From positions 7,751 through 71,750 of the forward strand of contig CAKRTQ010000012.1 in NCBI GenBank assembly GCA_934402395.1: a DNA stretch of 64,000 nt. Direction: 5' to 3'. Origin of the DNA: an uncultured Eubacteriales bacterium. Its GTDB lineage: Bacteria; Bacillota; Clostridia; Oscillospirales; CAG-272. The position numbers and the translations under genes were made by a program. The notes beneath the pieces were generated by a model that did no database searches, was not told where the DNA came from, and saw only the letters and a program-made list of their open reading frames with translations. Within the stretch, counting starts at the first letter, position 1. Each line of letters starts with the position of its first letter. Positions 1-64,000 of this stretch are shown here, one piece after another.

Positions 1-2
1 CC

Positions 3-233
3 ATGCTGGCAAACTCCGAGCTTGTGGTCATGCTGAATCAGGCGGCAACCGACCGCGAAGAGCTGGCAAGTCTGATGGGAATTTCGGATTTACAGAGGGG
101 GTATATCACGAATGTAGATGCAGGACACGGGCTTGTCAAGATCGGTGGGGCGTTGGTGCCTTTCGTAAACAAGGTGCCGAAGGATACCAAACGCTATTCC
201 TTGATGACGACCCGATTCAATGAAAACTTGTAA
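3..233 (+). CDS. C-terminal end of a VirB4-like conjugative-transfer ATPase (gene continues upstream of the window)
   Basis: The frame is open to the window edge. The tail ...GALVPFVNKVPKDTKRYSLMTTR resembles C-termini of Firmicutes ICE/Tn916-class VirB4-like ATPases (recognised from memory only). Confidence 0.5.
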   Translation: MLANSELVVMLNQAATDREELASLMGISDLQRGYITNVDAGHGLVKIGGALVPFVNKVPKDTKRYSLMTTRFNENL

Positions 234-375
234 GGTTAATTGATACAGCGATATTTGAGGCAAATAAACGGCTCGTTAAAGGGGTATAATATTGTGAATA
301 AAGAAAATATACCCCGATAACTTGACAAAACGATGCTTTTATGGTATACTGTTATCGGAAACGGAGGGTGTTATT

Positions 376-1626
376 ATGCGTCAAAATTATAGCGAAAACC
401 TGTTTCGCAGAGAAAAATATCTCGGTAAACTGCGCGGCTTTTATCATGAAGGGGAAATTATCAAGGTCATAACCGGTGTCAGAAGATGCGGTAAATCTTC
501 CATCATGAAAATGATTATCGCCGAGATGATTGCGCAGGGCGTTGCCGAAGATCATATTCTTTACTTTCACTTGGATAAGAGACCGTATGCAGGAGTCAAA
601 AAGCCGGAAGAGTTGGATAAGCTGATTGAAGAAAACAGTCATGTAGAAGGCATGAAATACCTGTTCATTGACGAAATTCAGAATGTCAGGGATTTTGAAA
701 CTGTTATCAATTCGTGGAGAGAGGAAGGGGATTTCTCTATATTTCTGACTGGCTCCAATTCTTATCTTCTGAGCGGAGAGCTTGCGACCAAGCTGACCGG
801 ACGGTATCTGGAATTCAACATTCTCCCCTTGACTTTGGACGAATATGTCGGTATCAAGCGCTTTTTCGGGAAGTCTATTCCGACCGACCCACAGACGCTT
901 CTTTCGGAATATATTCTGGAAGGTGGATTTCCGTATGCCGCTAAACTGGATACGCAGGCAGACAGGAGAGCTTATGTAACGGGATTAATTGACGAGATAT
1001 TCCAAAAAGATATCAGCAGAAGGGTGAAAATTAAAAACAGAGCTGTATTTGATGCGGTCATGAAGTATATCATCAATAATTTTGGCTCTACCACGAGTAT
1101 TGATAATATTGTGGAGGAATTCCAAAAGAAACGCGTGTCGGTCAAGCGGGAAACCGTGAGCCGATATATCAAAGCATTGGAAAGTGCTAAAATTATATCG
1201 GAATGTGACAGGTTCGATATGAAATCCAAGAAATCGCTTCGCGGAGAAAAGAAATACTATCTTTCCGATCTGTCTTTCTATTTTGCGATGAATACGGATA
1301 ACAGAATCAACTACGGACCGGCTCTTGAAAATATTGTTTACAACTATGCTTTCGGCAAGGGCTACAGAATCAGTGTCGGAAGAATCGGAAAGCTGGAGTG
1401 TGATTTTATTCTCCGTGATGACCAACTGAATTATGCGTATGTTCAGGTCGCATACACGATATTGGAGAGCAAAGCAACAGAGGACAGAGAGTACAGAAGT
1501 CTTGAAGCGATTACGTGGGATAATTATCCACGATATATCATGACAACCGATAAAATGATACAGCATAGGAACGGAATCCGACACGAGAATATTGTTGACT
1601 TTATCATGAATGACAAAACATTTTGA
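376..1626 (+). CDS. AAA+ ATPase with DUF4143-type C-terminal domain (COG1373-like)
   Basis: GGAGGG SD lies 7 nt before the ATG at 376. Walker A is GVRRCGKSS and Walker B is LFIDEIQ. Length and C-terminal pattern are typical of the family. Confidence 0.8.
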   Translation: MRQNYSENLFRREKYLGKLRGFYHEGEIIKVITGVRRCGKSSIMKMIIAEMIAQGVAEDHILYFHLDKRPYAGVKKPEELDKLIEENSHVEGMKYLFIDEIQNVRDFETVINSWREEGDFSIFLTGSNSYLLSGELATKLTGRYLEFNILPLTLDEYVGIKRFFGKSIPTDPQTLLSEYILEGGFPYAAKLDTQADRRAYVTGLIDEIFQKDISRRVKIKNRAVFDAVMKYIINNFGSTTSIDNIVEEFQKKRVSVKRETVSRYIKALESAKIISECDRFDMKSKKSLRGEKKYYLSDLSFYFAMNTDNRINYGPALENIVYNYAFGKGYRISVGRIGKLECDFILRDDQLNYAYVQVAYTILESKATEDREYRSLEAITWDNYPRYIMTTDKMIQHRNGIRHENIVDFIMNDKTF

Positions 1627-1641
1627 AAATAATGCGACCGG

Positions 1642-1674
1642 AAAAGGGCAGGTGGAAAAGACCTGTCCTTTTTT
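1642..1674 (+). terminator. Rho-independent terminator
   Basis: GGGCAGGT-loop-ACCTGTCC stem followed by TTTTTT, directly after the stop at 1626. Confidence 0.7.
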
Positions 1675-1821
1675 ATGCCTAAAAGGACGAAGAAGAAATG
1701 AAAATAAAGACAAGAGAATCCCTGAGAACCATAAAAACCTTTGACCGGGCGAAAACGCTCGGTCAAAAGGTTAAAAATGGGGCAGGGGAGATAAAAGAGT
1801 ATCGCTGTATATGCCGTCAAG

Positions 1822-1986
1822 ATGAATCGGACAGAAGATGTCGTGACCTTTGACGAAGCGAAAGCTGAGGTTTTGAAAGAGGTTTATCGCAGTCTGAATC
1901 GTATGGACATTCACACGGAGCAAATCACGGTGAAAGAAACGCACCTTGAAACACAGGAAGGCGGAAGCGTTGTTCCGGTTGAGTAG
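1822..1986 (+). CDS. small hypothetical protein (54 aa), conjugative-element-type small ORF
   Basis: ATG-to-TAG ORF MNRTEDVVTFDEAKAEVLKEVYRSLNRMDIHTEQ..., below the ORF-track cutoff. No clear SD. Confidence 0.3.
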   Translation: MNRTEDVVTFDEAKAEVLKEVYRSLNRMDIHTEQITVKETHLETQEGGSVVPVE

Positions 1987-1992
1987 GAGGTT

Positions 1993-2139
1993 TTGAAAAT
2001 CTATTTGTATATTGACACAGTTCCTTTAACCGCTGAAGAAGCGGCGAACCTCTACGACTTTGATACGAAGCAAAGGGAACAGCTTGGAGAATTGCTTTCC
2101 GATAAGAATAAAGAGATGTGGGGTAGTATGCTGTCATAG
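1993..2139 (+). CDS. small hypothetical protein (about 44-48 aa; start uncertain)
   Basis: Open frame ...YIDTVPLTAEEAANLYDFDTKQREQLGELLSDKNKEMW after AGGAGG (1985-1990). Only TTG/ATT starts are available. Confidence 0.25.
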   Translation: MKIYLYIDTVPLTAEEAANLYDFDTKQREQLGELLSDKNKEMWGSMLS

Positions 2140-2250
2140 GTGTTAAGCAGTCCAAACTATGAAATGGATAATGCGATAACAAAAAAGACGACTTTTGAGG
2201 TCGCCCTTTTTTTGAATATAGAATTTGAATTATAGAAAGGTTAAAATGTA

Positions 2251-2721
2251 TCAGGCTATATTGCCGTATATGTTACAGCCGATTGAAACATCTATATCAT
2301 ATGTATTGGTTGTTATGAAAAGAACTTTCCTCTTATATACAGCAGTACCATACGCTATATTGTCTGAATAGCTGTTTTCATGAGCGGACAATGACCAAGA
2401 CTTTTCATAAATAACAGACGAGTAAGTGGAGTTTGTGCAAACAGCAGATACCCCTTCATTTACTTTAAAGGTTCCTGTTAATGTGTATGTCCATTGCAGA
2501 TTATCTTTAGAGTCATAAAGATTGACTATTTTTTCGCCCAACTTTGTATAGGTCGTGGACTTTGTGGATTTTGTGGATTTTGTAATTGGAGACTGCCTAA
2601 TTACGGTTACCATATAGCTGCCATCTTCAAAATGTACCGTAGTGGAACTGGTTTTATAAGTTTCTACTGAAATGTGTTCAGGACTTTCGGCACATATTGT
2701 GTTAAGCGGAGCAAAAGTCAA
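2251..2721 (-). CDS. beta-rich hypothetical protein, probably a 5'-truncated fragment
   Basis: Only a TTG start is present, with an in-frame TGA immediately upstream. No SD and no signal peptide. Contains a KSTKSTKST repeat. Its start abuts head-to-head the truncated start of the Rhs gene. Confidence 0.35.
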   Translation of the reverse strand: MTFAPLNTICAESPEHISVETYKTSSTTVHFEDGSYMVTVIRQSPITKSTKSTKSTTYTKLGEKIVNLYDSKDNLQWTYTLTGTFKVNEGVSAVCTNSTYSSVIYEKSWSLSAHENSYSDNIAYGTAVYKRKVLFITTNTYDIDVSIGCNIYGNIA

Positions 2722-4884
2722 TCATATGTGTATAACACAAACAACGGAAAACTTGACATACTGACGTACGGAAACGGTCACAAATGTAAATACATTTATG
2801 ATGAACTTGACAGAATAAAAGAAATACAGTATAATACAAGTAGCACTTCGACCTCATTTACAACTGCATATACATATGAATATGATGCAAATGGGAATGT
2901 AAGCAAAATAACCGACATGCTGAGCAGTCAGGTGACGGTTTTTTGGTACGACAGTAAGGGAAAGCTACGCAATTACTACGTCAACAAACGTAGCGATGAG
3001 AATGACCAGTCCGCGCTGTATTTTTACTATGACAACGAGGGCAGACCGGTAAAGCGCGAGTATTACAGAGATTACAATGCGTCCGGAGTGACGAATGCAA
3101 TTGCGGAAACCGGTATCGTATATAATGATGACGGCTCGGTCGCGAGTATAGGCACCGAAGTGCAGGGTATGATCGTTTCGGCTGAATATTCATACGACGA
3201 TCTTTGGCGTACATCCGCAACTGTGTGGAAGATAGGCTCCTACGATGCCAATCCCCCTGCAACGATCACGCAAAGCTACACCTACTCAAACTATGAGTAT
3301 GAGTATGATGGGGATGAAGAGAGCGAGATCTGCGATACTCCGCTCATACACTCGGTAACCACATCAAAGCCCGACGGCAGCGAAACACTTTATTATACCT
3401 ACGACGAACGCGGGAACATAATGTTGATCCGCCGCGGGGTGAACGATATAGTGTGCCGTTATGCATACGATTCTCTCGGACAGCTCATCCGCGAAGACAA
3501 CAGCGTACTTGGCAAAACGTACGTATGGACATATGATAAAGCGGGCAATATTCGCAGTCGTGAGACATATGCGTATACTACCGGTAATCTCGATTCGGTC
3601 CAGAATACGGTAATATACGGTTATGATACCGGCAGCTGGGGCGATCTTCTCATATCGTTCAACGGTCAGAGCATAGCATATGACGGCATAGGCAACCCCG
3701 GGACATGGAACGGCAGCGCCCTTACATGGCAGGGCAGACGTCTCATGTCTTACGGTTCGAATACTTATACCTATAATGCAGACGGTATAAGAACGAGCAA
3801 GACCGTAAACGGGGTAGAGCATATATATCATCTCTCCGGAACGCAGATTCTCAGTGAAGAGTGGACAGAGGGCAGTGTTCAGCACATACTGATATATGTC
3901 TACGATGCCTCGGGACAGCCGATAGGGATGTCGCACTATGAAAACGGTGAGCAGCGCGGGACATATGTCTTTGTGAAGAATATTCAGGGCGATATCACCG
4001 GCATATATGACGATGAAGGCACTTGCCTCGTCACGTATACATACGATGCCTGGGGCAATGTTACCGTATCGTATTCTAACGGCGGTGCCTCAACTGCGGC
4101 AAAATATAACCCGTTCCGTTACAGAGGTTATTACTACGATAACGAGACCAGCCTCTATTACCTTAACAGCAGATATTACGATCCCAATGTAGGCAGATTC
4201 CTTAATGCGGATGGTTCTGTAAACGCCAACGGCGACCTTATCGGATTCAATATGTTCGCTTATTGCGGAAATAATCCGGTGATGTGGCGTGACCCGTCCG
4301 GTACGTATTGTGTTAGACTAGCTGACGACATGACGATGAGTCTGATCAACTTGTCGTTTGCGCTTGCTTGCATTGGAACCGGTTATTTGGCATGGACCAG
4401 TGCGACCGGAAAATTATCTCGTTCTTCGACCAGTTTCCCGATTGCTGATATTGATGTAATAGATGTAGTCAAGCCTGTTTGGCGTAGTAAAAATAGGGAA
4501 GTTGCCATAGCTGATGAGGCGGAGAAGGTCGCAACCGATGTTTCGACTGCTCAACATGGGAAATATTACGGAGCACATGCATTGGACAAAAATAGTGCCC
4601 TAATACCATTAACATCGCCAATGACGCTCGAAGAGGCTATTGCTTGGATAGATACGGTGTGTATTATGAGAGGTTATGGCGACGTAAGCATGGATAGTAC
4701 TCATATATGGGGTGTATATACTGTTAATCAGTCTGATGCGCGGATACTTGCGAGTGCTGTCGGGGCTGCTCCGTATGTCGATGGACCGCATAGTGCTGCT
4801 GGCTATATGCATTACCACATTAAAGGAAAAAAACTCAGGGGATTCAAGAGTTTTCATGTATGGTTTTCAATGAGGGGGATATAA
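2674..4884 (+). CDS. Rhs/YD-repeat polymorphic toxin, 5'-truncated, with unique C-terminal toxin domain (CT1)
   Basis: Many YD repeats (YxYDxxGN/R). The Rhs core-end motif is RYYDPNVGRFLNADG...FAYCGNNPVMWRDPSGT, followed by ~190 unique residues. YD-repeat similarity starts abruptly near 2715, and no N-terminal trafficking region is present. Confidence 0.85.
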   Translation: MFRTFGTYCVKRSKSQSYVYNTNNGKLDILTYGNGHKCKYIYDELDRIKEIQYNTSSTSTSFTTAYTYEYDANGNVSKITDMLSSQVTVFWYDSKGKLRNYYVNKRSDENDQSALYFYYDNEGRPVKREYYRDYNASGVTNAIAETGIVYNDDGSVASIGTEVQGMIVSAEYSYDDLWRTSATVWKIGSYDANPPATITQSYTYSNYEYEYDGDEESEICDTPLIHSVTTSKPDGSETLYYTYDERGNIMLIRRGVNDIVCRYAYDSLGQLIREDNSVLGKTYVWTYDKAGNIRSRETYAYTTGNLDSVQNTVIYGYDTGSWGDLLISFNGQSIAYDGIGNPGTWNGSALTWQGRRLMSYGSNTYTYNADGIRTSKTVNGVEHIYHLSGTQILSEEWTEGSVQHILIYVYDASGQPIGMSHYENGEQRGTYVFVKNIQGDITGIYDDEGTCLVTYTYDAWGNVTVSYSNGGASTAAKYNPFRYRGYYYDNETSLYYLNSRYYDPNVGRFLNADGSVNANGDLIGFNMFAYCGNNPVMWRDPSGTYCVRLADDMTMSLINLSFALACIGTGYLAWTSATGKLSRSSTSFPIADIDVIDVVKPVWRSKNREVAIADEAEKVATDVSTAQHGKYYGAHALDKNSALIPLTSPMTLEEAIAWIDTVCIMRGYGDVSMDSTHIWGVYTVNQSDARILASAVGAAPYVDGPHSAAGYMHYHIKGKKLRGFKSFHVWFSMRGI
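3595..4284 (+). repeat. Rhs core repeat, copy 1 (approximate bounds)
   Basis: Direct DNA repeat with 5605-6302. Long identical runs include ggcgatcttctcatatcgttcaacggtcagagcatagcatatgacggcataggcaaccccgggacatggaacgg. Confidence 0.85.
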
Positions 4885-5423
4885 TGAAAGAATATTATTT
4901 TATAACTTACGACTATGTAGATGGTGCACATATTTATTACGATATAAAAGGTGACGATCTGCAAGAGCTTATAAACGTTTGCGTCAAATATTGTACTGTG
5001 CTCAGCTTAACATACTGGCCGGGGCAGGAAAGCGTACGTGAAAAATTTCGCAAGTATGAGCTTAGCGAAGAGGAATCGCGCCCGTTTGCCGCAGTTGCAA
5101 CATGGCGGGCGTACAACGATGACTTTACAACAGTCAATATTTTTTACAGGATATGCCCGGAGCTTATTGATGAATTTCTGAAAATGAGCGATGGTCGCTT
5201 AACCGGGTGGTGCAGGTTTGAAGATGAGAACTATCCTGAGGATCCGTCATTTTTCCGTGAGGATGCAAGTGTATTTTTCAATCCGGTGGTTCATGAAGGA
5301 CTTTACTTTCTTCATCCAAGAGACGATGAGGACGTAAGCAACATAGTTTGTCATCCGGGGTGGTGTGTCAACACACGTGGCAATAAGTTACTCACGATAG
5401 ATTTCGATAAATTGAAACCATGA
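4884..5423 (+). CDS. putative cognate immunity protein for CT1
   Basis: The ATG overlaps the Rhs stop (TAATG at 4882-4886), with a GAGGGGG SD inside the toxin 3' end. It is a 179-aa acidic cytosolic protein. The call is positional. Confidence 0.6.
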   Translation: MKEYYFITYDYVDGAHIYYDIKGDDLQELINVCVKYCTVLSLTYWPGQESVREKFRKYELSEEESRPFAAVATWRAYNDDFTTVNIFYRICPELIDEFLKMSDGRLTGWCRFEDENYPEDPSFFREDASVFFNPVVHEGLYFLHPRDDEDVSNIVCHPGWCVNTRGNKLLTIDFDKLKP

Positions 5424-5554
5424 TCAGCAATATTGTTTGTGCTTGAACAAGCAAAACCGTAAATGGAGTGAAGCAAATGTATCACCTCATAGGTACACGT
5501 ATACCTGAAAAGGGCGAACCGTTGGTGGTTATAAGACTCTAACTTTCATTCCCC

Positions 5555-5581
5555 CCCCGCCGTGCCGACGGCACGGCGGGG
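5555..5581. repeat. GC-rich perfect hairpin at the 5' boundary of orphan Rhs cassette 2
   Basis: CCCCGCCGTGCC-GAC-GGCACGGCGGGG: 12-bp stem, 3-nt loop. Confidence 0.8.
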
Positions 5582-6860
5582 ATGGACAAGGCATCACAAC
5601 ATCGGTTCGGTACAGAATATGGTAATATACGGTTACGATACCGGTAACTGGGGCGATCTTCTCATATCGTTCAACGGTCAGAGCATAGCATATGACGGCA
5701 TAGGCAACCCCGGGACATGGAACGGAAGCGCCCTTACATGGCAGGGCAGACGGCTCATGTCGTACGGCTCTAATACTTATACCTACAATGCCGACGGTAT
5801 AAGAACGAGCAAGACCGTAAACGGAGTAGAGCATATATATCACCTTTCGGGAACGCAGATACTTGACGAGGAATGGACCGAAGGAAACATCCACCATCTC
5901 ATGGTGTATGTTTACGATGCATCCGGTCAGCCGATAGGTATAAGTCATTATACATACAACGGAACGCTCGTATCTGAAAATGACTATCTGCTCGTTTCCA
6001 ACATCCAGGGCGACATAATCGGTATCTACGACTCCACCAGGACCCGCGTTGTAACGTATGTCTATGATGCATGGGGGCGTATACTCTCTACCACCGGGAC
6101 CGGCGCTAATACCATCGGCGTATATAACCCGTTCAGATATCGTGGTTACTACTACGATACCGAAACCAGCCTCTACTACCTCAACAGCAGATACTACGAT
6201 CCCAACGTAGGCAGATTCCTTAATGCAGACGACTACATAAACGCCAACGGCGACCTTATCGGATTCAATATGTTCGCTTATTGCGGCAATAATCCGGTGA
6301 TGCTTACTGATTATTATGGATACAGCGCTTATAAGTGCGGTCACAATAACAATCCGGATAAATGCAGATATTGCAAGAAAGAGCGCGAAATTGCTCAAAT
6401 GGCGGGAGTCCGGTATTCGCAGAGTAGAATTCAAGAAGATGCCCAAGTTGATGATGATACACCTATAAACTATAATGGTGCATATTCACAAGCTCAAACT
6501 ATAACATCATTGACAACTAACGCTTTTGCATTATTGCTTACGGTAACATCTCAAGGTGTTGATACTATAGCATCTATGTATGTGACCGGGTTTGGATATC
6601 TTGTAACAGCACCAATAAATATAGTGCAAACATGGAACAATCCGAATTTAGGTACCAAAGGAAAGGTGCTGCTAACTACATATGATGTGATGGTTGCTGC
6701 GAGCGGTGTTGGCATGGTATTCGGTATGGCGAACTGGTGGAATGTTACAGGTTGGGCGGCGTTGGGGATTTCTGTTGTTTATACAGTAGTCACGTATGCT
6801 GTCGAGTATAAATTACAAGAGTATTTAGAGAGAAGGTACTACAATGAATACGCACGATAA
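5562..6860 (+). pseudogene. orphan Rhs C-terminal cassette 2 (core fragment plus distinct hydrophobic toxin tip CT2), no credible start
   Basis: From ~5605 it is near-identical at DNA level to 3595-4284 of the main gene. The only start is a GTG inside the hairpin. After NNPVM the C-terminus diverges and contains several hydrophobic segments. Confidence 0.7.
5605..6302 (+). repeat. Rhs core repeat, copy 2 (approximate bounds)
   Basis: See copy 1. The central part is more diverged. Confidence 0.85.
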
Positions 6861-7173
6861 GACTGTGGGCTTTTTTGACAAAGTATCACACATTATTGCA
6901 TATTCATACATAGCACATTTTGTATGTGGACTTTTGGCATACGATGGACGAAATTGGTGGACTGAATATAGTGTTACTTGGTATCGTGGCGCGATCAACT
7001 TCTTTCTATCATCGTTTGCGATAGCAATCAATAGCATTTTGGTGTGCATTTTCATGAAAAAAGCAGCACCGCCTGTGAAATCCCCCAAAATCATAGTCAA
7101 CTGGGTCGTTGCAGTTGTACCAATTGTTCTTGCATGGCTGTCGATAATACTTGATTTGGTGCTTATACAGTAG
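6844..7173 (+). CDS. putative membrane immunity protein for CT2
   Basis: Overlaps the cassette 3' end, with AGAAGG SD. It is 109 aa with ~3 predicted TM segments. The call is positional. Confidence 0.5.
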   Translation: MNTHDKTVGFFDKVSHIIAYSYIAHFVCGLLAYDGRNWWTEYSVTWYRGAINFFLSSFAIAINSILVCIFMKKAAPPVKSPKIIVNWVVAVVPIVLAWLSIILDLVLIQ

Positions 7174-7362
7174 TTATACATCAGATAAGTAGCAGTATTC
7201 ATTATGACTTATATGATATTGAATGGTATGGTTGCGAAAATGGCGGGGTCTGTAGAAATAACATATGTTTACCCCAATGCAATCAAAGGTCGATGCAACA
7301 TTCCGTTTTTATGATATGCGATTAAAAAGCAATACCTTCTCTTTCCCTAAAAGAGGTTTGCT

Positions 7363-7395
7363 CCCCGTAGCTGTGCCAATGGCACGGCTACGGGG
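7363..7395. repeat. GC-rich hairpin at the 5' boundary of orphan Rhs cassette 3
   Basis: CCCCGTAGCTGTGCC-AAT-GGCACGGCTACGGGG: 15-bp stem including one G.U. It shares the CCCCG..GTGCC/GGCAC..CGGGGAT frame with the hairpin at 5555-5581. Confidence 0.8.
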
Positions 7396-7484
7396 ATTGG
7401 GGATGGGCAGGGTGTCGCATACGTCAGCGCAGGATCGGTAGAATATGACCGTATCAGCAGTGTAACGAATGCGCTTGTACGTAA

Positions 7485-8372
7485 GGACACATCTCTAATA
7501 CTTATACCTACAATGCCGACGGTATAAGAACGAGCAAGACTGTCTATGGTGTCAAACACATATATCATCTCTCCGGAACGCAGATACTCAGTGAAGAGTG
7601 GACGGAGGACAGAGTTCAGCACATACTGATATTTGTCTATGACGATTCGGGACAGCCGATAGGAATGTCGCACTTTGAAGATGAAGTCAAAAACGGTGAC
7701 TACCTGTTTGCGAAGAACGTCCAGGGTGATATTACCGCTGTTTATGATGCAAATGGTACATGCCTTGTAACGTATACCTACGATGCGTTGGGCAACACCA
7801 GAGTGAGGTACTCAAACGGCGGTGCCTCAACTGCGGCAAGATATAACCCGTTCAGATATCGCGGTTACTATTACGATACCGAAACGAGCCTTTACTACCT
7901 CAACAGCAGGTATTATGATCCTGCAGTCGGCAGATTCCTTAATGCGGATGGTTCTGTAAACGCCAACGGCGACCTTATCGGATTCAATATGTTCGCGTAT
8001 TGCGGAAACAACCCTGTAAACAGAGTTGACCGCACGGGACAATTTTGGAGTGAAATTTGGGAGTTTGCCAAAATAGCCGTTGCCGAAATTGGAAAAGCCA
8101 TGGAAGTTATGTCTCCCGCTTACGCTGGGTGTGGTGGAGTAGCTGTAGCTGATGGGCCTCTTCCTTTCGGAGATATTATTGCAGCAGCAGTCATAGTATT
8201 GTTAACCGCAGGTGCTATAGGATATGGAATTTATCAAGCAGTACAGGCTCCAGCTATTTCTGTTCCAAAAGTTGAAGAAAAAGATGAAGCAATACCTGCA
8301 CCTCCGCCTACTCCAACAGTAATTTATAGATATAGCGGAACGTATGATTTTAATTGCCGCCTCGACATCTGA
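7485..8372 (+). pseudogene. orphan Rhs C-terminal cassette 3 (start-less; degenerate and frameshifted upstream remnant; tip CT3 probably truncated)
   Basis: The frame opens after TAA at 7482-7484 and the first ATG is at 7665. NTYTYNADGIRTSKTV...RYYDPAVGRFLNADG...CGNNPVNRVDRTGQ is homologous to the main gene. A YD-like remnant at 7414-7480 is in another frame. Confidence 0.65.
7497..8017 (+). repeat. Rhs core repeat, copy 3 (shorter, approximate bounds)
   Basis: Homology begins at aatacttatacctacaatgccgacggtataagaacgagcaag. Confidence 0.8.
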
Positions 8373-8650
8373 CAAGTATAATGACAAGTTCTTTATGTTA
8401 GCTAAAGGAATGCTTACTGTTCAGCAGTTTATTGAACAGGAGAATGCGTAATTAGGGCAAAAATAAACACAGCAGGGAGAGTGCTCCGGATGGCATACGC
8501 TATTCTGAACGCTCTCCCGATTTTTTGATTTCAACGTTCCAAATCTAAAAAATGAATTTAACGGTAGGCGTTACATTTAAATGATAAGATGGTGGGTGCC
8601 GTTAGGGGACAAACCGCGGGATACTGAAATTCGTTTTTCAATGTTTTGCT

Positions 8651-8930
8651 GTGTGAAAAAAGTATTGGAGGTAACGCGGTCTGCGCAGACGAACAGAAAA
8701 TAATCAAAAGTCAAAAATCCTGATGTTCGGTGCGAAAAGACGAGCTCCAAAGCGTTTTTGAGTATGACAGCGCTGCGGAAGGAACAAAAATCTAAAAAAG
8801 CAAGTTCCTGTGCGAAAAGACGGGGGTCTGAGCGTTTTTCAATATGACAGCACCGGGAGGAGCAAAAGCCAAAACTAAAGGTTGGTGCAAAAAGAAACCA
8901 CGTATTGTGATATAATACGATCTGACAGAC
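8651..8930 (+). repeat. degenerate tandem repeat, about four copies of a ~75-80-nt unit upstream of rtcB
   Basis: Units start at about 8651, 8730, 8810 and 8885. Each has the form GTG(C/T)(G/A)AAAA(A)GA...(T)CTG/ATGACAG(A/C). Copies 2 and 3 are the most similar: GTGCGAAAAGACG..GCGTTTTT.A.TATGACAGC. Confidence 0.6.
8908..8916 (+). promoter_or_regulatory. extended -10 promoter element (TGATATAAT) for rtcB
   Basis: TGnTATAAT consensus lies ~100 nt upstream of the rtcB ATG. No good -35 was found. Confidence 0.5.
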
Positions 8931-9018
8931 GGGACCTGCCGAAGGCGGGACACCGACTTCGATTTTACGGGTTCAATTCCCGGCGATGCCTTGCTATCAG
9001 AATGAAAGGAGCGGCACA

Positions 9019-10227
9019 ATGATTGAAATCAAAGGAAAGGTAAATACAGCTATCTGTTATGCAGCGGTTGTAGAGGACGAAGCGATCGAACAGATCCGCA
9101 GAATGTGTGACTATGATTTCACAGCAGGATCTCAAATACGGATCATGCCCGATGTACATGCCGGAAAAGGCTGTACGATCGGCACCACTATGACGATCAC
9201 TGATAAAGCGGTTCCCAATATCGTTGGTGTCGATATCGGTTGTGGTATGTATACTGTTGAGCTGGGTAAGGTGGATGTTGATTTTGAAAAAGTCGATGCT
9301 GCCGCTCATTATATTCCCAGCGGAAGAGATGTTTGGGAAGGGCGCATGGAGCGCTTTGACCTGACCGGGCTTCGCTGCTATAGAAACTTGAAACAGGCAA
9401 AGCGCTTGGAGAGGAGCCTGGGGACACTGGGCGGAGGAAACCATTTTATCGAGATTGATACTGCTTCGGATGGCACAAAGTATTTGGTGATCCATTCCGG
9501 CAGTCGTAACCTGGGCAAGCAGGTGGCGGAGTTCTATCAGTCTTTAGCTATCGATTTGAATGCCGGTAAGGCAGATTATTTCGAGCGTCGGGATGAGCTG
9601 ATCCGTACATATAAGGAGCAGGGCCGCAGGGCTGAGATCCAGACCGCATTGAAGGCTATGGAGAAGGAATGGGCGGCAAAAGAGCCGACGATCCCCGCAG
9701 ACCTTTGCTATCTGTACGGAACCTACTTGGATGACTACCTCCACGATGTAGAGATCTGCCAGCAATTTGCAAGGCGCAGCCGTGAAAGAATGGCGGAGAT
9801 CCTTTTGGAAAAGACCGGAATGACTGCGATCTCTTCCTTCCACACCATCCACAATTATATTGATACGAAGGAAATGATCCTCCGCAAAGGCTCTATTGCG
9901 GCTCATTACGGAGAACTTGTCCTGATTCCCATCAATATGCGGGACGGCAGTGTGTTGGCTCGCGGCAAAGGGAATCCGGAATGGAATTATTCAGCCCCGC
10001 ATGGAGCCGGCCGTCTTATGTCTCGTGCAAAGGCACGCGAAACGTTGGATTTAGAGGTGTATAAGAAGACAATGGAGGGTATCTACACAACGTCGGTCAA
10101 TGAAGCCACCATCGATGAAGCACCCATGGCTTACAAGTCGCTTGAAGACATTATCGATGTCATCAGAGAGTCTGTCGATGTGATCGAGTTACTAAAACCT
10201 ATTTACAATTTTAAGGCATCTGAGTGA
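9019..10227 (+). CDS. rtcB: RNA 3'-phosphate/5'-OH ligase RtcB
   Basis: AAAGGAG SD. Family motifs present: IMPDVHAGKGCTIG, GGGNHFIEID, HSGSRNLG, IPINMRDGS, APHGAGR. Length 402 aa. Confidence 0.9.
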   Translation: MIEIKGKVNTAICYAAVVEDEAIEQIRRMCDYDFTAGSQIRIMPDVHAGKGCTIGTTMTITDKAVPNIVGVDIGCGMYTVELGKVDVDFEKVDAAAHYIPSGRDVWEGRMERFDLTGLRCYRNLKQAKRLERSLGTLGGGNHFIEIDTASDGTKYLVIHSGSRNLGKQVAEFYQSLAIDLNAGKADYFERRDELIRTYKEQGRRAEIQTALKAMEKEWAAKEPTIPADLCYLYGTYLDDYLHDVEICQQFARRSRERMAEILLEKTGMTAISSFHTIHNYIDTKEMILRKGSIAAHYGELVLIPINMRDGSVLARGKGNPEWNYSAPHGAGRLMSRAKARETLDLEVYKKTMEGIYTTSVNEATIDEAPMAYKSLEDIIDVIRESVDVIELLKPIYNFKASE

Positions 10228-10264
10228 TAAAACGCTCCTGCGCCGTCTGATTGGAGGAGTTGAA

Positions 10265-10459
10265 ATGTTGAATCGTTTGAAAAATGAGGCGAATATCGCT
10301 TGCACAGAAAATGGCGCAGTTACCAACGCAAGAACACTTAGCATATCTCTGAGTTCGGGCGTTACGATGATCCGGTACAGTCACGCAAGGGAAACCGAGT
10401 GTGGCGGTGTAGGAATAAACGTTTGCATCCTTGGATCCGGTGAGGCTTTATTTATATAA
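10265..10459 (+). pseudogene. short ORF whose first ~25 aa look like the N-terminus of a TROVE/DUF2828-type protein; possible gene remnant
   Basis: Strong GGAGGAG SD lies 5 nt before the ATG. MLNRLKNEANIACTENGAVTNARTLS carries the TENGA-type N-terminal motif, after which similarity is lost in all frames. 64 aa. Confidence 0.3.
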
Positions 10460-10773
10460 ATCCGATGAACGGAAATAATGAAGTCGCACAATATACAGGT
10501 GTGGATCGGCTGATCGGGTTTACATCAATGAAGTATGGACCGGCGGTCGGAGGGAAGTCCCTCTGCGGTCCCGGGCTGAGAAGCTCGGAGGCGGAATGCC
10601 GGTACTGTCAGACGCCCCGATAATTAAATTCACACTGCTTTACACGGTATAGTGTTTGCCGGATGATCCAAAGTCCCGCAATACTATAAATAGAACACGA
10701 TTTGTACGGCTTATTCGCTAATGGGTACTTTAGATTTAAAGAGAATCGGTCTTATGAGTCGTGTTCACTGTAG

Positions 10774-10839
10774 AACGCAGCTAGTAAAGCTTATTTCGCC
10801 GTATGGCTTTTGATCAGATTCAGTTTTACGATCCGCGTT
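10774..10839 (+). ncRNA. candidate structured RNA module 1 (CAGCUAG-helix-CUUAUU type)
   Basis: Outer helix AACGC (10774-78)/GCGTT (10835-39). Conserved AGCTA internal loop. Inner helix GTAAAG (10784-89)/TTTTAC (10824-29). Confidence 0.4.
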
Positions 10840-10845
10840 CGGTAG

Positions 10846-10905
10846 CAGCTAGTGGCGCTTACTGCTTTTAAAGCGTTCTATCAGTTAGAAAAGTGCCGCG
10901 ATTTC
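10846..10905 (+). ncRNA. candidate structured RNA module 2
   Basis: CAGCTAG (10846-52). Inner helix GTGGCG (10852-57)/TGCCGC (10894-99) covaries with modules 1 and 3. The outer helix is not obvious. Confidence 0.35.
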
Positions 10906-10913
10906 GCAAAAAA

Positions 10914-11040
10914 GCAAACAGCTAGCCGGGCTTACTTCTTCAGTAGGATCCGATCGCAGAGGTTCGATTCCTCTCGCTCCAACGGAGTGTAGCTCAGTGG
11001 CAGAGCGTCGGAATGAAATCAGTCCGGCAATTCAGTTTGC
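10914..11040 (+). ncRNA. candidate Y-RNA-like (YrlA-like) RNA: long-range stem enclosing a circularly permuted tRNA-like domain
   Basis: Outer helix GCAAAC/GTTTGC (10914-19/11035-40). Inner helix GCCGGG/TCCGGC (10925-30/11023-28). Cloverleaf core at 10949-11012 has T arm AGAGG-TTCGATT-CCTCT, a loop-closed acceptor CGCTCC-AAC-GGAGTG, TA, D arm GCTC-AGTGGCA-GAGC, and anticodon-stem equivalent TCCGA/TCGGA. Confidence 0.6.
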
Positions 11041-11066
11041 GCATTGTCTTATGGGGAGGAGAAAAA

Positions 11067-13106
11067 ATGTTCGATCAGTATTTCCGGAAATTTTTGTTTT
11101 CCAAGGGGACTTTAGTGAGCAGTGCAACGAGTCCGGATGCATTTGCGGCTCGTTTTGCCCTTGCCAATATGTTCAATATCAGCATTACGCGCGGTCAGCA
11201 GTATGCACATGAGGATATGATCTCTTTTGTTGCTGATATGCTCGGAGAATGCGTTCCGCAGCCTTTTTACCGTAATTTCCCCAAATCCGTAAGAGAACTT
11301 GCCCCCAATCAACTGTTGTTTGATCAGTTGTGCCATTATAGCATTACATACGGACTCGGTAACTTTGCGGAAGCCGGCTACTCTCTCTTTGAGGAAGAGT
11401 TTGAGAGACTTGCTTTTAAGGAAAACGTTGAGATCAAGAAGTTCATAATTCTCACGGAATCGGAGGCGCATGAACGGCTTGCCGAATATGTTGAGGATAT
11501 GCTGAAGGGGACGCGCCCTTTGAGCGATGTGCAGTATGAGCTTGTAAAGACTTATATCGATAAGTGCAGCTACGAGATCAAGAACTGTGCATGCAAGGAT
11601 ACTGCCATACGGCTTTTGCTCGATACCGAAAATGCCAAGTATGCAAGGTTCCTTGCCCTTTCGGATGTTATAAAGCTTGTTGATACCATGAACTACGAGG
11701 GTTATAACAACACGAATATCAAGAAACTGAACCTTCGCAATCAGGACCGCAGATTCATTGCCAGAGTGATCAACGCTATCTTTGATGGCGGTCGCATAAA
11801 TGTCAGAGAGTGTTTTGAAAAGAAAGCGGTCTGGTGCGGGTTGCTTCACCATATTCACTATCACCCCAGGATTCCCGAAGCCGAAAGATTTGTTGCGCTT
11901 ATGCGGGGCAATGAAAACTGGTCGGTGTACTCCGGGTTTGAGCGTGCAATGACGGCTCGTGATATCAGAGCGGCAGTTACCTGCCTTCTTGAAGGCAAGG
12001 GATCCGGTGCGCTTTTCAGACATCTCAACTATATTCTCAGCAGGTGCACGGATGAGGAGGATGTGGCATTTGTTATGGAATCGCTCCATACCAAGAATGC
12101 TGTCGTGCTCATTCAGCTGATCATGCAATATGCGAATTATGTAGCCGATGCCGACCGCAAATTTAAGTTTACACGTTATAATAAGCTCAAGATACATACG
12201 GAAACTGACGAGGAGCAGTCCAAGAGGAAGTCTGCGCTTCCTTCCGAACGGGTGGATGAGCTTTCGGCGGTTATGTTTGCGAATCTCAGGAAGCTTCTCG
12301 CCGGCAGGCTCGGCAAAGTATATGTTGCTTCCGATATGTATAATATTGCGCTTCCTATTCAGGAAAACACCTCTAACGGCGGATATGGCGTTCTTCCCAA
12401 GGGTTCCAGACTCCACATCGAAGAAGGTAAAAAGATCCGCGCATTTACCTATTGGGAAAAGGTAAATGATATTGACCTGAGTGCCATCGGAATTACCGAA
12501 GACGGAAGGCAGGTAGAGTTTTCCTGGAGGAGCATGTTCAAATTGCAGTCCAATGAGATCGCTTTTTCCGGCGATGAAACCGCCGGTTATGGCGGTGGAT
12601 CCGAGTATTTTGACGTTGATGTAGCTCTTTTTAAGAAAAACCACCCCGAAATCAAGTACATGGTTTTCTGCAACAATGTTTTTTCGCGTGCTTACTTTTC
12701 AAAATGCCTGTGCAAAGCCGGTTATATGCTTCGTGATGTTCAGGATTCCGGAGAGGTGTTTGAGCCCAAAACGGTAAAGTCTTCCTTTGTAATCAATTGC
12801 GACAGTACGTTCGCATATCTGTTCGGGATCGATCTTGAAAAGAATGATTTCGTTTGGCTGAATATGTCATTTGGCAACAACGCCACCGTGGCAGGCAGCA
12901 CTTCCATGAAGTTTCTTATTGATTACTTCAAAATCACTTCTGTTATTAACATGGGTATGCTGTTTGAAATGCTTGCGACCGAGATCGTGGAGTCTCCCGC
13001 GAACGCTGACGTAGTGGTGTCCGATGAAGAGCTTGACGGGTGTGAGAATGCCGAGGTGATCAGATCCTGCGATTTTGAGAAGGTAATGGCATTGCTCAGC
13101 CGATGA
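11067..13106 (+). CDS. 679-aa protein: divergent TROVE/Ro60-like helical region fused to a TerD-fold C-terminal domain (tentative)
   Basis: GGGGAGGAG SD. TROVE-like strings: FEKKAVWCGLLHHIHYHP, and GSGALFRHLNYILSR (compare the Ro ALLRNL segment). The C-terminus LPKGSRLHIEEG..WEKVNDIDLSAIGITEDGRQVEFSW...FSGDETAGYGGGSEYFDVDV...IKYMVFCNNVFS matches the TerD pattern (DLDxSA...SGDNxTGEGxGDDE...). The coding call is secure; the function is inferred. Confidence 0.85.
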   Translation: MFDQYFRKFLFSKGTLVSSATSPDAFAARFALANMFNISITRGQQYAHEDMISFVADMLGECVPQPFYRNFPKSVRELAPNQLLFDQLCHYSITYGLGNFAEAGYSLFEEEFERLAFKENVEIKKFIILTESEAHERLAEYVEDMLKGTRPLSDVQYELVKTYIDKCSYEIKNCACKDTAIRLLLDTENAKYARFLALSDVIKLVDTMNYEGYNNTNIKKLNLRNQDRRFIARVINAIFDGGRINVRECFEKKAVWCGLLHHIHYHPRIPEAERFVALMRGNENWSVYSGFERAMTARDIRAAVTCLLEGKGSGALFRHLNYILSRCTDEEDVAFVMESLHTKNAVVLIQLIMQYANYVADADRKFKFTRYNKLKIHTETDEEQSKRKSALPSERVDELSAVMFANLRKLLAGRLGKVYVASDMYNIALPIQENTSNGGYGVLPKGSRLHIEEGKKIRAFTYWEKVNDIDLSAIGITEDGRQVEFSWRSMFKLQSNEIAFSGDETAGYGGGSEYFDVDVALFKKNHPEIKYMVFCNNVFSRAYFSKCLCKAGYMLRDVQDSGEVFEPKTVKSSFVINCDSTFAYLFGIDLEKNDFVWLNMSFGNNATVAGSTSMKFLIDYFKITSVINMGMLFEMLATEIVESPANADVVVSDEELDGCENAEVIRSCDFEKVMALLSR

Positions 13107-13207
13107 AAGCCTTCTGCTTGACGAAAAGCAGGTGCGACTGCATCCGGGGAATAAACAGGGCTTGGGTTCAGAACATACCCGGTAGCTGAAAAAACAAATA
13201 TGCATCT

Positions 13208-13248
13208 GCGGGGTACTAAAAACTCAAAATGAGTTTTTAGTACCCCGC
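13208..13248. terminator. long perfect hairpin (19-bp stem) of the AAAAACTCA/TGAGTTTTT-apex family
   Basis: GCGGGGTACTAAAAACTCA-AAA-TGAGTTTTTAGTACCCCGC. Confidence 0.6.
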
Positions 13249-13254
13249 AAAAAT

Positions 13255-13295
13255 AGCGGCTGTAAAAAAACTCATTTGAGTTTTTTACGGCCGCT
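13255..13295 (+). terminator. second hairpin of the same family, followed by a T-tract; terminator of the rtcB-TROVE unit
   Basis: AGCGGCTGTAAAAAAACTC-ATTT-GAGTTTTTTACGGCCGCT followed by ATTTTTTG. Confidence 0.65.
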
Positions 13296-13471
13296 ATTTT
13301 TTGACTGTGATCCGAAAAGCCCGGAGCTTATGGACTGTTCGGTTTTTCTGTGAAATGATCGTTTTTTCCGATCTTTACCCAACCGCGCGATGCTTTTGCG
13401 TGTCATAAAAACAGAACGGCACGCTGTAAAGTGCCGCATATCAACCTTGCCGGGCAGGTCAACGTTCAACA

Positions 13472-13834
13472 ATGAAAGATTTAAAATTATACAGCTCAGA
13501 CTTTTATTCATACACAAAAATGCTTTTGAGCGGGAACACATTCCGTATCATGATATCCAAGCGTCTGCTGATGCGTCCGCTGATCCCCGCGTGGGTATTC
13601 CTCTTTTTCATTATGATGATCCCCGGCAAGGTGTTTTTCTGGATAGCCGGATTTCCGTGTTTAGGGCTGTATGCCGTTTTTTTGCTCGGTAACTACCCGT
13701 ATTGGGAAGCTTGCAGCGTAAAGAAGCTGCCTTTTGTTTTGTGGAATGCGATCTGGGTCCTGTTTTTGAAGCTGATGACGATACCGGTGCTGAATTTGTT
13801 GGAGGTGATCATAAAGTGGACTTTTTATATATGA
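13472..13834 (+). CDS. small hydrophobic membrane protein (hypothetical)
   Basis: 120 aa with 3 hydrophobic segments. The 3' end overlaps the start of the next gene. SD is weak. Confidence 0.4.
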   Translation: MKDLKLYSSDFYSYTKMLLSGNTFRIMISKRLLMRPLIPAWVFLFFIMMIPGKVFFWIAGFPCLGLYAVFLLGNYPYWEACSVKKLPFVLWNAIWVLFLKLMTIPVLNLLEVIIKWTFYI

Positions 13835-15315
13835 ATTCACGTGAGCCTGCCGTTGAGCTGGACGTTCAAAAAGAGATCGTCTCCGGGGATGCTTTTTTCG
13901 GTAAGGCAAAGGAGTATGTCACTGGCGACCGTGAGACTTTGCTTTACCGGCAGGAATTTTTCCGCGATGTGCTTCAAATAAGTGAATTGCCGGAATTTCT
14001 GACGGCACTTCATGCGAAGCTCAACGAAATTTCACCCTTGATGCGGGGAGGGCAGGGCGCGGCGGGACGCGAGGAGAAGCTGCGCGATCTGCTTTATCCG
14101 GTCGTTTATATCGAGCTTGTGGAGCTAATTTGCAGATATCTGGAGCCGATCGCCGACAGATTGACCGCGCGGTCCTTGCTGGCGCTTTATCACATGGCGG
14201 ACAACGAAAAGCGGTCCGCGGAGTACGGCAGGATCGGCGAATATTATATGAAAAACAGCGCCCGGTTGCGTTCCGTACACAGCGTTACCGTGGGCATAAA
14301 TCTGACACCCATGTTTGAGCCTAAAGAGGCGGGGATCGTTGCGCTCAATTCGGAAGAATTCAGCTCGGGCGACTTTTGGGATCGGGTGATACGGATGGAT
14401 CTCGCCAAGGACGATTTTCATTGTATTGCGCCTCTGACGGTCATTGACAAAAAGCTCGGATATCAGGACAGTCAGCGCATGAATCATGCGCTGCTGAAGG
14501 GACTGGATGCCGTTGTCGGTGATGGTCTGCGGCATTGCAGCAAGAGCATAGAAAAATATCTGAAGGATGCATTGAAAAAATTCTATGAGTGGTCCGGGTC
14601 TCTCGGCTTTGTGACAGAAGCGGTCAAACGCATCACGGAGCTGAAGGAGAAGAGAATACCGCTTGCCTTTCCGACCGTCAGCGACCGCTTCTTGTTTGAT
14701 GTGGATTCCCTGTATGACGATTCATTGTGCCGTAAAAAGGACAAAAAAGACATCGTGCCGAATACTGTGCGTCTGGAACCGGATGTATGCTGTTATATTT
14801 TGACGGGACCGAACAGCGGCGGAAAATCGGTATTTCTGAACTCGCTTGCAGCCGCTCAGTATTATTTTCAACTGGGGATGCCGATCCCCGCGAAGGCGGC
14901 GTCGCTCCCGATATGCGATGCCGTTTTCAAAATCTCGGTCGAGGAGCAGGCAAATGCGGATCAGGTCGGCAGATTCGAGAAGGAGTGCATAACTCTTTCC
15001 GGCGTGCTGAAAAAATTCACTCCCCGCAGTCTGGCACTGATAGACGAAGCATTCACCTCCACCTCGGCAGAGGAAGCTGTGCCGATCGCCGCGAATTTTA
15101 TACGTGAGATATGCCGCATTGGGGGAAAATGCCTGTTTGTGACACATTATCATGAATTGGACGGATCGCAGCCGTCGGTGCGGCAATGCGGAGGGGCGGT
15201 AGACTATCTGCACACGGAAAGCGGCGGAGAACGCAGGACGTACACAGTTCTGCCCGGCAGCTCCGATCCGCACAGCGATGCGCATAACATTGCAAAAAAA
15301 TACGGTTTGCTGTGA
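13816..15315 (+). CDS. MutS-family ATPase domain protein (MutS domain V; no Smr or mismatch-binding domain seen)
   Basis: GGAGGTG SD lies 8 nt before the GTG at 13816. Walker A is LTGPNSGGKS, Walker B is LALIDEAFTSTS, and THYHEL is present. Confidence 0.8.
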   Translation: MDFLYMNSREPAVELDVQKEIVSGDAFFGKAKEYVTGDRETLLYRQEFFRDVLQISELPEFLTALHAKLNEISPLMRGGQGAAGREEKLRDLLYPVVYIELVELICRYLEPIADRLTARSLLALYHMADNEKRSAEYGRIGEYYMKNSARLRSVHSVTVGINLTPMFEPKEAGIVALNSEEFSSGDFWDRVIRMDLAKDDFHCIAPLTVIDKKLGYQDSQRMNHALLKGLDAVVGDGLRHCSKSIEKYLKDALKKFYEWSGSLGFVTEAVKRITELKEKRIPLAFPTVSDRFLFDVDSLYDDSLCRKKDKKDIVPNTVRLEPDVCCYILTGPNSGGKSVFLNSLAAAQYYFQLGMPIPAKAASLPICDAVFKISVEEQANADQVGRFEKECITLSGVLKKFTPRSLALIDEAFTSTSAEEAVPIAANFIREICRIGGKCLFVTHYHELDGSQPSVRQCGGAVDYLHTESGGERRTYTVLPGSSDPHSDAHNIAKKYGLL

Positions 15316-15368
15316 TGCCGCAGCCCGGCGCCGGTCATCGGGAATTAAAAAATTTTATCAAAAAACAC

Positions 15369-15421
15369 TTGACAAGTGACCGTTCGGTAACTATAATATG
15401 GGTTACCGAACGGTCACTTGT
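15369..15421 (+). promoter_or_regulatory. consensus sigma-A promoter embedded in a 20-bp perfect inverted repeat (TetR operator pair)
   Basis: TTGACA (15369-74), 17-nt spacer, TATAAT (15392-97). ACAAGTGACCGTTCGGTAAC (15372-91) is the exact reverse complement of 15402-21. Each arm contains ACCG-NN-CGGT. Confidence 0.8.
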
Positions 15422-15436
15422 TTTGCGGAGGAGATA

Positions 15437-16057
15437 ATGAGCGGAGAAACCAAAAACAAAATTGCGGCGGTCGCCCTGCGGTTGTTTTCGCAAAACGGAT
15501 ACCCCGGCACGTCAATGAGCGATATTGCGGTACAGCTCGGGATAACAAAGCCGGCTTTATACAAGCACTACACAAGCAAGCATGAGATTCTCGAAGGTAT
15601 TGTAAAGCGCATGAGCGACATGGACTGCGAGCGCGCCGGGGAATACGGAATGCCCGGAGACGTGACGGATGAAGCGGCAGACGCCTACATGAATACGCCG
15701 ACGGAAAAAATACGCGCGTACAGTATTGCGCAGTTCCGTCATTGGACGGAAGATGAATTTTCCGCTCGGTTTCGCAGAATGCTCACGGTAGAGCAGTACC
15801 GTGATGCGGAGATGGCGCGGCTGTATCAGAAATATCTTGCCGCCGGTCCCGCAGAATATATGGCGGCGATCTTCCGCCAAATGACCGAAAACGATGACGA
15901 AGCAACGCAGCTTGCGCTTGATTTTTACGGTCCGATGTTTCTATTGTACAGCGTTTACGACGGAGCGGAGGATAAAAAAGCGGTCATAGGAATGCTCGGC
16001 AGTCACATTGACCGTTTTATTTCACGTATGAATGATATGAAGGAAACAACGAAATGA
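15437..16057 (+). CDS. TetR/AcrR family transcriptional regulator
   Basis: GGAGGAG SD. The N-terminal HTH is AAVALRLFSQNGYPGTSMSDIAVQLGITKPALYKHY. Confidence 0.9.
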   Translation: MSGETKNKIAAVALRLFSQNGYPGTSMSDIAVQLGITKPALYKHYTSKHEILEGIVKRMSDMDCERAGEYGMPGDVTDEAADAYMNTPTEKIRAYSIAQFRHWTEDEFSARFRRMLTVEQYRDAEMARLYQKYLAAGPAEYMAAIFRQMTENDDEATQLALDFYGPMFLLYSVYDGAEDKKAVIGMLGSHIDRFISRMNDMKETTK

Positions 16058-16959
16058 TAAGTGCGATCGTTTATACTACCAATATCGGCAGCGCCGGGCA
16101 ATATGCGGGGCTCATGTCGAAAGAAACGGGGCTCCCGGCATATTCGTCAAAAGATGCGGCAAGGGTATTGCCGCACGGGGCGGAGATAATCTATATCGGG
16201 TGGATCATGGCGGGCTGCGTCAAGGGATATTCCGCCGCCGCAAAGAGATACGCGGTGTCCGCCGTATGCGGTGTCGGAATTGGAAAAACCGGTACGGGGA
16301 CGGATAATGTTCGTGAGAAAACGCATATTCCGGGGACAGTCCAGCTGTTTACTTTGCGGGGGAATTTCAATGTGGAAAAACTGCGCGGCATCTACCGTTT
16401 AACGATGAAGCTGATGGTAAAAACAGCGGGCAAGGAGCTTTCAGCCAAGGCGGACCGCACGCCGGAAGAGGATGATACCGAAGAGCTGTTCCGCTATTCC
16501 GTGATACTTGGGACGGTAGATGAGCTTGGGGCGGAGAGCGTCTGTATCAATGATATTCTTGAGCAGAGTCTTGCGGGATTTTACGGAACACTGTCCGAAC
16601 GCGGGATCGTTCCCGACATCGTAATGCCGGAGAGGGCGGTAGTTCGTACGCTCGACCGGAATGCTTTGCGCCGTGTATTCGACAACATTCTTTCAAACGC
16701 CGCAAAGTATTCCGATGGGGACCTGACTGTAAGGCTTTCGCCCGATGGTGCGGTCATGTTTGAAAACGGCGCGGCGGGACTGGATACCGTGCAGACGGCA
16801 CACCTTTTTGACCGCTTTTTTACGGTCGATACCGCGCGCGGAGGAACGGGACCCGGGTTGTCCATTGCCATGCTGCTCACCGAAAAGATGGGGGGCAGCG
16901 TAACTGCGGAGTATTGCCGGGGCAGACTGAGATTGCGTGTTCTGTTTCCGGAAAAATGA
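16054..16959 (+). CDS. chimeric ORF: flavodoxin-like N-terminal part fused in frame to an orphan histidine-kinase HATPase_c domain
   Basis: The N-terminal ~150 aa resemble small flavodoxin-like proteins often paired with TetR. The C-terminus carries N box NILSNAAKY, DRFF, and G2 GTGPGLSI, but no DHp/phospho-His region. ATGA overlap with tetR. Confidence 0.6.
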   Translation: MISAIVYTTNIGSAGQYAGLMSKETGLPAYSSKDAARVLPHGAEIIYIGWIMAGCVKGYSAAAKRYAVSAVCGVGIGKTGTGTDNVREKTHIPGTVQLFTLRGNFNVEKLRGIYRLTMKLMVKTAGKELSAKADRTPEEDDTEELFRYSVILGTVDELGAESVCINDILEQSLAGFYGTLSERGIVPDIVMPERAVVRTLDRNALRRVFDNILSNAAKYSDGDLTVRLSPDGAVMFENGAAGLDTVQTAHLFDRFFTVDTARGGTGPGLSIAMLLTEKMGGSVTAEYCRGRLRLRVLFPEK

Positions 16960-17084
16960 ATCCCGGCGCATACGCAGCTCCGGGGAAATTGAGAAAAATT
17001 CAAAAAGGGGCTTGACTCTCACACTGTGGCAGGTGTTATTATATATGCGAGCTCAAAAAATAACAGCAAACAGGAGGTACCGCC

Positions 17085-17516
17085 GTGCTGAAAATAGGAG
17101 AATTTTCGAAATTGTCCGGAGTAAGCGTCAGAATGCTGCGCCACTATGATGAGATAGGACTTCTGAAGCCTGCCGAAACCGACCGGTTCACCGATTACCG
17201 GTATTACAGAGAAGATCAGCTCCCGACAGTCTGCCGCATTACGGCACTGAAGGATATGGGCTTTTCTCTTGCGGATATCATACGGATCCTTGAAATATAT
17301 GATGACAAGGATAAACTTGAAGGATACTTTTCCGACAGGCAGAGGGAGCTTCGACAGCTCTCTCAGGATATTCTGGAAGCGTGTGCTGCCGGTTTACAAA
17401 AGATCGTTTTCGGAGTAGCTTTCGGCAATACTAATCGGAATCCAGCTGCCAGAACAGCAAGGAAAGTCGAGAAAAGCTCCGGTGTGTGCGGTATAATATT
17501 GTCCGTAAGGAGTTGA
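17085..17516 (+). CDS. MerR family transcriptional regulator (C-terminus atypical)
   Basis: AGGAGG SD with GTG start. IGEFSKLSGVSVRMLRHYDEIGLLKP HTH plus coiled coil. Confidence 0.75.
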   Translation: MLKIGEFSKLSGVSVRMLRHYDEIGLLKPAETDRFTDYRYYREDQLPTVCRITALKDMGFSLADIIRILEIYDDKDKLEGYFSDRQRELRQLSQDILEACAAGLQKIVFGVAFGNTNRNPAARTARKVEKSSGVCGIILSVRS

Positions 17517-17520
17517 GGAT

Positions 17521-18405
17521 ATGAAAGAACAGGTGCTTGCCGTCCAGCGTATGCAGGACTACATAGAAAAAAACAAAACGGAGGAGATCAGTCTGTCCGA
17601 TCTTGCGCGGGCATCGCTGTTTTCTCCGTGGTATTCTTATCGGCTTTTTCGTGACTGCCTTGGGCTTACGCCGACCGAGTACATCCGCAAATACCGGCTC
17701 ACACAGGCGGCAAAACAGCTTCATAGCGGCGATGTCAAAGTAATCGACGCGGCGATGGATGCCGGATTTTCCAATGTGGACACCTTCACGCGGGCATTTT
17801 ACCGGGAGTTCGGTCTGAATCCGAGCGACTATGTGAAAAATCCCGTTCCGATAACCTTCTTTATTCCTTACGGTGCAAAATATCGTGAATTACGAAAGGA
17901 GAACATCGACGTGTCAAACATTCAACCGATCTTTATACAGGTCATCCGCAAGCCGGAACGCCTGTGTATCATCAAACGCGGCAGACAGGCGGCAGACTAT
18001 TTCCCTTACTGCGAGGAAGTCAGCTGTGATGTCTGGGGCATACTCATGAGCATGAAATCACTCTGCGGAGAGCCGGTTTCCATATGGCTGCCCGAAAAGT
18101 ACAAAAAGCCGAACACCTCCACCTATGTGCAGGGTGTGGAGGTCGAAACCGATTATATGGGAATGATCCCGGAAGGCTTCGATACCATTCATCTGCCGGA
18201 GGCGGAATATCTGATGTTCCAAGGTCCGGCTTTCCGCGAGGAAGATTACTGCGAGGCGATCCGCACCGTGCAGACGGCGATGGACAGCTATGATCCGTCC
18301 GTCATCGGCTACCGCTGGGACGATGATAACCCACGCATCCAACTGGAACCAAGAGGTCAGCGCGGCTATATCGAACTGCGGGCAGTCAGGAGAGTTCAGA
18401 AATGA
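17521..18405 (+). CDS. AraC family regulator with GyrI-like effector-binding domain
   Basis: N-terminal HTH_18 pattern (LSDLARASLFSPWYSYRLFRD...DAGFSNVDTFTRAFYREFG). C-terminal GyrI-like length. Confidence 0.8.
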   Translation: MKEQVLAVQRMQDYIEKNKTEEISLSDLARASLFSPWYSYRLFRDCLGLTPTEYIRKYRLTQAAKQLHSGDVKVIDAAMDAGFSNVDTFTRAFYREFGLNPSDYVKNPVPITFFIPYGAKYRELRKENIDVSNIQPIFIQVIRKPERLCIIKRGRQAADYFPYCEEVSCDVWGILMSMKSLCGEPVSIWLPEKYKKPNTSTYVQGVEVETDYMGMIPEGFDTIHLPEAEYLMFQGPAFREEDYCEAIRTVQTAMDSYDPSVIGYRWDDDNPRIQLEPRGQRGYIELRAVRRVQK

Positions 18406-19124
18406 GCGAAGCTGTTTTGGCAGAAGGACTGACCAAAGCCTATAACGGAAAAACGGTGGTCAATAATCTGAACCTGTCGGTAAAGAGCGGTACGGTATTC
18501 GGACTGCTTGGTGCAAACGGTGCGGGGAAAAGCACCACGATCGAGTGTATGCTCGGCACAAAACAGGCAGACAGCGGAACTGTTCGCTTGCTGGGGCAAG
18601 ACCCGAAGAAGAAACGCCGCGCGCTTTTTCAGCGCATCGGCGTGCAGTTTCAGGAGGGTGACTATCAGAAAGAAATCAGAGTTTCCGAGCTTTGTGAGGA
18701 AACCGCAAGCCTTTACCGCGATCCCGCCGATTGGCACGCACTTTGCGAGCAGTTTGAAATTGGCGACAAAGCAAAAGTCGCGGTAAAAAGTCTTTCGGGC
18801 GGCGAACGCCAGCGGCTTTTTATCGTACTGGCGCTGATCCCACAGCCGGAGCTGGTGTTTTTGGACGAGCTGACCACCGGGCTTGACGCAAAAGCCCGCC
18901 GCGGCGTGTGGAAAACGCTTGAAGCCCTCAAAGAACATGGACTGACGATCTTTTTGACCTCGCATTTTATGGATGAGGTCGAGGCGTTGTGCGATGAGAT
19001 ATGCATTCTGAAAAAGGGTACTCCCGTTTTCCAAGGAACCGTGGAACAGGCAAAGAAACAATGCGGGTGCGAGCGTTTTGAAGATGCGTATCTGCAACTT
19101 TCGGATGAGGAGGTAGACGCATGA
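18402..19124 (+). CDS. ABC transporter ATP-binding protein
   Basis: GANGAGKST Walker A, LSGGERQRL signature, LDELTTGLD Walker B. ATGA coupling. Confidence 0.9.
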   Translation: MSEAVLAEGLTKAYNGKTVVNNLNLSVKSGTVFGLLGANGAGKSTTIECMLGTKQADSGTVRLLGQDPKKKRRALFQRIGVQFQEGDYQKEIRVSELCEETASLYRDPADWHALCEQFEIGDKAKVAVKSLSGGERQRLFIVLALIPQPELVFLDELTTGLDAKARRGVWKTLEALKEHGLTIFLTSHFMDEVEALCDEICILKKGTPVFQGTVEQAKKQCGCERFEDAYLQLSDEEVDA

Positions 19125-19861
19125 AACGCTTTTTTACTTTTCTGAAAACCGAGCTGCGGCTCAGTCTGCGGGATATGAATATGCCGATCTTCGCCGTTAT
19201 TATGCCACTGATCGTCTTTGTCATTCTCGGTATGGTCAACGGTGCAAACCCGGCGTATGACGGCGCGGATTATACATTTCTTGAGCAGTCCTTCGGCGCG
19301 GTCGGCGCAATTGCGATCTGTGCGAGCGGACTCATGGGTCTGCCGCTGGCAGTATCGGGCTTGCGGGAACTGAAAATTCTCAAGAGACTGCGCGTTACGC
19401 CGGTCAGTCCCGTGTTCATTCTCGGGATAGAGCTTTTGATGTATGTCATCTACTGTGCGGTGTCCCTTGCAACGCTGGCAGTTGCGGCGCTTTTGTTCGG
19501 AGTAAAACTGCACGGCTCGCTTCTCGCTTTCCTCGGAAGCTGGGTGCTTACCATGCTCTCGACCCTGTCGGTCGGTATGCTGGTAGGCGGTATTGCAAAG
19601 AACACAAAGCAGGCAAGCATCATTGCGGGTGTTCTTTATTTCCCGATGCTTGTTTTCTCTGGCACGACACTGCCCATCGAGGTTATGCCGAAGGCAATGC
19701 AGAAAGTCGTCAGTTTCTTCCCATTAACACAAGGACTTACGATGATGAAGAACGCGTTTCTCGGCATCGGCATGGACAGTATTCTAATTCCGGTCTGTGT
19801 CATGCTCGGAGTTACCGCGCTCTGCATCGTTCTCTCTGTACGCTTCTTCCGGTGGGAATGA
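19121..19861 (+). CDS. ABC-2 type transporter permease
   Basis: Six hydrophobic segments. ATGA coupling to the ATPase. Confidence 0.85.
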   Translation: MKRFFTFLKTELRLSLRDMNMPIFAVIMPLIVFVILGMVNGANPAYDGADYTFLEQSFGAVGAIAICASGLMGLPLAVSGLRELKILKRLRVTPVSPVFILGIELLMYVIYCAVSLATLAVAALLFGVKLHGSLLAFLGSWVLTMLSTLSVGMLVGGIAKNTKQASIIAGVLYFPMLVFSGTTLPIEVMPKAMQKVVSFFPLTQGLTMMKNAFLGIGMDSILIPVCVMLGVTALCIVLSVRFFRWE

Positions 19862-19888
19862 CCCGATACACCGTTGAAACGGACGATC

Positions 19889-19920
19889 AAAAGGAGCCGC
19901 CGGGCTCCTTTTGATTTTTT
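19889..19920 (+). terminator. Rho-independent terminator
   Basis: AAGGAGCC-GCCG-GGCTCCTT followed by TTGATTTTTT. Confidence 0.75.
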
Positions 19921-20020
19921 GCGCCGCCGGGCGGTCCTCCTGCGAAAAATACTGTGTGCCCGCGTTATATATTTTGGAGAGAACTCCGCAATACAACAAC
20001 GATGCCGAGGTGGATGAAGA

Positions 20021-20905
20021 ATGGTCAACGGGATCACAAGAGTCATATTGATTATTATACTGTGCGCTGTTTGCATGGCAGTTCCTGCGCGGCTTGCGCC
20101 GCCTGAGTCGGGCGACTATTGCCGCATTGACGGAAAAAACATATATTTTGTGGCTGACAGTGAAAAGGAAAAATGGCGCGAGCCGCTCAAAAAACTGATA
20201 CTCAGGAGCGAGGCGGCGTTCGAGGCAGAAGGCAGGTCAACCGACTACACATCAGACGATGATGTGCTTATTGCCGCGAGTTGGGGCGGCGGTCTTTTTG
20301 ACGTGAACCGCGACGGAGTGCCCGAGCTTTTTATATTCGGGCATGATGCCACCGGGTCATCCGGCGTTATAGGATACAGCGTCTTTGACATCTGCACCGG
20401 CAGGGAGATCGGAAATATCGACTCGGGCTGGGACAGGTCGCTGTGCTGGTACTATGAGCGTTCCACCGGTGCGGCGGTCCCTCTCGGCAAATATACCGAG
20501 AGAAACGGGTGGGATTCGGACTATTTCAGGATAACCGGATTCAGGCAGGGGCAAAATGGGCGATACCGCGAATACGACATTTTTACCGAGTTTTACATTG
20601 AACACAGGTTTGACGTCACACTGCCCGATCTGAGATGCAACGATTCGGTGACATTTTGCATTGACGGAGGAATTGTGGACTCAAATACATACAGAATTGA
20701 GTTTGAGGAATATTTTAATGATCATGTGCGCATGCCCGAAACCGAATTCAGGCTGGTCGAATGGTGGGGTATGTGGGAAAATGAAACCGAGCGTGCGGAC
20801 GGAAAAAAGATAAGCGAGATCATTGCGGAAAAGAAGGTCGAGGCATTGCTCGGTACATCGCAAAAGTTTTTAATGCCTGTGCGCGGCGGGGAGGAAATAT
20901 CATGA
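20021..20905 (+). CDS. hypothetical membrane-anchored/secreted protein
   Basis: GAGGTGG SD and an N-terminal hydrophobic anchor. No recognisable domain. Confidence 0.6.
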   Translation: MVNGITRVILIIILCAVCMAVPARLAPPESGDYCRIDGKNIYFVADSEKEKWREPLKKLILRSEAAFEAEGRSTDYTSDDDVLIAASWGGGLFDVNRDGVPELFIFGHDATGSSGVIGYSVFDICTGREIGNIDSGWDRSLCWYYERSTGAAVPLGKYTERNGWDSDYFRITGFRQGQNGRYREYDIFTEFYIEHRFDVTLPDLRCNDSVTFCIDGGIVDSNTYRIEFEEYFNDHVRMPETEFRLVEWWGMWENETERADGKKISEIIAEKKVEALLGTSQKFLMPVRGGEEIS

Positions 20906-21624
20906 ACGAAACAGAAGAACTCAAAAGCATCATATACGGTGCGCGGAACGCGGTGTTTTTCGGCGGCGCGGGAGTGTCTACCGGCAGCGGCATCCCAGAT
21001 TTTCGCGGCAGCGGCGGACTTTACACCTCGGCAGACGAAGAAGAACGCCCCGAGACCATTCTTTCGGGAACTTATCTCTGCCGGTATCCCGAAAAATTCT
21101 TCAAATACTATAAGACACATATGATCTATCCGGATGCGCACCCGAACATGGCGCATATCGCACTTGCGGAGCTTGAGCGCGCGGGGCATCTTTCTGCGGT
21201 CGTGACCCAGAATATAGACGGTCTGCACACGGCGGCAGGCAGCGGCAATGTGCTTGAGCTGCACGGCTCGGTTGGGCGCAACTTTTGCACATGCTGCGGC
21301 AAGGAATATCCGCTTTCGTATATTACGGGGGCAGACGGAGTTCCGCGCTGCGAAAAATGCGGGGGAATGGTCCGCCCCGACGTTGTGCTGTACGGAGAGG
21401 GGCTTGATTCGCGCGTATGGAATATGGCAGAGGAGGCGATCTCGAATGCCGATGTGCTGATCGTTGGCGGAACGTCGCTGACAGTTTATCCTGCCGCAGG
21501 GCTTGTGAGCGGTTTTTCCGGCGAGCACCTTGTCATAATAAACCGCACACCGACTCCGTACGACGGATTGGCGGAGCTTGTCATACGCGACCCGATCGAA
21601 GATGTGCTTGGCTGTATGATCTGA
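20902..21624 (+). CDS. cobB: NAD-dependent protein deacylase, Sir2/CobB type
   Basis: [22 protein letters not shown], and a Zn ribbon CTCCG...CEKCGG. 240 aa. Confidence 0.85.
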
Positions 21625-21678
21625 ATCGGAGCGTATTGCGGAATTTATTTCGGATATTCTTCGTGCGTAATGACAAAA

Positions 21679-21726
21679 AATGAAGCTGTTAAAAAACTCA
21701 TTTTTGAGTTTTTTAACAGCTTCATT
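21679..21726 (-). terminator. 22-bp-stem hairpin of the AAAAACTCA/TGAGTTTTT-apex family between convergent genes
   Basis: AATGAAGCTGTTAAAAAACTCA-TTTT-TGAGTTTTTTAACAGCTTCATT. On the minus strand it is followed by TTTTG. Confidence 0.6.
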
Positions 21727-21778
21727 AAAAGCTCTGTAAAAAAAATCACGCGTGTCGGCGAGCTTACAATGCACGCGT

Positions 21779-22051
21779 TCACCGTTCGCCGTCGTAGTCC
21801 TCGCTGTGTGCGGGCTTTTTGTCGGCATCTGCCTTGTTTTTTTGATACAAGGCAATATAGCTGCGAAATTCTGCTTCAAGGTTCATGAGATGAAACTCAT
21901 CATATATGTCCTGGAATGCCTGAACGAGCTTCAGGCATTCCGGGCATTGGCAGATATGTTTGTTAACGGTTGTTACCAGTTCGTCGGAGTCCTCAGTTGC
22001 CTCCGTCAATGATACGAAATCAATGATCTCGTCAACTGTTAAGTGGTCCAT
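21779..22051 (-). CDS. putative zinc-finger anti-sigma factor
   Basis: 90 aa with H..C.C..C-type motif (HICQCPECLKL). Overlaps the 3' end of the sigma gene. Confidence 0.55.
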   Translation of the reverse strand: MDHLTVDEIIDFVSLTEATEDSDELVTTVNKHICQCPECLKLVQAFQDIYDEFHLMNLEAEFRSYIALYQKNKADADKKPAHSEDYDGER

Positions 22052-22919
22052 TTCCGCCCCTCCTTGAAATCGGATTTCCCTTGGGTTTGTTGTCGTCGTC
22101 GGACATATCGCTGCCGGCGGCGCTTTTTCTGATAAGTGTGTTCATGCGGTTTGTCCAGTCACTTACTGATTTTTTGGGTGAGACCTCACCGTTGTATTTC
22201 ATAAAGAAATCGCGGTATAGGGTTTCACTATATGTAACGTTTCCGGAGTGCGTTTTTCGCAGCTTGCGGAGAATTTTTTCATTTTCTTCGGGAGAAATTT
22301 CAAGCCAGTCGATGCTTTTCGATGCTTCAACGATCATAGCGTACATCTCGCCGAGCGTTTTGTCTGCAAATTTTTCCGCAACGTAGCCGGTGGCTTGTGA
22401 GGAATTTTTGTTGCATTGGACGGTAAGAATGCAATATGCCATCCATGTGAGCGTTTTGTAGACCGCGCTGTCGCAGGAGAGAACGGTGGCAACACATTGC
22501 TTCAGCCTTTCGCAATGCATCTCGCGTTCGCGGTGTATTTCATCGGCGCTGTCCTTTATCTCACGCATCCCCTCATCATCTATATCCGCGCTCTGCGTTG
22601 CCTCGCGCGTGCGTTTGCTCAGTGCATCGAGGAATGTATTGTGTGCGATCCTGCACATCCAGCTTTGCAGGTCAGCCGGTTTTTTTTCTTTGGGCTCTCT
22701 GAGTATGAATCCGGAAAGGATGAAACGCGTAAGCTTATACACGGTATCCTGGAGTATATCGTCTTCCGATCCGCTCCCGCGCATAATGGGACTGCCGTAG
22801 CATAGCTGTGCAATGTACGGGGGCAGGGTGCGGTAGGCCGTTTTGCACAGAACATCGTAGGGCTTGTTTTTGGTTACTTCGAGGATGATCATTTCAAGTT
22901 CTTGCTGCGTAGGTAACAT
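22032..22919 (-). CDS. sigma-70 family (ECF-like) RNA polymerase sigma factor, divergent, extended C-terminus
   Basis: GGAGGAAGG SD. Region-2-like DILQDTVYKL...WMCRIAHNTFLDALSKR. Confidence 0.6.
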   Translation of the reverse strand: MLPTQQELEMIILEVTKNKPYDVLCKTAYRTLPPYIAQLCYGSPIMRGSGSEDDILQDTVYKLTRFILSGFILREPKEKKPADLQSWMCRIAHNTFLDALSKRTREATQSADIDDEGMREIKDSADEIHREREMHCERLKQCVATVLSCDSAVYKTLTWMAYCILTVQCNKNSSQATGYVAEKFADKTLGEMYAMIVEASKSIDWLEISPEENEKILRKLRKTHSGNVTYSETLYRDFFMKYNGEVSPKKSVSDWTNRMNTLIRKSAAGSDMSDDDNKPKGNPISRRGGNGPLNS

Positions 22920-22984
22920 TGCTTTTTCCTTCCTCCGCACCGTGTGTGCGGACATTGTATTTTGGGGCTCTTATGACAATTTAT

Positions 22985-23013
22985 ATTATAGCGCGAAAAT
23001 TGTCAAGTGTCAA
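22985..23013 (-). promoter_or_regulatory. consensus promoter for the sigma/anti-sigma operon
   Basis: On the minus strand: TTGACA (23013-23008), 17-nt spacer, TATAAT (22990-22985). The -35 is duplicated (TGTCAAGTGTCAAG on plus). Confidence 0.6.
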
Positions 23014-23391
23014 GTGCTTCTGCGCAATTAAATGATTTTTGTGACATTTTACCCAACTGAATCGCGAAAAAGTTTTTTTATTCATCATGAAATGGATTTT
23101 TATTCACTTCGGGACGAAGATGACGCGATATATGGAAAGCAATAGGTGGTTTTTTCCGAAAAACGGCGCACAAAAATGCATATGAAGTGCCGAAATTTAT
23201 CTCGCAAAAAAATAAGTCGATGCGAAAAAACGGTTTTTTACGTGTTTTTGTATATGTCGGCATGCCGGACGAAGCGAAAAGCCTGTAATGAACGGAACTT
23301 TTTGTGAAAATGCGTGTTCCGCGCGAAATTCCGTGCCGCGTGCCGTTAAAGTATATTGCGGACGCAATGAACCGCGAAAGGAGATCATAAA

Positions 23392-24201
23392 ATGCTTGGT
23401 GCAATAATAGGAGATATAGTAGGTTCGGTATACGAATTGGGGGCTGACAAAACAAAACGCTTCCCGCTGTTTTCACCCGGCTGTTCACCCACAGATGACA
23501 GTCTGATGACAATGGCGGTTGGCGTTACCTGTGTGTCGGCTGATATCCGCATGGAGAGCGAATTCAAAAGAATGCTCTCCGAGATGATGCGCGAGATCGG
23601 AAGACAATATCCCGATGCAGGTTACGGCAGCCGCTTTTTTGATTGGCTCACCGACGACGATGCCGGCGCATACGGAAGCTACGGCAACGGCGCCGCCATG
23701 CGCGTTTCGCCTGTGGCATATGCTGCCGGAAGCCTTGAAGAGGCAGAGAGGCTTGCGCGGTGGAGTGCCGAGATCACGCACGATCATCCGGAAGGGATAA
23801 AGGGCGCCATGGCGACCGCAGCGGCGATATTTCTTGCGCTTGATGGACACGACAAGGATGAGATACGTGCGTATATCGAAAACAGGTATTATGATCTGGA
23901 CTTTACACTTGATGAAATACGCCCGACGTACGAATTCGATGTGAGCTGCGAGGGCAGCGTGCCGCAGGCAATAGAGTGCTTTCTTGAGGCGGACAGCTTT
24001 GAGGATGCCCTGCGCAACGCGGTATCGCTTGGCGGCGACTGCGACACGATGGCGGCGATCGCGGGTGCGATAGCAGAGGCATTCTACGGCATTCCCGACG
24101 ATATCGCAGAGCGCGCGTTCGGATATATGGATGATACCGAAAAAGAATTATATTATGAATACGCAGACTGGCTTTACGGTCTGCACGGGGAGAAGAAATG
24201 A
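23392..24201 (+). CDS. ADP-ribosylglycohydrolase family protein
   Basis: The N-terminal MLGAIIGDIVGSVYE and C-terminal GGDCDTMAAIAGAIAEAFYG metal-site motifs are typical of the ARH/DraG family. Confidence 0.8.
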   Translation: MLGAIIGDIVGSVYELGADKTKRFPLFSPGCSPTDDSLMTMAVGVTCVSADIRMESEFKRMLSEMMREIGRQYPDAGYGSRFFDWLTDDDAGAYGSYGNGAAMRVSPVAYAAGSLEEAERLARWSAEITHDHPEGIKGAMATAAAIFLALDGHDKDEIRAYIENRYYDLDFTLDEIRPTYEFDVSCEGSVPQAIECFLEADSFEDALRNAVSLGGDCDTMAAIAGAIAEAFYGIPDDIAERAFGYMDDTEKELYYEYADWLYGLHGEKK

Positions 24202-24884
24202 TACATATTACCGGTGACACACACGGAGACAGAGGACGGTTCGATAAGGGCGTGATGCACGGTGAACCGCAGTGGGGAACGGATGATATTCTGATGATAT
24301 GCGGCGATTTCGGATACATTTTTTCCGGCAGCGACTATGAGCGCACATTTCTTGACCGGTTGGCGGAAAAACCGTACACAGTATGCTTTTGCGACGGAAA
24401 TCACGAAAATTTCCCTGCGTTAAATGCTTTTCCCGAAGAGTGGTGGAACGGCGGCAGAGTACACAGGATACGCCGCAACATCCTGCATCTTGAACGCGGA
24501 CAGGTGTTCGGCATAGAAGACAAAAGCTTTTTCGTGATGGGAGGCGCGTACAGTCCCGACAGGGCGATGCGCCGCGAGGGCATCTCGTGGTGGCGCGAAG
24601 AGCTGCCGGACGCGCAGGCATACAGCGAGGCATGGCGTAATCTCGACGCAGTGGGAAACTCGGTGGATTACATTGTGACACACACTGCGCCCGCCGCTGT
24701 TGTGCGTGCTTTTGCGTGTGTATCGCCGGATCTGGATGCGCCGGGGGCGGAGCTTGGCGGCTTTCTGGATGATGTCATGCGCCGTGTCCGCTTCAGACGC
24801 TGGTATTTCGGGCACTGGCATACAGACAGGGAGGTGCGCGGCAGGTTCCGTGCACTTTGGTATGATGTTGAAGATATAGAATGA
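24198..24884 (+). CDS. metallophosphoesterase (calcineurin-like)
   Basis: ITGDTHGD, GDFG, DGNHEN, and GHWH motifs. ATGA overlap with the upstream gene. Confidence 0.8.
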   Translation: MIHITGDTHGDRGRFDKGVMHGEPQWGTDDILMICGDFGYIFSGSDYERTFLDRLAEKPYTVCFCDGNHENFPALNAFPEEWWNGGRVHRIRRNILHLERGQVFGIEDKSFFVMGGAYSPDRAMRREGISWWREELPDAQAYSEAWRNLDAVGNSVDYIVTHTAPAAVVRAFACVSPDLDAPGAELGGFLDDVMRRVRFRRWYFGHWHTDREVRGRFRALWYDVEDIE

Positions 24885-24906
24885 CTTCTGCAAGGAGGAA
24901 GGAAAA

Positions 24907-25737
24907 ATGAACGAAACGGTCAAAAGGCAGATCCTGCTTGAGTATTTTGACACGGTGTCCTACATCATGAGCTACGAGTGGAATGACGAATTCAAAAAGA
25001 TCGCGGTCGGTATCATCGGCTTGCTTGCCGATATTTACGGCGTGCCCGATGCAGCGGAAGAATGCACGGAGATGACGGAGAAAGTGGCAAATCTACAGAC
25101 CGTGCAGGACATTGCCCTCATGGCAGGCGACGAAATTGCGTCGTCGGTCGCGTTTACCGTCAAGGCGTCATATATTACCGCAAATGATATCAGGATGCAA
25201 AGGATATTCGATCACGGCATAGCGGTGATGGCGGTAAAGAGGGCAGCCGAGGAAGGGGAGAGAAGCGCGTGCCGTCTCTGGGCGTGCATGAACTGGCTGG
25301 GCAGCTTCCCCGAAGCCGACCGCAGGCGCGCGGTCGAGGTGTGGAAAACGCTTGCGGCATCATGCGAAATATCCGCGGTAAAAGCGCTTGTGTATGCGTA
25401 CGGTGTTATGGGTGACACGGCGGAAAGAGATATGTGGGCTGCCGTGGGAGAGGCGCTTGAGAACGCATCGCGGAATTTTCTTCCGCTCGTGCTTCCGGAC
25501 GGCAATGACAGGTGCGGCGGGCGCGCTGTAATGCTGGCGGATCTGATACTTGCCGCAGCAGGCAGAAGGAACACGTCTGCCGAAGCATCGCGCAATATTG
25601 ACCGCGCAATGGCGTATTATATTCTTTACTGCGACGGACTTTTTGAAGAAAAGCTTGCGCGTGTATCATCGCAGGGGAGCTTTTACCCGCTCGTGTGGGA
25701 ATGCCGCAGATTTGAAAACTCAAAATTCGGCTTTTGA
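24907..25737 (+). CDS. hypothetical alpha-helical protein
   Basis: AGGAGGAAGG SD. No recognisable motif; weak Sel1/TPR-like periodicity. Confidence 0.6.
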   Translation: MNETVKRQILLEYFDTVSYIMSYEWNDEFKKIAVGIIGLLADIYGVPDAAEECTEMTEKVANLQTVQDIALMAGDEIASSVAFTVKASYITANDIRMQRIFDHGIAVMAVKRAAEEGERSACRLWACMNWLGSFPEADRRRAVEVWKTLAASCEISAVKALVYAYGVMGDTAERDMWAAVGEALENASRNFLPLVLPDGNDRCGGRAVMLADLILAAAGRRNTSAEASRNIDRAMAYYILYCDGLFEEKLARVSSQGSFYPLVWECRRFENSKFGF

Positions 25738-25759
25738 ATCATAAAGGAGAGAGATAGCC

Positions 25760-26089
25760 ATGTCTGAAAAAAATAAGCTCCCGCCGGTGTCGGCGGCGGA
25801 AGGACATAAACCGAGCGGACGGCGTGCGGCGGGATCGCTCTACGGACGCGTGCTGTTCGATATAAAAAAAGTGCCGGCGGCAAAGACGGGGATCAATATT
25901 ATATTTGTCGGAGGAGCGCATAAAAAAGCGCGTGCGGTAATGCTTCGCGCAATGCGCCGCATGGCACGGAACGGGACCGGGGGAAGACTGAAAGCAAAGC
26001 TGCTTCGGGCATGGTTTTATGCCGGCGGAAGCAGACCGCAAGCAAGGACAAACGGCACAAATGCAAAGAAATGGGAGGGTGCAAAATGA
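25760..26089 (+). CDS. small very basic hypothetical protein (109 aa)
   Basis: AGGAGAG SD. The stop overlaps the ClpP-like ATG (ATGA at 26086-89), which suggests translational coupling. Confidence 0.4.
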   Translation: MSEKNKLPPVSAAEGHKPSGRRAAGSLYGRVLFDIKKVPAAKTGINIIFVGGAHKKARAVMLRAMRRMARNGTGGRLKAKLLRAWFYAGGSRPQARTNGTNAKKWEGAK

Positions 26090-26658
26090 AGGCAACAGGT
26101 ACATACGGCTGGGACGGCGAAGAATTCCTTATAAAAACAAGAACGGTTTTCCTGTACGGGGAAATAAATGCGGCGGCGGCATATGAGGTTGGGTGCAGGC
26201 TGAAATATCTTGATTTTATTGACCCGCATGAGCCGATAACGCTTGAAATCAATTCTCCCGGCGGCGAGGTGTCATCCGGGCTTGCCATTATCGACACCAT
26301 GAACTGCATCGGCGCGCCCGTGCGGGTCGTGGTATGCGGAATGGCGGCAAGCATGGCGGCTCTGATCGTGGCTTCGGGCTCAAAGGGAATGCGCGGCGCG
26401 CTGCCGAACAGTAATATTATGATCCACCAGCCGCTCGGCGGTCTGGGCATATCGCAGGCATCGGACATTGACATTTACGCAAAAAACATTGTCAGGACAA
26501 AAAGACTTCTGAACGGCATACTGGCGGATGCCTGCGGAAAGGACATTTCCGAGATCGAAAACGATACCGACAGAGATTACTATCTTAATGCCCGCGAGGC
26601 ACTTGAATACGGAATAATCGACTTTATAGTCGGTCCCGGAAAGACCGTGAGGACTTGA
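26086..26658 (+). CDS. ClpP-family serine protease paralogue
   Basis: GGGAGGG SD. Triad context GMAASMAA (Ser), IMIHQP (His), and TDRDYYL (Asp). 190 aa. Confidence 0.85.
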   Translation: MKATGTYGWDGEEFLIKTRTVFLYGEINAAAAYEVGCRLKYLDFIDPHEPITLEINSPGGEVSSGLAIIDTMNCIGAPVRVVVCGMAASMAALIVASGSKGMRGALPNSNIMIHQPLGGLGISQASDIDIYAKNIVRTKRLLNGILADACGKDISEIENDTDRDYYLNAREALEYGIIDFIVGPGKTVRT

Positions 26659-26677
26659 ACGCGAAAAGGAGATAAAT

Positions 26678-29062
26678 ATGAGCACAAACAGAAACCGTGT
26701 GATAAAAGAATACATTAACGATAACTATCCGAACGCAAAAATAGTCAGCTATGATGAGGGCAGCAGCGAGTGCGACCTTGTGTTTTACGATGACGAGGAG
26801 ATCAAAAAACTGCGGGGCGACTGGTTCCCGCTCTGCTGCTACCGCGACAAAAAAACCGGAAAGCTCACTTACGGGGGCAGGGGCAAGGTGTATCATACTT
26901 ATACCGAAGGCGAGACCGGCGCAGGCAAGACAACGCGCTTTGTGATGCAGAGCATCCGCGCGCTTTCAATGACCGCCGAAAAGCCGAGCTTTGTCATTGT
27001 GGACATACACGGGGAAATAATCGAGAATCTTTACATCCACCTCAAAAAGATGGGCTATGATATAAAGATACTCAACTGCGACGACCCCGCGCGGTCGGAT
27101 ACGTACAATCCGCTTGAAAAGATAGCCGTTGAGTGTTACGAGAGCGGCGAGATCGAAAACGATGCGCTCAACAGCATCAGGCGTATGTCGGAAATAATCC
27201 AGCCTGTGGAGTCGCGCAGCGACCCCGTCTGGGACCGCGGTGCGCGGTCATATACCAACGGAAGCATTCTTGACAAGTTTGAAGATCTCATCGCGGGCGA
27301 CATTCCGCTTTCCTGCATGACGATCTACAATATAATCCAGAACCATCATTGGCTGAGGCAGATAATAGACAACGGCTATAATTCGGACGGCATAAGCCGC
27401 GTGTCCCATTACCGCAAAAAGCGGGATGCACTGTCGGTTCAGAAGCTGATAGCCGTCACGAACGCCGCCGAAAAAACACGCGCATCGTATTACGGGGTCG
27501 TGGAAAATCACTATGATACATTCGGTCAGCCTGCATTTTACCGGCTGTCGTCAAACAGCACGATAAGTATAGACGGGTTTATCGACAGACCCACCGCCAT
27601 TGTCATACAGTCGGGCAGCACCAGAATAGGCGATGATCTTATATCGCTTCTTATGAACGACATATACACCGCCGCTGTCAGAACGGGAAAGTCCAGCCCC
27701 TGCAAAATGCTGCCGCGCAAGATACACTGCTTTCTTGATGAATTTGCAAACTGCAACATTGCCGATGGTCCCGAGTATATAAAAATGCTCACCACATCGA
27801 GAAAGTTCGGTATGTACTGGCATATGATACTGCAATGCGACGCGCAGCTTGACCGCAAATATGACGCCAACATAGCACGCATCATACGCGCCAACAGTAC
27901 CGAAATATTCATGGGTTCGCAGGACTATTCGACTCAGCTGCGTTTTGCAAAATCATGCGGGCAAAAAACGGTCGAGCAGCTCGGCTCGGAAATGAGACAG
28001 CAGGAGCCGGCGTTTGCAACGCTTGATCTTATGACTACGGACAAGCTTGACAGCACCGGGGAAGGATATATTTATGTAAAATCACCGCGTCACCCCATAC
28101 TCAGGTCGTTTATCGAAGCATTTTACAACTGCCTTGAATTCGAGACCGACGGTAACATTGACGCGGTATATCCGCACAATGATTTTGACTACCGCAGCAC
28201 CTGCTTTTATGTTGACGAGATCCCCGCAGCCATTTCGTCCGAGGCGTATGAGCTGGTGAAATATATCGGTCCCGAAAAGATGAAAAAAAGGGATATCATA
28301 AGGAAGTACGGCGCGCCGAATACTGCCGAATTACTGGCAAGGCTGGAAGCTAAGAATATTATCAGCCGCGATGCGAACGATGTTGTGAGCGTTGAACTCA
28401 ATATGCGCCAGCTTGAGCTGCTGGAGTTCAGGTATGAGCACGGACTCATGAAAAAAACAGGACCGCACAGGACCGGCAGAGGTCCGCGCTCATCCCGCGA
28501 GATCCGAGACATTCTGTTCGGTGCCGAGGTGGATGAGAATGACGAAGAAGACGACGATGAGGTGTTTGGCTCCGATGATGCGGATGTCGATTATATAGAC
28601 TTCAGCGATATCATCGGAGCGGCGAGCCGTGAGAGAGTAGTGACGTGCTGCGAGGACGACACGGACGATATGGAACATGAGCTTCGCTGCTATCTTGCCG
28701 ACAACGAGATCGACGTCACCGCATCGGACTTCGCCGGTATCACCTGCATTCCAGATGATATGAACGAATTTTTCTGCGCCTGCGAAGCATCCCGCGACCC
28801 CGCGCACTGCCCATGGCCGTCCGAGCTGCCCACTACAGGTTCGCTTTTGAAATGCGCTATCATAGAGGCATATCTGCGCCGAAACGATTATGCCGATATT
28901 GACAAATGGTCGGAGGGTATCAGCGCCGAGGTGGAGAAAATAAGCAACAGCGGATATTTTCCGCAGACAATGATCGATATTTTCAACAGCGCCGCGAAAG
29001 CTGTCGGTACCGAGCTGGATATTGAAAATATACGCGAGCTGAAAAAAATGCTGAATGCCTGA
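26678..29062 (+). CDS. soluble VirD4/TraG-like (FtsK-HerA superfamily) ATPase with acidic C-terminal extension
   Basis: Walker A is GETGAGKTT and Walker B-like is HCFLDEFANC, as in type IV coupling proteins. No N-terminal TM helices. Contains a DENDEEDDDE acidic tract. Confidence 0.7.
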   Translation: MSTNRNRVIKEYINDNYPNAKIVSYDEGSSECDLVFYDDEEIKKLRGDWFPLCCYRDKKTGKLTYGGRGKVYHTYTEGETGAGKTTRFVMQSIRALSMTAEKPSFVIVDIHGEIIENLYIHLKKMGYDIKILNCDDPARSDTYNPLEKIAVECYESGEIENDALNSIRRMSEIIQPVESRSDPVWDRGARSYTNGSILDKFEDLIAGDIPLSCMTIYNIIQNHHWLRQIIDNGYNSDGISRVSHYRKKRDALSVQKLIAVTNAAEKTRASYYGVVENHYDTFGQPAFYRLSSNSTISIDGFIDRPTAIVIQSGSTRIGDDLISLLMNDIYTAAVRTGKSSPCKMLPRKIHCFLDEFANCNIADGPEYIKMLTTSRKFGMYWHMILQCDAQLDRKYDANIARIIRANSTEIFMGSQDYSTQLRFAKSCGQKTVEQLGSEMRQQEPAFATLDLMTTDKLDSTGEGYIYVKSPRHPILRSFIEAFYNCLEFETDGNIDAVYPHNDFDYRSTCFYVDEIPAAISSEAYELVKYIGPEKMKKRDIIRKYGAPNTAELLARLEAKNIISRDANDVVSVELNMRQLELLEFRYEHGLMKKTGPHRTGRGPRSSREIRDILFGAEVDENDEEDDDEVFGSDDADVDYIDFSDIIGAASRERVVTCCEDDTDDMEHELRCYLADNEIDVTASDFAGITCIPDDMNEFFCACEASRDPAHCPWPSELPTTGSLLKCAIIEAYLRRNDYADIDKWSEGISAEVEKISNSGYFPQTMIDIFNSAAKAVGTELDIENIRELKKMLNA

Positions 29063-29079
29063 TTTGATGTCCGGGATTA

Positions 29080-29108
29080 TTGACACGGTTCTGTTTTTGG
29101 GATATAAT
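29080..29108 (+). promoter_or_regulatory. consensus sigma-A promoter
   Basis: TTGACA, 17-nt spacer, TATAAT, ~40 nt upstream of the ATG at 29147. Confidence 0.7.
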
Positions 29109-29146
29109 TAAAGCGTAGGAATAATTGAAAGGTCGGTTTATTTGAT

Positions 29147-30427
29147 ATGAAATATATCCTCAAAAACGGAAAGATCCTTGACGGGAGCCGCGATATGCAG
29201 CCGCGCGAGGGTTGCGGAATCCTCGTTGACGGCGAAAAAATAATCGGTATTCTGCCGGACGGTGCGGAGGTCTGCGACTGCTGCACGGTCGATCTCGGCG
29301 GAAAATACATTATGCCGGGTCTTATCAATATGCACGTTCATCTTGCCGGAAACGGCAAGCCTCAAAAGAAGCAGCGCGATAACGAAAAGCTCGTGCGTAC
29401 AATAATGTCTACCGGTCTTACACGCGCCGTGGCGTACCGCATGGTGTGCGGTTTTGCCGCCGACGAGCTTTACAGCGGCGTAACGACCATACGAACTGTC
29501 GGCGGGCTCGGTGATTTCGATACCCGCTTGCGCGATGAAATAGCCGCCGGGCGGCGTGACGGTCCGCGCATTCTTGCCGCCAACCGCGGCATATCGGTGC
29601 CCGGCGGACACATGGCAGGATCGGTGGCAATAGCGGCGCATGACATTCCCGAGGCTTTGCGCCACTATGAGGAATCCAAAAAAGAAGGCGTTGACCTTAT
29701 CAAGCTGATGATAACGGGCGGCGTGCTTGACGCCAAGGAAAAGGGCGTGCCGGGAGAACTGAAAATGGATCCCGCAATGGTGCGCGCCGTATGCGAGCGC
29801 GCACACGCGGACGGATATACCGTTGCCGCGCATGTCGAGTCGCCCGAGGGCGTGCGCGTTGCGCTTGAAAACGGTGTTGATTCGATAGAACACGGCGCCG
29901 CGCCGGACGATGGGATAATAAAGCTGTTCATCGAGCGTGGGGCGTACCTCTGCACCACGCTGTCCCCCGCGCTTCCGTACGCGCTGTTTGACCGCTCGGT
30001 CACGAATGCGAGCGAGGTGGAGCAGTACAACGGCAACGTGGTGTTCCGCGGTATCATCGACTGTGCCAAAGCCGCGATAGCAAATGACATTCCGGTGGTG
30101 CTCGGCAACGATGTGGGCTGTCCGTGGATCACACAGTACGACTTCTGGCGTGAGCTTTACTACTTCTGCAAATATGTCGGCGTTTCAAATTCCTTTGCGC
30201 TCTGGACGGCGACCGCCCGCAGCGCGGAGCTGGCAGGCATCGGCGACATAACGGGAAGCATAACCGAGGGCAAATGCGCGGATATGATAGTCACGGCGGA
30301 AAATCCGCTTGACGATATACGCGCGCTCGCCAATGTCGATATTGTTATCGCACGCGGCAGAATATATGAGCATCCGCACATAAAGGTCAACCCGCGTGTG
30401 CGCGCCGAACTTGATAAATTCCTTTGA
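29147..30427 (+). CDS. amidohydrolase family metal-dependent hydrolase
   Basis: GLINMHVHL metal motif, AAHV, and a C-terminal DADM-type pattern (CADMIV). Confidence 0.8.
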   Translation: MKYILKNGKILDGSRDMQPREGCGILVDGEKIIGILPDGAEVCDCCTVDLGGKYIMPGLINMHVHLAGNGKPQKKQRDNEKLVRTIMSTGLTRAVAYRMVCGFAADELYSGVTTIRTVGGLGDFDTRLRDEIAAGRRDGPRILAANRGISVPGGHMAGSVAIAAHDIPEALRHYEESKKEGVDLIKLMITGGVLDAKEKGVPGELKMDPAMVRAVCERAHADGYTVAAHVESPEGVRVALENGVDSIEHGAAPDDGIIKLFIERGAYLCTTLSPALPYALFDRSVTNASEVEQYNGNVVFRGIIDCAKAAIANDIPVVLGNDVGCPWITQYDFWRELYYFCKYVGVSNSFALWTATARSAELAGIGDITGSITEGKCADMIVTAENPLDDIRALANVDIVIARGRIYEHPHIKVNPRVRAELDKFL

Positions 30428-30486
30428 TACAGAACAGAACAGCAGAATGGTCTGCCACGCGGGCGCGGCAGACCATTCTGCTGTAT

Positions 30487-32688
30487 TTACGGTGTCAGAA
30501 CGCTTATTGCGGAATCCGGCAGGCAGAGCTCCGATCCGACCTTTGCGGCGGCATAGGCAATGTTCATATCCTTTGATGCGTGCAGTACCACCCTGATCTT
30601 ATCTGTCGGAATGCTGTATGCTTCAAGTATCTGCCCCATATCGCAGACCGAAACCGGTCCGCTGCCACCGTCCGGGACAGCTCCGTCTGCGGCTGTGAGC
30701 GTGCAAAGGAAGTCGGACCCGTTCTGCGTCACGTGCACCCACAGCCCGTCGTTTGTCGGGATCCCGAAGTAGTCGGGATGAGCCCTTTTGAGCTCCTCAA
30801 ACGGCGTTTCAAATATAGACGACCGCAAAAAGTAATTTACGAATACGGATGAAGCTTCGGTGGGATGAAGCCATTTGCTCTGACCGTCCGATGCGATATA
30901 GTTGCCCAATATCTGCATGGGAAGATCGAGGTAGTTGCATATCCCCTGAAGCTGTTGCACGTTCAGAAGAGAACTGGACACGACAGAGCCTTTGTAGAAT
31001 ACTTTGATCTTTTCGGGAGCTATGCGGTAAGAGGCGAGTATGGCTCTCATCTCGGAAAGCGGTATACCGGGGGTATTTTTGTCACCTTCGAAAATAAATT
31101 TGTTGCTGTCGGGCGGTGTGTTGAGTAGCCGGCATATGTGTTCACTGACATATACATAAAGCCCGTCCGAGGCATCGAGCCCGAAGTACATCGGATATTC
31201 CCCGCGCAAAACAGTGAGCGTTACCGGCGTTGCAAAAATGCAGGAATACACCCCGTCATCCGGAGCGGCGAGGGTATCGCCGTTTATCAGCATCTCGCTG
31301 CCCCGACCCTTCAGCATATCAATTAAGCTGTCGGCGCTTTCTTTATTGATTATACGGTACACATCGGTAAAGCTTCCGCCGTCACGCGCCCAGCAGACCT
31401 CGCTTTTGTCTTTGCTGAAGTGCAGCGTGAGCAGTGATATCCCGTTTTTGTTTTCAAAACGCACCTCGTACCCGCGCTCGCTCATCCCGCCCACGGCAGC
31501 CGGTGCAACGGCTGTGCTGTCAAGGCGCATATCACGGAGAGCGGCGAGCACGGCTTTAAGCGATGCGGCGTCATTCTTCTTTTGCGAGCATATCAACATA
31601 TCACCGTCGGAATATGTTATCTGCGTGGATGAAATATTGCCGGAGATCCCATCAAGACCCGCGGCGTTCATGATGCCGAACGTTTTTTTCGATGGTCTTT
31701 GTGTGAGAAGACAAACGGCAGCCGCGCAGCATACGGCAAGAGCGGCTATCACTATATACAGTGTGGGTTTTTTGTAGTTCAGCACGTGCTTTATCCTTTC
31801 TCGGACTCCGATCTCGCCGAAGGCGAGTGGACAGACGGCAGCCACTCCGCGCGGAGCACTGCAATTTATCAGGGCATTTGAATACGGTCTTTTGACGTCC
31901 GTACCCATTTTGCTCAGCACCTTCTCGTCACAGGCGGTCTCTATATCGCGGCAGAACAGGATGTATGATACCCAGATGAGCGGATTGAACCAGTATACCG
32001 ACAAAAGTGCAAAGCCTACCGGCTTCCATATGTGGTCAAGCCGCGCAATGTGCGCGCGCTCGTGCGCTACTACGTACTGCGCGTCATTCTCCGAAATATC
32101 GGAGGGCAGGTAGATGCGCGGACGGAACAGACCGAATATGAACGGCGTGCTTATGCGGTCGCCCGTGAAAATGTTTTTTTCGCGCAGTATCGCCTCGCGC
32201 GTGCAGCGGCGCACGCGGACACAACTGGCGGCAGCCCACACCCACATTGCGCACATCCCGGCGATCCATATCTGCGCTGCAATGTGAACGGGAGACGTGT
32301 GCGGCGGTTCCGTGATGGGGTCATCGGCAGGCGATCCCGGCGGCGACACGGTAACGTTCCCATCGCCGGTGATGACGGTCACGTTTTCCGTATTGTCGGT
32401 GGGAAGCGCCGGTGCGGCGCCGGCTGTGGTCGGTACGGTATCCGCCGGAGGGGCTTCCCGCGTTGACGTGTCCGCCGGTGCGTAGAGCAGCTGTTCCGCA
32501 TTTGGCACGATGCTTACCGGACTTTCCGGAGAGTACGGACACACGAGCCGCACCGCGACCAACGTCCAAAGCAGCACGGTGATGTGTTTCGGCGATCTTT
32601 TCAGTATGAGCCGTATCAGCATGACCACTGCGGCAATAAATCCCGCCGTCAGACTCATGTTAAGAATTTTAAGAAACAGAGAGATCAT
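30487..32688 (-). CDS. BlaR1/MecR1-family M56 peptidase signal transducer with non-PBP C-terminal domain
   Basis: HERAHIARLDH (HExxH) in a TM context. The C-terminal ~430 aa lack SxxK and contain an internal duplication. Confidence 0.8.
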   Translation of the reverse strand: MISLFLKILNMSLTAGFIAAVVMLIRLILKRSPKHITVLLWTLVAVRLVCPYSPESPVSIVPNAEQLLYAPADTSTREAPPADTVPTTAGAAPALPTDNTENVTVITGDGNVTVSPPGSPADDPITEPPHTSPVHIAAQIWIAGMCAMWVWAAASCVRVRRCTREAILREKNIFTGDRISTPFIFGLFRPRIYLPSDISENDAQYVVAHERAHIARLDHIWKPVGFALLSVYWFNPLIWVSYILFCRDIETACDEKVLSKMGTDVKRPYSNALINCSAPRGVAAVCPLAFGEIGVRERIKHVLNYKKPTLYIVIAALAVCCAAAVCLLTQRPSKKTFGIMNAAGLDGISGNISSTQITYSDGDMLICSQKKNDAASLKAVLAALRDMRLDSTAVAPAAVGGMSERGYEVRFENKNGISLLTLHFSKDKSEVCWARDGGSFTDVYRIINKESADSLIDMLKGRGSEMLINGDTLAAPDDGVYSCIFATPVTLTVLRGEYPMYFGLDASDGLYVYVSEHICRLLNTPPDSNKFIFEGDKNTPGIPLSEMRAILASYRIAPEKIKVFYKGSVVSSSLLNVQQLQGICNYLDLPMQILGNYIASDGQSKWLHPTEASSVFVNYFLRSSIFETPFEELKRAHPDYFGIPTNDGLWVHVTQNGSDFLCTLTAADGAVPDGGSGPVSVCDMGQILEAYSIPTDKIRVVLHASKDMNIAYAAAKVGSELCLPDSAISVLTP

Positions 32689-33072
32689 TCAGTCCTCCTT
32701 GTATTCGTCGATCATGCGCCGGATATCGGCGACTTCCTCCCGTGTGAGCTGCTTGCGCGCGGTAAATGCCGCAAGAAAAGCGGGCAGTGAACCTTCAAAT
32801 GTTTCGTCAACGAATTTTTCACTTTGCGCGGCATAAAAATCGCTGCGCGAGATCAGTGAGGTTATTGTGCCGCCGTCATTTTTAAACAGCCCCTTGTCAC
32901 ACAGCCGCTTGAGGACTGTGTAGCAGGTGGATTTTTTCCACCCGAATTTTTCGGCGCTCATGTGTGAAAGCGCGGTCGAGGACATGGGCTCGTTTGCCCA
33001 GATCATATCTGCAAAGCGCGCTTCCACCGTTCCGAGCTGCATTTCCTTCATGTCTGATACCTCCTTGGACAT
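32689..33072 (-). CDS. BlaI/MecI/CopY family transcriptional repressor
   Basis: Winged-helix pattern, 127 aa, directly abutting blaR1-like (TGA/ATG adjacent). Confidence 0.85.
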   Translation of the reverse strand: MSKEVSDMKEMQLGTVEARFADMIWANEPMSSTALSHMSAEKFGWKKSTCYTVLKRLCDKGLFKNDGGTITSLISRSDFYAAQSEKFVDETFEGSLPAFLAAFTARKQLTREEVADIRRMIDEYKED

Positions 33073-33111
33073 TTTTTGAGGTCTACATGTTGTAGACTAT
33101 ATATATTCTAC
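33071..33111. promoter_or_regulatory. two TACA/TGTA palindromes (BlaI-type operators)
   Basis: GTCTACATGTTGTAGAC (33071-87) and TCTACACCATGTAGA (33097-111), immediately upstream of the repressor gene. Confidence 0.7.
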
Positions 33112-33192
33112 ACCATGTAGACCGATTTGTCAATACCTTTTTTGAAAAAAGCAGGATGTCACGCCAACGCGCAACATCCTGCGGATATTATT

Positions 33193-34941
33193 TTAAGCAA
33201 TTATTTTATCGCTGTCGCGGAATTGCAGGCGGTAAAGCCCCGCATACACGCCGTCGAGTGCCATAAGCTCATCATGGGTGCCTTCTTCGGCAACGCTGCC
33301 GCCGGATATGACTGCTATCATGTCCGCGCTGCGTATCGTTGAAAGACGGTGCGCCACGACGATGGTCGTGCGTCCGCGGCAGAGCTCGTCAAGAGCCTGC
33401 TGAATAAGTATTTCCGTTGTATTGTCAAGAGCGGAGGTCGCTTCGTCAAGTATAAGTATCGCGGGGTCCTTGAGGAATACGCGCGCTATGCTGAGACGCT
33501 GTTTCTGCCCGCCGGAAAGTCTGACGCCGCGTTCACCTATCTCGGTGTCGTAGCCGTGCTCAAGCGACATTACCCAGTCGTGTATATTGGCCCGGCGCGC
33601 CGCCTCAATGACTTCTTCATCGGTGGCGTCAAGTTTGCCGTAAAGGATATTGTCGCGTATCGAACCGTTGAAAAGAAAAACGTCCTGCTGCACGATACCT
33701 ATGTTTTTGCGCAGCGAATCAAGCGTTACATCATTTATATCCTTACCGTCAATGCGTATCGAGCCGCTGTTTACCGGATAAAAATGCGGTATGAGGTGGC
33801 ATATGGTGGTCTTTCCGCCGCCCGACGGACCGACAAGCGCCAGCGTGCTGCCGTGCGGAATGTGCAGATTTATTCCGTGAAGCACCTCAGACGAATGCGC
33901 CTCGGGGTCGGACGATGTATATGAAAACTCAACATTTTCAATGTCGATATCGCCCCGCACACGTCCGAGGACCTCGGCGTCCGTTTTTTCCTTTTCCGGC
34001 TCAACGTCCATTATCTCGCAAAAGCGTTCAAAACCGCTCACGCCGTTCTGGTATTGCTCCATGAAGTTTATCAGCGTGGTAATGGGAGAAATAAAGAGGT
34101 TTACCGAAACGATAAAGGCGGAGTAATCCGCAAAGTCGATTCTGCCGGCATACAGGAATATGCCGCCCGCGATGAGGATGATCACATTGAAAACATCTGT
34201 GATGAAGGACGATGAGGAATGGAACGCCGCCATTGCGCGGTAAGCGCGGCGGCAGGCATCGACGAACTGGCTGTTGCCCACCTCAAATTTTTCAAGCTCT
34301 TTTTCGGCGTTTGTATAGGCTTTTGTAACACGTATGCCGGAAATACTGCTTTCTATCGCGGCATTTATAACGGCATTGCTGCGCCGGCGGTCGGTAAACG
34401 CCTCGCGCATTCTGCGGCGCAGGCGCATTGAAACTATGATCAGTATCGGAACACAAACGAAGATTATAAGGGTGAGCCAGACATTTATCATACAGAGATA
34501 AATGAAGGAGCCTATTATCATTACGGTGCTGATTATGAGGTTTTCGGGACCGTGGTGCGCCAGCTCGCAGACATCAAAGAGGTCGCTTGTGAGGCGTGTC
34601 ATGATCTTGCCCGTTTCATGGTCGTCAAAGAATGAGAAAGGCAGCCGCTCAAGGTGAGCAAACATATCGCGCCGCATCTGTGCCTGCATCGCAGTGCCTA
34701 TCATGTGACCGTCATACTGGACAAAATAGCGCAGAAGAAGGCGCAGAACGTAAAGCCCGAGCACTATGAGTCCGGCAAATATCACGCCGCGGAAGTTTTT
34801 GTTCGGAATAAGGTCGTTCAGCATCCGCCGTGTGACAATGGGATATACCATGCCAATCACGGATATGAGCAGGGAGGCGGTCATATCCATGGCAAACATG
34901 AATCTGTGCGGTTTGTAATAGGCTATAAAGCGTTTTAACAT
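33193..34941 (-). CDS. ABC exporter, fused permease/ATPase (MsbA-like)
   Basis: Six TM segments plus GPSGGGKTT, LSGGQKQRL, and ILILDEATSALD. Confidence 0.9.
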   Translation of the reverse strand: MLKRFIAYYKPHRFMFAMDMTASLLISVIGMVYPIVTRRMLNDLIPNKNFRGVIFAGLIVLGLYVLRLLLRYFVQYDGHMIGTAMQAQMRRDMFAHLERLPFSFFDDHETGKIMTRLTSDLFDVCELAHHGPENLIISTVMIIGSFIYLCMINVWLTLIIFVCVPILIIVSMRLRRRMREAFTDRRRSNAVINAAIESSISGIRVTKAYTNAEKELEKFEVGNSQFVDACRRAYRAMAAFHSSSSFITDVFNVIILIAGGIFLYAGRIDFADYSAFIVSVNLFISPITTLINFMEQYQNGVSGFERFCEIMDVEPEKEKTDAEVLGRVRGDIDIENVEFSYTSSDPEAHSSEVLHGINLHIPHGSTLALVGPSGGGKTTICHLIPHFYPVNSGSIRIDGKDINDVTLDSLRKNIGIVQQDVFLFNGSIRDNILYGKLDATDEEVIEAARRANIHDWVMSLEHGYDTEIGERGVRLSGGQKQRLSIARVFLKDPAILILDEATSALDNTTEILIQQALDELCRGRTTIVVAHRLSTIRSADMIAVISGGSVAEEGTHDELMALDGVYAGLYRLQFRDSDKIIA

Positions 34942-34959
34942 GATGTTTTTCCTTCCGAT

Positions 34960-36204
34960 TCAATGCCCGGCGGCTTCCTGCTCGCGGTGCTGCTTCACAA
35001 GAGCCACGTTGCGTTCGTGTCCCGCTCTTGTTTCGGCATAAAGCATGAATCTGTTGGTGTCTGTGACAAAGAAATAGTTGGAGCTTTCGGAATCCGGCGA
35101 TATCGCGCAGGTAAGAGCCTGATAAGACGGGTTGCATATCGCTCCGGGCGGCAGACCGTTGGCAACATAGGTGTTGTAGGGACTGTCAAAGTTGAGCTGC
35201 TCGGCTTTTATCTCGGCGGGCTTTTCGCCCTTGGCAACGAGCCATGCGTAAACGGTGGTCGCATCGCATTCAAGGTGCGGATAATCGGATGGCTTGGCGA
35301 GGCGGTTGTGTATGACTGCCGAAACCTTGTCAAAGTCCGAGGCATAATAGGCTTCCTTTTCGATTATCGAGGCTATCGTGACTATCTGGTCAACGGTAAA
35401 GCCGCTTTTTTCGGTGTATTCGCGGAGCTGGCGGTTGTATACCTCGTCAAAACGGCCAAGCAGCTTGTTTATATAGTAGCTTTCGGAGTTGTCGGTGTAA
35501 AAATCGTAGGTGTCGGGGTAGAGATAACCCTCAAGCCGGTAATGCCTGCCGCCTGTCATGTCTATATCGGCAATAAAGTCGTAATTGTATTCTCCGTTGT
35601 TTATTGCGTCGATAAAGCCCTCGCGCGTTCCTATTCCGTTTGAGGTGAAAAGCCCGATTATATCCTCAACGTTATAGCCCTCGGGAATAGTCAGGCGTAT
35701 GGTAGAGCGCGTGCTGCTGGGACGCAGACTTATCAGCAGCTCATCATAGTTCATCATGCCGTTTACAGTGTGTACGCCCGCGACAAAGGCGTATTTGTCG
35801 GGATTTTCGGCGATGTATCTGTCAACGTGCTTCAGTTTTGAGTAGAGTCTGAAGAGCCACGGGTATTTTATTACGCCGTCCTCTGCCAGTATTTCCGAAA
35901 TATCTGAGGCGGAGGCATACTCGGGAACTTCGATCTCCACCTCCTCGCTGTTTTTTACAAAGGCGTACATATCGTTGGCGCAGCTTATGGCAAAAAAGGC
36001 GAGCGCGGCGGAAACTATGATTATGAAGCTGATGTAGAGCACGGTTTTGAGCACTGCCATTATCGTACTCGAGGTCTCGGTATATCCGGGCTTTTTGGTG
36101 GGGTCCTCGGTCATCCACGCCGGCGGAGTCACCTGACGGCGGCGCGGCGGGTTCCCACGGACGCTTTTTTTGTTGCTCCTGTCATTTTTGTTAAGCATTT
36201 TCAT
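34960..36204 (-). CDS. mltG: endolytic murein transglycosylase MltG (YceG-like)
   Basis: Single TM. ASIIEKEA...VIHNRL...DSPYNTYVANGLPPGAICNP motifs. Confidence 0.85.
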   Translation of the reverse strand: MKMLNKNDRSNKKSVRGNPPRRRQVTPPAWMTEDPTKKPGYTETSSTIMAVLKTVLYISFIIIVSAALAFFAISCANDMYAFVKNSEEVEIEVPEYASASDISEILAEDGVIKYPWLFRLYSKLKHVDRYIAENPDKYAFVAGVHTVNGMMNYDELLISLRPSSTRSTIRLTIPEGYNVEDIIGLFTSNGIGTREGFIDAINNGEYNYDFIADIDMTGGRHYRLEGYLYPDTYDFYTDNSESYYINKLLGRFDEVYNRQLREYTEKSGFTVDQIVTIASIIEKEAYYASDFDKVSAVIHNRLAKPSDYPHLECDATTVYAWLVAKGEKPAEIKAEQLNFDSPYNTYVANGLPPGAICNPSYQALTCAISPDSESSNYFFVTDTNRFMLYAETRAGHERNVALVKQHREQEAAGH

Positions 36205-36221
36205 ATACCTTGTTTTGTGTT

Positions 36222-37295
36222 TTATTTAATAAACAGCATTACGGCAATATAGATAAGATAGCAAAGCAGTGCCGACGGTGCGAGAAACGCCCGCAGATTG
36301 CCGGCAAGCGCACGCTTTAACGCGCCGCCGCGCGGGGCATCGTCCGTACCCCGGTCAGACATGATCTGCCTGCGGTAATCGGGTTTTATGTCGTTATCCG
36401 AATACCACCCGTAAAGTCTGGCAGCTTCGCCGCAAAAGACGACCATCGAAAGCAGAAAAAGAAGCCCGACGATCAGAAAGTAAAGAGTCTTGCCGCCCGC
36501 ATCGTATACCGTCCGCCAGAGCGGCGGCGCAAACAGTGAGATCAGATTGTATCCGAGATGTACGCAGAATGCGGCAAAGAATGACCGCGCCGAATAAAGC
36601 GTGAGCGCTAGCAGTATGCCGGAGAAAAAATAAACGGGAAAGGACTGCAGGTCAAAATGCAGCATGGCAAACCAGACCGCCGTCAGTACCACGGCGCTGA
36701 AGCTTCCGCTGTCGGATTCATATTCCGCACACATGACCGAGCGGAACACAAATTCCTCGCAAAAGGCTGGCAGGGCGGCGTAAACCGTCGCCAGGTACAG
36801 TATGCTGACCGCACCTCCGCCGGACGGTGCCGAAAATGCGCCGTAAAGCGTGTAGGTCTTTGAAAAATCATCGTAGCCCGATGCCGCAAAGCCAAGCAGC
36901 AGCGATCCCGCAGATGCGGCGACCACAGCCGATATAACAAGCAGCAGTGAATTCAGTCCGAACGGAACAAAGCGCAGCCGCCGGAAGCTCACGCGGCAGG
37001 TGCGTATATATATAACTGCCGGTACCATGAATATGAGGACCTGAACGACTGTCAGCAGTATGACCTCATTGTCGCGGTCAAATATTCCGGGAGAAATCAG
37101 CCTTACGAGCAGCAAAAGCACAAATACGCCAAGCACGAGAAGCGGAGCGGTAAGCGATGGAGCAAACCGGCGTTTTTTCTCTGTCTGCTCCGGCGCGTTC
37201 TCCGGCGCGGGTCCGGCGCGTTCGGCGCTTTGCGGTGTGCCGGCGCCGTATGGCGGCGGTGCATCCGCTGCTGTATGTTTTTTGCGATCCTGCAT
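36222..37295 (-). CDS. CPBP family intramembrane glutamic endopeptidase
   Basis: EEFVFRS and FAMLH motifs in a polytopic membrane protein. Confidence 0.8.
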   Translation of the reverse strand: MQDRKKHTAADAPPPYGAGTPQSAERAGPAPENAPEQTEKKRRFAPSLTAPLLVLGVFVLLLLVRLISPGIFDRDNEVILLTVVQVLIFMVPAVIYIRTCRVSFRRLRFVPFGLNSLLLVISAVVAASAGSLLLGFAASGYDDFSKTYTLYGAFSAPSGGGAVSILYLATVYAALPAFCEEFVFRSVMCAEYESDSGSFSAVVLTAVWFAMLHFDLQSFPVYFFSGILLALTLYSARSFFAAFCVHLGYNLISLFAPPLWRTVYDAGGKTLYFLIVGLLFLLSMVVFCGEAARLYGWYSDNDIKPDYRRQIMSDRGTDDAPRGGALKRALAGNLRAFLAPSALLCYLIYIAVMLFIK

Positions 37296-37319
37296 CGGAT
37301 CACCGCCTTTCTGCTGTTT

Positions 37320-37859
37320 TCAGTCTGCGATTATGCCGTGACGTATCGCGCGTGCGGTATCGTCTCCGCAAAGTGCGGCTGCAATGGCGAGCCCGAAATC
37401 GACCGCCGCGCCCATTCCCGCAGCCGTGATGCGGCGTCGGTCGCTCACCACGTGCGCTTCTGCGTGTGTTGCGCCGATGAGGTCTTTCTCAAAGCCGGGG
37501 TAGCAGGTCGCGCGGTGACCTTTGAGGTATCCGCGGTGTCCGAGCACCATCGGCGCGGCGCATATGGCGCAGAGATACGCTCCGCAGCTGTCGGCGGCGG
37601 CAAGCGCCGCATCTACCGCGGGCGAGGCGTCAAGATTTTTGGCGCCGGGCATACCGCCGGGAAGTATAACGGCTTCAATGTCGTGCAGCGTAAGGTCGCT
37701 GTCCGGAATGTCCGCTTTTACGGTTATACCGTGTGCGCCGCTTATCACAGTGCCGCCGATCCCGACGGTGGTGACTTCCTTGCCCGCGCGGCGCAGAATA
37801 TCAAGAGGCGCCAGCGCCTCGACCTCTTCAAATCCGTTTGCGAGAAAAAGATATACCAT
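37320..37859 (-). CDS. DJ-1/PfpI family protein
   Basis: AAGGAAG SD. Starts MVYLFLANGFEEVE. Nucleophile-elbow ICAAP. Confidence 0.85.
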   Translation of the reverse strand: MVYLFLANGFEEVEALAPLDILRRAGKEVTTVGIGGTVISGAHGITVKADIPDSDLTLHDIEAVILPGGMPGAKNLDASPAVDAALAAADSCGAYLCAICAAPMVLGHRGYLKGHRATCYPGFEKDLIGATHAEAHVVSDRRRITAAGMGAAVDFGLAIAAALCGDDTARAIRHGIIAD

Positions 37860-37914
37860 AATGTTTTCTTCCTTAATAGAGTAAATAAGATGTATTGATA
37901 TATGCGCGGGGCGT

Positions 37915-38643
37915 TCAGTCCTCGCCCATCGAGCAATAAAATGACGCTCCGTCAAGCCTGTGCGCAATGCCGCCGGAAAGCGGAAGTATCATTCCGTAAC
38001 TGCCTGCCGGGGCGGGAGCGGGAATGATGCCTGCGCGTCCCGGAATGTACTCGTATACGGGGCGCACACCGTCTTTTGCCGCGCCGCAGAGCAGAAATGA
38101 ATCACCGAGGCGGAAGTCTTCATACGATGCGCGGATGTATGATATGAACCCGCGCGAAGGCATGACCGTATTCCCGTTGCACGCGGGCGTCGGCATAGCC
38201 GACCGCACAAGTTTTGCCGATGCGGGAACGGTATAGCGCGGTATCCGCAGCTGCCCGGTATATCCGAAACGGCGGTATGTGTCGGCAAGGATCGTGTCGG
38301 CAGGTACGAGCGCGGTAAAACCGTATCCCTCGCGCGCGGCAAGCGCGCGCGCCGTTTCGCAAAGCAGGCGGAATCCGCCTTTGCCGCGGTATCCGGGAAG
38401 CACGCCGACGGCAAAAAGGTATATCCCGCGCAGGCTGCCGAAGGTCAGCGGAACGAGATTGCACATTCCCGCCGTCTGCCCGTCCGACGTGATAAAAACC
38501 GTTCGCGCATCGGATACACCGGCAAAAAGTGCGGCATCCTGCGCCGCATCGCGCGATGGGAAGCAGGCGCACCAGATCCTTGCCACATCGTCCGCAGTTG
38601 AAGCCGTGTTTTTTACGGTGATATCAAACTCCGGCATTGTCAC
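37915..38643 (-). CDS. GNAT family N-acetyltransferase
   Basis: VLPGYRGKGG acetyl-CoA-binding pattern. Confidence 0.7.
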   Translation of the reverse strand: MTMPEFDITVKNTASTADDVARIWCACFPSRDAAQDAALFAGVSDARTVFITSDGQTAGMCNLVPLTFGSLRGIYLFAVGVLPGYRGKGGFRLLCETARALAAREGYGFTALVPADTILADTYRRFGYTGQLRIPRYTVPASAKLVRSAMPTPACNGNTVMPSRGFISYIRASYEDFRLGDSFLLCGAAKDGVRPVYEYIPGRAGIIPAPAPAGSYGMILPLSGGIAHRLDGASFYCSMGED

Positions 38644-38843
38644 AGCACTACCTTTCAGAGTTTTATCTTAAACATACAATATTATATCATATTTTTCCCG
38701 CAGTTTCCATACCTATATTTTAATATTTCCTCAAAGAACGCGAAAATACTTGACTTTCGCACTCAAAACGCTATAATTATAATGGCGGTTCGGCGCGACT
38801 TTTTGCCTTGACGCCAATAACGTTTTTTGAAAAGGAAAAATCA

Positions 38844-40265
38844 ATGTCGGATGTAAAAAAACGCGGGGGCAGGGAGATAGATTTTCTCGAAGGTCCGCTT
38901 ACGCGCAATATTCTTCTGTTTACGCTTCCGGTAATGGCGACCGGTGTCCTGCAGTTTCTCTACAACGCGTCGGACTCGGCGGTCGTCGGCTGGCTCATCG
39001 GCAGAGATGCACTCGGCGCTGTCAGCTCCACCGGATCGCTCTCAAACCTGATAACGGGACTTTTTATCGGTCTTTCGGTCGGCGCATCGGTCACGGTCTC
39101 GCACGCAATTGGCTCGCGCCGCTTTGATGATGCCCGAGATACCGTGCAGACATCGATAACGCTCAGCTGTATTCTCGGCATTGTCGTTGCCTTTTTCGGC
39201 TTTTTTGCCTGCAAGCCGCTGCTTGAGCTTATGGGAACGGTCGATGAGTGTATCGAACAGTCAACGAGATATATGAAAATAGTGTTTCTCGGCATTCCTG
39301 CGCAGATGGTGTATAACTACGGCACATCGATATTGCGTGCAAACGGCGACACAAAAAATCCGCTCATATTCCTTGTTATATCGGGTGCTGTCAATGTTGT
39401 TCTCAACATCACGCTTGTGTTCTTTTTCAGAGATGTGTGGGGAGTCGCCGCGGCTACCATCGCATCGCAGTATCTTTCCGCCTTTCTTACCGTTCGTCTG
39501 CTTTGCAGAATTGACGGGTGCTGCCGTCTTGACCTTGCGCATCTTTATATAAAGAAGGAAAAACTGCTCAAAATACTGCGCATAGGTCTGCCGGCGGGCA
39601 TTCAGAGCGTACTGTTCTCGTTTTCAAACGTTATCATTCAGTCGTCAATAAATTCATTCGGCAATGCCGCGGTAGTTGCCGGCAACGGCGCCGGAGCAAA
39701 TGTGGACGGTCTTATATACATAGCCCAGAACTCATTCTATCACGCCGCGCTGACGTTTACCGGTCAGAACCTCGGCGGTCATAAGCTCGGACGCATACGC
39801 AAATCCTGCCGCGACTGCATGATACTTGTCAGCATTGTGGGACTTATCATAGGGCTGGGGTGCTATGCTGCGGGTCCGGAGCTGCTTTCGATATTTGCGC
39901 GCAATGATGCCGATGTTATAAAATACGGCATGACCCGTCTGCTTTATATGGGCGTTCCGTATTTTCTGTGCGGCACCATGGAGGTAATGTCAGGTACACT
40001 GCGCGGACTCGGTGCTTCAATGACATCAATGATAGTGTCTCTTATCGGTGCGTGCGTTTTCCGCGTCGTTTGGATAGGCACGGTGTTCAAGGCGGTCGGT
40101 ACGCTTGAATCGATATACATTTCATTCCCCATCTCGTGGTTCCTCACCACGCTCGCGGCATATATCTGCTACCGCGTTATATTCAGCCGTGTCGAACGCC
40201 GCATGGAGGCTTCCGATGGCGCCGCTGCGGTCGAATCCGAACTGCACTCCGGCGGCGATGTCTGA
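38844..40265 (+). CDS. MATE family efflux transporter
   Basis: 12 TM pattern and the N-terminal LLFTLPVMATGVLQFLYNASD signature. Confidence 0.9.
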   Translation: MSDVKKRGGREIDFLEGPLTRNILLFTLPVMATGVLQFLYNASDSAVVGWLIGRDALGAVSSTGSLSNLITGLFIGLSVGASVTVSHAIGSRRFDDARDTVQTSITLSCILGIVVAFFGFFACKPLLELMGTVDECIEQSTRYMKIVFLGIPAQMVYNYGTSILRANGDTKNPLIFLVISGAVNVVLNITLVFFFRDVWGVAAATIASQYLSAFLTVRLLCRIDGCCRLDLAHLYIKKEKLLKILRIGLPAGIQSVLFSFSNVIIQSSINSFGNAAVVAGNGAGANVDGLIYIAQNSFYHAALTFTGQNLGGHKLGRIRKSCRDCMILVSIVGLIIGLGCYAAGPELLSIFARNDADVIKYGMTRLLYMGVPYFLCGTMEVMSGTLRGLGASMTSMIVSLIGACVFRVVWIGTVFKAVGTLESIYISFPISWFLTTLAAYICYRVIFSRVERRMEASDGAAAVESELHSGGDV

Positions 40266-40295
40266 TCTGTAAAAAAACAAAAAGGAGCGGAGCGT

Positions 40296-41180
40296 ATGCG
40301 AAAGACTATATTCCTCCCGCTTGCGGGAGAGCGTGCGGTAAAATTCAGATATGCCCGCGAAAACGTTTCTCCCGAGACATATTATGACCATATGCATGAC
40401 CACCCGTTTTTTGAGATATGCATTCCGATCTCCGGGTCAATGGTGCACATAGCGGGAGGCAGAACGCACAGTCTATCGTATGGCGATGTATATTTCTGCC
40501 GTCCGGGAGAGCTGCATTACGCGCTTGCCGCCGAGGTATCGGTGTATGAAAGATACGCATTCTGGATACCTGCCGATGCGTACTCATGGACCGGCGGCGA
40601 AGCCGGCGATCCGCTTGCCCTGTTCTCGGATCCGAGGCTTGACGGAGCAAACGTTGTGCGCATCGACTCATCGCGCATGGGGGAATTTGCGCAGCTGCTC
40701 GACGCCGTACGCGGCGAAATGAGATCGCAGTCTCCGGGCGCACCGCTTGCGATATTCTGCCGGTTTACGGAACTGATGCTTTTTATATGTGATGTGGCGG
40801 TGCTCAACGCAGGCGACAGCGACGGCATAAACGGGCGCGAGCATTCACCTGCTATTATCCATAACGTGATAAGGTACGTGCGCGACAATTACCGCACGGT
40901 AACGGGGATCGATGAGGTGGCTGATCATTTTTATCTTAACAAGGATTACCTCACGCGTGTTTTCAAAAAATTCACCGGCTTTACCGTGCACGACTATATA
41001 AGAAGCGTAAGAATAAGCAAAAGCCGTATGATGCTTGACGGCGGCGCGGGCGTGACCGAGGTGGCGTTTGCCTGCGGATTCAACAGCACCTCGTACTTTA
41101 TACGCGTGTTCACGCGTGCGGTCGGGGTCTCGCCCGGAGAGTACCGCAGAACCGGAAAGAACGGCACAATAAACGAATAG
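40296..41180 (+). CDS. AraC family transcriptional regulator (cupin plus HTH)
   Basis: AAAGGAG SD. C-terminal HTH pattern GFNSTSYFIRVFTRAVGVSPGEYR. Confidence 0.85.
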   Translation: MRKTIFLPLAGERAVKFRYARENVSPETYYDHMHDHPFFEICIPISGSMVHIAGGRTHSLSYGDVYFCRPGELHYALAAEVSVYERYAFWIPADAYSWTGGEAGDPLALFSDPRLDGANVVRIDSSRMGEFAQLLDAVRGEMRSQSPGAPLAIFCRFTELMLFICDVAVLNAGDSDGINGREHSPAIIHNVIRYVRDNYRTVTGIDEVADHFYLNKDYLTRVFKKFTGFTVHDYIRSVRISKSRMMLDGGAGVTEVAFACGFNSTSYFIRVFTRAVGVSPGEYRRTGKNGTINE

Positions 41181-41233
41181 TCCGCGGTAGTCGCTTTTTT
41201 GCATCCGTGATCGGACAGCAGGTGTTAATCGAA

Positions 41234-41263
41234 TAAAAAAACGACCGCAAAGGTCGTTTTTTT
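41234..41263 (+). terminator. Rho-independent terminator
   Basis: AAAAAAACGACC-GCAAA-GGTCGTTTTTTT. Confidence 0.8.
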
Positions 41264-41350
41264 ATTATTTTTGGTAGTTATATTTATATTATTGCGTCAC
41301 CTGATGCGCTATAATGGTGATAAAGTACAATTGAAAAAGAAGGTTCTGTG

Positions 41351-42658
41351 ATGTCCTGCATTGTTTACGAAAAAAAGATTCCCGTTTACGGTGAATTTGA
41401 TGTCTGTGTGCTCGGCGGCGGTCCCGCAGGCGCGGCTGCTGCTGCCGAAGCGGCAAGATGCGGCAGCCGTGTGCTGCTCTGCGAGGCGTCGGGAATGCTC
41501 GGCGGCATGGCGACAACGGCTCTGGTCGGTCCCTTTATGACCTCATACGACCGCGACGGTAATAAATGCGTGGTCGGCGGAATATTTGAAGAGACCGTGC
41601 GGCGCATGGCGGAGATCGGCGGAGCAATAACGCCCGACAAGACCGACGCACCGAGCGTATACACCTCGTTCCTCAAAAAATATCACCGTCATGTCACCCC
41701 GTTCGATTCGTTTGCCCTTCAGCTTACATTTGACCGGATGACACGCGAGGCGGGCGTTCATGTGCTGCTCTACACGAGGTTTGCCGACAGTGTGACCGAG
41801 GAGGGGCGCATCCGCGAGGTCATTCTTGATGCGCCGCAGGGTCTTATCGCGGTGCGCGCCGGAATTTTCATCGACGCGACAGGAAACGCCGATGTTGCCG
41901 CAGCTTCGGGTGTCCCCGTTTGGTTCGGCGGTGAGGATGGAAGCAACCCGCAGCCCGGAACACTGTTTTTTGAGGTTGACGGAGCTGACGACGCGGCGTT
42001 TGCCGGTTATGCCAAGCGTCCGGAAATGCCGGTAAAGGCGTACCGTATGCCCGAGGCGGGATGCTACAAGGTCAATCACGAGCGTGTTTACGGCGTAAAT
42101 GCCAATGATGCCGACAGCATGACCGCCGCACATATGCGCGGCAGGGAACAGGTACTTGAATCGTATGAAAAGCTGCGCCGCGCACCGGGATTTGAAAACT
42201 GTCGGATAGCACAGGTGGCTTCCGTGTTCGGAATACGCGAGAGCCGCCATATAAAGGGCAGATATATGCTCACGGTGAGTGACCTCGCCGACGGCGTGGT
42301 GTTCCCGGATGCGATAGCCTGTCTCGGCTACGGTATGGATGTACACAGCCGTGACGGTATGGTCAAGGGCGGCTTTCACGATGAGGTAGCACCCGTCTAC
42401 ACTGTGCCGTACCGCAGTATGCTTCCGCTCGGATGCGATAATCTGCTGGTCGCAGGCAGATCGATCTCCGCAGAGTCACAGGCGGCGGGGGCGGTGCGCA
42501 TCATGCCCTGCTGCATGGCTATGGGGCAGGCTGCGGGCTGTGCCGCGTCAATGGCGTCGGCTGGCGGCACAGCGCCTGCCGATATAGATGTCGGCGCTCT
42601 CAAAAAAACTCTTTCCGCTCACGGTGCGATACTTCCCGGTGATGCCGGCGACAAATAA
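41351..42658 (+). CDS. FAD-dependent oxidoreductase
   Basis: VCVLGGGPAGAAAA dinucleotide-binding motif. A GTG at 41348 is an alternative start. Confidence 0.8.
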   Translation: MSCIVYEKKIPVYGEFDVCVLGGGPAGAAAAAEAARCGSRVLLCEASGMLGGMATTALVGPFMTSYDRDGNKCVVGGIFEETVRRMAEIGGAITPDKTDAPSVYTSFLKKYHRHVTPFDSFALQLTFDRMTREAGVHVLLYTRFADSVTEEGRIREVILDAPQGLIAVRAGIFIDATGNADVAAASGVPVWFGGEDGSNPQPGTLFFEVDGADDAAFAGYAKRPEMPVKAYRMPEAGCYKVNHERVYGVNANDADSMTAAHMRGREQVLESYEKLRRAPGFENCRIAQVASVFGIRESRHIKGRYMLTVSDLADGVVFPDAIACLGYGMDVHSRDGMVKGGFHDEVAPVYTVPYRSMLPLGCDNLLVAGRSISAESQAAGAVRIMPCCMAMGQAAGCAASMASAGGTAPADIDVGALKKTLSAHGAILPGDAGDK

Positions 42659-42684
42659 TTATGACGAAAGGAAAACGTATTATC

Positions 42685-44142
42685 ATGAAAGCAACAAAAA
42701 ATATGACGGTCTGCCGCGTGTTTGCGGTCGTATTTGCCGTAGTCATGCTGCTTCCGCTTATTTCCGCCTGCGGAAAGGGCAATGATGATGTGCCGGAGAC
42801 CACGGCGGTGCCGTCCGTAAGCGGAACGACCGGTGAGGAGACCCGGTTCGGTACTCTCCCCGAGGGGCTCGATCTCGGCAAGGCAAGCGTGAGCATCCTC
42901 TATTGGAGCGATGTCAACAATCCGGAGTTTGAGGTCGAGGAGACCGACCGTATAACAAGCGCCATACACGCCAAGGACAGCCGTATTCAGGATATGCTCA
43001 ATGTCAGCATAAACTGGGTGGGCGAGCCCGGCAGCAAGGCTAAGCTTGAAGGGTTCAAAAAGCGTGTCGAAGCCGGACTGAGTGTCAACGAGACCGAGAT
43101 AATTGCCGCGCACAGCATGGTGATGGGCGCGCTTGCGTCGTCCGGATATATGCAGGACCTGCTTTCCACGCGTTATCTCAATTTCAGCAATCCGTGGTGG
43201 CCGCGTGATCTCATTGACTTTTCCACTATAGGCGGCAAGCTCTATTTTGCGTCGGGCGACATTTCCAACAACACTCTGCTCGGTATGCAGGGAATGTTCT
43301 TCAACAAGGGCATGGTCACAGCCGATCTTTACAGCGTTGTAGATTCGGGCAAGTGGACGGTAGACCGTATGATCGCGGAGACGAAGGGCATCTACCGTGA
43401 TGTCAATTCAAACGGCAAGGATGCCGAGGACATTTACGGATATGTGACCTATTCCGGAATGGTTAATCCGCTGTTTGTCGGCATGGGCGTTCGCTTTACC
43501 GATAAATCCGAGGACGGCGCGCTGAAGATATCTGATACATATATCTCCGAAAAAACGCAGGGACTGCTTGAAAAAGTGAACAACTGTCTCTTTACCGATA
43601 CAGATTGGTTCTATTCGGGCGGATTTGACGCATCGGCAAAGGTGTTTGTTGACGGCAGATCGGCATTTTACATGGCGTCTGTCAGACTTACGATAAACAA
43701 GCTCACCGATTCGAGCATCACCTACGGAGTGCTTCCCGCTCCCAAGTACAATGAGGACCAGGAGGGCTATCACACCCTCATGGCAAACACCTACACGATG
43801 TACGGTATCACAAAGAATATCACCGACACCGACAACGCAAGTGCCGTTATCGAGGCATTGGCGCAGGAGGGATACCGCACTGTTACCCCGGAGGTGTTTG
43901 AGGTCGCGCTCAAGGCGAGATATTCCGATAAGCCCGCCGATGCGGTCATGTTCGATATTCTCCGCAACAGTACGGTGTTTGAGATGGGACTTGTATTCAG
44001 CGATCAGCTTGACGGCATCCCCAGCAAGGCGCTCTTTACACTTGTAAACAACAAAAACTCCGACTGGATGTCATACATGGCAAAGAAAAAATCGTCGCTT
44101 GAAAGCAGCCTCAAAAAGCTCAATGAGGTCTTCGGCGACTGA
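42685..44142 (+). CDS. extracellular solute-binding lipoprotein (ABC-type, carbohydrate class)
   Basis: Signal peptide with lipobox LISAC. Paralogous to 49284-50759. Confidence 0.75.
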   Translation: MKATKNMTVCRVFAVVFAVVMLLPLISACGKGNDDVPETTAVPSVSGTTGEETRFGTLPEGLDLGKASVSILYWSDVNNPEFEVEETDRITSAIHAKDSRIQDMLNVSINWVGEPGSKAKLEGFKKRVEAGLSVNETEIIAAHSMVMGALASSGYMQDLLSTRYLNFSNPWWPRDLIDFSTIGGKLYFASGDISNNTLLGMQGMFFNKGMVTADLYSVVDSGKWTVDRMIAETKGIYRDVNSNGKDAEDIYGYVTYSGMVNPLFVGMGVRFTDKSEDGALKISDTYISEKTQGLLEKVNNCLFTDTDWFYSGGFDASAKVFVDGRSAFYMASVRLTINKLTDSSITYGVLPAPKYNEDQEGYHTLMANTYTMYGITKNITDTDNASAVIEALAQEGYRTVTPEVFEVALKARYSDKPADAVMFDILRNSTVFEMGLVFSDQLDGIPSKALFTLVNNKNSDWMSYMAKKKSSLESSLKKLNEVFGD

Positions 44143-44173
44143 ATAAACAAAAATCGGAAAGGAATTTTCTATC

Positions 44174-45607
44174 ATGAAAGCAAAAAAAATTTTATCACTG
44201 ATGACAGTTGCGGCTATGCTTACCGCACTCATGCTTACAGCCGTTCCCTCCGCTTTTGCCGATGCATCGGTATGGAACGGCGTTTCCGGCACCTCGATAG
44301 CTGCGGGCTCGGGTACATCCGAGGATCCGTATATAATCCGTGATCCCGCAGAGCTTGATTTTATTGCCGCATCGACCGTCGGCGGCGAAAAGTTTGAGGG
44401 CAAGTACTTCCGCCTTGACATTGATGTTGACTGGGGCGGACGAGAGTGGACTCCCATAGGCACCAAGGCGGCTCCGTTCGGCGGTGTTTTTGACGGCAAC
44501 GGAAAGACTGTCTGCAACTTTACCTGTTCGGACAGCGTTGCGGGGCTTTTCGGCTATGCCACGGGTGCCGAAATAAAGAACCTCAAGGTCGACTATGCCA
44601 CATTCACTACCGATACGCGCTATGCCGGCGCTTTTGTGGGGCTTCTGCGTGAGTGCCGCGTATCATCCTGCGTTGCCGGTGAAAATGTTGTCGTCACCAC
44701 CGAGACTATGATGTCAAATACCGCGCAGATGGGCGGTATTTTCGGACTTGTCAACAACGGCACTGTCGAGGCGTGCGCATTCTACGGTAAAGTGGTGGCG
44801 CTCAATGTTTCCGGAACATCATTTGTCGGCGGTATCGCCGGTGTCGTGGGCAACGAAAGTACCCTCAAAAACTGCATAAACTACGGGGAGGTCTCTTCTC
44901 CCAATGCAAACGTTACGGCCGATGCAAGTGCTTTTGTCGGCGGGATAGTCGGCGGTCTCGGTTCCAGCAGCAAGACGGGAACGCTTGAGGGCTGCATCAA
45001 TATGGGCAGCGTTTCATGTGTTGAATTTGCCGGCGGCGTTATCGGAAGATTCCATGTGGCAAAAAGCATCATGAATAACTGTGCCAACCTCGGCGCCGTT
45101 AGGGGCGGCGAGGGCAAGACGGGCAATATCGTCGGTCAGGCAAACAAGGAATTTGTCGCGGCGGGAAATATGGGTCTTGCGGATGCGCTTTGCGCCGCTG
45201 CAGCCGAGGGCGTCAGCACCCCGGATGGAGCATGGAGAGTCGCTTCCGAGGCTGAGATAAAGGCATCGGATGCATATATGGCTGCCGAGTCGGCAATACT
45301 GGCACTCCCTGCGTTTTCGGTTATAGTTCCTTCGGCTCCCGTCACAGAACCGGTCACCGAGCCTGTTACCGAACCCGCGACATCACCGACGACCGAACCG
45401 GAGACTAAGCCGGAGACTAAGCCGGAAACTAAACCCGAAACAAAGCCCGAGACTAAACCCGAAACAAAGCCTGCGGCAACGAGTGCGGCTCCGTCTGTTA
45501 CTGAACCTGCCGGTAAGACCGGCTGCGGAAGCTCGGTCGCAGCAGGTGTGGCGGTCGTCGCTGCAATATGCGGTTCGTCACTTGTGATGCGACGCAAAAA
45601 AGACTGA
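44174..45607 (+). CDS. cell-surface protein with GLUG-type repeats, PT/ETKP-rich stalk and C-terminal membrane anchor
   Basis: Signal peptide. Repeated FVGGIAG/FVGGIVG/FAGGVIG...NC.N.G motifs. (ETKP)x6. C-terminal hydrophobic segment followed by RRKKD. Confidence 0.75.
   Translation: MKAKKILSLMTVAAMLTALMLTAVPSAFADASVWNGVSGTSIAAGSGTSEDPYIIRDPAELDFIAASTVGGEKFEGKYFRLDIDVDWGGREWTPIGTKAAPFGGVFDGNGKTVCNFTCSDSVAGLFGYATGAEIKNLKVDYATFTTDTRYAGAFVGLLRECRVSSCVAGENVVVTTETMMSNTAQMGGIFGLVNNGTVEACAFYGKVVALNVSGTSFVGGIAGVVGNESTLKNCINYGEVSSPNANVTADASAFVGGIVGGLGSSSKTGTLEGCINMGSVSCVEFAGGVIGRFHVAKSIMNNCANLGAVRGGEGKTGNIVGQANKEFVAAGNMGLADALCAAAAEGVSTPDGAWRVASEAEIKASDAYMAAESAILALPAFSVIVPSAPVTEPVTEPVTEPATSPTTEPETKPETKPETKPETKPETKPETKPAATSAAPSVTEPAGKTGCGSSVAAGVAVVAAICGSSLVMRRKKD
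45401..45472 (+). repeat. 6 x 12-nt tandem repeat encoding (ETKP)n
   Basis: Tandem gagactaagccg-like units. Preceded by 3 x 12 nt encoding VTEP. Confidence 0.9.
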
Positions 45608-45614
45608 TCGCAGC

Positions 45615-47732
45615 ATGAACAAAAAGAGGATCGTTCCATGCCGCATCGCGCGGCAAATGATTGCATTTCTTCTTGCACTGCTTTTATTGCCCGGAATGCT
45701 TTCCTGCCGTCCGCATGTCAACGGCGGCGGTACTTCGGATGTCACATCGACGCCCGATACGCCGCCTGCGGAGTTTGACCTTGAGCTTTCGCAGTACAGG
45801 ATAATTTATCCCGAAAAGGCGTCATCGGCATGCCGCGGTGCGGCGCGGGAACTCAAATCCGCGCTCGAAGCGGTCTGCGGCGGTAGCATCGCAATGGAGG
45901 ACGACTGGTCGAAGGACGGCACCGTGTCCGATGCGGATGCAAACGAGATACTCGTAGGCGCCACAAATCGCCCTCAGTCAGCGGCAGTTGCCGGTGCGTT
46001 CGATTCGCAGACGGGATGGAGCGTCCGCATTGAAGGGAAACGTATAGTCGTTGCCGCTACCGACGATTCGCTGCTTTATTATGCCGTCAGTGCTCTTGCT
46101 TCGTCGGTGAGGGCGAACGGTACGGGAATCGCAATGCTTCCGCTCGGGCTTTCGCTCGCCGAGGACAGCTTTACCGCAATAAAAATAGCTGAGGACGGCG
46201 TTCCGAACTATCCTACGGTTTATTCCAGATTCGCCAATCCCGATACCGTTGCGGCGTTTTCAAGGCTGAAGGCAAAGATCGACTCGCTGCTCGGCAACGA
46301 AAAGCAGACCATGCGTACCGATGCGCTTTCAAAGGCGGGCAGCTACAACAGTGAAACGACCGAGATACTTATCGGCGACACCGGATATACCGAAAGCGGA
46401 GAGGGAATGTCACGCTTCGGCGGAGCCGAGTACGGTTTTACCGTGGTCGGAAACAAGCTTACGGTCGGCGGCAGGACCCCCGTTACCACCGTCATGGCGG
46501 TGGAGCGGCTTGCCGAAATGCTTGATTTTGCCGTTGTAAACGAAGCAGACGGCAAAAGATCGATCGTCCTGCAATGTCCGGCGGTGGCGCGGTTCTCATG
46601 CTATGGCTATCGCACAAATGTTCCCGATGTAACTGGGCTGACGCTTTCCCGCGCGGTCGATACCGGTGAGGGCGGTCTTATGCTTTGTTATGACGGCGCA
46701 ACGTCAGATGCATATGCAGCCTACTGCGCGTCGGCTGAGAGTGCGGGATACGTGTGTATTGCCGCGAATGTGATAGGGGAAAACAGCTATTCCACATATG
46801 AAAAAGAGGGATCGGGAACGCGGCTTTACGTGTCCTGCACATCGGGCACGCTGAGGATCACTACCGAACCCGACAGCGTGGGGCATTATCTCGGTGATGA
46901 CGATACGGGCAGCGGCAGTGTCGTTTTTACGCAGATGGCGCTTAGCTATACCGCCGACAGCACTAACGGAATGGGATATGTGCTGAAGCTCGGCGACGGC
47001 AGCTTTGTCATCTGGGACGGCGGTTTTACAGGAGATGCCGCGCGCCTTTGCGAATATCTGAAAAAGAATACCGCTCAGGGCGAAAAGCCGCGTGTGCGGC
47101 TGTGGATACTTACGCATATGCACATTGATCATATTCAGTGCTTTCAGGAATTTGCCGATAAGTTTGCCGGTGAGATAAAGCTTGAAAACGTCATGGCTTC
47201 GGTGCCCGAGGCGTATTGCGACCCCGAGGGAGCTTGCCCGGCGTGGGATAAGGTACAGCGTTCGGTGCGTCTTTTTGGCGGCGCACGCATCGTAAAGCCG
47301 ATGGAGGGTGACCGCATAAAGCTTCCGGGTGCGTATATTGAAGTGCTCGGTACCTATTCGCTGGTCGTGGCGCACGGTCTGCGCTCGGAGGCAAGGAATG
47401 ATACTTCCGTCGTTACCCGCATCATCTGCGCAAACACAGAGATATTGCTGCCGGGAGACGCGCAGATACCGTTGGGCGAAGCGCTTGTCGCGGAGTATGG
47501 CGCGGCACTTGCATCGAAATATGTGCAGGTGGCGCATCACGGTTCGATAAAATGGCCGACAACGCGCGCTTTTTATGAGGCTGCAAAGCCTGAGTACGTG
47601 TTTTTTCCCGGTTCCGCATCGCGGTATGCCGAAAACCGGAAGACCGATATCAACACATATCTTATAAACCTCGTCGGTAAAGACCACGTGTATGTTGCCG
47701 ACGGTGCATACTTCGAGCTTACGCTCGGATAA
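45615..47732 (+). CDS. lipoprotein with C-terminal MBL-fold metallo-hydrolase domain
   Basis: Lipobox GMLSC. THMHIDH (HxHxDH) plus downstream His/Asp ligands. Confidence 0.75.
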   Translation: MNKKRIVPCRIARQMIAFLLALLLLPGMLSCRPHVNGGGTSDVTSTPDTPPAEFDLELSQYRIIYPEKASSACRGAARELKSALEAVCGGSIAMEDDWSKDGTVSDADANEILVGATNRPQSAAVAGAFDSQTGWSVRIEGKRIVVAATDDSLLYYAVSALASSVRANGTGIAMLPLGLSLAEDSFTAIKIAEDGVPNYPTVYSRFANPDTVAAFSRLKAKIDSLLGNEKQTMRTDALSKAGSYNSETTEILIGDTGYTESGEGMSRFGGAEYGFTVVGNKLTVGGRTPVTTVMAVERLAEMLDFAVVNEADGKRSIVLQCPAVARFSCYGYRTNVPDVTGLTLSRAVDTGEGGLMLCYDGATSDAYAAYCASAESAGYVCIAANVIGENSYSTYEKEGSGTRLYVSCTSGTLRITTEPDSVGHYLGDDDTGSGSVVFTQMALSYTADSTNGMGYVLKLGDGSFVIWDGGFTGDAARLCEYLKKNTAQGEKPRVRLWILTHMHIDHIQCFQEFADKFAGEIKLENVMASVPEAYCDPEGACPAWDKVQRSVRLFGGARIVKPMEGDRIKLPGAYIEVLGTYSLVVAHGLRSEARNDTSVVTRIICANTEILLPGDAQIPLGEALVAEYGAALASKYVQVAHHGSIKWPTTRAFYEAAKPEYVFFPGSASRYAENRKTDINTYLINLVGKDHVYVADGAYFELTLG

Positions 47733-47781
47733 AAACCGGGGCGATAAAAACTCATTTTGAGTTTTTATCGCCCCGGTTTTT
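47731..47781. terminator. bidirectional terminator hairpin of the AAAAACTCA/TGAGTTTTT-apex family
   Basis: AAAAACCGGGGCGATAAAAACTCA-TTT-TGAGTTTTTATCGCCCCGGTTTTT between convergent genes. Confidence 0.8.
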
Positions 47782-47876
47782 CATTTTGCGCCGTGTTATC
47801 AAAGAAAGACGGTCAAAAAATTTTGAATTCCGCTATGGCACGTATTCGGTCCGCGACCGATTCCGCAGGCTGCGGA

Positions 47877-49208
47877 TCATTTCTTTTTCTTCTGCTTTAT
47901 CACTTCGTTGCCGTACATATCGTAGACCGGTTCAAACGGCGATACCGCATCGGTGCGGTTTGCGACCTGCCCGGCGCCGAGCGGTATCTGACCGCAAAGC
48001 AGTGGGTCGTTGGTTTCACGCATCCAGCTCTCAAGCCTTTCCGAAAGCGTGCGCAGCTCATCGGCGTACTCGGGACGGTGGGCAAGATTCTGTCTCTCCT
48101 CCGGGTCGGCTACGAGATCGTAAAGATATACCGGTTCGCGCGGTATATACGGCAATTTCGATGTGAGGAAGATATCCTTGGCGGCATGATCTCCGATATT
48201 GACGAGCGGACGGCGCAACTCGCCGAAGTGACGTATCAGCTTCATGCGGTCGGTCCTTATAGCGCGCATCGGGTCATAGGCGGCGTGATATGTCACCTCG
48301 GAGAAAATGCAGTCGTGAACGCGGTCGGTCTCACCGCGCATGAGCGGGAGAAGAGAGACGCCTTCAAGCCAGTCGGGAGCTTCAAGCCCGAGCATTTCGC
48401 ACAATGTAGGGAACACATCTATGTGCGATACCATGGCATCGGTCGCGCCGCGCCCTATCGCCGGATGACGTATGAACATGGCTACCCCGGTCCCGGCATC
48501 GCGCAGGGTGCATTTCATATCCGGAAATGATATGCCGTGATCGGTGGTGAAAAGCACCACGGTGTCGTCGCGCAGCCCCTGCGCATCTATTTCATCAAGC
48601 ACTGCGCCCACGCATTTGTCGGCGTTGCGCAGGCTTGTGAGATAGCCGGCAAAATCGTGGCGGGTCTCCTTTGTGTTCACTATCGGCGAGGGAGTGGCTA
48701 TGAAGTCTTCTTCGATATCTGTCGCCTCCGGATATGCGAGATGTGTGGCTGACATTCCGAAGGAAAGGAAAAAGGGCTTGCCGCCGCGTCGGTCGCTGCG
48801 CAGGAAGTCAAGCGCATGTTCAAGCGCGCGGGCATCGCGTACCCGCGTGTCGTGCTCAAATGAGGAATACCTTTCATCATAACCGAGCATTGCGGGGTCC
48901 TTTGCCTCATGCTGAACACCTGCAAGCACGGTGTAATAGCCGTTTTTGTGCAGAAAATTAGAAAGATGCCGGCTGAAATCGTTTGTTACAAAGCCGCGGT
49001 GAGAAAGCCCGTACATTCCGGAGCAGTGAGGGTACATCCCCGTCAGCAATGCCGTGCGGCTCGGCGAGCAGATGGGCGCTGCGCTGTGCGCCTGATGAAA
49101 CATAAAGCTTTCCCGTGCCAGCCGCATAAGGTTCGGGTTGTCGGCGACAATGCCGTAGGGCTGAATGTACCGCCCGCTGTCGTGTGTGTGTATGTATACA
49201 AAATTCAT
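47877..49208 (-). CDS. Cys-type sulfatase
   Basis: ICSPSRTALLTGMYPH (C-x-P-x-R) sulfatase signature. Confidence 0.9.
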   Translation of the reverse strand: MNFVYIHTHDSGRYIQPYGIVADNPNLMRLARESFMFHQAHSAAPICSPSRTALLTGMYPHCSGMYGLSHRGFVTNDFSRHLSNFLHKNGYYTVLAGVQHEAKDPAMLGYDERYSSFEHDTRVRDARALEHALDFLRSDRRGGKPFFLSFGMSATHLAYPEATDIEEDFIATPSPIVNTKETRHDFAGYLTSLRNADKCVGAVLDEIDAQGLRDDTVVLFTTDHGISFPDMKCTLRDAGTGVAMFIRHPAIGRGATDAMVSHIDVFPTLCEMLGLEAPDWLEGVSLLPLMRGETDRVHDCIFSEVTYHAAYDPMRAIRTDRMKLIRHFGELRRPLVNIGDHAAKDIFLTSKLPYIPREPVYLYDLVADPEERQNLAHRPEYADELRTLSERLESWMRETNDPLLCGQIPLGAGQVANRTDAVSPFEPVYDMYGNEVIKQKKKK

Positions 49209-49283
49209 TTTGTGTGTTCCTTCTTATAAAAAATACGTGCGGCGGAGTGTCATGACACCCCGTCGCACGGTTGCAATGTCTGT

Positions 49284-50759
49284 TTATTTGCCGAATGCCG
49301 CCATCATTTCGTCAAGTTTTGTATTGATGGTATCGCGGCTGGCGTTGAATGTACGTGAGAAGTTGGGGTTGTTCTTGCATATGCAGTTGCGGAAGATCGA
49401 ATATGTAAGATTGCCGAGCGCGTCACTGTATATTCTGCCAAGGTCAAAGCTGACGCCGGCACGTGCCATATCGAATGTTTTTGCGGCTGTGGGGTCGGTG
49501 GTGTAACGGGTCTTCATCGTGACCTCAAACAGGATCGGCGTGATGATGCGGTAACCCTCTGAGGAGAGGCATTCGAGAGTCATGGCAGCTTCCGTGGGGT
49601 GCTGAGCGGCAGCGGATACGGCGTAGAAGGTGCAGGGGAAGCCGAGGCAGGTCGAGTAGCCGTCCTGATCGACGGTGTATTTCGGTATCGGAGCAATGCC
49701 GTAGCTGAAGGCGGCGTCTCCGAGGTCACGGCTGGCATATCTTGCACGGCTCATGAGGAACATTACTCTGCCTTCCTGGAAGGTCCTGTTGCAGGCTGCG
49801 CCGAGGAGGCTTATCGGGTCGGCGAGATACGCGGCTATAAGTGTTACAACATTCTGTGTGCGCTCACTGCCGAATTTTTCCGAGATAATTGGAGTACCGT
49901 CGGAGTCACGGTCTATCGTGCGTAGTCCCGCGCCGTAGAAGAAGGGGTCGGTGTGCATCGTGTTGGCAGTAAAGCCGTATATGGGCGTTTCGGTGCCCTG
50001 AAGTCCGTCGACCTTGTGCGACATTTCGATCATTTTTTCGTATGTCCACGTGTCCTTGTCAACGCATTCATAAGGATCGCCCGCATTGTACTGAGTCATT
50101 AAGTCTTTGTTGAAGTACATAACATACATCATGTAGAGCAGGTTGGTCGAAAGATCGCCCGTGGCAAAGAAAAGCTTGTTGTTGATCGTGGCTTCACTGA
50201 TCAGCTTCTGCGGCCACCAGGGAGCGGTGAAATCAAGCGAATCGTGATCGAGCAGGTTGGCGCAGAAGCCGTTTGTGGCGGCGGTTGCCATTGCCATGGT
50301 GTAACCCGCATATATATCATAGGGATTGCCCGAATCGAAGGCGGTGCGGATTTTGTTTATGTATCCTGCGCGGTTTTTGGCGTTGCCGGGCGTGCCGGTG
50401 TATTCTATCTCAACGCCGAGACGGGATGTTACCTTGGCGTTGCGGCGGTTTATTGCCGCCTCAACGATACCGCCCGTGCCTTCTTCGACAAAGAATTCGG
50501 GGTTCTCAACATCGGACCAATAGAGCATTCCGAGCTTTACGCCGAGGCTCGCCGCCTCGGGCAGAGAATCTTTAAGATAACCATCGGAATCGTATTTTCC
50601 GGCATCGGGATCAACGGTTGTGACAGGAGTGCCGGTCGTGCCCGGCTTGTCGGGATTATCGGGAGTGCTGCAGGCGACTGTCATACACATGAGCGAGGCG
50701 ATAACCAGAACAAGTGCTGTAATTGACAGTAAAAATTGTGCGGTCGAGCGTTTTTTCAT
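49284..50759 (-). CDS. extracellular solute-binding lipoprotein
   Basis: Signal peptide with lipobox TVAC. Paralogue of 42685-44142. Confidence 0.75.
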   Translation of the reverse strand: MKKRSTAQFLLSITALVLVIASLMCMTVACSTPDNPDKPGTTGTPVTTVDPDAGKYDSDGYLKDSLPEAASLGVKLGMLYWSDVENPEFFVEEGTGGIVEAAINRRNAKVTSRLGVEIEYTGTPGNAKNRAGYINKIRTAFDSGNPYDIYAGYTMAMATAATNGFCANLLDHDSLDFTAPWWPQKLISEATINNKLFFATGDLSTNLLYMMYVMYFNKDLMTQYNAGDPYECVDKDTWTYEKMIEMSHKVDGLQGTETPIYGFTANTMHTDPFFYGAGLRTIDRDSDGTPIISEKFGSERTQNVVTLIAAYLADPISLLGAACNRTFQEGRVMFLMSRARYASRDLGDAAFSYGIAPIPKYTVDQDGYSTCLGFPCTFYAVSAAAQHPTEAAMTLECLSSEGYRIITPILFEVTMKTRYTTDPTAAKTFDMARAGVSFDLGRIYSDALGNLTYSIFRNCICKNNPNFSRTFNASRDTINTKLDEMMAAFGK

Positions 50760-51146
50760 GCTATCGTTACCTTTCTTTTTTTGCTTGCGCCGCATCGCGG
50801 CGCTGCCTTTTATGTTCTTATTTTATCATTTCGGCACACCGGTGTAAATAAGAATAATATTATTTTTATAAGAATCTTATTACGTTTTCCGTGCGGATAC
50901 ACTTTGTCGGCGGCTGATACATGTCATATTCGGCTGCACAAAGTGCTTTTGTGCGAAAAAAACGGCTTTTTAAGTGATAAATATACTTGACGCCGGGTAT
51001 TTTTGCTGTTATAATATAAAAATGATGCGAGGATCCGCGAAAATGAGCGGAAATAAAACGTCGCAATCTTATTTTTATATAAATATCTTACGAAATAAGT
51101 TGCGTTTTCTTATAAAAACGCAGCGTCTGAAAGGTGGAAAAACATC

Positions 51147-51809
51147 ATGTCTGTACTTGACGGAAAAACACTGGTCGCGCTCGGCGGTTCGCTTATTCAC
51201 GGCAACAAGCTGGGCCCCGACGCAACATGGGTCGCGCTCCTTGCGGAGCGTCACGGAATGAAAGCCTACAACTACGGTATCAACGGCAACCCCGTGGCTT
51301 TTTCGACCGAGGAGCCTACGCACAAGCACCCGCCGATGTGCGTGCGCTATGCCGATATGGCTGACGGCGCCGATTATGTGGTCCTGCTTGGCGGAGCGAA
51401 CGACAAGCGCCTTCATGTGCCGCTCGGAGACGAGGCGCTCCGCTGCGACCGTTCATACCGCGATACTACCACATTCTACGGCGCGCTCAACACTCTTATC
51501 GCCGGGCTTACCGAAAAATATCCTAAGGCAAAGATCCTGCTTATGACCAACTATAATCGCTGGCCGAGCAAAAACCGTTTCGGGCTTACCGACATAGACT
51601 ATGTTGACGCAATGCTTGAGGTCGCGGCAATGTGGTCGCTGCCCTGCTTTGACAATTACCGCGCAAGCGGCATATCATTCCAGAATCCCGCTCAGCTTCC
51701 GTGGATAGACGAGGGGATCGAACTCGGCATCGGCGCCAACCACCATTTCTCGCACGAGGCATATGAGTGGCTGACAAATAAATACGAAAAACTGCTCGAA
51801 GCTCTTTAA
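51147..51809 (+). CDS. SGNH/GDSL hydrolase family protein
   Basis: GGSLIHG block I-like motif, GGANDK block III. 220 aa. Confidence 0.65.
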   Translation: MSVLDGKTLVALGGSLIHGNKLGPDATWVALLAERHGMKAYNYGINGNPVAFSTEEPTHKHPPMCVRYADMADGADYVVLLGGANDKRLHVPLGDEALRCDRSYRDTTTFYGALNTLIAGLTEKYPKAKILLMTNYNRWPSKNRFGLTDIDYVDAMLEVAAMWSLPCFDNYRASGISFQNPAQLPWIDEGIELGIGANHHFSHEAYEWLTNKYEKLLEAL

Positions 51810-51817
51810 GATCCGGT

Positions 51818-51853
51818 GGACTGCCGCGCGTCATCGCGGCAGTCCTGTTTTTT
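51818..51853 (+). terminator. Rho-independent terminator
   Basis: GGACTGCCGCG-loop-CGCGGCAGTCC followed by TGTTTTTT. Confidence 0.8.
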
Positions 51854-51956
51854 ATAGTGGTCTTAATTATAAAAGAGACCGGGCGGCATCAAAGACGCCG
51901 TTGGCGGTCAGTGTTTCGGGCTGCCGGAAGCACAGTGCTTCCGGCAGCCCGAAAAA

Positions 51957-52817
51957 TTATTTGCGGTATCTCTTTCCGCTTTCGCCCAGGTACTTTGCCA
52001 TTGCAAGCACCCAGTCGGTCTGAATGATATCGTATCCGCGATCGGCGAGCCAGCCCCAGCCGAGAGCGGGATCCTTTACCAGAGACACATCGTCGGAGTG
52101 TCCGCCGGCAAGCGGCACCTTGTAGTTGTAAAGAATGGCGTTTGCCCAGACGAGCTTGCCGTCTCCGTGCAGTTTGTCGATGAACTCACGGCTTGCGATG
52201 TATGAGTTTTCATCCGCGAAGACTACCTCGGCGCCCACGTATCTGATATTGCGGTGCATAAGCTCCTCATGTACGCCCTCGTCCTTTTTGAGTATGGGCA
52301 GGTACTGAATGCCGTGTCCGTACTCTTCGATGATATCGAACAGCTCGGGCTTCGGAGAGGTCTTGGCGATTATCTGCTCCTCCATGCCGTGTGCGCGGAT
52401 AGCATCGGATATCTCGCGGGGGTTCTCCCAGAACTTGTCGATGTTTATGTAGCACACGCCCTTGAAGCGGTCAAACACCTCGTCAAGCGTGCAGAGCGGC
52501 CATTCGGTGTATGCGCGGTCGGCACTTACATAGCGCAGGCGGCGTATCTCGTCGTCGTGCATATCGGGCAGACGCTGAGCAAATTCGGTTCCGAGGTAGT
52601 TGAGATGGACGTATTCCATCTTGGGGTGGAGGATCCAGAGCGTGCCGTCGGCACTCTTGCTGACGTCCACCTCTATCATGTCGGCGCCGTGTTTTACGGC
52701 TATCTCGTATGCCGCCATGGTGTTGCAGGGAATATTTCCGCCGCAGGAGCCGCGATGAGCTACGATGATTATACGCTCGGCGGCATCTTTTTTAATGTCG
52801 AAGGTTGTCATTTTCAA
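51957..52817 (-). CDS. glycerophosphodiester phosphodiesterase family protein
   Basis: IVAHRG...N..AAYE.A...GADMIEVDV motif. Confidence 0.8.
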   Translation of the reverse strand: MKMTTFDIKKDAAERIIIVAHRGSCGGNIPCNTMAAYEIAVKHGADMIEVDVSKSADGTLWILHPKMEYVHLNYLGTEFAQRLPDMHDDEIRRLRYVSADRAYTEWPLCTLDEVFDRFKGVCYINIDKFWENPREISDAIRAHGMEEQIIAKTSPKPELFDIIEEYGHGIQYLPILKKDEGVHEELMHRNIRYVGAEVVFADENSYIASREFIDKLHGDGKLVWANAILYNYKVPLAGGHSDDVSLVKDPALGWGWLADRGYDIIQTDWVLAMAKYLGESGKRYRK

Positions 52818-52838
52818 TTGCCTTTCTGATTTTATATT

Positions 52839-54611
52839 TTAATTTTTGATTTGTTGTTTTGTAAATGAGAGGAACGAAAGAGCTGCCATAAGTACGCTGA
52901 GCGCAGCCATCCATGCTATTCCGACATACAGATGATATATCGAACGCCCTGCCGCAAATGCCGATGCAATGGTCGATACCACCGAATAGCTGCCGCCCGA
53001 TATAAAGCTCGAAGTCGCATTTGTGAGAAATGCGGTAAGATCAAGGTAGGGCAGCGGCGAATATTCGAGATGCGCCAACGGAAATGTTTCGTTTATCAGC
53101 AGCGCAACGGATGTTGCCGCCGTCGATGAGAACCGCGCCATCATTGAAAGCGCTATCGGCAGTGCCGAGCGTTTTACGAGCGTTGAGATAAGAAGCGCGA
53201 AAAGTACGATCGGGGATGCCGAAAGTATTGAAAGCAGTATGCGTACCACAGCCATGATCGGCGCCGGTATCACAGCCACGCTGCCGCTTATGACGAACAG
53301 CGATGGGGTGAAGATATCCTTTACGCCGTAAAGTATCATACATTCCGCAGCGAGCATCACTGCGGCGACCGCCGCAGCGCAGAGCCACCATATGTACATT
53401 GACAGCATCTTTGACGCAAGTATTTTTGCGCGGCTGCGCGGACGGATAAGGAGCAGGCGTACGGTGCCCGATGAATATTCGTTGGAAAGGATCGTTCCGC
53501 TGACTATTATCACGAAAATAATCAGCATACCCAGAGTCATTGAAAGAAATGACGTGAAGGCTGTCTTTGCCGATCTTTTCACCGTGCCGGTAAGGGGGAT
53601 GTCGTTCTCAAGGCTGTACCGTGCGAGAAGCATCGAATCCGTCCACATTTTTTCGCCGTTGGCAGCGAGATAATGTTCGTAGCTTCCGTACCGGTACTGG
53701 CCTGCGGGGTATAACTTGCCCGACTCAAACAGTATCCTCGGTATTGAAACGTATATTTCGCTGTATGTCATAAGGTCGGAAGATATAAGTTCTGTGACCG
53801 TAACATACTGCCAGCCGCCGTAGGGAAGTTCCCGGTCGCGCAGCAGCTGCCAGCCGTAAACGTTTAGCTCGGCAGCTTCGACGCTGCGCGCGGCACGCGT
53901 CAGCATCATATCGCGGTATGCCGCCGCCTCCTCAACGGTCGTTATTTCCGGCGGAAGCTCCGCGGGGGTTGCGGTCAGGGCGTCGAGCGCCCGGCGGTTC
54001 TGTTCAAGCTTTTCGTTGGCAGAGTCGAGTTTTTCCTGATAAAAGCTTCGGAGCGTGTAGCTTTTGATGTCGTTCTCAAGCGCGGTCACTTCGGCGTTGA
54101 TGTGTTTTACTGTCTCTCCGATCACTTCCGGCATGAAGAAGTAGGAAGGCTCATGCTCGTCCGTTTTGCAGAAATCGGGACGGTCGCTGTTGTAAAAAAT
54201 GTTGCCAAGGGAGGAATTTTCAATATTCTCATACGTAAATTCACCGCTTTGCACGTGCCGTGAGGCATAAAGCCAGCCGAGCATCGTGACATATTCATCA
54301 TAAAAAACATCAGCTTTCCATGATATATCATCGGCATCGATGTCATTGGAGAAAAATGAATTGGCTTTTTCAAATCTGCGCCAGTATGATTCCTCCAGCG
54401 CGTCTCCGTGGCTGCGGGCGCGTTCTATTCCCTCCGATACTGAGGTGTCATTGCGAAGCCGTGAGCCTGAGTCGCTGACTTTTGAGAACAAAGCCACGGG
54501 GATGGGAAGCAGGACGGTCAGCAACGCAATGACTATAAGCAGTACGCGCAGCCCGGTTTGCTTCGCAAGCTTTTTGTTTTCGTTTCCGATAAGACGTAAA
54601 AGTCCGTTCAT
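52839..54611 (-). CDS. ABC-2 family permease with large extracytoplasmic loop (paralogue B)
   Basis: N-terminus MNGLLRLIGNENKKL. One TM, a ~330-aa loop, then 5 TM. Paralogous to the next gene. Confidence 0.75.
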   Translation of the reverse strand: MNGLLRLIGNENKKLAKQTGLRVLLIVIALLTVLLPIPVALFSKVSDSGSRLRNDTSVSEGIERARSHGDALEESYWRRFEKANSFFSNDIDADDISWKADVFYDEYVTMLGWLYASRHVQSGEFTYENIENSSLGNIFYNSDRPDFCKTDEHEPSYFFMPEVIGETVKHINAEVTALENDIKSYTLRSFYQEKLDSANEKLEQNRRALDALTATPAELPPEITTVEEAAAYRDMMLTRAARSVEAAELNVYGWQLLRDRELPYGGWQYVTVTELISSDLMTYSEIYVSIPRILFESGKLYPAGQYRYGSYEHYLAANGEKMWTDSMLLARYSLENDIPLTGTVKRSAKTAFTSFLSMTLGMLIIFVIIVSGTILSNEYSSGTVRLLLIRPRSRAKILASKMLSMYIWWLCAAAVAAVMLAAECMILYGVKDIFTPSLFVISGSVAVIPAPIMAVVRILLSILSASPIVLFALLISTLVKRSALPIALSMMARFSSTAATSVALLINETFPLAHLEYSPLPYLDLTAFLTNATSSFISGGSYSVVSTIASAFAAGRSIYHLYVGIAWMAALSVLMAALSFLSFTKQQIKN

Positions 54612-54628
54612 GCGCAGTGACCTCCCTG

Positions 54629-56410
54629 TCAGTTCTTTATCTGCTGGCGGTTGAAGGACACGAAGGAAAGCACGGTAAAGACCGCCGCAGCCACTGCGAG
54701 CCATGCGATACCGATAAATACATTGTATCTGCTGTCGGCAAGCGGTGAATATGAGTTTATGCCGATAAACGCTCCGAGTATACCGCCGCCGTTTATCTCT
54801 GCGTATGCCTCGGCAGTATTTCCGATATACATCGTGAGGTCAAGGTAGGGGAGGGGGGTGTATTCGAGATGCAGCTTCCCGATGGAATTCATTGCAAGAG
54901 ACAGCGTTACTACAACGGATGTGCTGAATCTGCAGATCATAGAAAGCGCTATCGGGAGCGCCGGTTTCTTTATCAGAGTAGAAATAAGAAAAGTGAACAG
55001 CACAAGGGGAGAGGTCGAGAGCAGGGAAAGCAGTGCGCGCCACATAAGAGAGAACACCGCAGGAACCGCTACTACTTTTGTGCCATGGTTGAAAAGGGCT
55101 GTGCAGAAAAGGTCATTTACGCCGAAAAACAGGCTGCATTCCGCCACAAGGATCACCGCTGCTGCTGCGGTGGCAGCGATCCACCATATATAAATGGAAA
55201 TTATCTTTGAGGCAAGTATGATTCCGCGACGGCGCGGACGTATAAGAAGCAGACGTATCGACCCGGAGGTGTATTCGTTTGAAAGTGTAGTGCCGGCGAG
55301 TATTGCAATGAATATCACGAGCATTCCGAAGGATGATGAAAATTCGGAAAGAAAGAGGGTCTTTGTGGAGTCGTTCACCGTTCCGCGTATCGGAACGCCG
55401 CGCTCCATGCTTGCGCGTATGAGTGCTGTTGTTTCATTAAAACGGCGGGCGTTTCCCTCGGTTTCGGCAACGTATTCCAGATATTCGGAATAGCCCGATG
55501 AAATACTATCGGCTGCTTCAAACAATTCGCGTGATGCCGTTACCGATGAGAAGCTGATACTTTGCAGCGGCTGCAGGGGACCGTTATACAGATTGACCGT
55601 ATTGAACTGCCACCCGCCGTATTCGAACACGTTGTCGGTGAGCCACTGCCATGCCACGACGTTCAGCTCGTGCCACTCGGCTCTGCGCTCCCCGATCGCG
55701 ATCTCATAAGCTATGAATTCTGCGGAAAGCTCGGGTGTGAGCCGTGGGTCTTCGGGAGCATTGCCGCTTTTCAGATATTCTATGCTTTGGTGTTCGGTTT
55801 CAAGCGCAGCTTTGGCTTTTTCGAGCATGCTTGCATAGTAGTCCTTGAGCGTGTATGTGAGGATGCGTTCCTCAAGCTCCGCAAGCGCGTCTTTTTGCGT
55901 CTTGTATGTTGCCTCTATGTTTTCGGGCAGGAGAACGGTCTGATAAGGATCTATCCCGTTGGGGTCTATCTCGTAAAGAAAACCTGCCATCATGGATTTG
56001 CTGATGTCGTCTCTGCCAACGCCGTTCTCTTTTATCAGCTTTACAAGACCAACGGTGCCGCGCAGGGTGGTGTACTCCCGGCGGAATGCGGCTATGCGCC
56101 AGTCTTCCTGTATATTGTTTTTTTCAAAAAATTCCGTTGTGTCAAGGTATGTGCGGTAGTATTCGGCATCGCATATTCTGCCGTCTTCCTCCGCTCCCGC
56201 CAGCTGCTTTCTCAGGCGTTCGGCATTGTAACTCCAGTAATTGGAATCATGACCGCTGTAAGAGGGCGATTCGACTATTTTCTTGAGTGCGAAGTCAAGC
56301 AGCGGAGAAAGGGCTGTCAGCGCGGCGATTATTATCAGCAGCACGCGAAGCCCGGTCTGCTTAAGTACCTTTTTGTTTTCATTGCCTATGAGGCGTGCGA
56401 GTTTTTTCAC
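54629..56410 (-). CDS. ABC-2 family permease with large extracytoplasmic loop (paralogue A)
   Basis: N-terminus MKKLARLIGNENKKV. Same architecture as paralogue B. Confidence 0.75.
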   Translation of the reverse strand: MKKLARLIGNENKKVLKQTGLRVLLIIIAALTALSPLLDFALKKIVESPSYSGHDSNYWSYNAERLRKQLAGAEEDGRICDAEYYRTYLDTTEFFEKNNIQEDWRIAAFRREYTTLRGTVGLVKLIKENGVGRDDISKSMMAGFLYEIDPNGIDPYQTVLLPENIEATYKTQKDALAELEERILTYTLKDYYASMLEKAKAALETEHQSIEYLKSGNAPEDPRLTPELSAEFIAYEIAIGERRAEWHELNVVAWQWLTDNVFEYGGWQFNTVNLYNGPLQPLQSISFSSVTASRELFEAADSISSGYSEYLEYVAETEGNARRFNETTALIRASMERGVPIRGTVNDSTKTLFLSEFSSSFGMLVIFIAILAGTTLSNEYTSGSIRLLLIRPRRRGIILASKIISIYIWWIAATAAAAVILVAECSLFFGVNDLFCTALFNHGTKVVAVPAVFSLMWRALLSLLSTSPLVLFTFLISTLIKKPALPIALSMICRFSTSVVVTLSLAMNSIGKLHLEYTPLPYLDLTMYIGNTAEAYAEINGGGILGAFIGINSYSPLADSRYNVFIGIAWLAVAAAVFTVLSFVSFNRQQIKN

Positions 56411-57432
56411 AGACTGCCGCCCCCTTCCTCGCCGCTGTCCTTTTCAGACTGACCGGGCGCGGCGGCTTCCGCTTCAACGCCTGTATCGGGGGTGTATTCG
56501 CGGGTGGTGGCAAGGTATACATCCTCAAGCGAATGAGTTACCGGAGTGAGCGCCGATACATCGCAACCGGCTATGACAAGCGCGCGCATAAGCTCGCTCT
56601 CTCTGCCGGCGGGCAGAGTGACGCGCAGCTTTCCGCCGACCACTGCTGTGCGCACGCCGTCGCCGAGCCCGAGAGCCGCGGCTGTGGCGGTCTCGCGCTG
56701 CGAATCGGGAACGGACACTTCGACCACTGCGTTGTCGCGGGCACCCGCGCTGCGGACTTCTTCTATCGACATTGTGCGCAGAAGCACGCCGTGGTCGAGA
56801 ATGCCCACGCGGTCGCACATGAGGTCAAGCTCTGCCAGCTGATGACTTGAAACGAATACCGAAACATTTTCGTTGTGTGAAAGCTCCTTGAGTATATCGC
56901 GCAGCTCCTTTATGCCCGCAGGGTCAAGACCGTTTGTAGGCTCGTCAAGCACGATGAGACGCGGACGGTTGAGAAGCGCTTGCGCCAGTCCGAGCCGCTG
57001 ACGCATACCGAGCGAATACTTTGATATCTTATCCTTGGCGCGCGCATCGAGATGCACGAGCGCAAGCAGCTCGTCTATCCTCTCGCGCGGAACATCGTCA
57101 TACATACGCCGGTAAAGCTCAAGGTTCTCGCGTCCCGAAAGGTACTTATACATTTCCGGATTTTCGATTATGCCGCCGACGCATGACATTGCCGCTTCAA
57201 AATCGGTTTTTACATTGTGACCGCAGATCGCTATTTCGCCGCTGTCGATACGTAAAAGACCGAGAACGAGCTTTATCGTGGTGGTCTTGCCCGATCCGTT
57301 GGGACCGAGAAAGCCGAATATCTCTCCGGGCATAACGTCGAGACTGATATCTGACAGTATGCGGCGGTTCCCGAGTTGTTTTGAAAGGTGCTTTATCGAA
57401 AGCACCGGGGTCGTGGGAGTTGAGTTGTTCAT
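56407..57432 (-). CDS. ABC transporter ATP-binding protein with C-terminal extension
   Basis: GPNGSGKTT, LSLGMRQRL-type signature (YSLGMRQRLG), and VLDEPTNGLD. Confidence 0.85.
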   Translation of the reverse strand: MNNSTPTTPVLSIKHLSKQLGNRRILSDISLDVMPGEIFGFLGPNGSGKTTTIKLVLGLLRIDSGEIAICGHNVKTDFEAAMSCVGGIIENPEMYKYLSGRENLELYRRMYDDVPRERIDELLALVHLDARAKDKISKYSLGMRQRLGLAQALLNRPRLIVLDEPTNGLDPAGIKELRDILKELSHNENVSVFVSSHQLAELDLMCDRVGILDHGVLLRTMSIEEVRSAGARDNAVVEVSVPDSQRETATAAALGLGDGVRTAVVGGKLRVTLPAGRESELMRALVIAGCDVSALTPVTHSLEDVYLATTREYTPDTGVEAEAAAPGQSEKDSGEEGGGSL

Positions 57433-57640
57433 GGCGGTACCGTACCTTTCGTTGATCTTCAAATTAAATTATAGCATATTTTTGCCGCTTGTCAATGAAA
57501 ATAATAGATTCTTTAATATTTCGGATGCGTGTGCTCCGCCATTATTATACGCGAGTGGGTCAATTTGTTTGGCATAACACCGCCGCGCCTGTGAATATTA
57601 TTTATATACGACAGTATGAAAAAACGTGGGGGCGATCGGG

Positions 57641-58237
57641 ATGAATGAGATCGACATTGTTGAACTGTTCGGCGGTGTGCCGCGCGAATATGAAATACAG
57701 CGCGAGCGCCGTATTTTCGGCAACGGAACGCCGCTTGTCTCCGCCGAGCTGGCAATACCGATGCTTGAGGGCGAGAATGCCGAAGCGGTCAATTCATTTT
57801 ATTGCGATATGGCAGCGAAATTCATAGGTTGGCTTTCCGTGGACGGACTTGCGGCTGCAAACGCCGTATTTGAGATCGATCCCGACCCGCATCGGCGTTT
57901 TCGTTTCCGCAGGTTCTGCTTTTCGCTCGCCGCAACTCCCGGGTTCGTCTCCGGGGAATTCGTATCGGTCGGCGTCACCTGCACCGCAACGCGCGGCGGC
58001 TCCTGCCTCGGCGCATGGGTCGGAGCTCAGCAATGGCGTATGAAAGACGGGAAAATGCTTCTTTTGCGACATAAAAACGTTGACAAAAACGGGCGCGAGG
58101 CGGTTTTTTTTACACGCGACGGGCAGCTGGCGGTCCTTGAGGCTACATCTGCGGGCGTAAGCGAGCGCCGTTCTAAGATTGATAATTCTTTGACGGAATT
58201 CAAAATGATTTCGAAATTATTTGCAACAATAAGGTGA
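57641..58237 (+). CDS. hypothetical protein
   Basis: ORF with plausible codon usage. No recognisable domain. Confidence 0.5.
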   Translation: MNEIDIVELFGGVPREYEIQRERRIFGNGTPLVSAELAIPMLEGENAEAVNSFYCDMAAKFIGWLSVDGLAAANAVFEIDPDPHRRFRFRRFCFSLAATPGFVSGEFVSVGVTCTATRGGSCLGAWVGAQQWRMKDGKMLLLRHKNVDKNGREAVFFTRDGQLAVLEATSAGVSERRSKIDNSLTEFKMISKLFATIR

Positions 58238-58443
58238 AAACGGTCGACATTCGGAGCTTTTTGTGGTATAATTATGCACGTAAGCCTGTCGCGGCGCGTT
58301 CGGTCCCTCCTTGCGGGGACACCGGTTATTATGTGCGCGGCGGGTGCCGTATATTATCATATTTTAAATAGGAAGAAAGCAGTTACATTCAGAATCTGAC
58401 ACTGTGCCGCGGTGCGGCACGGCGTGAAAGGAGTTGACGCAAA

Positions 58444-58770
58444 ATGACGATGGATTCGCTGAGAGAGATACGTATTGCCGAGGAAAAAGCGGAAGCGATA
58501 CGCAAAAATGCCGCCGATGAAGCAAAGGCGCGGATATCGCGCGCGCACGCCGAAGCGGAAAAAATAATTGCCTCGGCGGATGCGGAGGCGCATCGCGAGG
58601 CTTCCGATGCGGTTGCCGAAATAACGCGGAAGGCGGACAGCCTTGTTGCCGCAGGCGCTGAAAAGGCGCAGAAGGATGCGGCGGCAGTGGAGTCCGGTGC
58701 TATGCGCAACACGGACGAGGCGGTCAAAATGATTTACTGGGAGATTGTAGAGAAATGTCTACGTGCGTAA
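58444..58770 (+). CDS. ntpF: V-type ATPase peripheral-stalk coiled-coil subunit (NtpF/G-H like)
   Basis: AAAGGAG SD. A/E/K-rich coiled coil. First gene in an ntpFIKECGA-ordered operon. Confidence 0.6.
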   Translation: MTMDSLREIRIAEEKAEAIRKNAADEAKARISRAHAEAEKIIASADAEAHREASDAVAEITRKADSLVAAGAEKAQKDAAAVESGAMRNTDEAVKMIYWEIVEKCLRA

Positions 58771-60698
58771 TGAAAAGGCTGACGGTCTGGGCATACGCCT
58801 CCGATGCCGACACGGTAGCCGCTCGGCTGATAAAGCTTCGCTGCGTCGATGTTGACATGGCAGATGCCTCAGCCGACAGCTATCTTGTGCGGTATGATCC
58901 GTCCGAGCATATACGTGAATGCGAAAATGAGCTTGCGCGCATCGAGTCGGCAATGGAACCGCTCTATCCGTACAGCAAAAAGCGCGGCGGACTCGGCGCA
59001 GCTCCGTCGGTAAGTGCGGACCGCGAGGCATTTGCCGCCGACCGCGGCGGCGTGCGCCGCGATGCCGCGTCGGTCGTTGAACGCATAAACGGTATGCGCG
59101 AGCGGCTTGCCTATATTGAACGCGAGCTTGCCGATGCGGCGTCAAAGGCAGAGGCGGCAAAGCCGTGGCTCGGCTGCGGGTTTTCACTTGATATGAAGGG
59201 GACCGACAGTACGCGTCTGGTCTTCGGCAGTCTGCCCCCATCTTTGGATGACAGCGCGATCGAAGCGAGGCTCGACGGCATTGCGGCGGCGTGGCGTACA
59301 GTCATGCGCGATCCGATTGCCATGTATGCCGTGTTCATTGCGGAAAAAAGCGATGCGGACGAGCTTTTGCGCCGTCTCAACACGATGGGTTTCGTGCGCG
59401 CGGTGTTCCCGGACGGATGCGGCTGCGCCGAGGAGATATCTGCGGCGGCAAACGAAAAGACCGATGATCTTACCGCCGAAAGAGAAAACATTAAACAGAC
59501 CTTCTGCGGTCTGGCGGGTCGGCTTGACGATCTGCGCGTCCTTTGGGACACAGTTTCGACCGAGCTTGTCGGTGAACGGCTGAAGGAAAAGCTGCTGGCT
59601 ACCGGAAGCTGCATTCTGCTTCGCGGCTGGGTGCCGGCAAAAAGGACCGAAAAGGTCACGGCTGTTCTTGATGCCGTGGGCTGCGCATATGAGCTGACCG
59701 ATCCCGAACCCGGCGACGACGTTCCCGTAAAGCTTGAAAACAATCGCTTTGCATCCTGCTTTGAGTGGGTAGTGGCGATGTATTCGCTTCCCGCTTACGG
59801 AACGTTTGACCCGACCTTCATCATGAGCTTTTTCTATGTTCTGTTCTTTGCAATGATGTTTGCCGATGTCGGCTACGGACTCCTGCTTGCCGTTGGCGGC
59901 TTCCTTGTGCCGCGTCTGCTCCGCATGAAGCCCGAAAAAGCCGCGCCTTTCCGGATGTTCGCTTTCTGCGGTATCGGAAGCATTATCACCGGCGTGCTCT
60001 TCGGCGGTTACTTCGGCGATCTGCCGCTCGCGCTTATCAGAGCTTTCGATCCCGGAGCGGAGCTGCCGTCAACGCTCGCCATTGTGGTCGATCCGGTGGC
60101 TGAACCCACGACCTTCCTCCTTATTGCGCTTGCGCTCGGATTTGTCCACCTCGTGGCGGGGCAGGCGATAAAGTTTTCGATAGTCTGGAAGGATTCGCCT
60201 GTTGACGCCATATGCGATTATGCGCTTTTCTGGGCGCTTTACGGCGGACTTATAATGCTTATCATCGTTCCGTCGGTAGGTAAGTGGGTAGCGATCGGCG
60301 CGGCTGCGGCGATAGTCCTCACGGGCGGACGCAAAGAGAAGAACATCCTCATGCGTATCCCAAAAGGCTTTCTGGCGCTTTACGGTGTCGTCAGCTTCGG
60401 CTCGGATATCCTGTCTTATTCAAGAATACTCGCACTTGCGCTGTCGGGCAGCGTTCTGGCGCAGGTCATGAACATTCTCGGCACGATGGGCTCAAGCCCG
60501 GTTGCGGTAGTGATAGGGATGATACTGGTGTTCCTTGTCGGCCATACGATCAACCTTGCCCTCAGCACGCTCGGCTCATTCGTTCACACGAGCCGGCTTC
60601 AGTATATCGAATTCTTCGGAAAATTCTACGAGGACGGCGGCAGACCTTACGCGCCTGCCGAACCGTCGGAGAGATATTCCGATTATGATGCCGCCTGA
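58770..60698 (+). CDS. ntpI: V-type ATPase subunit I (a)
   Basis: TAATG coupling. Soluble N-terminal half plus a polytopic C-terminal half containing SYSRILALAL (essential Arg motif). Confidence 0.85.
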   Translation: MKRLTVWAYASDADTVAARLIKLRCVDVDMADASADSYLVRYDPSEHIRECENELARIESAMEPLYPYSKKRGGLGAAPSVSADREAFAADRGGVRRDAASVVERINGMRERLAYIERELADAASKAEAAKPWLGCGFSLDMKGTDSTRLVFGSLPPSLDDSAIEARLDGIAAAWRTVMRDPIAMYAVFIAEKSDADELLRRLNTMGFVRAVFPDGCGCAEEISAAANEKTDDLTAERENIKQTFCGLAGRLDDLRVLWDTVSTELVGERLKEKLLATGSCILLRGWVPAKRTEKVTAVLDAVGCAYELTDPEPGDDVPVKLENNRFASCFEWVVAMYSLPAYGTFDPTFIMSFFYVLFFAMMFADVGYGLLLAVGGFLVPRLLRMKPEKAAPFRMFAFCGIGSIITGVLFGGYFGDLPLALIRAFDPGAELPSTLAIVVDPVAEPTTFLLIALALGFVHLVAGQAIKFSIVWKDSPVDAICDYALFWALYGGLIMLIIVPSVGKWVAIGAAAAIVLTGGRKEKNILMRIPKGFLALYGVVSFGSDILSYSRILALALSGSVLAQVMNILGTMGSSPVAVVIGMILVFLVGHTINLALSTLGSFVHTSRLQYIEFFGKFYEDGGRPYAPAEPSERYSDYDAA

Positions 60699-60753
60699 GC
60701 GGTAAAAATGAACCCGAAAAAATATCACATACATTCAAGGAGAAACAAAAATC

Positions 60754-61257
60754 ATGAATTTCGCTCAATTTTTCAGCAATCTGACAACAGGTGAGGGACT
60801 TGCCCTCATCGGCGCGGCTCTTGCCGTTATTCTTCCCGGCATGGGAAGCGCAAAAGCGGTCGGTTCGGTCGGCGAATCTCTTAACGGACTGCTCTCCGAG
60901 GATCCCTCCAAGTTCGGTAAGGCGTTTCTGCTCCAGGCTCTTCCCGCAACTCAGGGTATTTACGGCTTCATCGTCGCCTTCATGGTTATGATGAACATCG
61001 GTATTCTCGGCGGCGACCGCGTAACGACCTTAGGCGGCGGTCTTTACTACCTGTTTGCCTGCCTTCCCATTGCATTCTGCGGTTATCACTCTGCGATCCG
61101 TCAGGGTCGTGTTGCATCTGCCGGTATCGCAATGGTCGCAAAGCGTCCCGAGGCGTCCGGTAAGGCTGTGACCGCAACCGCGATGGTCGAGCTTTACGCT
61201 CTGCTGTCTCTTATCGCTTCCTTTCTGCTCGTTGTTTCCTATCCCGGCAACCTTTGA
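60754..61257 (+). CDS. ntpK: V-type ATPase proteolipid subunit K (c), duplicated hairpin
   Basis: 167 aa, four TM, glycine-rich helices. Confidence 0.85.
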   Translation: MNFAQFFSNLTTGEGLALIGAALAVILPGMGSAKAVGSVGESLNGLLSEDPSKFGKAFLLQALPATQGIYGFIVAFMVMMNIGILGGDRVTTLGGGLYYLFACLPIAFCGYHSAIRQGRVASAGIAMVAKRPEASGKAVTATAMVELYALLSLIASFLLVVSYPGNL

Positions 61258-61300
61258 TCTGCGGGCTTTCCCGATATTACCGTGAAAGGCAGCAAAACCG

Positions 61301-61918
61301 ATGGTGGGACTTGAAAAGGTAACAAACAAAATAATCGCCTCTGCCGAGGCTGATGCCGCACGGATACTTGCCGAGGCTGATGCCGAATGCGCGGCAATTC
61401 TTGCCGCTGCCGAAGAAAACGCGGCAAAGCTGCGGACTGACGCAGAGGACGCCGCCGACGCCGAGGGCGCGAGCGTGGTATCACGTGCGCGTGCCACTGC
61501 GGAGACGGAAAGGCGCGGAATACTGCTTGCGGGCAGATGCCGTGCGATAGATGCCGCCTTCAGCGCGGCTGAAAAGAAAATTTGCGGAATGCCGAGCGAA
61601 AATTATCTCGGTTTTCTGGTGGCTCTGGCGCGTGAAGCGTCCGCAGGTCAGAGCGGTGAATGCACTGTAACGCTCAACCGTTCCGACCGTGTAAGCTTCG
61701 GGCGCGCCCTTATCGAACAGATGAAGTCGCGCGGCGACGGCATAGAGTGGCGTCTTTCTGACGGCGAGGCGCGGATCAGCGGAGGTCTTTTGCTTGACTT
61801 CGGCAAGACCCGCATAGACTGTTCCGTGGCATCGCTGATAGCGGAGGCGCGTCCGGCGCTTGAGGCGGATGTCTGCCGCCTGCTGTTCGGTTCCGGAGAG
61901 GAACGTAAAAATGGCTGA
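61301..61918 (+). CDS. ntpE: V-type ATPase subunit E
   Basis: N-terminal A/E-rich helix followed by a globular C-terminus. Operon position. Confidence 0.75.
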   Translation: MVGLEKVTNKIIASAEADAARILAEADAECAAILAAAEENAAKLRTDAEDAADAEGASVVSRARATAETERRGILLAGRCRAIDAAFSAAEKKICGMPSENYLGFLVALAREASAGQSGECTVTLNRSDRVSFGRALIEQMKSRGDGIEWRLSDGEARISGGLLLDFGKTRIDCSVASLIAEARPALEADVCRLLFGSGEERKNG

Positions 61919-62933
61919 GCGTACGGCACGGGCGGCAAAATACCGCGAGGAGGACTACCGCTACGCTGCCGCAAAGGTCGCGGCTATGTCGTGCGAGCTT
62001 ATTCCGGATCAGAGAATGACCGATCTTGTGCGTGCGCGTGACGCGGCTGATGTCATGTCCCGCATTGCCGAGTACGGCTTTGACTCGCACGATGCGGGAT
62101 ACGAGGCATCGCTTACCGCCTATCTTGCCGCAAGGTACGAGCTTTTGCTTTCGTTCTGCCCGAGCACGCCGCTGGCGCGTCTTTGCAGAATGAGATACGA
62201 CTGCAACAACCTCAAATCGGCAATAAAATGCCGCGCGGGCGGCAGAGATGCTGCGCCTCTGATGATAAGATGCGGTATTATTCCCGCCGATGATATTATT
62301 GCGGCGGCTGAAAAAAATGATTTTTCCGTTTTTTCGGATGTTCTGCCGAACATGGCGCGCGCTGCGGCAATGGCGTCCGATGCTATAGGAAAAAGCGGAA
62401 ATTCGCGTACGGTCGATTCACTGATAGACCGCGCCTGTTTTGCCGATATGCGCGCCGCAGCAAGGGAAACGGGAATACGCGAGGTTATGATGTTGCTTGA
62501 GCGCAAAACGGATGAGACCAATCTGCTCACCGCCGCGCGTGTGCTTCGTCTGCGCGATGCGGGCATGCGGCGCGCTGTGTTTGATGATTCCGTCATATCC
62601 GGCGGAAAGATAGACATGGCAAAGCTCCGCGATGCCGACTCCATGGGCGCGCTTGCGGATCTTGCAGCCGGGGCGGGATACTCCGACGCAGCGGCAGCAC
62701 TGCGCGGCGCGGGCAGCGATGCCGCGTCTCTTGAGCACGTGGCACACGCTTTTGACAATGATTTCCTTGCAGCGGTCGGAAGCGTCACCGATATGCGGCT
62801 TCTCGGGGCATACCCGGTAATAGGGTATATCGTTTCGCTTGAATACGAGATCAAAAACCTGCGCATTATTCTGTCCGGCATCGCTGCCGGCGATGACCGC
62901 GCGCGTATAGAAGAAAGACTTCGGCTTGCCTGA
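61911..62933 (+). CDS. ntpC: V-type ATPase subunit C (d)
   Basis: ATGGCTGA overlap with ntpE. ~340-aa helical protein in the expected position. Confidence 0.75.
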   Translation: MAERTARAAKYREEDYRYAAAKVAAMSCELIPDQRMTDLVRARDAADVMSRIAEYGFDSHDAGYEASLTAYLAARYELLLSFCPSTPLARLCRMRYDCNNLKSAIKCRAGGRDAAPLMIRCGIIPADDIIAAAEKNDFSVFSDVLPNMARAAAMASDAIGKSGNSRTVDSLIDRACFADMRAAARETGIREVMMLLERKTDETNLLTAARVLRLRDAGMRRAVFDDSVISGGKIDMAKLRDADSMGALADLAAGAGYSDAAAALRGAGSDAASLEHVAHAFDNDFLAAVGSVTDMRLLGAYPVIGYIVSLEYEIKNLRIILSGIAAGDDRARIEERLRLA

Positions 62934-62957
62934 CGGCGGCGGGAAGGGTTATTTGAA

Positions 62958-63293
62958 ATGTATAAAGTAGCAGTCATAGGTGCAAGGCAGGATATATTGG
63001 GCTTTTCGGCTCTCGGCTTCACCGTGCTTGAGGCGCAGGACGCCGATGCGGCGCGCAGTGCGCTCAGACTGGCAACTGCCGGCGTAGGCGCGGAAGGTGC
63101 TCAGGACGGCGGGTATGCGGTGATATTCATAACCGAGATCTACGCCGCGGCGCTTGCCGAGGATATTGCGGACTTTGACGATGTTCCAACGCCCGCGATA
63201 CTGCCGATCCCGTCTGCGGGAAGCGACGGCGGATTCGGCATGAAGGCACTGCACGACCGCGTAAAGCGCGCCGTGGGCAGTGATATTCTCTGA
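62958..63293 (+). CDS. ntpG: V-type ATPase subunit F
   Basis: 111 aa starting MYKVAVIGARQDILGFSALG, a typical subunit F N-terminus. Confidence 0.8.
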   Translation: MYKVAVIGARQDILGFSALGFTVLEAQDADAARSALRLATAGVGAEGAQDGGYAVIFITEIYAAALAEDIADFDDVPTPAILPIPSAGSDGGFGMKALHDRVKRAVGSDIL

Positions 63294-63380
63294 TCTCCCG
63301 AAAATACCGCAGGACCTGCGCCGTCCGGCGGCATAGTCTGACCAATCGGGCGCAAATAGCCGAGAAAGGCATGAATTGAA

Positions 63381-64000
63381 ATGGAATTGATCGAAGGTAA
63401 GATCTTAAAGGTATCCGGTCCGCTTGTTGTTGCCGAGGGCATGCGACGCGCTGATATGTTCGACGTTGTTCATGTGGGCAAAGACAAGCTGATCGGTGAA
63501 ATAATCGAAATGCACGGCGACCGCGCATCGGTCCAGGTCTATGAGGAGACCGCGGGACTCGGACGCGGCGACGTCGTTACATCGACCGGCGCACCTCTGT
63601 CGGTCGAGCTGGGACCGGGGCTTATAGGAAACATATACGACGGTATCCAGCGTCCGCTTGAAAAGCTGCGTGAAATGGCAGGCTCAAACCTCACGCGCGG
63701 CATAGTTTCTCCCGCTCTTGACCGTGAAAAGGTGTGGCATTTTGACGCTACTGCGCAACGCGGCGCACGCGTCACCGGCGGGGACATCCTCGGCACGGTG
63801 AATGAAAGCGCAGCTCTGACACATAAGGTCATGGTGCCTCCCGGTATCAGCGGCACGCTTATTTCGATACGCACGGGCGATTACCGTGTGACGGATAAAA
63901 TCGGTGTTGTTGAGGATTCAAACGGGAACACACACGAGCTGACCCTTATGCAGAAGTGGCCGGTTCGTGTGGCGCGCCCGCACGCGGGCAAGCTCCCGCC
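63381..64000 (+). CDS. ntpA: V-type ATPase catalytic subunit A (5' part; runs off the window)
   Basis: MELIEGKILKVSGPLVVAEGM...EETAGLGRGDVV...LSVELGPGLIGNIYDGIQRPL. No stop before the window end. Confidence 0.9.
   Translation, partial: MELIEGKILKVSGPLVVAEGMRRADMFDVVHVGKDKLIGEIIEMHGDRASVQVYEETAGLGRGDVVTSTGAPLSVELGPGLIGNIYDGIQRPLEKLREMAGSNLTRGIVSPALDREKVWHFDATAQRGARVTGGDILGTVNESAALTHKVMVPPGISGTLISIRTGDYRVTDKIGVVEDSNGNTHELTLMQKWPVRVARPHAGKLP

Follow-up and report, generated by a model that had tools for sequence, protein, structure and literature searches.

A recurrent pair of tandem structured RNAs and a large TerD-like protein gene in Clostridia and phages resembles the Ro60/Y RNA particle in design

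The bacterial Ro60 protein Rsr, which consists of a TROVE and a vWA domain, is encoded with the Y RNAs YrlA and YrlB, and in Salmonella the genes form an rsr-yrlBA-rtcBA operon (PMC4201824; bioRxiv 10.1101/312249). An SPFH/Band-7 protein paired with a b7a-tRNA has been described beside RtcB (Burroughs and Aravind 2016, cited in bioRxiv 10.1101/312249). As that pairing is summarized in the citing paper, it is a precedent for unrelated proteins filling the Ro/Y-RNA role. Here we compare these systems with a locus in a stretch of 64,000 nucleotides (nts) from an uncultured Eubacteriales bacterium (hereafter, the window). To our knowledge, Ro60/Y RNA and Band-7/b7a-tRNA are alone among described systems in pairing a scaffold protein with a dedicated tRNA-like RNA beside RNA ligases. 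The conserved unit in our data is an array of one to five RNA modules plus the gene for a protein of ~680 amino acids (aa). An initial annotation of the window had not recognized this architecture as described, and we did not find it in the literature that we searched. Some 70 Clostridia of the gut and rumen, and several phages as well, have both the RNAs and the protein gene, and on that basis the pair appears to be a counterpart of the Ro60/Y-RNA particle that has yet to be described. We give about an even chance to its being a Ro/Y-RNA-like ribonucleoprotein, analogous but not demonstrably homologous to Ro60, that acts in tRNA or RNA repair or in RNA conflict. The resemblance is one of design and likely of role rather than of demonstrated membership. 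The initial annotation had gone further; its RNAs, their pairing with the gene, and, with moderate support, the TerD-like end were upheld, but TROVE homology was not. The linkage to rtcB recurs but is not obligate.

In the window, rtcB occupies positions 9019 to 10227 of the forward strand, on which all the features described below also lie. The ORF (8986/9019-10227) is intact, and the gene callers chose the ATG at 9019, which gives an RNA 3'-phosphate/2',3'-cyclic-phosphate ligase of 402 aa. The product matched Pfam RtcB (E 1e-53) and the PHROG tRNA-splicing ligase (E 2.6e-125), and its translation has the metal-binding/His-GMP motifs VDIGCG, GGGNHF, HSGSR, HN, and SAPHGAGR, in agreement with the annotated family motifs. 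The extended -10-like element TGATATAAT that had been placed before rtcB is present as an exact match at 8908-8916 and is a possible promoter for the unit. However, the match has no statistical weight (2 in the window versus 0.44 expected, which is not unusual), and a consensus scan gave no -35 element upstream of rtcB. At the other end of the unit are two consecutive 20-bp hairpins (13207-13302; MFE, -64.1 kcal/mol; z = -13.8), the second followed by a U-run, which are predicted to be its terminator or terminators. GC content is 0.45 to 0.47 over the unit and rises to ~0.52 past 14 kb. Both the closing hairpins and the AT-richness relative to the DNA on the right had been noted initially. By Pfam, the proteins adjacent to the RNA array are RtcB, the 679-aa protein, an RHS fragment, and a MutS-V protein; there is no TROVE protein among them.

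The spacer between rtcB and the next gene (10228-11066) has a more stable predicted fold than its shuffled versions (z = -4.0) and contains no credible ORF, as annotated; the sole candidate, of 64 aa, has no Pfam match and is not conserved. This candidate lies in the proximal spacer (10228-10772), which is structured, with long hairpins, and in which the short-module model detected no additional modules. A degenerate fourth module had been suspected at ~10500-10625; the short-module model did not support it.

The three tandem RNA modules that had been proposed are in the distal spacer. The first, M1 (10773-10840), was identified by its match to covariance model R1 and by reading the sequence. 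It consists of P1 GAACGC/GCGUUC, the loop AGCUAG, P2 GUAAAGCU/AGUUUUAC, UUAUUUC, and the 3' loop GAUCC. M1 scored 26.7 bits (E 0.006) under R1, from whose training set it was absent; it is the sole module in the window scored by a model not built from it. M2 (10841-10911), identified by inspection and its R2 score, has the loop AGCUAG, P2 GUGGCGCUU/AAGUGCCGC, UUACUGC, the 3' loop GAUUUCG, and a weak P1. Model R2 gave 51 bits for M1 and 50 bits for M2, but these scores are not independent because both modules were among its training sequences, and so M2 is otherwise supported by motifs and helices read by eye. The third module, M3 (10914-11052), carries a tRNA-like insert on a P1/AGCUAG/P2/UUACUUC platform. 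Its score under R1 (97 bits; E 4e-20) is that of a training sequence, and its structure and covariation were drawn from alignment A2.

Across genomes the modules have the form P1, AGCUAG, P2, UUACUUC, a variable or tRNA-like insert, P2', GAUAUCG, P1'. Each is a stem built from its own 5' and 3' ends, with an asymmetric internal loop of 5' AGCUAG and 3' GAUAUCG. The single-stranded UUACUUC after P2 is invariant, and the variable apical region caps this platform. About half of the loci, and M3 in the window, have at this apex a tRNA-like domain of the YrlA type that lacks a free CCA end. The family is absent from Rfam. It resembles the Y RNAs of Ro60 in that the 5' end of each RNA pairs with its 3' end to form a closing stem bearing conserved, presumably protein-binding nucleotides, and in that the RNAs occur in tandem, some with and some without a tRNA-like part. 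In the 23 tRNA-like modules, 96.3% of the cells were paired versus 37 to 45% in slid controls, and compensatory changes were found in 26 of 33 pairs, a value reached by none of 500 shuffles. A separate alignment of 30 short modules had compensatory changes in 13 of 14 pairs.

The RNAs had been assigned to the downstream 679-aa gene, and neighborhoods of its homologs bear this out. The covariance model placed modules beside the homolog, on the gene strand, in ~71 of 80 GTDB loci. A strict motif gave 120 matches on the gene strand and none on the opposite strand in 867 kb, and 119 of these fell between 700 nt before the gene and 300 nt after it. The reverse test gave the same answer: an 18-nt RNA motif retrieved 42 metagenome contigs, and in 33 of them the gene was 82 to 406 nt downstream. 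Structure, covariation, and reciprocal RNA-gene linkage hold across phyla and in phages. Five loci with adequate upstream sequence had no module detected by the covariance model or the strict motif. Same-strand RNA genes adjoining the gene of a large helical-repeat protein are also a feature of Ro60/Y RNA.

At most of the Clostridial loci, 5 to 30 nt separate the end of the last module from the downstream Shine-Dalgarno sequence, and therefore this module must belong to the mRNA leader. This fact, a median of 165 nt between the motif and the start of the gene, and the 5 to 7 U residues that directly follow P1 in about half of the loci would all be expected if the modules were autoregulatory 5' untranslated elements that bind protein or ligand and have no function in trans. 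Binding might then stabilize the GC-rich P1 and its U-run and so terminate transcription, or tune expression otherwise. We regard this alternative as unlikely. Position is not fixed, with modules 3' of the gene at three loci (L044, L053, and L060) and in phage Weasels2, and four orphan modules have no adjacent gene. The other half of the loci, including the window, have no U-run after P1. The modules occur as one to five tandem, self-contained copies (one to three per Clostridial locus), and the invariant tRNA elbow of the tRNA-like insert would be superfluous for a simple operator. The leader and ribonucleoprotein readings are not mutually exclusive. If the RNAs function as parts of a particle, they are probably cotranscribed with the gene and then excised, and where P1 is followed by a U-run most transcripts would end there, leaving RNA in excess of mRNA.

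A circularly permuted tRNA cloverleaf had been annotated in the spacer, and a match to the YrlA core supports it as a YrlA-type tRNA mimic without a free CCA end. The domain (10951-11012, inside M3) consists of an anticodon-stem-like stem, the T arm GAGGUUCGAUUCCUC, a closed acceptor hairpin, and the D arm UAGCUCAGUGGCAGAGC. It aligned with Rfam YrlA (RF02553) over positions 23 to 87 only, which are the tRNA-like core, at 35 bits (E 5.7e-5). The comparison with Rfam found the core but did not reach the YrlA gathering score of 69 bits, nor did seven other loci reach it (32 to 49 bits, the core being matched in all loci tested). The T-loop and D-loop nucleotides that form the tRNA elbow are invariant over 23 loci, and the helices of this effector domain covary. 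ARAGORN called no tRNA at 10951-11012; elsewhere it miscalled one module of the family as tRNA-Ser. The apical arrangement is therefore that of YrlA (T arm, closed acceptor hairpin, D arm), but the rest is not. L049 gave the best full-length alignment, and in it the positions of the stem by which YrlA binds Rsr/Ro60 were deleted or mismatched, and in its place is the unrelated AGCUAG/UUACUUC/GAUAUCG platform.

The gene for the 679-aa protein (11067-13106) follows the Shine-Dalgarno sequence GGGGAGGAG, as had been annotated. No Pfam family matched the protein at E ≤0.1. Its family is large, with at least 1,786 cluster representatives at 50% identity (E ≤1e-3) that have neither a Pfam model nor a known function. 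It matched phrog_33734 (E 9e-23), and its full-length structural matches include phage proteins. A partial match to the NCBIfam model RING_SCO0854 (NF041916; E 2.8e-26; 92 bits versus a cutoff of 600) covered aa 286 to 605 on model positions 388 to 710 only and did not include the N-terminal RING; what the protein shares with the MXAN_6230/SCO0854 RING-domain family is the distal solenoid and the TerD-like part. The AF2 model (pLDDT, 79; aa 65 to 120 low confidence) has an alpha/beta region (aa 1 to 130), an alpha-solenoid (131 to 356), a beta-hairpin linker (365 to 420), a TerD-like beta-sandwich (~455 to 602), and a small C-terminal alpha/beta domain. Foldseek found no recognizable RNA-binding fold in the N-terminal two-thirds.

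The ter operon, which functions in stress and phage inhibition, encodes TerD, TerE, and TerZ, and also TerF, which is TerD plus vWA. The annotated fit of the C terminus to TerD was partly upheld. Profile-profile alignment (hhalign) with TerD, TerE, TerZ, TerF, and Streptomyces TerD gave E 3.5e-5 and a probability of 72% over 120 columns (aa 467 to 598), and the isolated domain gave E 4.6e-5 and 68%. The beta-sandwich aligned with the TerD core including its DxDxS and SGDxTxG motifs, with DIDLS opposite DLDAS and SGDETAGYGGGSE opposite TGDNRTGEGDGDDE. In contrast, Pfam TerD (PF02342) did not match the protein (the best homolog, P0264, gave E 0.097), and there was no TerD among the Foldseek PDB matches of the full-length model. 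A TerD-like beta-sandwich is thus moderately supported by these alignments. The domain differs from TerD in having GGGSE where TerD has the acidic calcium-binding cluster GDGDDE, and the protein differs from ter proteins in that a 450-aa N-terminal region is fused to the TerD-like domain and no ter-operon genes are neighbors. Some homologs carry the source names "TerD family protein" or "tellurium resistant like protein."

The initial annotation had proposed that the protein is a TROVE protein in which TerD replaced the vWA domain, and hence a highly divergent true Ro60 ortholog with bona fide Y RNAs. Its overall design is that of Ro60, with ~350 aa of alpha-helical repeats followed by a beta domain of a cation-binding type. 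The flanking tandem stem-closed RNAs, which include a YrlA-type tRNA-like module, and neighborhoods with rtcB and tRNA arrays like those of rsr and phage Ro-like genes point the same way. However, Pfam found no TROVE or DUF2828 in the window protein (E ≤0.1) or in ten distant homologs (E ≤1). We aligned a 46-sequence profile of the family with four annotated phage Ro-like reference proteins, which are 33 to 40% identical to human Ro60, and hhalign gave a probability of 0.16% (E 0.37). The best stretch, WCGLLHHIHY versus GWTHRDLLRLAHPK, was the same one that had been singled out initially as Ro60/TROVE-like; its letters are there, but they have no statistical weight. A profile search of PDB sequences returned no match. 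Foldseek of the full-length model and of aa 1 to 445 against the PDB had no match at E ≤0.001 and no Ro60 in the top 50; it returned generic solenoids only, a class on which Foldseek is weak. The C terminus has no Pfam vWA match and no MIDAS domain, being an all-beta sandwich. Add to this that the protein-binding stem of the RNAs shares nothing with that of YrlA, and a divergent Ro60 becomes very improbable; Pfam, hhalign, and Foldseek did not detect the protein as a TROVE/Ro60 member.

The pair is like the Band-7/b7a-tRNA pair, as the latter is outlined in the citing paper, in combining a scaffold-type protein without TROVE with a dedicated tRNA-like noncoding RNA, and in its RtcB neighborhoods. 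The 679-aa protein has no Band-7 match in Pfam, and whereas b7a-tRNA, by the same account, resembles a complete tRNA, the likeness here is permuted, optional, and carried on a conserved stem platform found in tandem arrays.

The antitoxins of type III toxin-antitoxin systems (ToxIN, CptIN, and TenpIN), found in bacteria and phages, are repeats of 34- to 36-nt pseudoknots. Our loci also have tandem RNA repeats directly 5' of a single gene, often with a terminator-like element between, and also occur in both bacteria and phages. The processed array might therefore neutralize the downstream protein as in ToxIN, in toxin-antitoxin or abortive-infection fashion, with a leaky terminator setting the ratio. 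Variable genomic contexts with no conserved protein partner, the low GC and the RHS fragment around the window unit, and a MazF-like gene adjoining the copy in phage LpeD are compatible with this. Against it, the partner is a large protein of 680 aa that is not ToxN-like (Foldseek found no nuclease or ToxN/AbiQ-like fold, and PADLOC no match). The modules, at 65 to 140 nt, are two to four times larger than the pseudoknot repeats and fold independently, closed by their own stems. Their tRNA-like insert, their location inside tRNA operons, and the 28 loci with a single module also fit poorly, and we consider a type III system quite improbable.

The phage copies retain the module architecture with different loop motifs, which we read as coevolution of RNA and protein. 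Diverged modules flank homologs in Rhodococcus phage Weasels2, Lactobacillus phage LpeD, Mycobacterium phage WXIN, and a human-gut phage. UUACUUC is exact in Weasels2 and LpeD, but WXIN has drifted to CUUUCAU and the gut phage to UUCCUUC. Weasels2 has four tandem modules, one of them tRNA-like (R1, 70.5 bits; E 1e-14), and phages WXIN and MT835874 have ~4 to 5 each. Compared with Ro60/Y RNA, the host range here is Clostridia plus phages of Firmicutes and Actinobacteria.

As in Ro60/Y RNA, rtcB recurs nearby and phage copies lie in tRNA-rich regions. We found rtcB near the gene in about 6 of 80 GTDB loci (~8%), in 3 of 33 metagenome loci (L141, L157, and L159), and in one phage, Weasels2, at 3.1 kb from the homolog. 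It adjoins the pair in L005, L011, L014, L020, and L063 (in L063 the match spans 211 residues and lies 126 nt 5' of the gene) and is 4.4 kb upstream in L030. Several arrangements are represented, and they look independent. Thus, the Ro/Y-RNA/RtcB-type module of the initial annotation survives in that rtcB recurs in independent lineages, but rtcB is a facultative neighbor and not an obligate one. tRNA arrays also contain or adjoin the pair in L042 (28 tRNAs), L043, L049, L019, L046, L057, L038, and phages. Among the loci surveyed there was no other conserved protein neighbor. Because rtcB is missing from >90% of loci and no other neighbor is conserved, a role in repair is suggested by association in a minority of loci and by analogy.

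For the pair as a ribonucleoprotein, we infer that the protein binds the RNAs, that the RNAs are processed, and that the function is repair. The alpha-solenoid and TerD-like domain would bind the conserved platform, and the apical domain would offer a tRNA elbow to RtcB, to tRNA-processing or -modifying enzymes, or to exonucleases. The particle might then be a scaffold or gate for tRNA/RNA repair or quality control, as Ro60/Y RNA and Band-7/b7a-tRNA are thought to act beside RtcB, and phages might keep their own copy to protect or repair the phage tRNA pool. A fuller version, which we hold tentatively and as somewhat short of an even chance, is a widespread and hitherto undescribed class of bacterial and phage ribonucleoprotein in which a non-TROVE alpha-solenoid/TerD protein sits on arrays of Y-like RNAs with a UUACUUC platform and, optionally, a mimic of tRNA. 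Such a particle would have converged on Ro60/Y RNA, or else diverged from it beyond recognition, and would be used with RtcB for tRNA/RNA repair in gut and rumen Clostridia and by phages to defend the tRNA pool against host anticodon nucleases.

If this is true, it would be a third scaffold-plus-RNA system, with an unrelated protein and the same tRNA-like module on a different RNA platform. It would also mark the tRNA mimic as the selected functional part and provide an independent system for finding the mimic's binding partner. One criterion for YrlA is a TROVE protein encoded on its strand no farther than ~4 kb away (PMC4201824), and YrlA-based screens restricted to TROVE-encoding genomes would miss these modules. 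Since cultured isolates and cultivable phages carry the pair, the question is directly testable: the isolates are the rumen strains Lachnospiraceae bacterium C6A11, AC2031, and AC2029 together with Eubacterium ruminantium FB3002, four in all, and the phages are Weasels2, LpeD, and WXIN.

The 839-nt spacer between rtcB and the gene for the 679-aa protein (10228-11066) has a more stable predicted fold than its shuffled versions (z = -4.0) and holds the three tandem modules plus permuted cloverleaf that the initial annotation had proposed. The modules are M1 (10773-10840), M2 (10841-10911), and M3 (10914-11052), the cloverleaf corresponding to a tRNA-like insert in M3. M1 was found with a covariance model that had not been trained on it (26.7 bits). 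At gathering thresholds, Rfam gave no match in the whole window, and ARAGORN called neither a tRNA nor a tmRNA there. In a permissive Rfam scan, 10951-11012 aligned with the tRNA-like core (positions 23-87) of YrlA, the Y-RNA class with a tRNA mimic, at 35 bits against a gathering threshold of 69 (E = 5.7e-5).

We fetched 80 GTDB loci, all from Clostridia, by homology to the 679-aa protein (49-73% identity); the tRNA-like element recurs upstream of the gene in many of them. Cultured carriers are among these loci: Lachnospiraceae bacterium strains C6A11 (L014), AC2031 (L033), and AC2029 (L082), and Eubacterium ruminantium FB3002 (L028). When 23 tRNA-like modules are aligned, six helices emerge: the platform helices P1 and P2, a 3-bp anticodon-like stem, a T arm, a closed 7-bp acceptor-like hairpin, and a D arm. 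Pairing was found in 96.3% of cells, versus 37-45% when the partners were slid, and there were compensatory changes at 26 of 33 pairs; none of 500 shuffles reached the observed values. The tRNA-elbow nucleotides of the T-loop and D-loop are invariant in this alignment. Three strings are conserved outside the tRNA-like part. Two occupy the internal loop between P1 and P2, with AGCUA(G/A) on its 5' strand and GAUAUCG on its 3' strand; the third, UUACUUC, comes just 3' of P2. Many loci also have a short form of the module (55-85 nt), with a variable loop or hairpin instead of the tRNA-like insert. When 30 short modules were aligned independently with MAFFT, P1 and P2 were recovered, with compensatory changes at 13 of 14 pairs. 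In the full-model alignment to YrlA, the tRNA-like core alone matches, whereas the YrlA stem that binds the TROVE protein Rsr is deleted or mismatched in the modules; YrlA scores in seven other loci (32-49 bits) were all below threshold. In L040, one of the fetched loci, ARAGORN called a tRNA-Ser(gct) at 5758-5856, overlapping a tRNA-like module matched at 5788-5924 by R1, our covariance model of these modules. Thus, the modules can be misannotated as tRNA genes.

The modules are closely linked to the protein gene. R1 placed them next to it, on the same strand, in about 71 of the 80 loci, and 4 of the 9 negatives were truncated upstream. The strict motif AGCTA[AG]N6TTA[CT]TT[CT], scanned over 867 kb, matched 120 times on the gene strand and 0 times on the opposite strand; 119 of the 120 matches sit ≤700 nt upstream or ≤300 nt downstream of the gene. 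There was one copy in 28 loci, two in 29, and three in 11. When metagenome contigs were searched in reverse, with an 18-nt RNA motif, 33 of 42 had the gene on the motif's strand, 82-406 nt further downstream; two contigs had no room for it and seven lacked it. Real modules are present in four of these seven, and therefore orphan modules exist. Orphan modules in L136, L137, L145, and L171 scored 41-48 bits with R1, with no protein homologue on the fetched DNA (up to 14 kb). An earlier metagenome scan with a gapped pattern gave no match. A scan of IMG/VR with a 15-base RNA motif gave 43 matches, all due to chance; the covariance model found no modules among them and none had the gene.

The neighbor clusters of the fetched loci included no conserved protein neighbor of the pair; the commonest clusters, judged from sequences alone, were ordinary ABC, two-component, transporter, and XRE-like genes. 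On these comparisons, the RNA array and the protein together form the conserved unit. It might instead be an array like those of type III toxin-antitoxin systems, with which it has a repeat-then-gene layout in common, but the protein type and the unit size differ and we consider this improbable. Eight loci have, immediately 5' of the RNA array and in the same orientation, a putative XRE-type helix-turn-helix ORF about 85-140 aa long (L011, 5222-5476; L014, 5165-5419; L013; L015; L017; L023; L030; and L082); in L011 and L014 it lies between rtcB and the RNAs. Possibly, this small ORF encodes a local regulator.

The 679-aa ORF (11067-13106) is preceded by the Shine-Dalgarno sequence GGGGAGGAG. 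Its family has at least 1786 representatives of 50%-identity clusters (E ≤ 1e-3). Pfam assigned no family, TROVE included, to the window protein and ten distant homologues, the single TerD hint being at E = 0.097. The NCBIfam MXAN_6230/SCO0854 RING family matches aa 286-605 in part, at 92 bits versus a cutoff of 600, and the PHROGs match is a family of unknown function. There was no match in PADLOC or in PDB sequence searches with the single sequence and with a 46-sequence profile. In the AlphaFold2 model (pLDDT 79), an alpha/beta N terminus leads into a solenoid of 12 helices (aa 131-356). A beta-hairpin linker then connects to a beta-sandwich (about aa 455-602), and the protein ends in a small domain.

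The C terminus had been said to fit the TerD pattern, and hhalign gave this moderate support. The family profile aligned with a TerD set over 120 columns (E = 3.5e-5, probability 72%), pairing DIDLS with DLDAS and SGDETAGYGGGSE with TGDNRTGEGDGDDE. The set consisted of real terD, terE, terZ, and terF genes and a Streptomyces TerD, all fetched with a TerD sequence that served only as bait. From the score and the aligned motifs, the C-terminal domain is predicted to be TerD-like with a reduced acidic cluster. The Ro60/TROVE-like character claimed for the middle region did not hold up. Against four annotated phage Ro-like proteins (fetched with a human Ro60 sequence that served only as bait), the profile reached a probability of 0.16%, and the sole local alignment was the string that had been flagged initially. 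Foldseek against PDB, with full-length and separate aa 1-445 models, returned generic solenoids only, with no Ro60. TROVE membership is therefore unsupported. As a solenoid, the protein could still have distant homology to TROVE. That it is a true, divergent Ro orthologue we regard as very improbable, every homology test applied having been negative.

Full-length phage relatives of the protein were found by tblastn and by Foldseek against BFVD, and all four phage loci inspected carry tandem modules of the same architecture. In Rhodococcus phage Weasels2 (gp266, 25.7% identity), four tandem modules lie 3' of the gene, and the third has a tRNA-like insert (R1, 70.5 bits, E = 1e-14); the module loops are AUUAAG and CGCUCA, with UUACUUC unchanged. 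Five tRNA genes immediately precede this homologue, and a phage RtcB follows 3.1 kb after it. Lactobacillus phage LpeD (orf166) has two AGUUAU-N7-UUACUUC modules just upstream, near a tRNA cluster and a MazF-like gene. Five tandem modules, with CUUUCAU replacing UUACUUC, are upstream of the Mycobacterium phage WXIN gene (CDS at 3131 of L179), and human-gut phage MT835874 (gene start 2097 of L178) has about four modules with UUCCUUC and two tRNA genes upstream. Phage Ro-like genes occupy similar tRNA-rich regions. Streptomyces phages TomSawyer (L089) and Sham (L090) have genuine Ro-like (TROVE) genes among tRNA genes, in a neighborhood like that of the Weasels2 and LpeD homologues.

Across the phage loci, the architecture is kept while the loop letters vary together with the protein, and the array is found on either side of the gene. 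This argues for a co-evolving RNA-protein complex over a purely positional leader element. A cis-acting leader or attenuator of the 679-aa gene would fit the last module, which usually abuts the Shine-Dalgarno sequence, and the U-run found 3' of P1 in about half of the loci. However, besides the arrays downstream of the gene, the modules are multicopy, their tRNA elbow is conserved, and orphans occur; we think a leader unlikely. Either reading, leader or ribonucleoprotein, would accommodate cotranscription with a leaky terminator.

In the window, rtcB (9019-10227, + strand) has the family motifs previously ascribed to it: the Pfam RtcB match has an E of 1e-53, the PHROG tRNA-splicing ligase match an E of 2.6e-125, and the metal-binding and His-GMP motifs DIGCG, GGGNHF, HSGSR, and PHGAGR are visible in the translation. 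The start at 9019 is that chosen by gene callers on identical contigs. The gene is likewise upstream of the pair in L011, L014, and L020 (RtcB 74-76% identical to that of the window). A separate arrangement seems likely in L005, where the gene is immediately downstream and its product has 53% identity. L063 has a 211-residue RtcB match 126 nt upstream of the gene, L030 has rtcB 4.4 kb upstream (39% identical), and rtcB is also near the pair in three metagenome contigs and in Weasels2. The differences among these arrangements suggest that rtcB came to lie beside the pair at least four separate times, in our judgment probably too many for chance. The frequency, about 8% of loci, is too low for an obligate partnership. 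What survives of the Ro/Y-RNA/RtcB-type module initially proposed is a tRNA-like RNA array beside the gene for a protein with a putative TerD-like domain, with an rtcB that recurs in differing arrangements; TROVE homology is not supported.

Genes for tRNAs also occur near the pair. In L042 (3070-8955), a same-strand array of 28 tRNAs encloses the RNA array and the gene, with 19 tRNAs upstream and 9 downstream; the tRNA arrays just downstream in L043 and L049 are the downstream part of the L042 array. A tRNA gene directly adjoins the pair in L019, L046, L057, and L038. Matches to the c-di-GMP-I riboswitch a few kilobases downstream of the pair in L023 (6530-6625) and L043 (6486-6561) are probably unrelated to it.

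In a preprint, Ro60/Y RNA and Band-7/b7a-tRNA are proposed as RtcB cofactors (bioRxiv 10.1101/312249, citing Burroughs and Aravind 2016). We infer that the pair is a third such system. The P1-loop-P2-UUACUUC platform would serve as the binding site of the protein, and the tRNA-like domain would bring in tRNA-recognizing enzymes for tRNA repair, quality control, or protection; the RNA may also be processed. A scaffold protein with a dedicated tRNA-like RNA in RNA-repair and tRNA contexts we classify as known in kind, and the protein family and the RNA family as new. The architecture had not been recognized as a described one, and full-text literature searches agree in that they found no paper linking TerD-type proteins with Y RNAs, Ro60, or tRNA-like RNAs; prior mention is possible. 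The survey that defined YrlA was restricted to genomes in which a TROVE protein is annotated (PMC4201824) and therefore could not find these RNAs.

The single notable ORF in the spacer, of 64 aa (10265-10459), has no Pfam match and is not conserved in other loci, in keeping with the earlier view that the spacer holds no credible full-length ORF. We had considered it a remnant of a DUF2828/TROVE N terminus, presumably marked by a TENGA motif, and rejected this on the same results. The proximal spacer (10228-10772) has long predicted hairpins, e.g., at about 10640-10770. The strings GCUGAUCGGGUUUACAUC ... CCCCGAUAAUU (about 10500-10625) look by eye like a fourth, degenerate module; R2, the short-module covariance model, gave this no support with filters off.

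Upstream of rtcB, the extended -10-like element noted initially, TGATATAAT, is present at 8908-8916; a consensus scan shows no -35 partner. Just 5' of this putative promoter, 8705-8851 holds two 67-nt direct repeats, 72% identical and spaced by 80 nt, which have UGCGAAAAGACG and AGCGUUUUU-N-A-N-UAUGACAGC in common; none of the other fetched loci had a counterpart. The rtcB 5' leader (8922-9018) was rejected as a structured RNA, its folding being not significant versus shuffles (z = -1.4). Within it, a T-arm-like hairpin, CGGGUUCAAUUCCCG, at about 8968-8982 resembles a tRNA 3' fragment and could be an integration-site remnant, or nothing.

Two 20-bp hairpins (13207-13302; ΔG = -64 kcal/mol, z = -13.8) close the unit, as had been described. 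Beyond them, 13702-15315 encodes a 537-aa protein with MutS domain V alone (ABC-type ATPase, E = 1.6e-21); TetR, HATPase, MerR, and AraC-type genes come next. The MutS-V gene is not conserved beside the pair in other loci, except in L041, where a weak partial match (30% identity) sits about 4 kb upstream in the opposite orientation. The unit is indeed AT-richer than the DNA to its right: GC is 0.45-0.47 in the unit and in the adjoining 8 kb on the left, versus about 0.52 right of 14 kb. The low GC of the left 14 kb of the window as a whole (about 0.45) suggests that it is an acquired island. Directly upstream of the unit is an RHS-repeat/YD-shell C-terminal fragment protein (7665-8372).

Follow-up and report, generated by a model that had tools for sequence, protein, structure and literature searches.

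Genes and RNA modules at the locus

The window, by which we mean the whole 64-kb stretch of DNA analysed, carries an rtcB gene, three structured RNA modules and the open reading frame of a 679-aa protein (hereafter the partner protein), all on the forward strand (Table 1). A spacer of 546 nt on the same strand separates rtcB from module 1; it has no similarity to any related locus and gave no RNA match. No terminator-like site was found between the modules and the partner gene, and a consensus promoter scan of the window returned sites no more numerous than in shuffled sequences.

Table 1. Positions of the genes, RNA modules and module parts in the window
Feature	Position	Strand	Evidence or remark
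rtcB, RNA 3'-phosphate ligase, 413 aa	8986..10227	+	Pfam RtcB, E 1e-53
Module 1, plain-hairpin type	10774..10839	+	R2 46.8 bits, E 2.4e-8
Parts of module 1	P1 10774-10778/10835-10839; AGCUA 10779-10783; P2 10784-10791/10822-10829; UAUUUC 10792-10797; 3' loop GAUCC 10830-10834		
Module 2, plain-hairpin type	10843..10909	+	R2 31.4 bits, E 7.4e-5; MFE fold
Parts of module 2	P1 10843-10846/10906-10909; AGCUA 10847-10851; P2 10852-10859/10892-10899; UACUGC 10860-10865; 3' loop GAUUUC 10900-10905		P1 weak (A.A mismatch)
Module 3, tRNA-like type	10914..11040	+	R2 40.4 bits
Parts of module 3	P1 10914-10919/11035-11040; AGCUA 10920-10924; P2 10925-10932/11021-11028; UACUUC 10933-10938; 3' loop AAUUCA 11029-11034		
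Circularly permuted tRNA-like domain in module 3	10951..11012	+	Rfam YrlA RF02553 match
Arms of the tRNA-like domain	Anticodon-stem-like helix 10951-10954/11007-11010; T arm 10958-10974; closed acceptor-like hairpin 10975-10989; D arm 10992-11006		
Ribosome-binding site GGGGAGGAG of partner gene	11053..11061	+	13 nt after module 3; read from sequence
Partner gene, 679 aa, uncharacterised family	11067..13106	+	ORF just 3' of the modules

The sequence-only reading had placed the motif CAGCTAG at positions 10778, 10846 and 10919, and the motif lies exactly there; the strands of the inner helices (GTAAAG/TTTTAC, GTGGCG/TGCCGC and GCCGGG/TCCGGC) and the 3' loops GAUCC, GAUUUC and AAUUCA were likewise found where it had put them. 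The conserved asymmetric internal loop that it described between two helices was borne out. The inner helix, here called P2, is longer than the 6 nt proposed: it comprises 8 bp, as the C and U of CUUAYU pair with the A-G on the 5' side of the 3' strand. Its closing G.U pair is indeed kept in the window modules, but this holds for the present clade only, A-U, G-U or G-C being found elsewhere. The outer helix, P1, is present in modules 1 and 3 as AACGC/GCGTT and GCAAAC/GTTTGC, as had been described, but module 2 also has a short P1 (G-C, C-G, then an A.A mismatch, then U-A), which relatives preserve through a compensatory C-G to U-A change.

The modules are 66, 67 and 127 nt long and differ in helix sequence. 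The MFE fold of module 1 recovers P1 and the 8-bp P2, and in orthologues of this module a U-A pair of P2 is replaced by C-G and a C-G pair of P1 by U-A. Compensatory changes in module 2 were seen in the orthologues L223, L224 and L226, while those of module 3 carry A-U for G-C in P2 and G-C for A-U in P1. The proposal of three structured RNA modules that share one frame and show true covariation is supported.

The pattern CAGCTAGN5CTTAYT occurs three times in the window versus 0.00 expected from 100 dinucleotide shuffles; CAGCTAG by itself is not enriched there (4 observed, 4.2 expected). A covariance model, R2, draws on 63 modules, all from other genomes and none from the window. Run on both strands of the window with filters off, R2 gave scores of 46.8, 40.4 and 31.4 bits to the three modules, with E-values from 2e-8 to 7e-5, and the best score elsewhere in the 64 kb was 12.3 bits.

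Family architecture and covariation

The common frame of the family reads P1 / AGCUA / 8-bp P2 / UAYUUC / variable apex / P2' / RAU.. / P1'. The internal loop measures about 5 x 5-6 nt, with AGCUA opposite RAU... The apex is interchangeable and may be a YrlA-type permuted tRNA mimic, a T-arm-only hairpin or a plain hairpin.

Across 77 trimmed frames, the covariation score was 0.874 versus 0.297 in shuffled alignments (0/500 shuffles reached 0.874), and it was at most 0.18 when the partner columns were slid. The inner five pairs of P1 were each paired in 78-100% of these frames and each occurred as 4-6 pair types. For the 63 full short modules, paired cells amounted to 93% and the covariation score to 0.952; the added P2 pair, which had not been used for selection, was C-G in 39 modules and U-A in 24, with 0 mismatches. 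The transcribed strand is fixed by the frequent G.U pairs. We conclude that the modules belong to a large family of small structured RNAs that appears not to have been described before. Literature searches returned no description of either the RNA or the protein, and an earlier mention in some relevant papers is possible.

The tRNA-like apex

The tRNA-like domain was detected by cmscan as a match of positions 10951-11012 to positions 23-87 of the 114 in Rfam YrlA (35 bits, E 9.5e-6). Such matches stay below the YrlA gathering score of 69, both in the window and in seven relatives (33.7-47 bits). The Rfam YrlA consensus has the topology of the modules, namely stem / 5-nt loop / stem / CUA / tRNA core. 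With the T-class model R1, module 3 scores 94 bits, module 3 itself being in the R1 seed. When 29 tRNA-like modules were folded together with RNAalifold, the T, acceptor and D helices were recovered, with compensatory changes in 23 of 29 pairs.

That only module 3 carries the tRNA-like insert, in parallel with YrlA and YrlB, had been noted from the sequence and proved correct: among the window modules, the permuted T arm, loop-closed acceptor and D arm of YrlA are found in module 3 only and are lacking in modules 1 and 2. The analogy extends to RtcB, which lies upstream as in the Salmonella operon rsr-yrlBA-rtcBA (Chen et al. 2014, PMC4201824; bioRxiv 10.1101/312249). A tRNA gene was considered for this domain and rejected: the arms of the domain stand in permuted order, a loop closes the acceptor stem, ARAGORN found no tRNA or tmRNA, and the Rfam tRNA model gave 17.1 bits against a threshold of 29. 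Matches of the Rfam tRNA model and of R1 that spanned neighbouring permuted modules or tRNA genes were discarded as false bridges. At the gathering threshold, no Rfam family, cis-regulatory ones included, matched the modules of the window and of 13 relatives.

Linkage between the RNA and the partner gene

Modules recur one to five times beside homologues of the 679-aa open reading frame. A search of 80 protein-anchored loci (669 kb) with R2 yielded 105 matches in 69 loci, 105/105 on the strand of the gene, and two further loci gained matches with filters off. In 5 of about 74 assessable loci, no module lies within 4 kb of the gene. About 90% of loci have their last module, on the strand of the gene, ending 12-170 nt 5' of the start codon, and a single module suffices in many. 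A metagenome scan with the RNA pattern alone gave 25 loci, 18 of which were confirmed by the model. The partner gene lay directly downstream on the same strand in 13/14 of the confirmed, assessable loci; the locus L205 has one confirmed module with no partner gene after it.

As a negative control, we used viral contigs carrying only the 5' half-motif CAGCTAGN6TTACTTC (117 matches, 80 loci fetched). R2 confirmed 0 of the 80 loci at E<=0.01, the lone match below E 0.1 having 23.2 bits (E 0.057). These half-motif occurrences are thus chance matches.

Judging from the signals around them, some modules are free sRNA genes with a promoter and a terminator of their own. In L040, TTGACT-17-TATAAT precedes a 70-nt module with U7 after its P1; this module lies downstream of the gene, which has its own promoter and a leader without a module. 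Downstream of the gene, L049 has a tRNA-like module framed by a promoter and a hairpin terminator of its own, and in L056, too, the module follows the gene as a promoter-terminator unit in its own right. U-rich tracts follow P1 in L004 and L005.

The cassette occurs in unrelated genomic contexts, near integrases, type IV secretion coupling proteins and RHS toxin fragments. When all flanking open reading frames of the 80 loci were clustered, RtcB was the sole recurrent neighbour, in 5 loci. RtcB and/or a Metallophos phosphoesterase adjoins the cassette in the window, in L001, L223, L224/L225, L227 and L228, and in Rhodococcus phage Weasels2. Clusters of tRNA genes lie near the cassette in Weasels2 and in Lactobacillus phage LpeD.

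Homologues of the partner protein with 20-26% identity are encoded by Rhodococcus, Lactobacillus and Mycobacterium phages, together with equivalent module arrays that have other loop sequences. In Weasels2, four modules with the loops [AC]U[UC]AA / GCUCR come after a 26%-identical homologue, and one of the four is tRNA-like. LpeD has two modules upstream of the homologue, with the loops GUUAU / AGCMUU, and Mycobacterium phage WXIN has five tandem modules. We consider the pairing of RNA and protein to be deeply conserved, with a loop that co-varies.

The partner protein and the question of Ro

At least 1080 homologues of the partner protein were counted, and clustering of the family at 50% identity gives 2276 clusters. 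Its members occur in gut and rumen Clostridia and in several large phages, whose hosts belong to Actinobacteria and Lactobacillales; the phage group of the 679-aa protein is PHROG 33734 (function unknown). NCBIfam NF041916 is matched partially, at 92 bits versus a cutoff of 600. Searches of Pfam, PADLOC and PDB sequences (single-sequence and profile search) gave no match. The AlphaFold model has a pLDDT of 86.9, and the predicted domains are a helical N-terminal part (~1-430), a beta-sandwich (~445-600) and a small C-terminal domain. Compared with the PDB by Foldseek, the full-length and N-terminal models had no match at E<=1e-3. No RNA-binding, catalytic, nuclease or toxin domain was recognisable in the protein. 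Two database records of homologues bear the name 'TerD family protein'; Pfam TerD (PF02342) was detected in 1/22 members, at E 0.042, and TerD structures were not among the Foldseek matches of the model.

To date, partnership with Ro60 has been the defining trait of Y RNAs and of the YrlA RNAs, their relatives with a tRNA mimic. The internal loop of the modules had been compared to the Ro-binding element of Y RNAs, but tests of motif, domain, fold and profile were all negative for a Ro link, and the modules track a non-TROVE gene. The putative Rsr-binding motif of YrlA, GNCGAAN0-1G (PMC4201824), is absent from the modules; AGCUAG occupies its place, and ..GC-AGCUAG.. stands at the corresponding position in 138/138 anchors. 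Neither the HEAT-repeat ring TROVE (Pfam PF05731) nor the vWA domain that Ro60 has at its C-terminal end was found in the partner protein (Pfam, E<=10) or in 22 homologues. Ro60 was not among the top 50 Foldseek matches, the PDB including 9nen, 1yvp and 2nvo. By hhalign, the probability of a match between the partner family and a Ro60 profile, composed of vertebrate sequences only, was 0.3%; the Ro60 bait sequence, verified against PDB 9nen, was used just for fetching sequences from the database. Among the 26 window open reading frames of at least 330 aa, none encodes a TROVE protein. Known Y RNAs are encoded within 4 kb of rsr (PMC4201824), whereas the neighbour here is a non-TROVE protein, with no TROVE gene among the large reading frames within ~4 kb on the same strand. 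Sequence, profile and predicted fold thus indicate that the partner protein is not Ro. The system would work like a Y RNP, yet it does not appear to be a Ro-Y RNA system.

Interpretation and alternative explanations

The reading that we prefer, with a probability of about 60%, is that the modules are RNA partners of the protein encoded at 11067-13106, with which they would form a Ro-independent Y-RNA-like RNP, probably engaged in RNA repair or conflict; it is genetic linkage that points to binding. The protein would recognise the P1-loop-P2-UAYUUC frame. By analogy with Ro60-Y RNA, the apex, above all the tRNA mimic, may engage tRNA-handling factors or act as a decoy or gate. The RNAs could arise by two routes. 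In some relatives, whose sequences include the signals, they would be free sRNAs with their own promoter and terminator; in the window, the gene and a poly-module leader would share one transcript, from which single units are presumably cut. RtcB, metallophosphoesterases and tRNA genes in the vicinity, mobile DNA and phages make RNA damage, repair or surveillance during conflicts the most likely setting of the particle. A more far-reaching version, to which we give somewhat less than even odds, is that of a second, Ro-independent class of Y-RNA-like RNPs. In that class, the ~680-residue family would be a functional analogue of Ro60 that binds the helix-loop-helix, and swappable apices would couple it to RtcB-type repair or gate a tRNA-directed activity in phage and mobile-element conflicts.

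Several observations run against the preferred reading. RtcB is adjacent in only 5/80 broadly sampled loci, in most loci the modules stand in the 5' leader right before the ribosome-binding site and are also compatible with cis-regulation, and the partner protein is without a recognisable RNA-binding or catalytic domain. Five of about 74 loci have no module, and the L205 module has no gene.

The modules might instead be 5' UTR operators: by way of them, the encoded protein, or a signal related to tRNA, would control how the mRNA of the partner gene is translated or how stable it is, and no free RNA would have a function. The position of the last module shortly before the start codon, the lack of a terminator between module 3 and the window gene, and the U-rich tracts of L004 and L005, which could be attenuators, all fit such a leader. 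It is nevertheless unlikely, since the modules of L040, L056 and L049 are separate units downstream of the gene, the L040 gene has a module-free leader, the four Weasels2 modules come after the gene, and known protein-binding leaders do not resemble these arrays of 3-5 modules, with their tRNA-like apices. Given the modules downstream of the gene in these four loci, an invariable 5' UTR element was rejected. Autoregulation could coexist with a function in trans. A further possibility is an RNA antitoxin or decoy of type III kind, in which tandem RNAs, the tRNA mimic included, neutralise or gate a harmful, perhaps tRNA-directed effector. Tandem modules directly 5' of the gene in one transcription unit, a self-contained two-part cassette in unrelated contexts, the proximity of mobile-element genes, RHS toxin fragments and RNA-repair genes, and the occurrence in phages would suit it; the modules, however, are not near-identical repeats, one is enough in many loci, PADLOC was negative and no nuclease or toxin domain was found, 680 aa is far larger than a ToxN-like toxin, and RNA and gene are not separated by a terminator in the window. 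We therefore hold this explanation to be quite improbable.

Were the modules true Y RNAs whose Ro60/Rsr is encoded in another part of the genome, with an incidental or secondary adjacency to the 679-aa gene, this would account for the YrlA-like tRNA domain, the topology of the Rfam YrlA consensus and an RtcB gene close by, as in Salmonella. But the GNCGAAN0-1G motif is missing, the scores of 35-47 bits fall short of 69, the window's large open reading frames include no TROVE protein, and in four distant lineages it is a non-TROVE gene that the RNAs accompany, in contrast to the rsr proximity of the known ones (PMC4201824), which leaves this account very little probability. Finally, tRNA gene arrays near some loci could suggest that the repeats arose by chance or are remnants of tRNA pseudogenes or the ends of mobile elements, without a function as RNA. 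The shuffle and slide controls, the strand bias of the matches, the compensatory changes at orthologous positions and the promoters and terminators framing single modules all contradict this, and in our view the statistics on covariation and linkage have refuted it already.

If the preferred reading is right, the same RNA design is paired here with an unrelated protein of an uncharacterised family that is common in rumen and gut Clostridia, and the 'Y RNA' architecture would be a more general solution than Ro. For a large family of orphan proteins there would be a first functional handle, namely RNA-binding with ties to RtcB, phosphoesterases and tRNA genes, and a new family, with three types of apex, could be entered in RNA databases. 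The proposal can be tested directly in cultured carriers, which include Eubacterium ruminantium FB3002 as well as the Lachnospiraceae bacteria C6A11, AC2031 and AC2029.

Comparison with known systems

Type III toxin-antitoxin systems (ToxIN, CptIN, TenpIN) resemble the cassette in having tandem structured RNAs directly upstream of a protein gene, in a compact RNA-plus-protein unit carried by mobile DNA and phages. Their repeats are near-identical units of 34-45 nt, cut by a small endoribonuclease toxin, with a terminator in between. In contrast, the units described here vary in sequence and apex, a single unit is common, and the 679-aa protein has no nuclease signature; assignment to type III was rejected on module lengths (66, 67 and 127 nt), the lack of a terminator before the gene and the negative PADLOC result. 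With tmRNA and viral tRNA-like structures, the modules share a core of T arm and D arm with tRNA-like conserved nucleotides, but they have no free CCA end, the acceptor stem being closed by a loop.

The closest comparison is with YrlA and YrlB. The modules differ from these in a partner that is not TROVE/vWA by sequence, profile or predicted fold, in AGCUA and RAU replacing GNCGAAN0-1G (with other sequences in the phage lineages) while UAYUUC is conserved, and in matches that all lie below the Rfam gathering score. They also have a third apex type (T arm only), form arrays of up to 5 and usually make up the leader of the protein gene. Like YrlA and YrlB, the modules have a terminal stem formed by the 5' and 3' ends and interrupted by an internal loop, at which the protein would bind. 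As in YrlA, a YUAY element is followed by an anticodon-like stem, a T arm, a loop-closed acceptor stem and a D arm, and shorter companion RNAs without the tRNA domain recall YrlB. In both cases, several tandem RNAs adjoin one large protein gene on the same strand, with RtcB nearby and occurrence in phages.

RNA modules upstream of the partner gene

An earlier sequence-only reading had proposed three tandem RNA modules, each with an inner helix (here P2) and the first and third also with an outer helix (P1); they lie ahead of the gene for a 679-aa protein, here called the partner. When window positions 10300-11500 were read, CAGCTAG was found at 10778, 10846 and 10919; after every copy come a 6-nt strand and then CTTA(T/C)T. 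The P2 partners (TTTTAC at 10824-29, TGCCGC at 10894-99 and TCCGGC at 11023-28) and the outer helices AACGC/GCGTT and GCAAAC/GTTTGC were also present as described. The bare heptamer is not enriched in the window (4 observed, 4.2 expected); the extended pattern CAGCTAGN5CTTAYT occurs three times there and in none of 100 dinucleotide-preserving shuffles. The modules are separated by only 4-6 nt, a spacing resembling a poly-cistronic precursor, and their variable tips (apices) are plain, plain and tRNA-like, in that order. Single-sequence folding recovered P1 and P2 in modules 1 and 2; in module 3 it recovered P1 together with the acceptor hairpin and the T and D arms. Because the z-scores were modest (-0.9 to -2.3), the case for the modules rests on comparative data.

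We sampled 80 homologue-encoding loci from Lachnospiraceae, Oscillospiraceae, Christensenellaceae and other Clostridia, cultured strains included. Together with the window, these contained 138 copies of the anchor AGCTA-N6-NTTAYY, nearly all on the strand of the gene and no more than about 400 nt upstream of it. The P2 partner of each anchor was picked by complementarity alone. A perfect 6-bp partner was found for 127 anchors, against a mean of 55 and a maximum of 68 when P2 strands were permuted among anchors. RAT, which was not selected for, followed 120 of the partners (control mean 18, maximum 28). The resulting consensus frame is P1 (5-8 bp) / AGCUA / P2 / UAYUUC / apex / P2' / RAU(AUC) / P1', the primes denoting 3' strands.

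In an alignment of 77 trimmed frames, the covariation score was 0.874, compared with 0.297 after shuffling; none of 500 shuffles reached the real value, and sliding the partners by 1-3 columns lowered the score to 0.13-0.18. The five inner P1 pairs, unused in sequence selection, were formed in 78-100% of the sequences, and each showed 4-6 pair types. A second alignment took in 63 short modules at full length, all from genomes other than that of the window; 93% of its cells were paired and its score was 0.952. Here a further un-selected pair, joining the Y of YUUAYUU to the R that precedes the 3' strand, was C-G in 39 modules and U-A in 24, with no mismatch, so that P2 has 8 bp. Since G.U pairs are frequent in this alignment, the transcribed strand is fixed.

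Three apex types were distinguished: a tRNA-like type of ~80-95 nt, with an anticodon-like stem, a T arm with GGUUCGAAUCC, a closed acceptor and a D arm with UAGCUCAGNGGUAGAGC; a T-arm-only hairpin of ~35-43 nt; and a plain hairpin of 12-30 nt. In many Lachnospiraceae they occur in that order. For 29 tRNA-like modules, RNAalifold returned P1 and P2 together with the T and D arms and a 7-bp acceptor hairpin closed by a loop; 23 of 29 pairs showed compensatory changes.

A covariance model derived from the 63 short modules (R2), with no window sequence inside, was run over both strands of the 64-kb window with filters off. It recovered all three modules at 31.4-46.8 bits, and the next-best score was 12.3 bits (E 1.5). 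The nearest relatives (L223-L229; protein identity 74-80%) carry 3-5 modules at the same place and show compensatory substitutions at orthologous positions in every helix of every window module: U-A to C-G in P2 and C-G to U-A in P1 of module 1, C-G to U-A in the 2-bp P1 of module 2, and G-C to A-U in P2 and A-U to G-C in P1 of module 3. Homologues thus preserve the pairings, the loss of which would have counted against the proposal. The initial observation is confirmed and greatly extended; neither Rfam 15 nor the searchable literature, whose coverage of relevant reviews is incomplete, yielded an earlier description.

Features of the window and of related loci
Locus	Position	Feature	Details
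Window	2674-8372	RHS-repeat ORFs and RHS-associated core	736, 432 and 235 aa; just upstream of rtcB
Window	8986-10227	rtcB	Same strand, upstream of modules; Pfam E 1e-53
Window	10771-10842	R2 match, module 1	46.8 bits, E 2.4e-8
Window	10843-10909	R2 match, module 2	31.4 bits, E 7.4e-5
Window	10912-11042	R2 match, module 3	40.4 bits, E 7e-7
Window		Ribosome-binding site GGGGAGGAG	13 nt past module 3; precedes ATG 11067 of 679-aa ORF
Window	13702-15315	537-aa protein	MutS domain V ATPase sole recognisable part; directly 3' of partner gene
Window	15398-16057	TetR regulator	After 537-aa protein
Window	24198-24875	ORF 51% identical to L223 metallophosphoesterase	11 kb from cassette
Window	26678-29062	Type IV secretion coupling protein	
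L007	3522-3640	Short hairpin run, GCGAAG(C) loops	Between rtcB and first module; hairpins in L007/L010 include cctgtGCGAAGcacagg, tcatgaGCGAAGctcatg
L010	3522-3650	Short hairpin run, GCGAAG(C) loops	As L007
L019	6530-6625	c-di-GMP-I riboswitch	In flank, 62.2 bits; unrelated RNA
L030	1-163 (-)	Truncated T-box leader	In flank, 56.7 bits; unrelated RNA
L205	622-693 (-)	Confirmed module	49.5 bits; short metagenome contig; unrelated small ORFs next, not 680-aa gene
L228	7404-10009	Two integrases	Adjoin cassette
L229	731-2305	Type IV secretion coupling protein	
L230 (Rhodococcus phage Weasels2)		gp266, homologue	After six tRNA genes, 3 kb before RtcB
L230	~6880-7236	Four tandem modules	Immediately after gp266
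L230	2126-4477	Ordinary tRNA gene cluster	Large phage
L231 (Lactobacillus phage LpeD)	4461-4620	Two modules	Ahead of homologue
L231	182-1015	Ordinary tRNA gene cluster	Large phage
L232 (Mycobacterium phage WXIN)	1728-2120	Five tandem 76-90-nt repeats	Upstream of distant homologue

Linkage of the RNA to one protein family

On both strands of the 80 loci, 669 kb in all, R2 found 105 modules in 69 loci, all on the strand of the gene, and matches in two further loci with filters off. Four loci lack upstream sequence. Another five (L050, L051, L059, L063 and L064) contain a homologue with no module detected within 4 kb on either side; their modules may lie elsewhere or have diverged beyond the reach of the models. 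A metagenome scan by RNA pattern alone gave 25 loci, 18 of them confirmed by R2. The homologous gene lies directly downstream on the same strand in 13 of these, four stop at a contig edge, and one (L205), with other ORFs downstream, may hold an orphan copy. As a negative control, 80 viral contigs with the 5' half-motif were scored, and not one was confirmed. Clustering of all flanking ORFs in the 80 loci left the RNA and one protein as the sole constant unit, with RtcB as the sole recurrent neighbour (5/80). The MutS domain V neighbour is not conserved beside the cassette of modules and gene, save for a weak match in L212.

Homologues of the partner protein number more than 1000 in Clostridia, and a large representative library contains 2276 clusters at 50% identity. 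The protein matched nothing in Pfam, up to a cutoff of E<=10, or in a PDB sequence search. NCBIfam NF041916 was its sole family match, partial and far below threshold, and it also matched PHROG 33734 (function unknown). The name 'TerD family' on some homologue records is barely supported by sequence, TerD being matched by one of 22 members (E 0.042). The longest ORF call starts at ATG 11013 inside module 3 (697 aa); a start at ATG 11067, behind the strong ribosome-binding site, fits the homologues.

Large phages carry homologues at 20-26% identity. The Weasels2 frame reads P1 / [AC]U[UC]AA / 8-bp P2 / UACUUC / apex / P2' / GCUC[AG] / P1', and the third of its modules bears a complete tRNA-like apex. 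Modules of LpeD, in which seven tRNA genes are found 4 kb upstream, bear CUUACUUC and GUUAU.. / AGCMUU loops. The WXIN units follow CAGG-CUC-helix-GCYUUCAU...UUUCC-CUG; the first, the only one folded, has the same two-helix, internal-loop shape, and these units probably make up a fourth sequence variant of the module. As judged from these sequences, architecture and adjacency to the protein family persist over very distant lineages and loop sequences change with the protein, as would be expected of a putative protein-recognition site.

Autonomous RNAs or a leader

Modules acting purely in cis, as a leader of the partner gene, would suit the window, in which no terminator separates them from the gene, and most other loci, where the last module abuts the ribosome-binding site. 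In L040, however, the gene comes with a promoter of its own, and its leader contains no module. The single module of this locus lies downstream of the gene, behind TTGACT-17-TATAAT, and ends in the P1 stem plus U7. L056 has the same arrangement, judged by the matching position of its R2 match. In L049 the gene is followed by a tRNA-like module equipped with TTGACA-17-TACAAT and a strong hairpin terminator. These separate predicted promoter-terminator units suggest that at least some modules are autonomous sRNA genes, which counts against a purely cis-acting role.

Genomic context

In the clade of the window, the flanking neighbours of the cassette include RtcB and/or a metallophosphoesterase, variously arranged: rtcB upstream in the window, RtcB-Metallophos-RNA-gene in L223, RNA-gene-Metallophos-RtcB in L224 and L225, two Metallophos genes and an ASCH-domain gene in L227, and RtcB downstream in L228 and L001. 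Ordinary tRNA gene clusters occur near the cassette in L038, L039 and L057. The RHS ORFs of the window look like a fragmented or polymorphic toxin locus, and its neighbours suggest that the cassette travels on conjugative or integrative elements. The RtcB/Metallophos flanks, together with the integrases, type IV secretion coupling proteins and RHS fragments, point to a putative role in RNA damage or repair on mobile DNA.

Comparison with Y RNAs

The sequence-only reading had also likened the modules to YrlA/YrlB pairs and their internal loop to a Ro-binding element. The tRNA-like core of module 3 does match Rfam YrlA (35 bits, E 9.5e-6, model positions 23-87), as do six relatives (33.7-47 bits), all scores lying below the gathering score of 69. 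Known Y RNA hallmarks are GNCGAAN0-1G, thought to contact Rsr, YUAY, and a distance of <4 kb from a TROVE gene (PMC4201824; bioRxiv 10.1101/312249). The modules contain YUAY but have AGCUAG where YrlA has GNCGAAN0-1G. No TROVE protein was found among the 26 window ORFs of >=330 aa, and Pfam detected neither TROVE nor vWA domains in the window protein, 22 homologues and 10 distant members.

The proposed link to Ro was not upheld by profile or fold. The AlphaFold model of the partner protein is confident (pLDDT 86.9, pTM 0.83) and predicts helices in the N-terminal region, a beta-sandwich and a small domain at the C terminus. Foldseek with the full model and with the separately predicted N-terminal 430 residues gave nothing at E<=1e-3 in a PDB that includes Ro60 (9nen, 1yvp, 2nvo), its matches being generic alpha-solenoids with TM <0.25. 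In hhalign, the family profile matched a vertebrate Ro60 alignment, whose bait sequence was verified against 9nen, with a probability of 0.3%. Membership of the Ro-Y RNA family was rejected on three defining features tested here: Rfam scores below threshold, a missing Rsr-binding motif and a missing TROVE neighbour.

The YrlA/YrlB parallel remains apt for the appearance of the modules and probably for their working. The Rfam YrlA consensus shares their topology of outer stem, 5-nt 5' loop, second stem, CUA and tRNA core, and the cassette with its RtcB/Metallophos neighbours may likewise parallel rsr-yrlBA-rtcBA.

Follow-up and report, generated by a model that had tools for sequence, protein, structure and literature searches.

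The window, by which we mean the whole 64,000-nucleotide stretch of DNA analysed here, carries an RtcB-family RNA ligase gene at positions 8986–10227 of the + strand (Pfam RtcB, 1e-53) and, downstream of it, an array of three tandem RNA modules (10778–11035, + strand) just upstream of an ORF encoding a 679-aa protein (11067–13106, + strand). This gene, whose ATG follows the last module after 31 nt, has a Shine–Dalgarno sequence ~10 nt upstream, and the whole unit adjoins RHS toxin cassettes. A simple promoter and terminator scan of positions 10200–11200 gave results at chance level, and Sigma-70-like promoters were found just 5′ of the first module at four of the genome loci compared with the window (L001, L002, L052 and L022). 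A common transcript probably carries the array and the 679-aa gene.

Each module is built on the same anchor, which consists of YAGCUA, a P1 stem of 7–8 bp with no fixed sequence, UUACUUC just inside its 5′ strand, an insert, the 3′ strand of P1 and RAUWUCR. The distal part varies between modules, the first two carrying the anchor only and the third a tRNA-like insert. Module 1 (10778–10836, + strand), identified as a match to the anchor regular expression, contains CAGCUA (10778–83), the P1 5′ strand GUAAAGC (10784–90), UUAUUUC (10791–97), a 25-nt insert with a small hairpin, the P1 3′ strand GUUUUAC (10823–29; P1 pairs 7/7) and the tail GAUCCGC (10830–36); it is orthologous to modules at loci L001 and L002, with a compensatory change from U-A to C-G in P1. 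Module 2 (10846–10906, + strand), also matched by the regular expression, is conserved at the same two loci and contains CAGCUA (10846–51), GUGGCGC (P1 5′, 10852–58), UUACUGC (10859–65), a 27-nt insert, GUGCCGC (P1 3′, 10893–99) and GAUUUCG (10900–06); R1, a covariance model built from homologous modules, scored it at 30.9 bits (E 0.004, on 10845–10906). In module 3 (10919–11035, + strand), CAGCUA (10919–24), GCCGGGC (P1 5′, 10925–31), UUACUUC (10932–38) and a linker (10939–48) lead into the tRNA-like insert, which is followed by a second linker (11013–21), GUCCGGC (P1 3′, 11022–28) and AAUUCAG (11029–35). We found no description of the anchor or of its partner protein in Rfam 15 or in the literature searched (a mention in Burroughs & Aravind, 2016, or Sim et al., 2020, is possible), and within that scope we regard the anchor motif as previously undescribed.

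Module 3 carries a permuted tRNA-like core

The tRNA-like core of module 3 spans positions 10949–11012 (+ strand). Its 5′ and 3′ ends form the equivalent of the anticodon stem, P2 (TCCGA, 10949–53, with TCGGA, 11008–12), which encloses a 4-nt variable loop (TCGC, 10954–57), the T arm (AGAGG-TTCGATT-CCTCT, 10958–74), a loop-closed acceptor stem (CGCTCC-AAC-GGAGTG, 10975–89), the U8-A9 equivalents (TA, 10990–91) and the D arm (GCTC-AGTGGCA-GAGC, 10992–11006) followed by G. When the coordinates were checked, each of these elements, proposed in a preliminary description as parts of a permuted cloverleaf, was recovered base for base and position for position. The core lacks two canonical tRNA features, the anticodon loop and an acceptor with free 5′ and 3′ ends; an AAC loop caps the acceptor stem.

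When the core was re-permuted and supplied with an artificial anticodon loop, ARAGORN called it a tRNA, and it called none of 300 shuffled sequences; in the unpermuted window ARAGORN found no tRNA. At Rfam gathering thresholds no match was obtained anywhere in the window, and the Rfam tRNA model reached only 17 bits, in a different register. The model of the bacterial Y RNA YrlA (RF02553) matched positions 10951–11012 at 35 bits (E 6.3e-6) through its tRNA-like part, model positions 23–87; this lies below its gathering score of 69, as do the scores of all copies (26–49 bits: homologs 31–49, phage copy 26). The folding energy of the single sequence was not significant (z −0.58 and −1.59), and support for the fold is therefore comparative and not thermodynamic.

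We aligned 38 homologous modules by sequence only (MAFFT) and found that 96.3 % of cells paired under the five-helix model, with double compensatory changes at 23 of 29 pairs, while sliding the partner by 1–3 columns lowered pairing to 38–47 %. The homologous loci thus back all five helices, and with them the topology first proposed, in which the acceptor is loop-closed, the anticodon loop is missing and the anticodon-stem equivalent serves as both entry and exit for the chain. RNAalifold independently predicted P1, the T arm, the acceptor stem and the D arm, and R1 matched the window copy over its full length (10918–11035, 87.8 bits, E 4e-15). The preliminary description had also singled out the U8-A9 equivalents, the GG of the D loop and the T loop; the nucleotides of the tRNA tertiary core (U8, A14, G18, G19, A21, G53, T54, Psi55, C56, A58 and C61) were each kept in 35–38 of the 38 modules. 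The 15:48 Levitt pair covaried, being G:C in 27/38 modules and A:U in 9/38, and in the homologous modules the acceptor stem was capped by tight loops of 3–10 nt, without a discriminator or CCA.

The anchor was evaluated in the same manner. Across 133 anchors, 98.8 % of P1 cells paired, with double changes at 7/7 pairs, as compared with 26–44 % pairing for slid partners. RAU, which was not used in choosing the P1 3′ strand, directly followed the chosen strand in 125/133 modules. Taken together, the comparative sequence analyses indicate that the permuted tRNA-like fold is real. Two other readings of the core were rejected: chance resemblance, in view of the YrlA match, the absence of ARAGORN calls among the shuffled sequences and the covariation with its slid controls, and a tRNA pseudogene, the core being under selection in its permuted form.

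The array and the 679-aa gene are tightly linked in both directions

To go from protein to RNA, we searched genomes encoding the protein and found the array in at least 68 of 80. In these 80 genome loci and the window, the anchor regular expression gave 133 matches on the gene strand versus 6 on the opposite strand, and the copies were arranged in tandem, with 1–4 per locus, nearly all within ~630 nt upstream of the gene. Between the last module and the start codon the median distance was about 30 nt, with 15–30 nt being frequent, and the module lay just ahead of the Shine–Dalgarno sequence. A single short module was present alone at 15 loci, and modules were located 3′ of the gene at L040, L049, L057 and in phage Weasels2. 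The tRNA-like insert was missing from about half of the loci, and the tRNA mimic is therefore not essential to the system.

For the reverse direction, metagenome contigs were scanned with a pattern based on the RNA only, which yielded 63 true modules. The gene was located 20–290 nt downstream on the same strand in 49 cases; among the others, 8 had no room left on the contig, 5 were followed by a truncated gene remnant and 1 had no gene. Thus, a gene or its remnant was present at 54 of the 55 modules with enough downstream sequence, as compared with 0/17 chance pattern matches in the same scan.

Carriers of the unit include Clostridia of the gut and rumen as well as large phages. Among large-phage contigs of IMG/VR, 10/12 carried 2–6 anchor modules upstream of a homolog. 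In the actinophage Weasels2, which infects Rhodococcus, the homolog (gp266, 25 % identity) lies among tRNA genes near RtcB and is followed by four modules, all of which keep UUACUUC and one of which has a tRNA-like insert (R1 65.6 bits, E 6e-12). R1 gave no match close to the homologs of phages LpeD and WXIN, of a faecal phage contig or of the two plasmids, from B. mycoides and C. perfringens. As a negative control, a 14-base anchor pattern run on viral contigs gave chance matches only, with a model match at 0 of the 80 loci listed.

The partner is a predicted alpha-solenoid and TerD-like protein

The 679-aa protein belongs to a family of 2,333 cluster representatives of ~680 aa. From the N terminus, it is predicted to contain an alpha/beta region, an alpha-helical solenoid (~120–360), a TerD-like beta-sandwich (~448–600) bearing an SGDxTxG...GGSEYFD motif, and a C-terminal alpha/beta region; the beta-sandwich is present in the AF2 model (pLDDT 81). 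NCBIfam NF041916 matched the protein in part, and some homologs are named ‘TerD family protein’ in NCBI records, although Pfam TerD (PF02342) matched only 2 of 41 family members, and weakly (E about 0.04). Pfam gave no match to the window's protein and nothing significant for the 41 members or for 10 distant representatives. A profile search of the PDB with the 679-aa protein returned nothing significant, and Foldseek searches with the full model and with residues 121–445 retrieved weak generic solenoids only, Ro60 not being among them. We recognized no RNA-binding domain and no nuclease or toxin signature in the protein; PADLOC reported nothing for it and no meaningful match among the neighbourhood proteins.

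Like Ro60, the protein is large and has helical repeats ahead of a domain of a type known for divalent-cation binding, and its gene lies beside structured small RNAs. Unlike in Ro60, the C-terminal domain is TerD-like and not vWA, and neither TROVE nor vWA was matched by Pfam in the 41 family members at E values up to 1. A very remote kinship of the 679-aa protein to the Ro60/TROVE ring is still conceivable. No TROVE/Ro60 protein was found among the ORFs tested at 2674–16959 or among the large ORFs tested elsewhere in the 64 kb window.

RtcB and tRNA genes recur as neighbours

The position of the core downstream of an RNA ligase gene had been noted as striking. Adjacency to RtcB is indeed enriched, but it is occasional (about 8 % of loci), and the 679-aa gene downstream is the array's constant partner. 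RtcB was adjacent at 6/80 genome loci (L001, L007, L010, L016, L026 and L060) in addition to the window, and at 4/63 metagenome loci, and it lies 3 kb from the homolog in phage Weasels2. Co-oriented tRNA clusters also recur near the loci. These RtcB and tRNA neighbours occur at a minority of loci, some of which are phylogenetically related, and we observed no other conserved neighbour gene. At locus L038, an R1 match of 52 bits (5053–5173) was traced to two genuine tandem tRNA-Lys genes, whose junction it covers, and not to a module, and at L036 a ‘tRNA-Ser’ called by ARAGORN at 5758–5856 overlaps a module and appears to be a false call.

Discussion

Y RNAs combine a conserved Ro60-binding stem with variable effector modules, occur as several RNAs per locus, and some carry the T arm only (PMC4201824; bioRxiv 10.1101/312249). 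The RNAs described here have a similar modular plan, with a conserved and presumed protein-binding stem and a variable effector part; there are several related RNAs per locus, some with the T arm only, on the same strand as the presumed partner gene. We consider it fairly probable that the locus encodes a ribonucleoprotein comparable to that of Ro60 and its Y RNAs, and infer from the analysis the binding, processing and role that follow. The array would be processed into separate RNAs, and the anchor would be the putative binding site of the adjacent alpha-solenoid and TerD-like protein, which would grip the conserved stem as Ro60 does with Y RNAs. As the effector part inserted into a modular small RNA, the tRNA-like element would offer a tRNA-shaped surface to an elbow-recognizing factor, e.g. 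RNase P, TruB, Dus or RtcB, or, alternatively, would compete with tRNAs for such a factor. A role in the surveillance or repair of tRNA or RNA damage is suggested because RtcB, tRNA gene clusters and large phages with tRNA arrays recur as neighbours.

Since the modules lie in an apparent 5′ leader and 15 loci have one short module only, the anchor could instead be a purely cis-acting element, an operator bound by the encoded protein or by a small ligand, through which the 679-aa gene would be controlled at the level of transcription or translation. The short distance between the last module and the start codon, ahead of the Shine–Dalgarno sequence, and the Sigma-70-like promoters just 5′ of the first module at four loci are consistent with such control. 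However, modules also occur 3′ of the gene at three genome loci and in Weasels2, and an operator is hard to square with up to 6 modules of differing P1 and with a complete tRNA elbow that retains its conserved tertiary contacts. We therefore regard a purely cis-acting role as unlikely; operator function and a ribonucleoprotein are compatible with each other.

Improbable, in our judgement, is a system resembling type III toxin–antitoxin pairs, in which the processed array, as an RNA antitoxin or regulator, would neutralize the adjacent protein and the two together would serve as a mobile unit of defence or counter-defence. As in ToxI/ToxN arrays, tandem structured RNA units adjoin a single gene for a presumed binding protein and are mobile, being carried by large phages and plasmids; contexts vary without any other conserved neighbour, and in the window the unit sits beside RHS toxin cassettes. 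Unlike ToxI, the units are not near-identical sequence repeats: the anchor alone is common, each P1 is different and one unit carries a tRNA mimic. The ~680-aa protein is about four times larger than ToxN, with no endoribonuclease or other nuclease or toxin signature and no PADLOC match. In addition, gene remnants lie beside intact RNAs and some homologs have no detected array; such lone homolog genes argue against a strict toxin–antitoxin dependence, under which a lone toxin gene would be unlikely.

It is very improbable that the modules are ordinary members of the YrlA/Ro60 Y-RNA family, the class with which the preliminary description had compared the core. YrlA is the tRNA-like Y RNA ligand of bacterial Ro60/Rsr (Chen et al., 2014, PMC4201824; Wang et al., 2018, bioRxiv 10.1101/312249), with GNCGAAN0-1G near its 5′ end as the presumed Ro60 contact and its gene lying no more than ~4 kb from a co-oriented gene for a TROVE-domain Ro60; in cells it is a substrate of the modifying enzymes TruB and DusA and of RNase P, which cleaves it, and it forms a complex with Rsr (Chen et al., 2014, PMC4201824). 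The likeness is considerable, comprising the permuted tRNA-like domain with its short variable loop, conserved elbow nucleotides and covarying 15:48 pair, the presence in phages, and an occasional RtcB neighbour, as in the Salmonella operon rsr-yrlBA-rtcBA (PMC4201824, PMC7790460). The tRNA-like topology that was claimed therefore stands, and no Rfam family other than YrlA was matched, but class membership is not supported: the score is too low, the motif is missing and no Ro60 gene was found among the ORFs tested. Neither the window module, in its 5′ part, nor its homologs contain the Ro-binding motif; YAGCUA and UUACUUC are conserved there instead, so that the anchor YAGCUA-P1-UUACUUC...P1′-RAUWUCR replaces it. 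The partner is an unannotated alpha-solenoid and TerD-like protein and not a TROVE/vWA protein, and the modules, which occur in Clostridia, in the large phages of these bacteria and in one actinophage, lie mostly within the 5′ leader of its gene.

Circularly permuted tRNA genes are present in red algae and some archaea, where the anticodon loop is kept and the transcripts are matured to functional tRNAs. As in those genes, the cloverleaf halves stand in swapped order, 3′ before 5′, with a short linker between the acceptor ends; unlike in them, there is no anticodon loop and the core is conserved inside a larger anchor-bearing RNA. A permuted or split tRNA gene or decayed tandem-tRNA junction, giving a tRNA after cleavage and RtcB ligation, or else a non-functional relic, would fit the tRNA call on the re-permuted sequence and the nearby RtcB, and the 52 bits scored by the tRNA-Lys junction at L038 make an origin from a tandem tRNA junction plausible; nevertheless, this is the least credible reading, as no conserved anticodon-loop candidate exists, the flanking linkers are short and variable, the acceptor is closed by its tight loop with neither discriminator nor CCA, and the module sits inside a conserved P1 anchor with compensatory changes over dozens of species, so that selection acts on the permuted form.

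Returning to the ribonucleoprotein that we favour, we see as an evenly balanced prospect the broader proposal that it represents a new class in bacteria and phages, in which a ~680-aa protein would carry one to six anchor RNAs bearing interchangeable distal effectors and would act with RtcB and tRNA arrays in tRNA damage surveillance, repair or counter-defence. To our knowledge, studies of the tRNA-like domain of bacterial Y RNAs have so far dealt with it only alongside Ro60. Here, the same tRNA mimic appears on a different conserved anchor, with a different and unannotated protein family that is common in human-gut and rumen Clostridia. If the broader proposal is true, the tRNA mimic, so far known only from Ro60-bound YrlA, would be a portable module used on at least two unrelated RNA-binding platforms. 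The locus suggests that Y-RNA-like scaffolding is a strategy more general than one protein family, and it provides an independent system for asking what a loop-closed tRNA elbow recruits. The anchor with its P1 stem is a compact RNA motif with which hundreds of blank intergenic regions can be annotated, and a protein family without a Pfam match, labelled at best as ‘TerD family protein’, gains a testable partner and a context of RtcB, tRNA clusters and phage tRNA regions.

Results

Each element of the tRNA-like core (10949-11012), a permuted cloverleaf with a loop-closed acceptor stem and no anticodon loop, was confirmed when we re-read the plus strand: TCCGA (10949-53), TCGC (10954-57), the T arm AGAGG-TTCGATT-CCTCT (10958-74), CGCTCC-AAC-GGAGTG (10975-89), TA (10990-91), the D arm GCTC-AGTGGCA-GAGC (10992-11006), G (11007) and TCGGA (11008-12). 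ARAGORN called no tRNA in the window and Rfam no family at the gathering score, while a sensitive Rfam scan of 10600-11200 returned the bacterial Y RNA YrlA (RF02553) as the sole meaningful match (10951-11012, 35 bits, E 6.3e-6; gathering score 69), spanning model positions 23-87 of 114, that is, the tRNA-like part only. The preliminary description had proposed re-permuting the sequence; when it was cut in the acceptor loop and 11012 was joined to 10949 via an artificial 7-nt loop, ARAGORN called a 72-nt tRNA, as compared with none of 300 shuffled controls. The folding energy of the single sequence was unremarkable (z -0.58 and -1.59), so comparison with homologues was needed to make the case.

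We fetched 80 genome loci encoding relatives (49-73% identity) of the 679-aa partner protein, whose gene lies at 11067-13106, and compared their upstream regions. The core turned out to be a mere insert of a larger repeated unit, consisting of 5'-YAGCUA, the 7-nt 5' strand of stem P1, UUAYUUC, an insert of 4-165 nt, the 7-nt 3' strand of P1 and RAUWUCR-3'. The window contains three such modules on the plus strand, at 10778-10836, 10846-10906 and 10919-11035, the third of which carries the tRNA-like insert. A strict regular expression describing the 5' half of the anchor (the conserved flanks around P1), run on the window together with the 80 loci, gave 133 matches on the strand of the gene as against six on the other. 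The modules form tandem arrays of one to four copies, almost all within ~630 nt upstream of the partner gene, with a median of ~30 nt between the end of the last module and the start codon; in three genome loci they lie just downstream of the gene instead. A perfect downstream complement of the 7-nt P1 strand was present in 122 of the 133 modules, and in a gapless alignment of the 133 anchors 98.8% of P1 cells were paired, with double compensatory changes in 7/7 pairs (365 cells), as compared with 26-44% when the partner was slid by one to three columns. Since the 3' strand had been picked as the best complement in each module, we checked for selection bias: taking the 5' strand from another module gave a perfect match in 27% of trials versus the 92% observed, and the conserved RAU, on which the selection did not depend, directly followed the chosen strand in 125/133 modules.

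In the window and in L002, another fetched locus, the 3' strand of P2, the anticodon-stem equivalent (GUCGGA, 11007-12), can also pair with the 3' strand of P1 (UCCGGC, 11023-28) to give an anticodon-arm-like hairpin with the loop AUGAAAUCAG, which accounts for a weak Rfam tRNA match at 10983-11047 (17 bits). The family as a whole does not share this pairing, which may represent an alternative conformation or simply reflect the shared CCGG cores.

To evaluate conservation and covariation, 38 full tRNA-like modules were aligned by sequence only (MAFFT). The five-helix structure held in these related modules, with 96.3% of cells paired (P1 99%, P2 85%, T arm 98%, acceptor stem 97% and D arm 99%; slid controls 38-47%) and double changes in 23 of 29 pairs. 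Independently, RNAalifold recovered an 8-bp P1, the T arm, a 7-bp acceptor stem and the D arm from the same alignment. The tRNA core nucleotides were near-invariant, U8 and A14 being found in 37/38 modules, G19 in 35/38, and G18, A21, G53, Psi55, C56, A58 and C61 each in 38/38, and the Levitt pair 15:48 covaried (G:C in 27, A:U in 9). YrlA was reported to show this signature (PMC4201824), and its crystal structure closely mimics a tRNA but lacks a free CCA end (bioRxiv 10.1101/312249).

A covariance model, R1, gave 45 matches above 50 bits over 40 loci and the window, of which 44 were true tRNA-like modules after removal of L038 5053-5173, a candidate rejected as the junction of two tRNA-Lys genes. 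The window copy scored 87.8 bits (E 4e-15) and anchor-only modules 29-44 bits, while none of the 80 viral loci with a chance 14-base anchor pattern, used as a negative control, was matched. Nearly all matches adjoin the partner gene on its strand, a weak exception being that in locus L068 (33 bits, opposite strand). In locus L036, a 99-nt 'tRNA-Ser' called by ARAGORN (5758-5856) overlaps the tRNA-like module at 5792-5907 and is probably a false call caused by the mimic. The tandem tRNA-Lys junction in L038 (5047-5195) joins the 3' half of one gene to the 5' half of its neighbour and reaches 52 bits in the module model, and for this reason the permuted topology could have arisen from a tRNA-tRNA junction.

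The full tRNA-like module is present in about half of the loci; the insert of other modules is a T-arm hairpin alone (GGUUCGAAUCC) or consists of short hairpins and linkers. The arrays frequently run tRNA-like, T-arm, short and then the gene; two short modules precede the tRNA-like one in the window and loci L002 and L030. In a close relative, L001 (2010-2070, aligned with window 10919-11035), the anchor of the third module (AGAUAGCCAGGCUUACUUC...GUCUGGCAAUUCUG) is kept and the tRNA-like insert is missing, indicating that the insert is exchangeable and the anchor constant, and that the insert was gained or lost recently as a unit.

As a reverse test, metagenome contigs were scanned with an RNA-only pattern (anchor plus GGTTCGA). 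R1 recognized a true module in 63 of the 80 resulting loci, many of these from human-gut metagenomes, and in 49 of the 63 the partner gene started 20-290 nt downstream on the same strand. Eight had too little downstream sequence to hold the gene, five a truncated remnant starting MKEIYKDYLF, and one no gene; beside the chance pattern matches the partner gene was found in 0/17. No other neighbouring gene was conserved across loci, and the RNA array and partner gene therefore form a self-contained unit. In the human-gut loci L266, L271/L225, L242 and L213, the tRNA-like module is intact and, together with a second anchor module, precedes a truncated or disrupted partner gene (MKEIYKDYLF...), of which the first few residues to ~190 codons are left.

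The partner protein had no Pfam or PADLOC match, a partial match to NCBIfam NF041916 ('MXAN_6230/SCO0854 family RING domain-containing protein') and, in its C-terminal part, the TerD-like motif SGDxTxG...GGSEYFD. Its public relatives, more than 1,000, come mainly from gut and rumen Clostridia and Lachnospiraceae and are either unnamed or annotated 'TerD family protein', and a profile search of 1.84 billion cluster representatives gave 2,333 at E <= 1e-3. An AlphaFold2 model built with 41 sequences was confident (pLDDT 81) and predicted, in order, an N-terminal alpha/beta part, a helical solenoid, a beta-hairpin region, a TerD-like beta-sandwich and a C-terminal alpha/beta part. Neither the whole model nor a separate model of residues 121-445 (pLDDT 86) had a significant Foldseek match in the PDB; the weak matches were generic solenoids (exportin, 14-3-3, TPR, BBSome), with Ro60 absent among them. 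Pfam TROVE and vWA were absent from 41 family members, and Pfam TerD was marginal in two. Because neither fold nor Pfam searches gave Ro60, TROVE or vWA, the partner protein is, as judged from sequence and model, not a recognizable Ro60, and any relationship could only be very remote.

Distant partner homologues occur in large phages and on plasmids. In Rhodococcus phage Weasels2, gp266 is a 25% identical homologue in a tRNA gene region, with an RtcB gene 3 kb downstream, and the 390-nt unannotated gap after it (L325 7872-8261; record 85471-85860) holds a tandem array of four modules whose anchor takes a variant form, GG(A/C)UUAA, P1, UUACUUC ... P1', GCUC(A/G)CC. In the third the tRNA-like insert is complete (R1 65.6 bits, E 6e-12), and UUACUUC is thus unchanged from Clostridia to an actinophage. 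Twelve IMG/VR phage contigs (95-233 kb) encode homologues of 35-51% identity, and in 10 of them two to six AGCUA-N7-UUACUUY modules lie within 500 nt upstream; none was found near the homologues of phages LpeD and WXIN and of two plasmids.

The position downstream of an RNA ligase gene, which had been regarded as striking, holds in the window (RtcB-family gene, 8986-10227), but RtcB adjacency, seen also in the actinophage, is a minority feature (6/80 genome loci and 4/63 metagenome loci). In two of the six genome loci a second RtcB paralogue lies on the other side. The upstream RtcBs of loci L007, L010 and L016 are 73-76% identical to that of the window, while the partner proteins are only 55-57% identical, suggesting from these sequence identities that the linkage has been retained across lineages. 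Co-oriented tRNA genes flank or enclose the array and partner gene in several lineages, as in L038 3070-8955, with 19 tRNA genes before the unit and nine after; loci L039, L045 and L058 share a clade with L038, and tRNA genes also lie alongside the unit in L042 and L054, L015, L034, L061 and phage contig L340. Each of these two associations is confined to a minority of loci and depends in part on phylogeny.

In the window, a 64-aa ORF upstream of the array is followed by ~600 nt without a called gene and then by the 679-aa ORF, preceded by a good Shine-Dalgarno sequence. No TROVE domain was detected in the ORFs scanned over the 64 kb (all of ~300 aa or more and several shorter), and hence the window has no Ro60 ortholog. 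RHS-repeat genes lie upstream of RtcB (2674-8372); in this RHS/YD-repeat cluster one 432-aa ORF has an RHS-associated core and, after it, a C-terminal extension, and small ORFs lie between shorter RHS fragments. The arrangement, directly upstream of RtcB, resembles a polymorphic-toxin locus that has orphan modules. Downstream of the partner gene, a 537-aa protein (13702-15315) has only a MutS domain V ATPase (MutS2/KamC-like), without the mismatch-binding domain, and its position is conserved in same-species contigs only. At 26678-29062 there is a gene for a TraG/VirD4-like coupling protein of type IV secretion, and the G+C content rises from ~0.43-0.47 to 0.50-0.57 past ~14 kb; part of the window may be an integrated conjugative element.

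Discussion

The modules are a conserved, structured, modular RNA, one insert type of which is a true tRNA-elbow mimic, and their linkage to one protein family is tight, two-way and evolutionarily deep. The placement of the arrays implies co-transcription with the partner gene. The main alternative, that the modules are purely a cis-acting leader or operator, is less likely, since in four cases they lie downstream of the gene and their inserts are elaborate, both of which speak against cis action as the sole role; autoregulation via the module adjoining the ribosome-binding site is quite possible in addition.

The closest analogy to this modular RNA is Ro60 with YrlA and YrlB, in which the protein-binding stem is likewise conserved and the effector modules vary, a locus encodes several RNAs, RtcB is a neighbour and phages also carry the system (PMC4201824, PMC7790460). 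The likeness to YrlA drawn in the preliminary description stands for the tRNA-like part, which matches RF02553, yet three of the four testable features of membership are lacking, the score being 35 against the 69 needed, the GNCGAA motif absent and no TROVE gene adjacent. Neither the anchor nor an RNA link of the partner family is described in Rfam 15 or the searchable literature. The RNA resembles Y RNAs in its modular build and in carrying a tRNA mimic, and differs from them in its anchor and protein partner, both of which appear to be new.

The anchor is a putative binding site of the partner protein, and the RNAs would be processed into separate species, in which the tRNA mimic may recruit, or compete for, a tRNA-elbow-binding factor. 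The RtcB and tRNA-gene neighbours point towards tRNA or RNA repair biology, and the unit may have a role in the surveillance or repair of tRNA or RNA damage.
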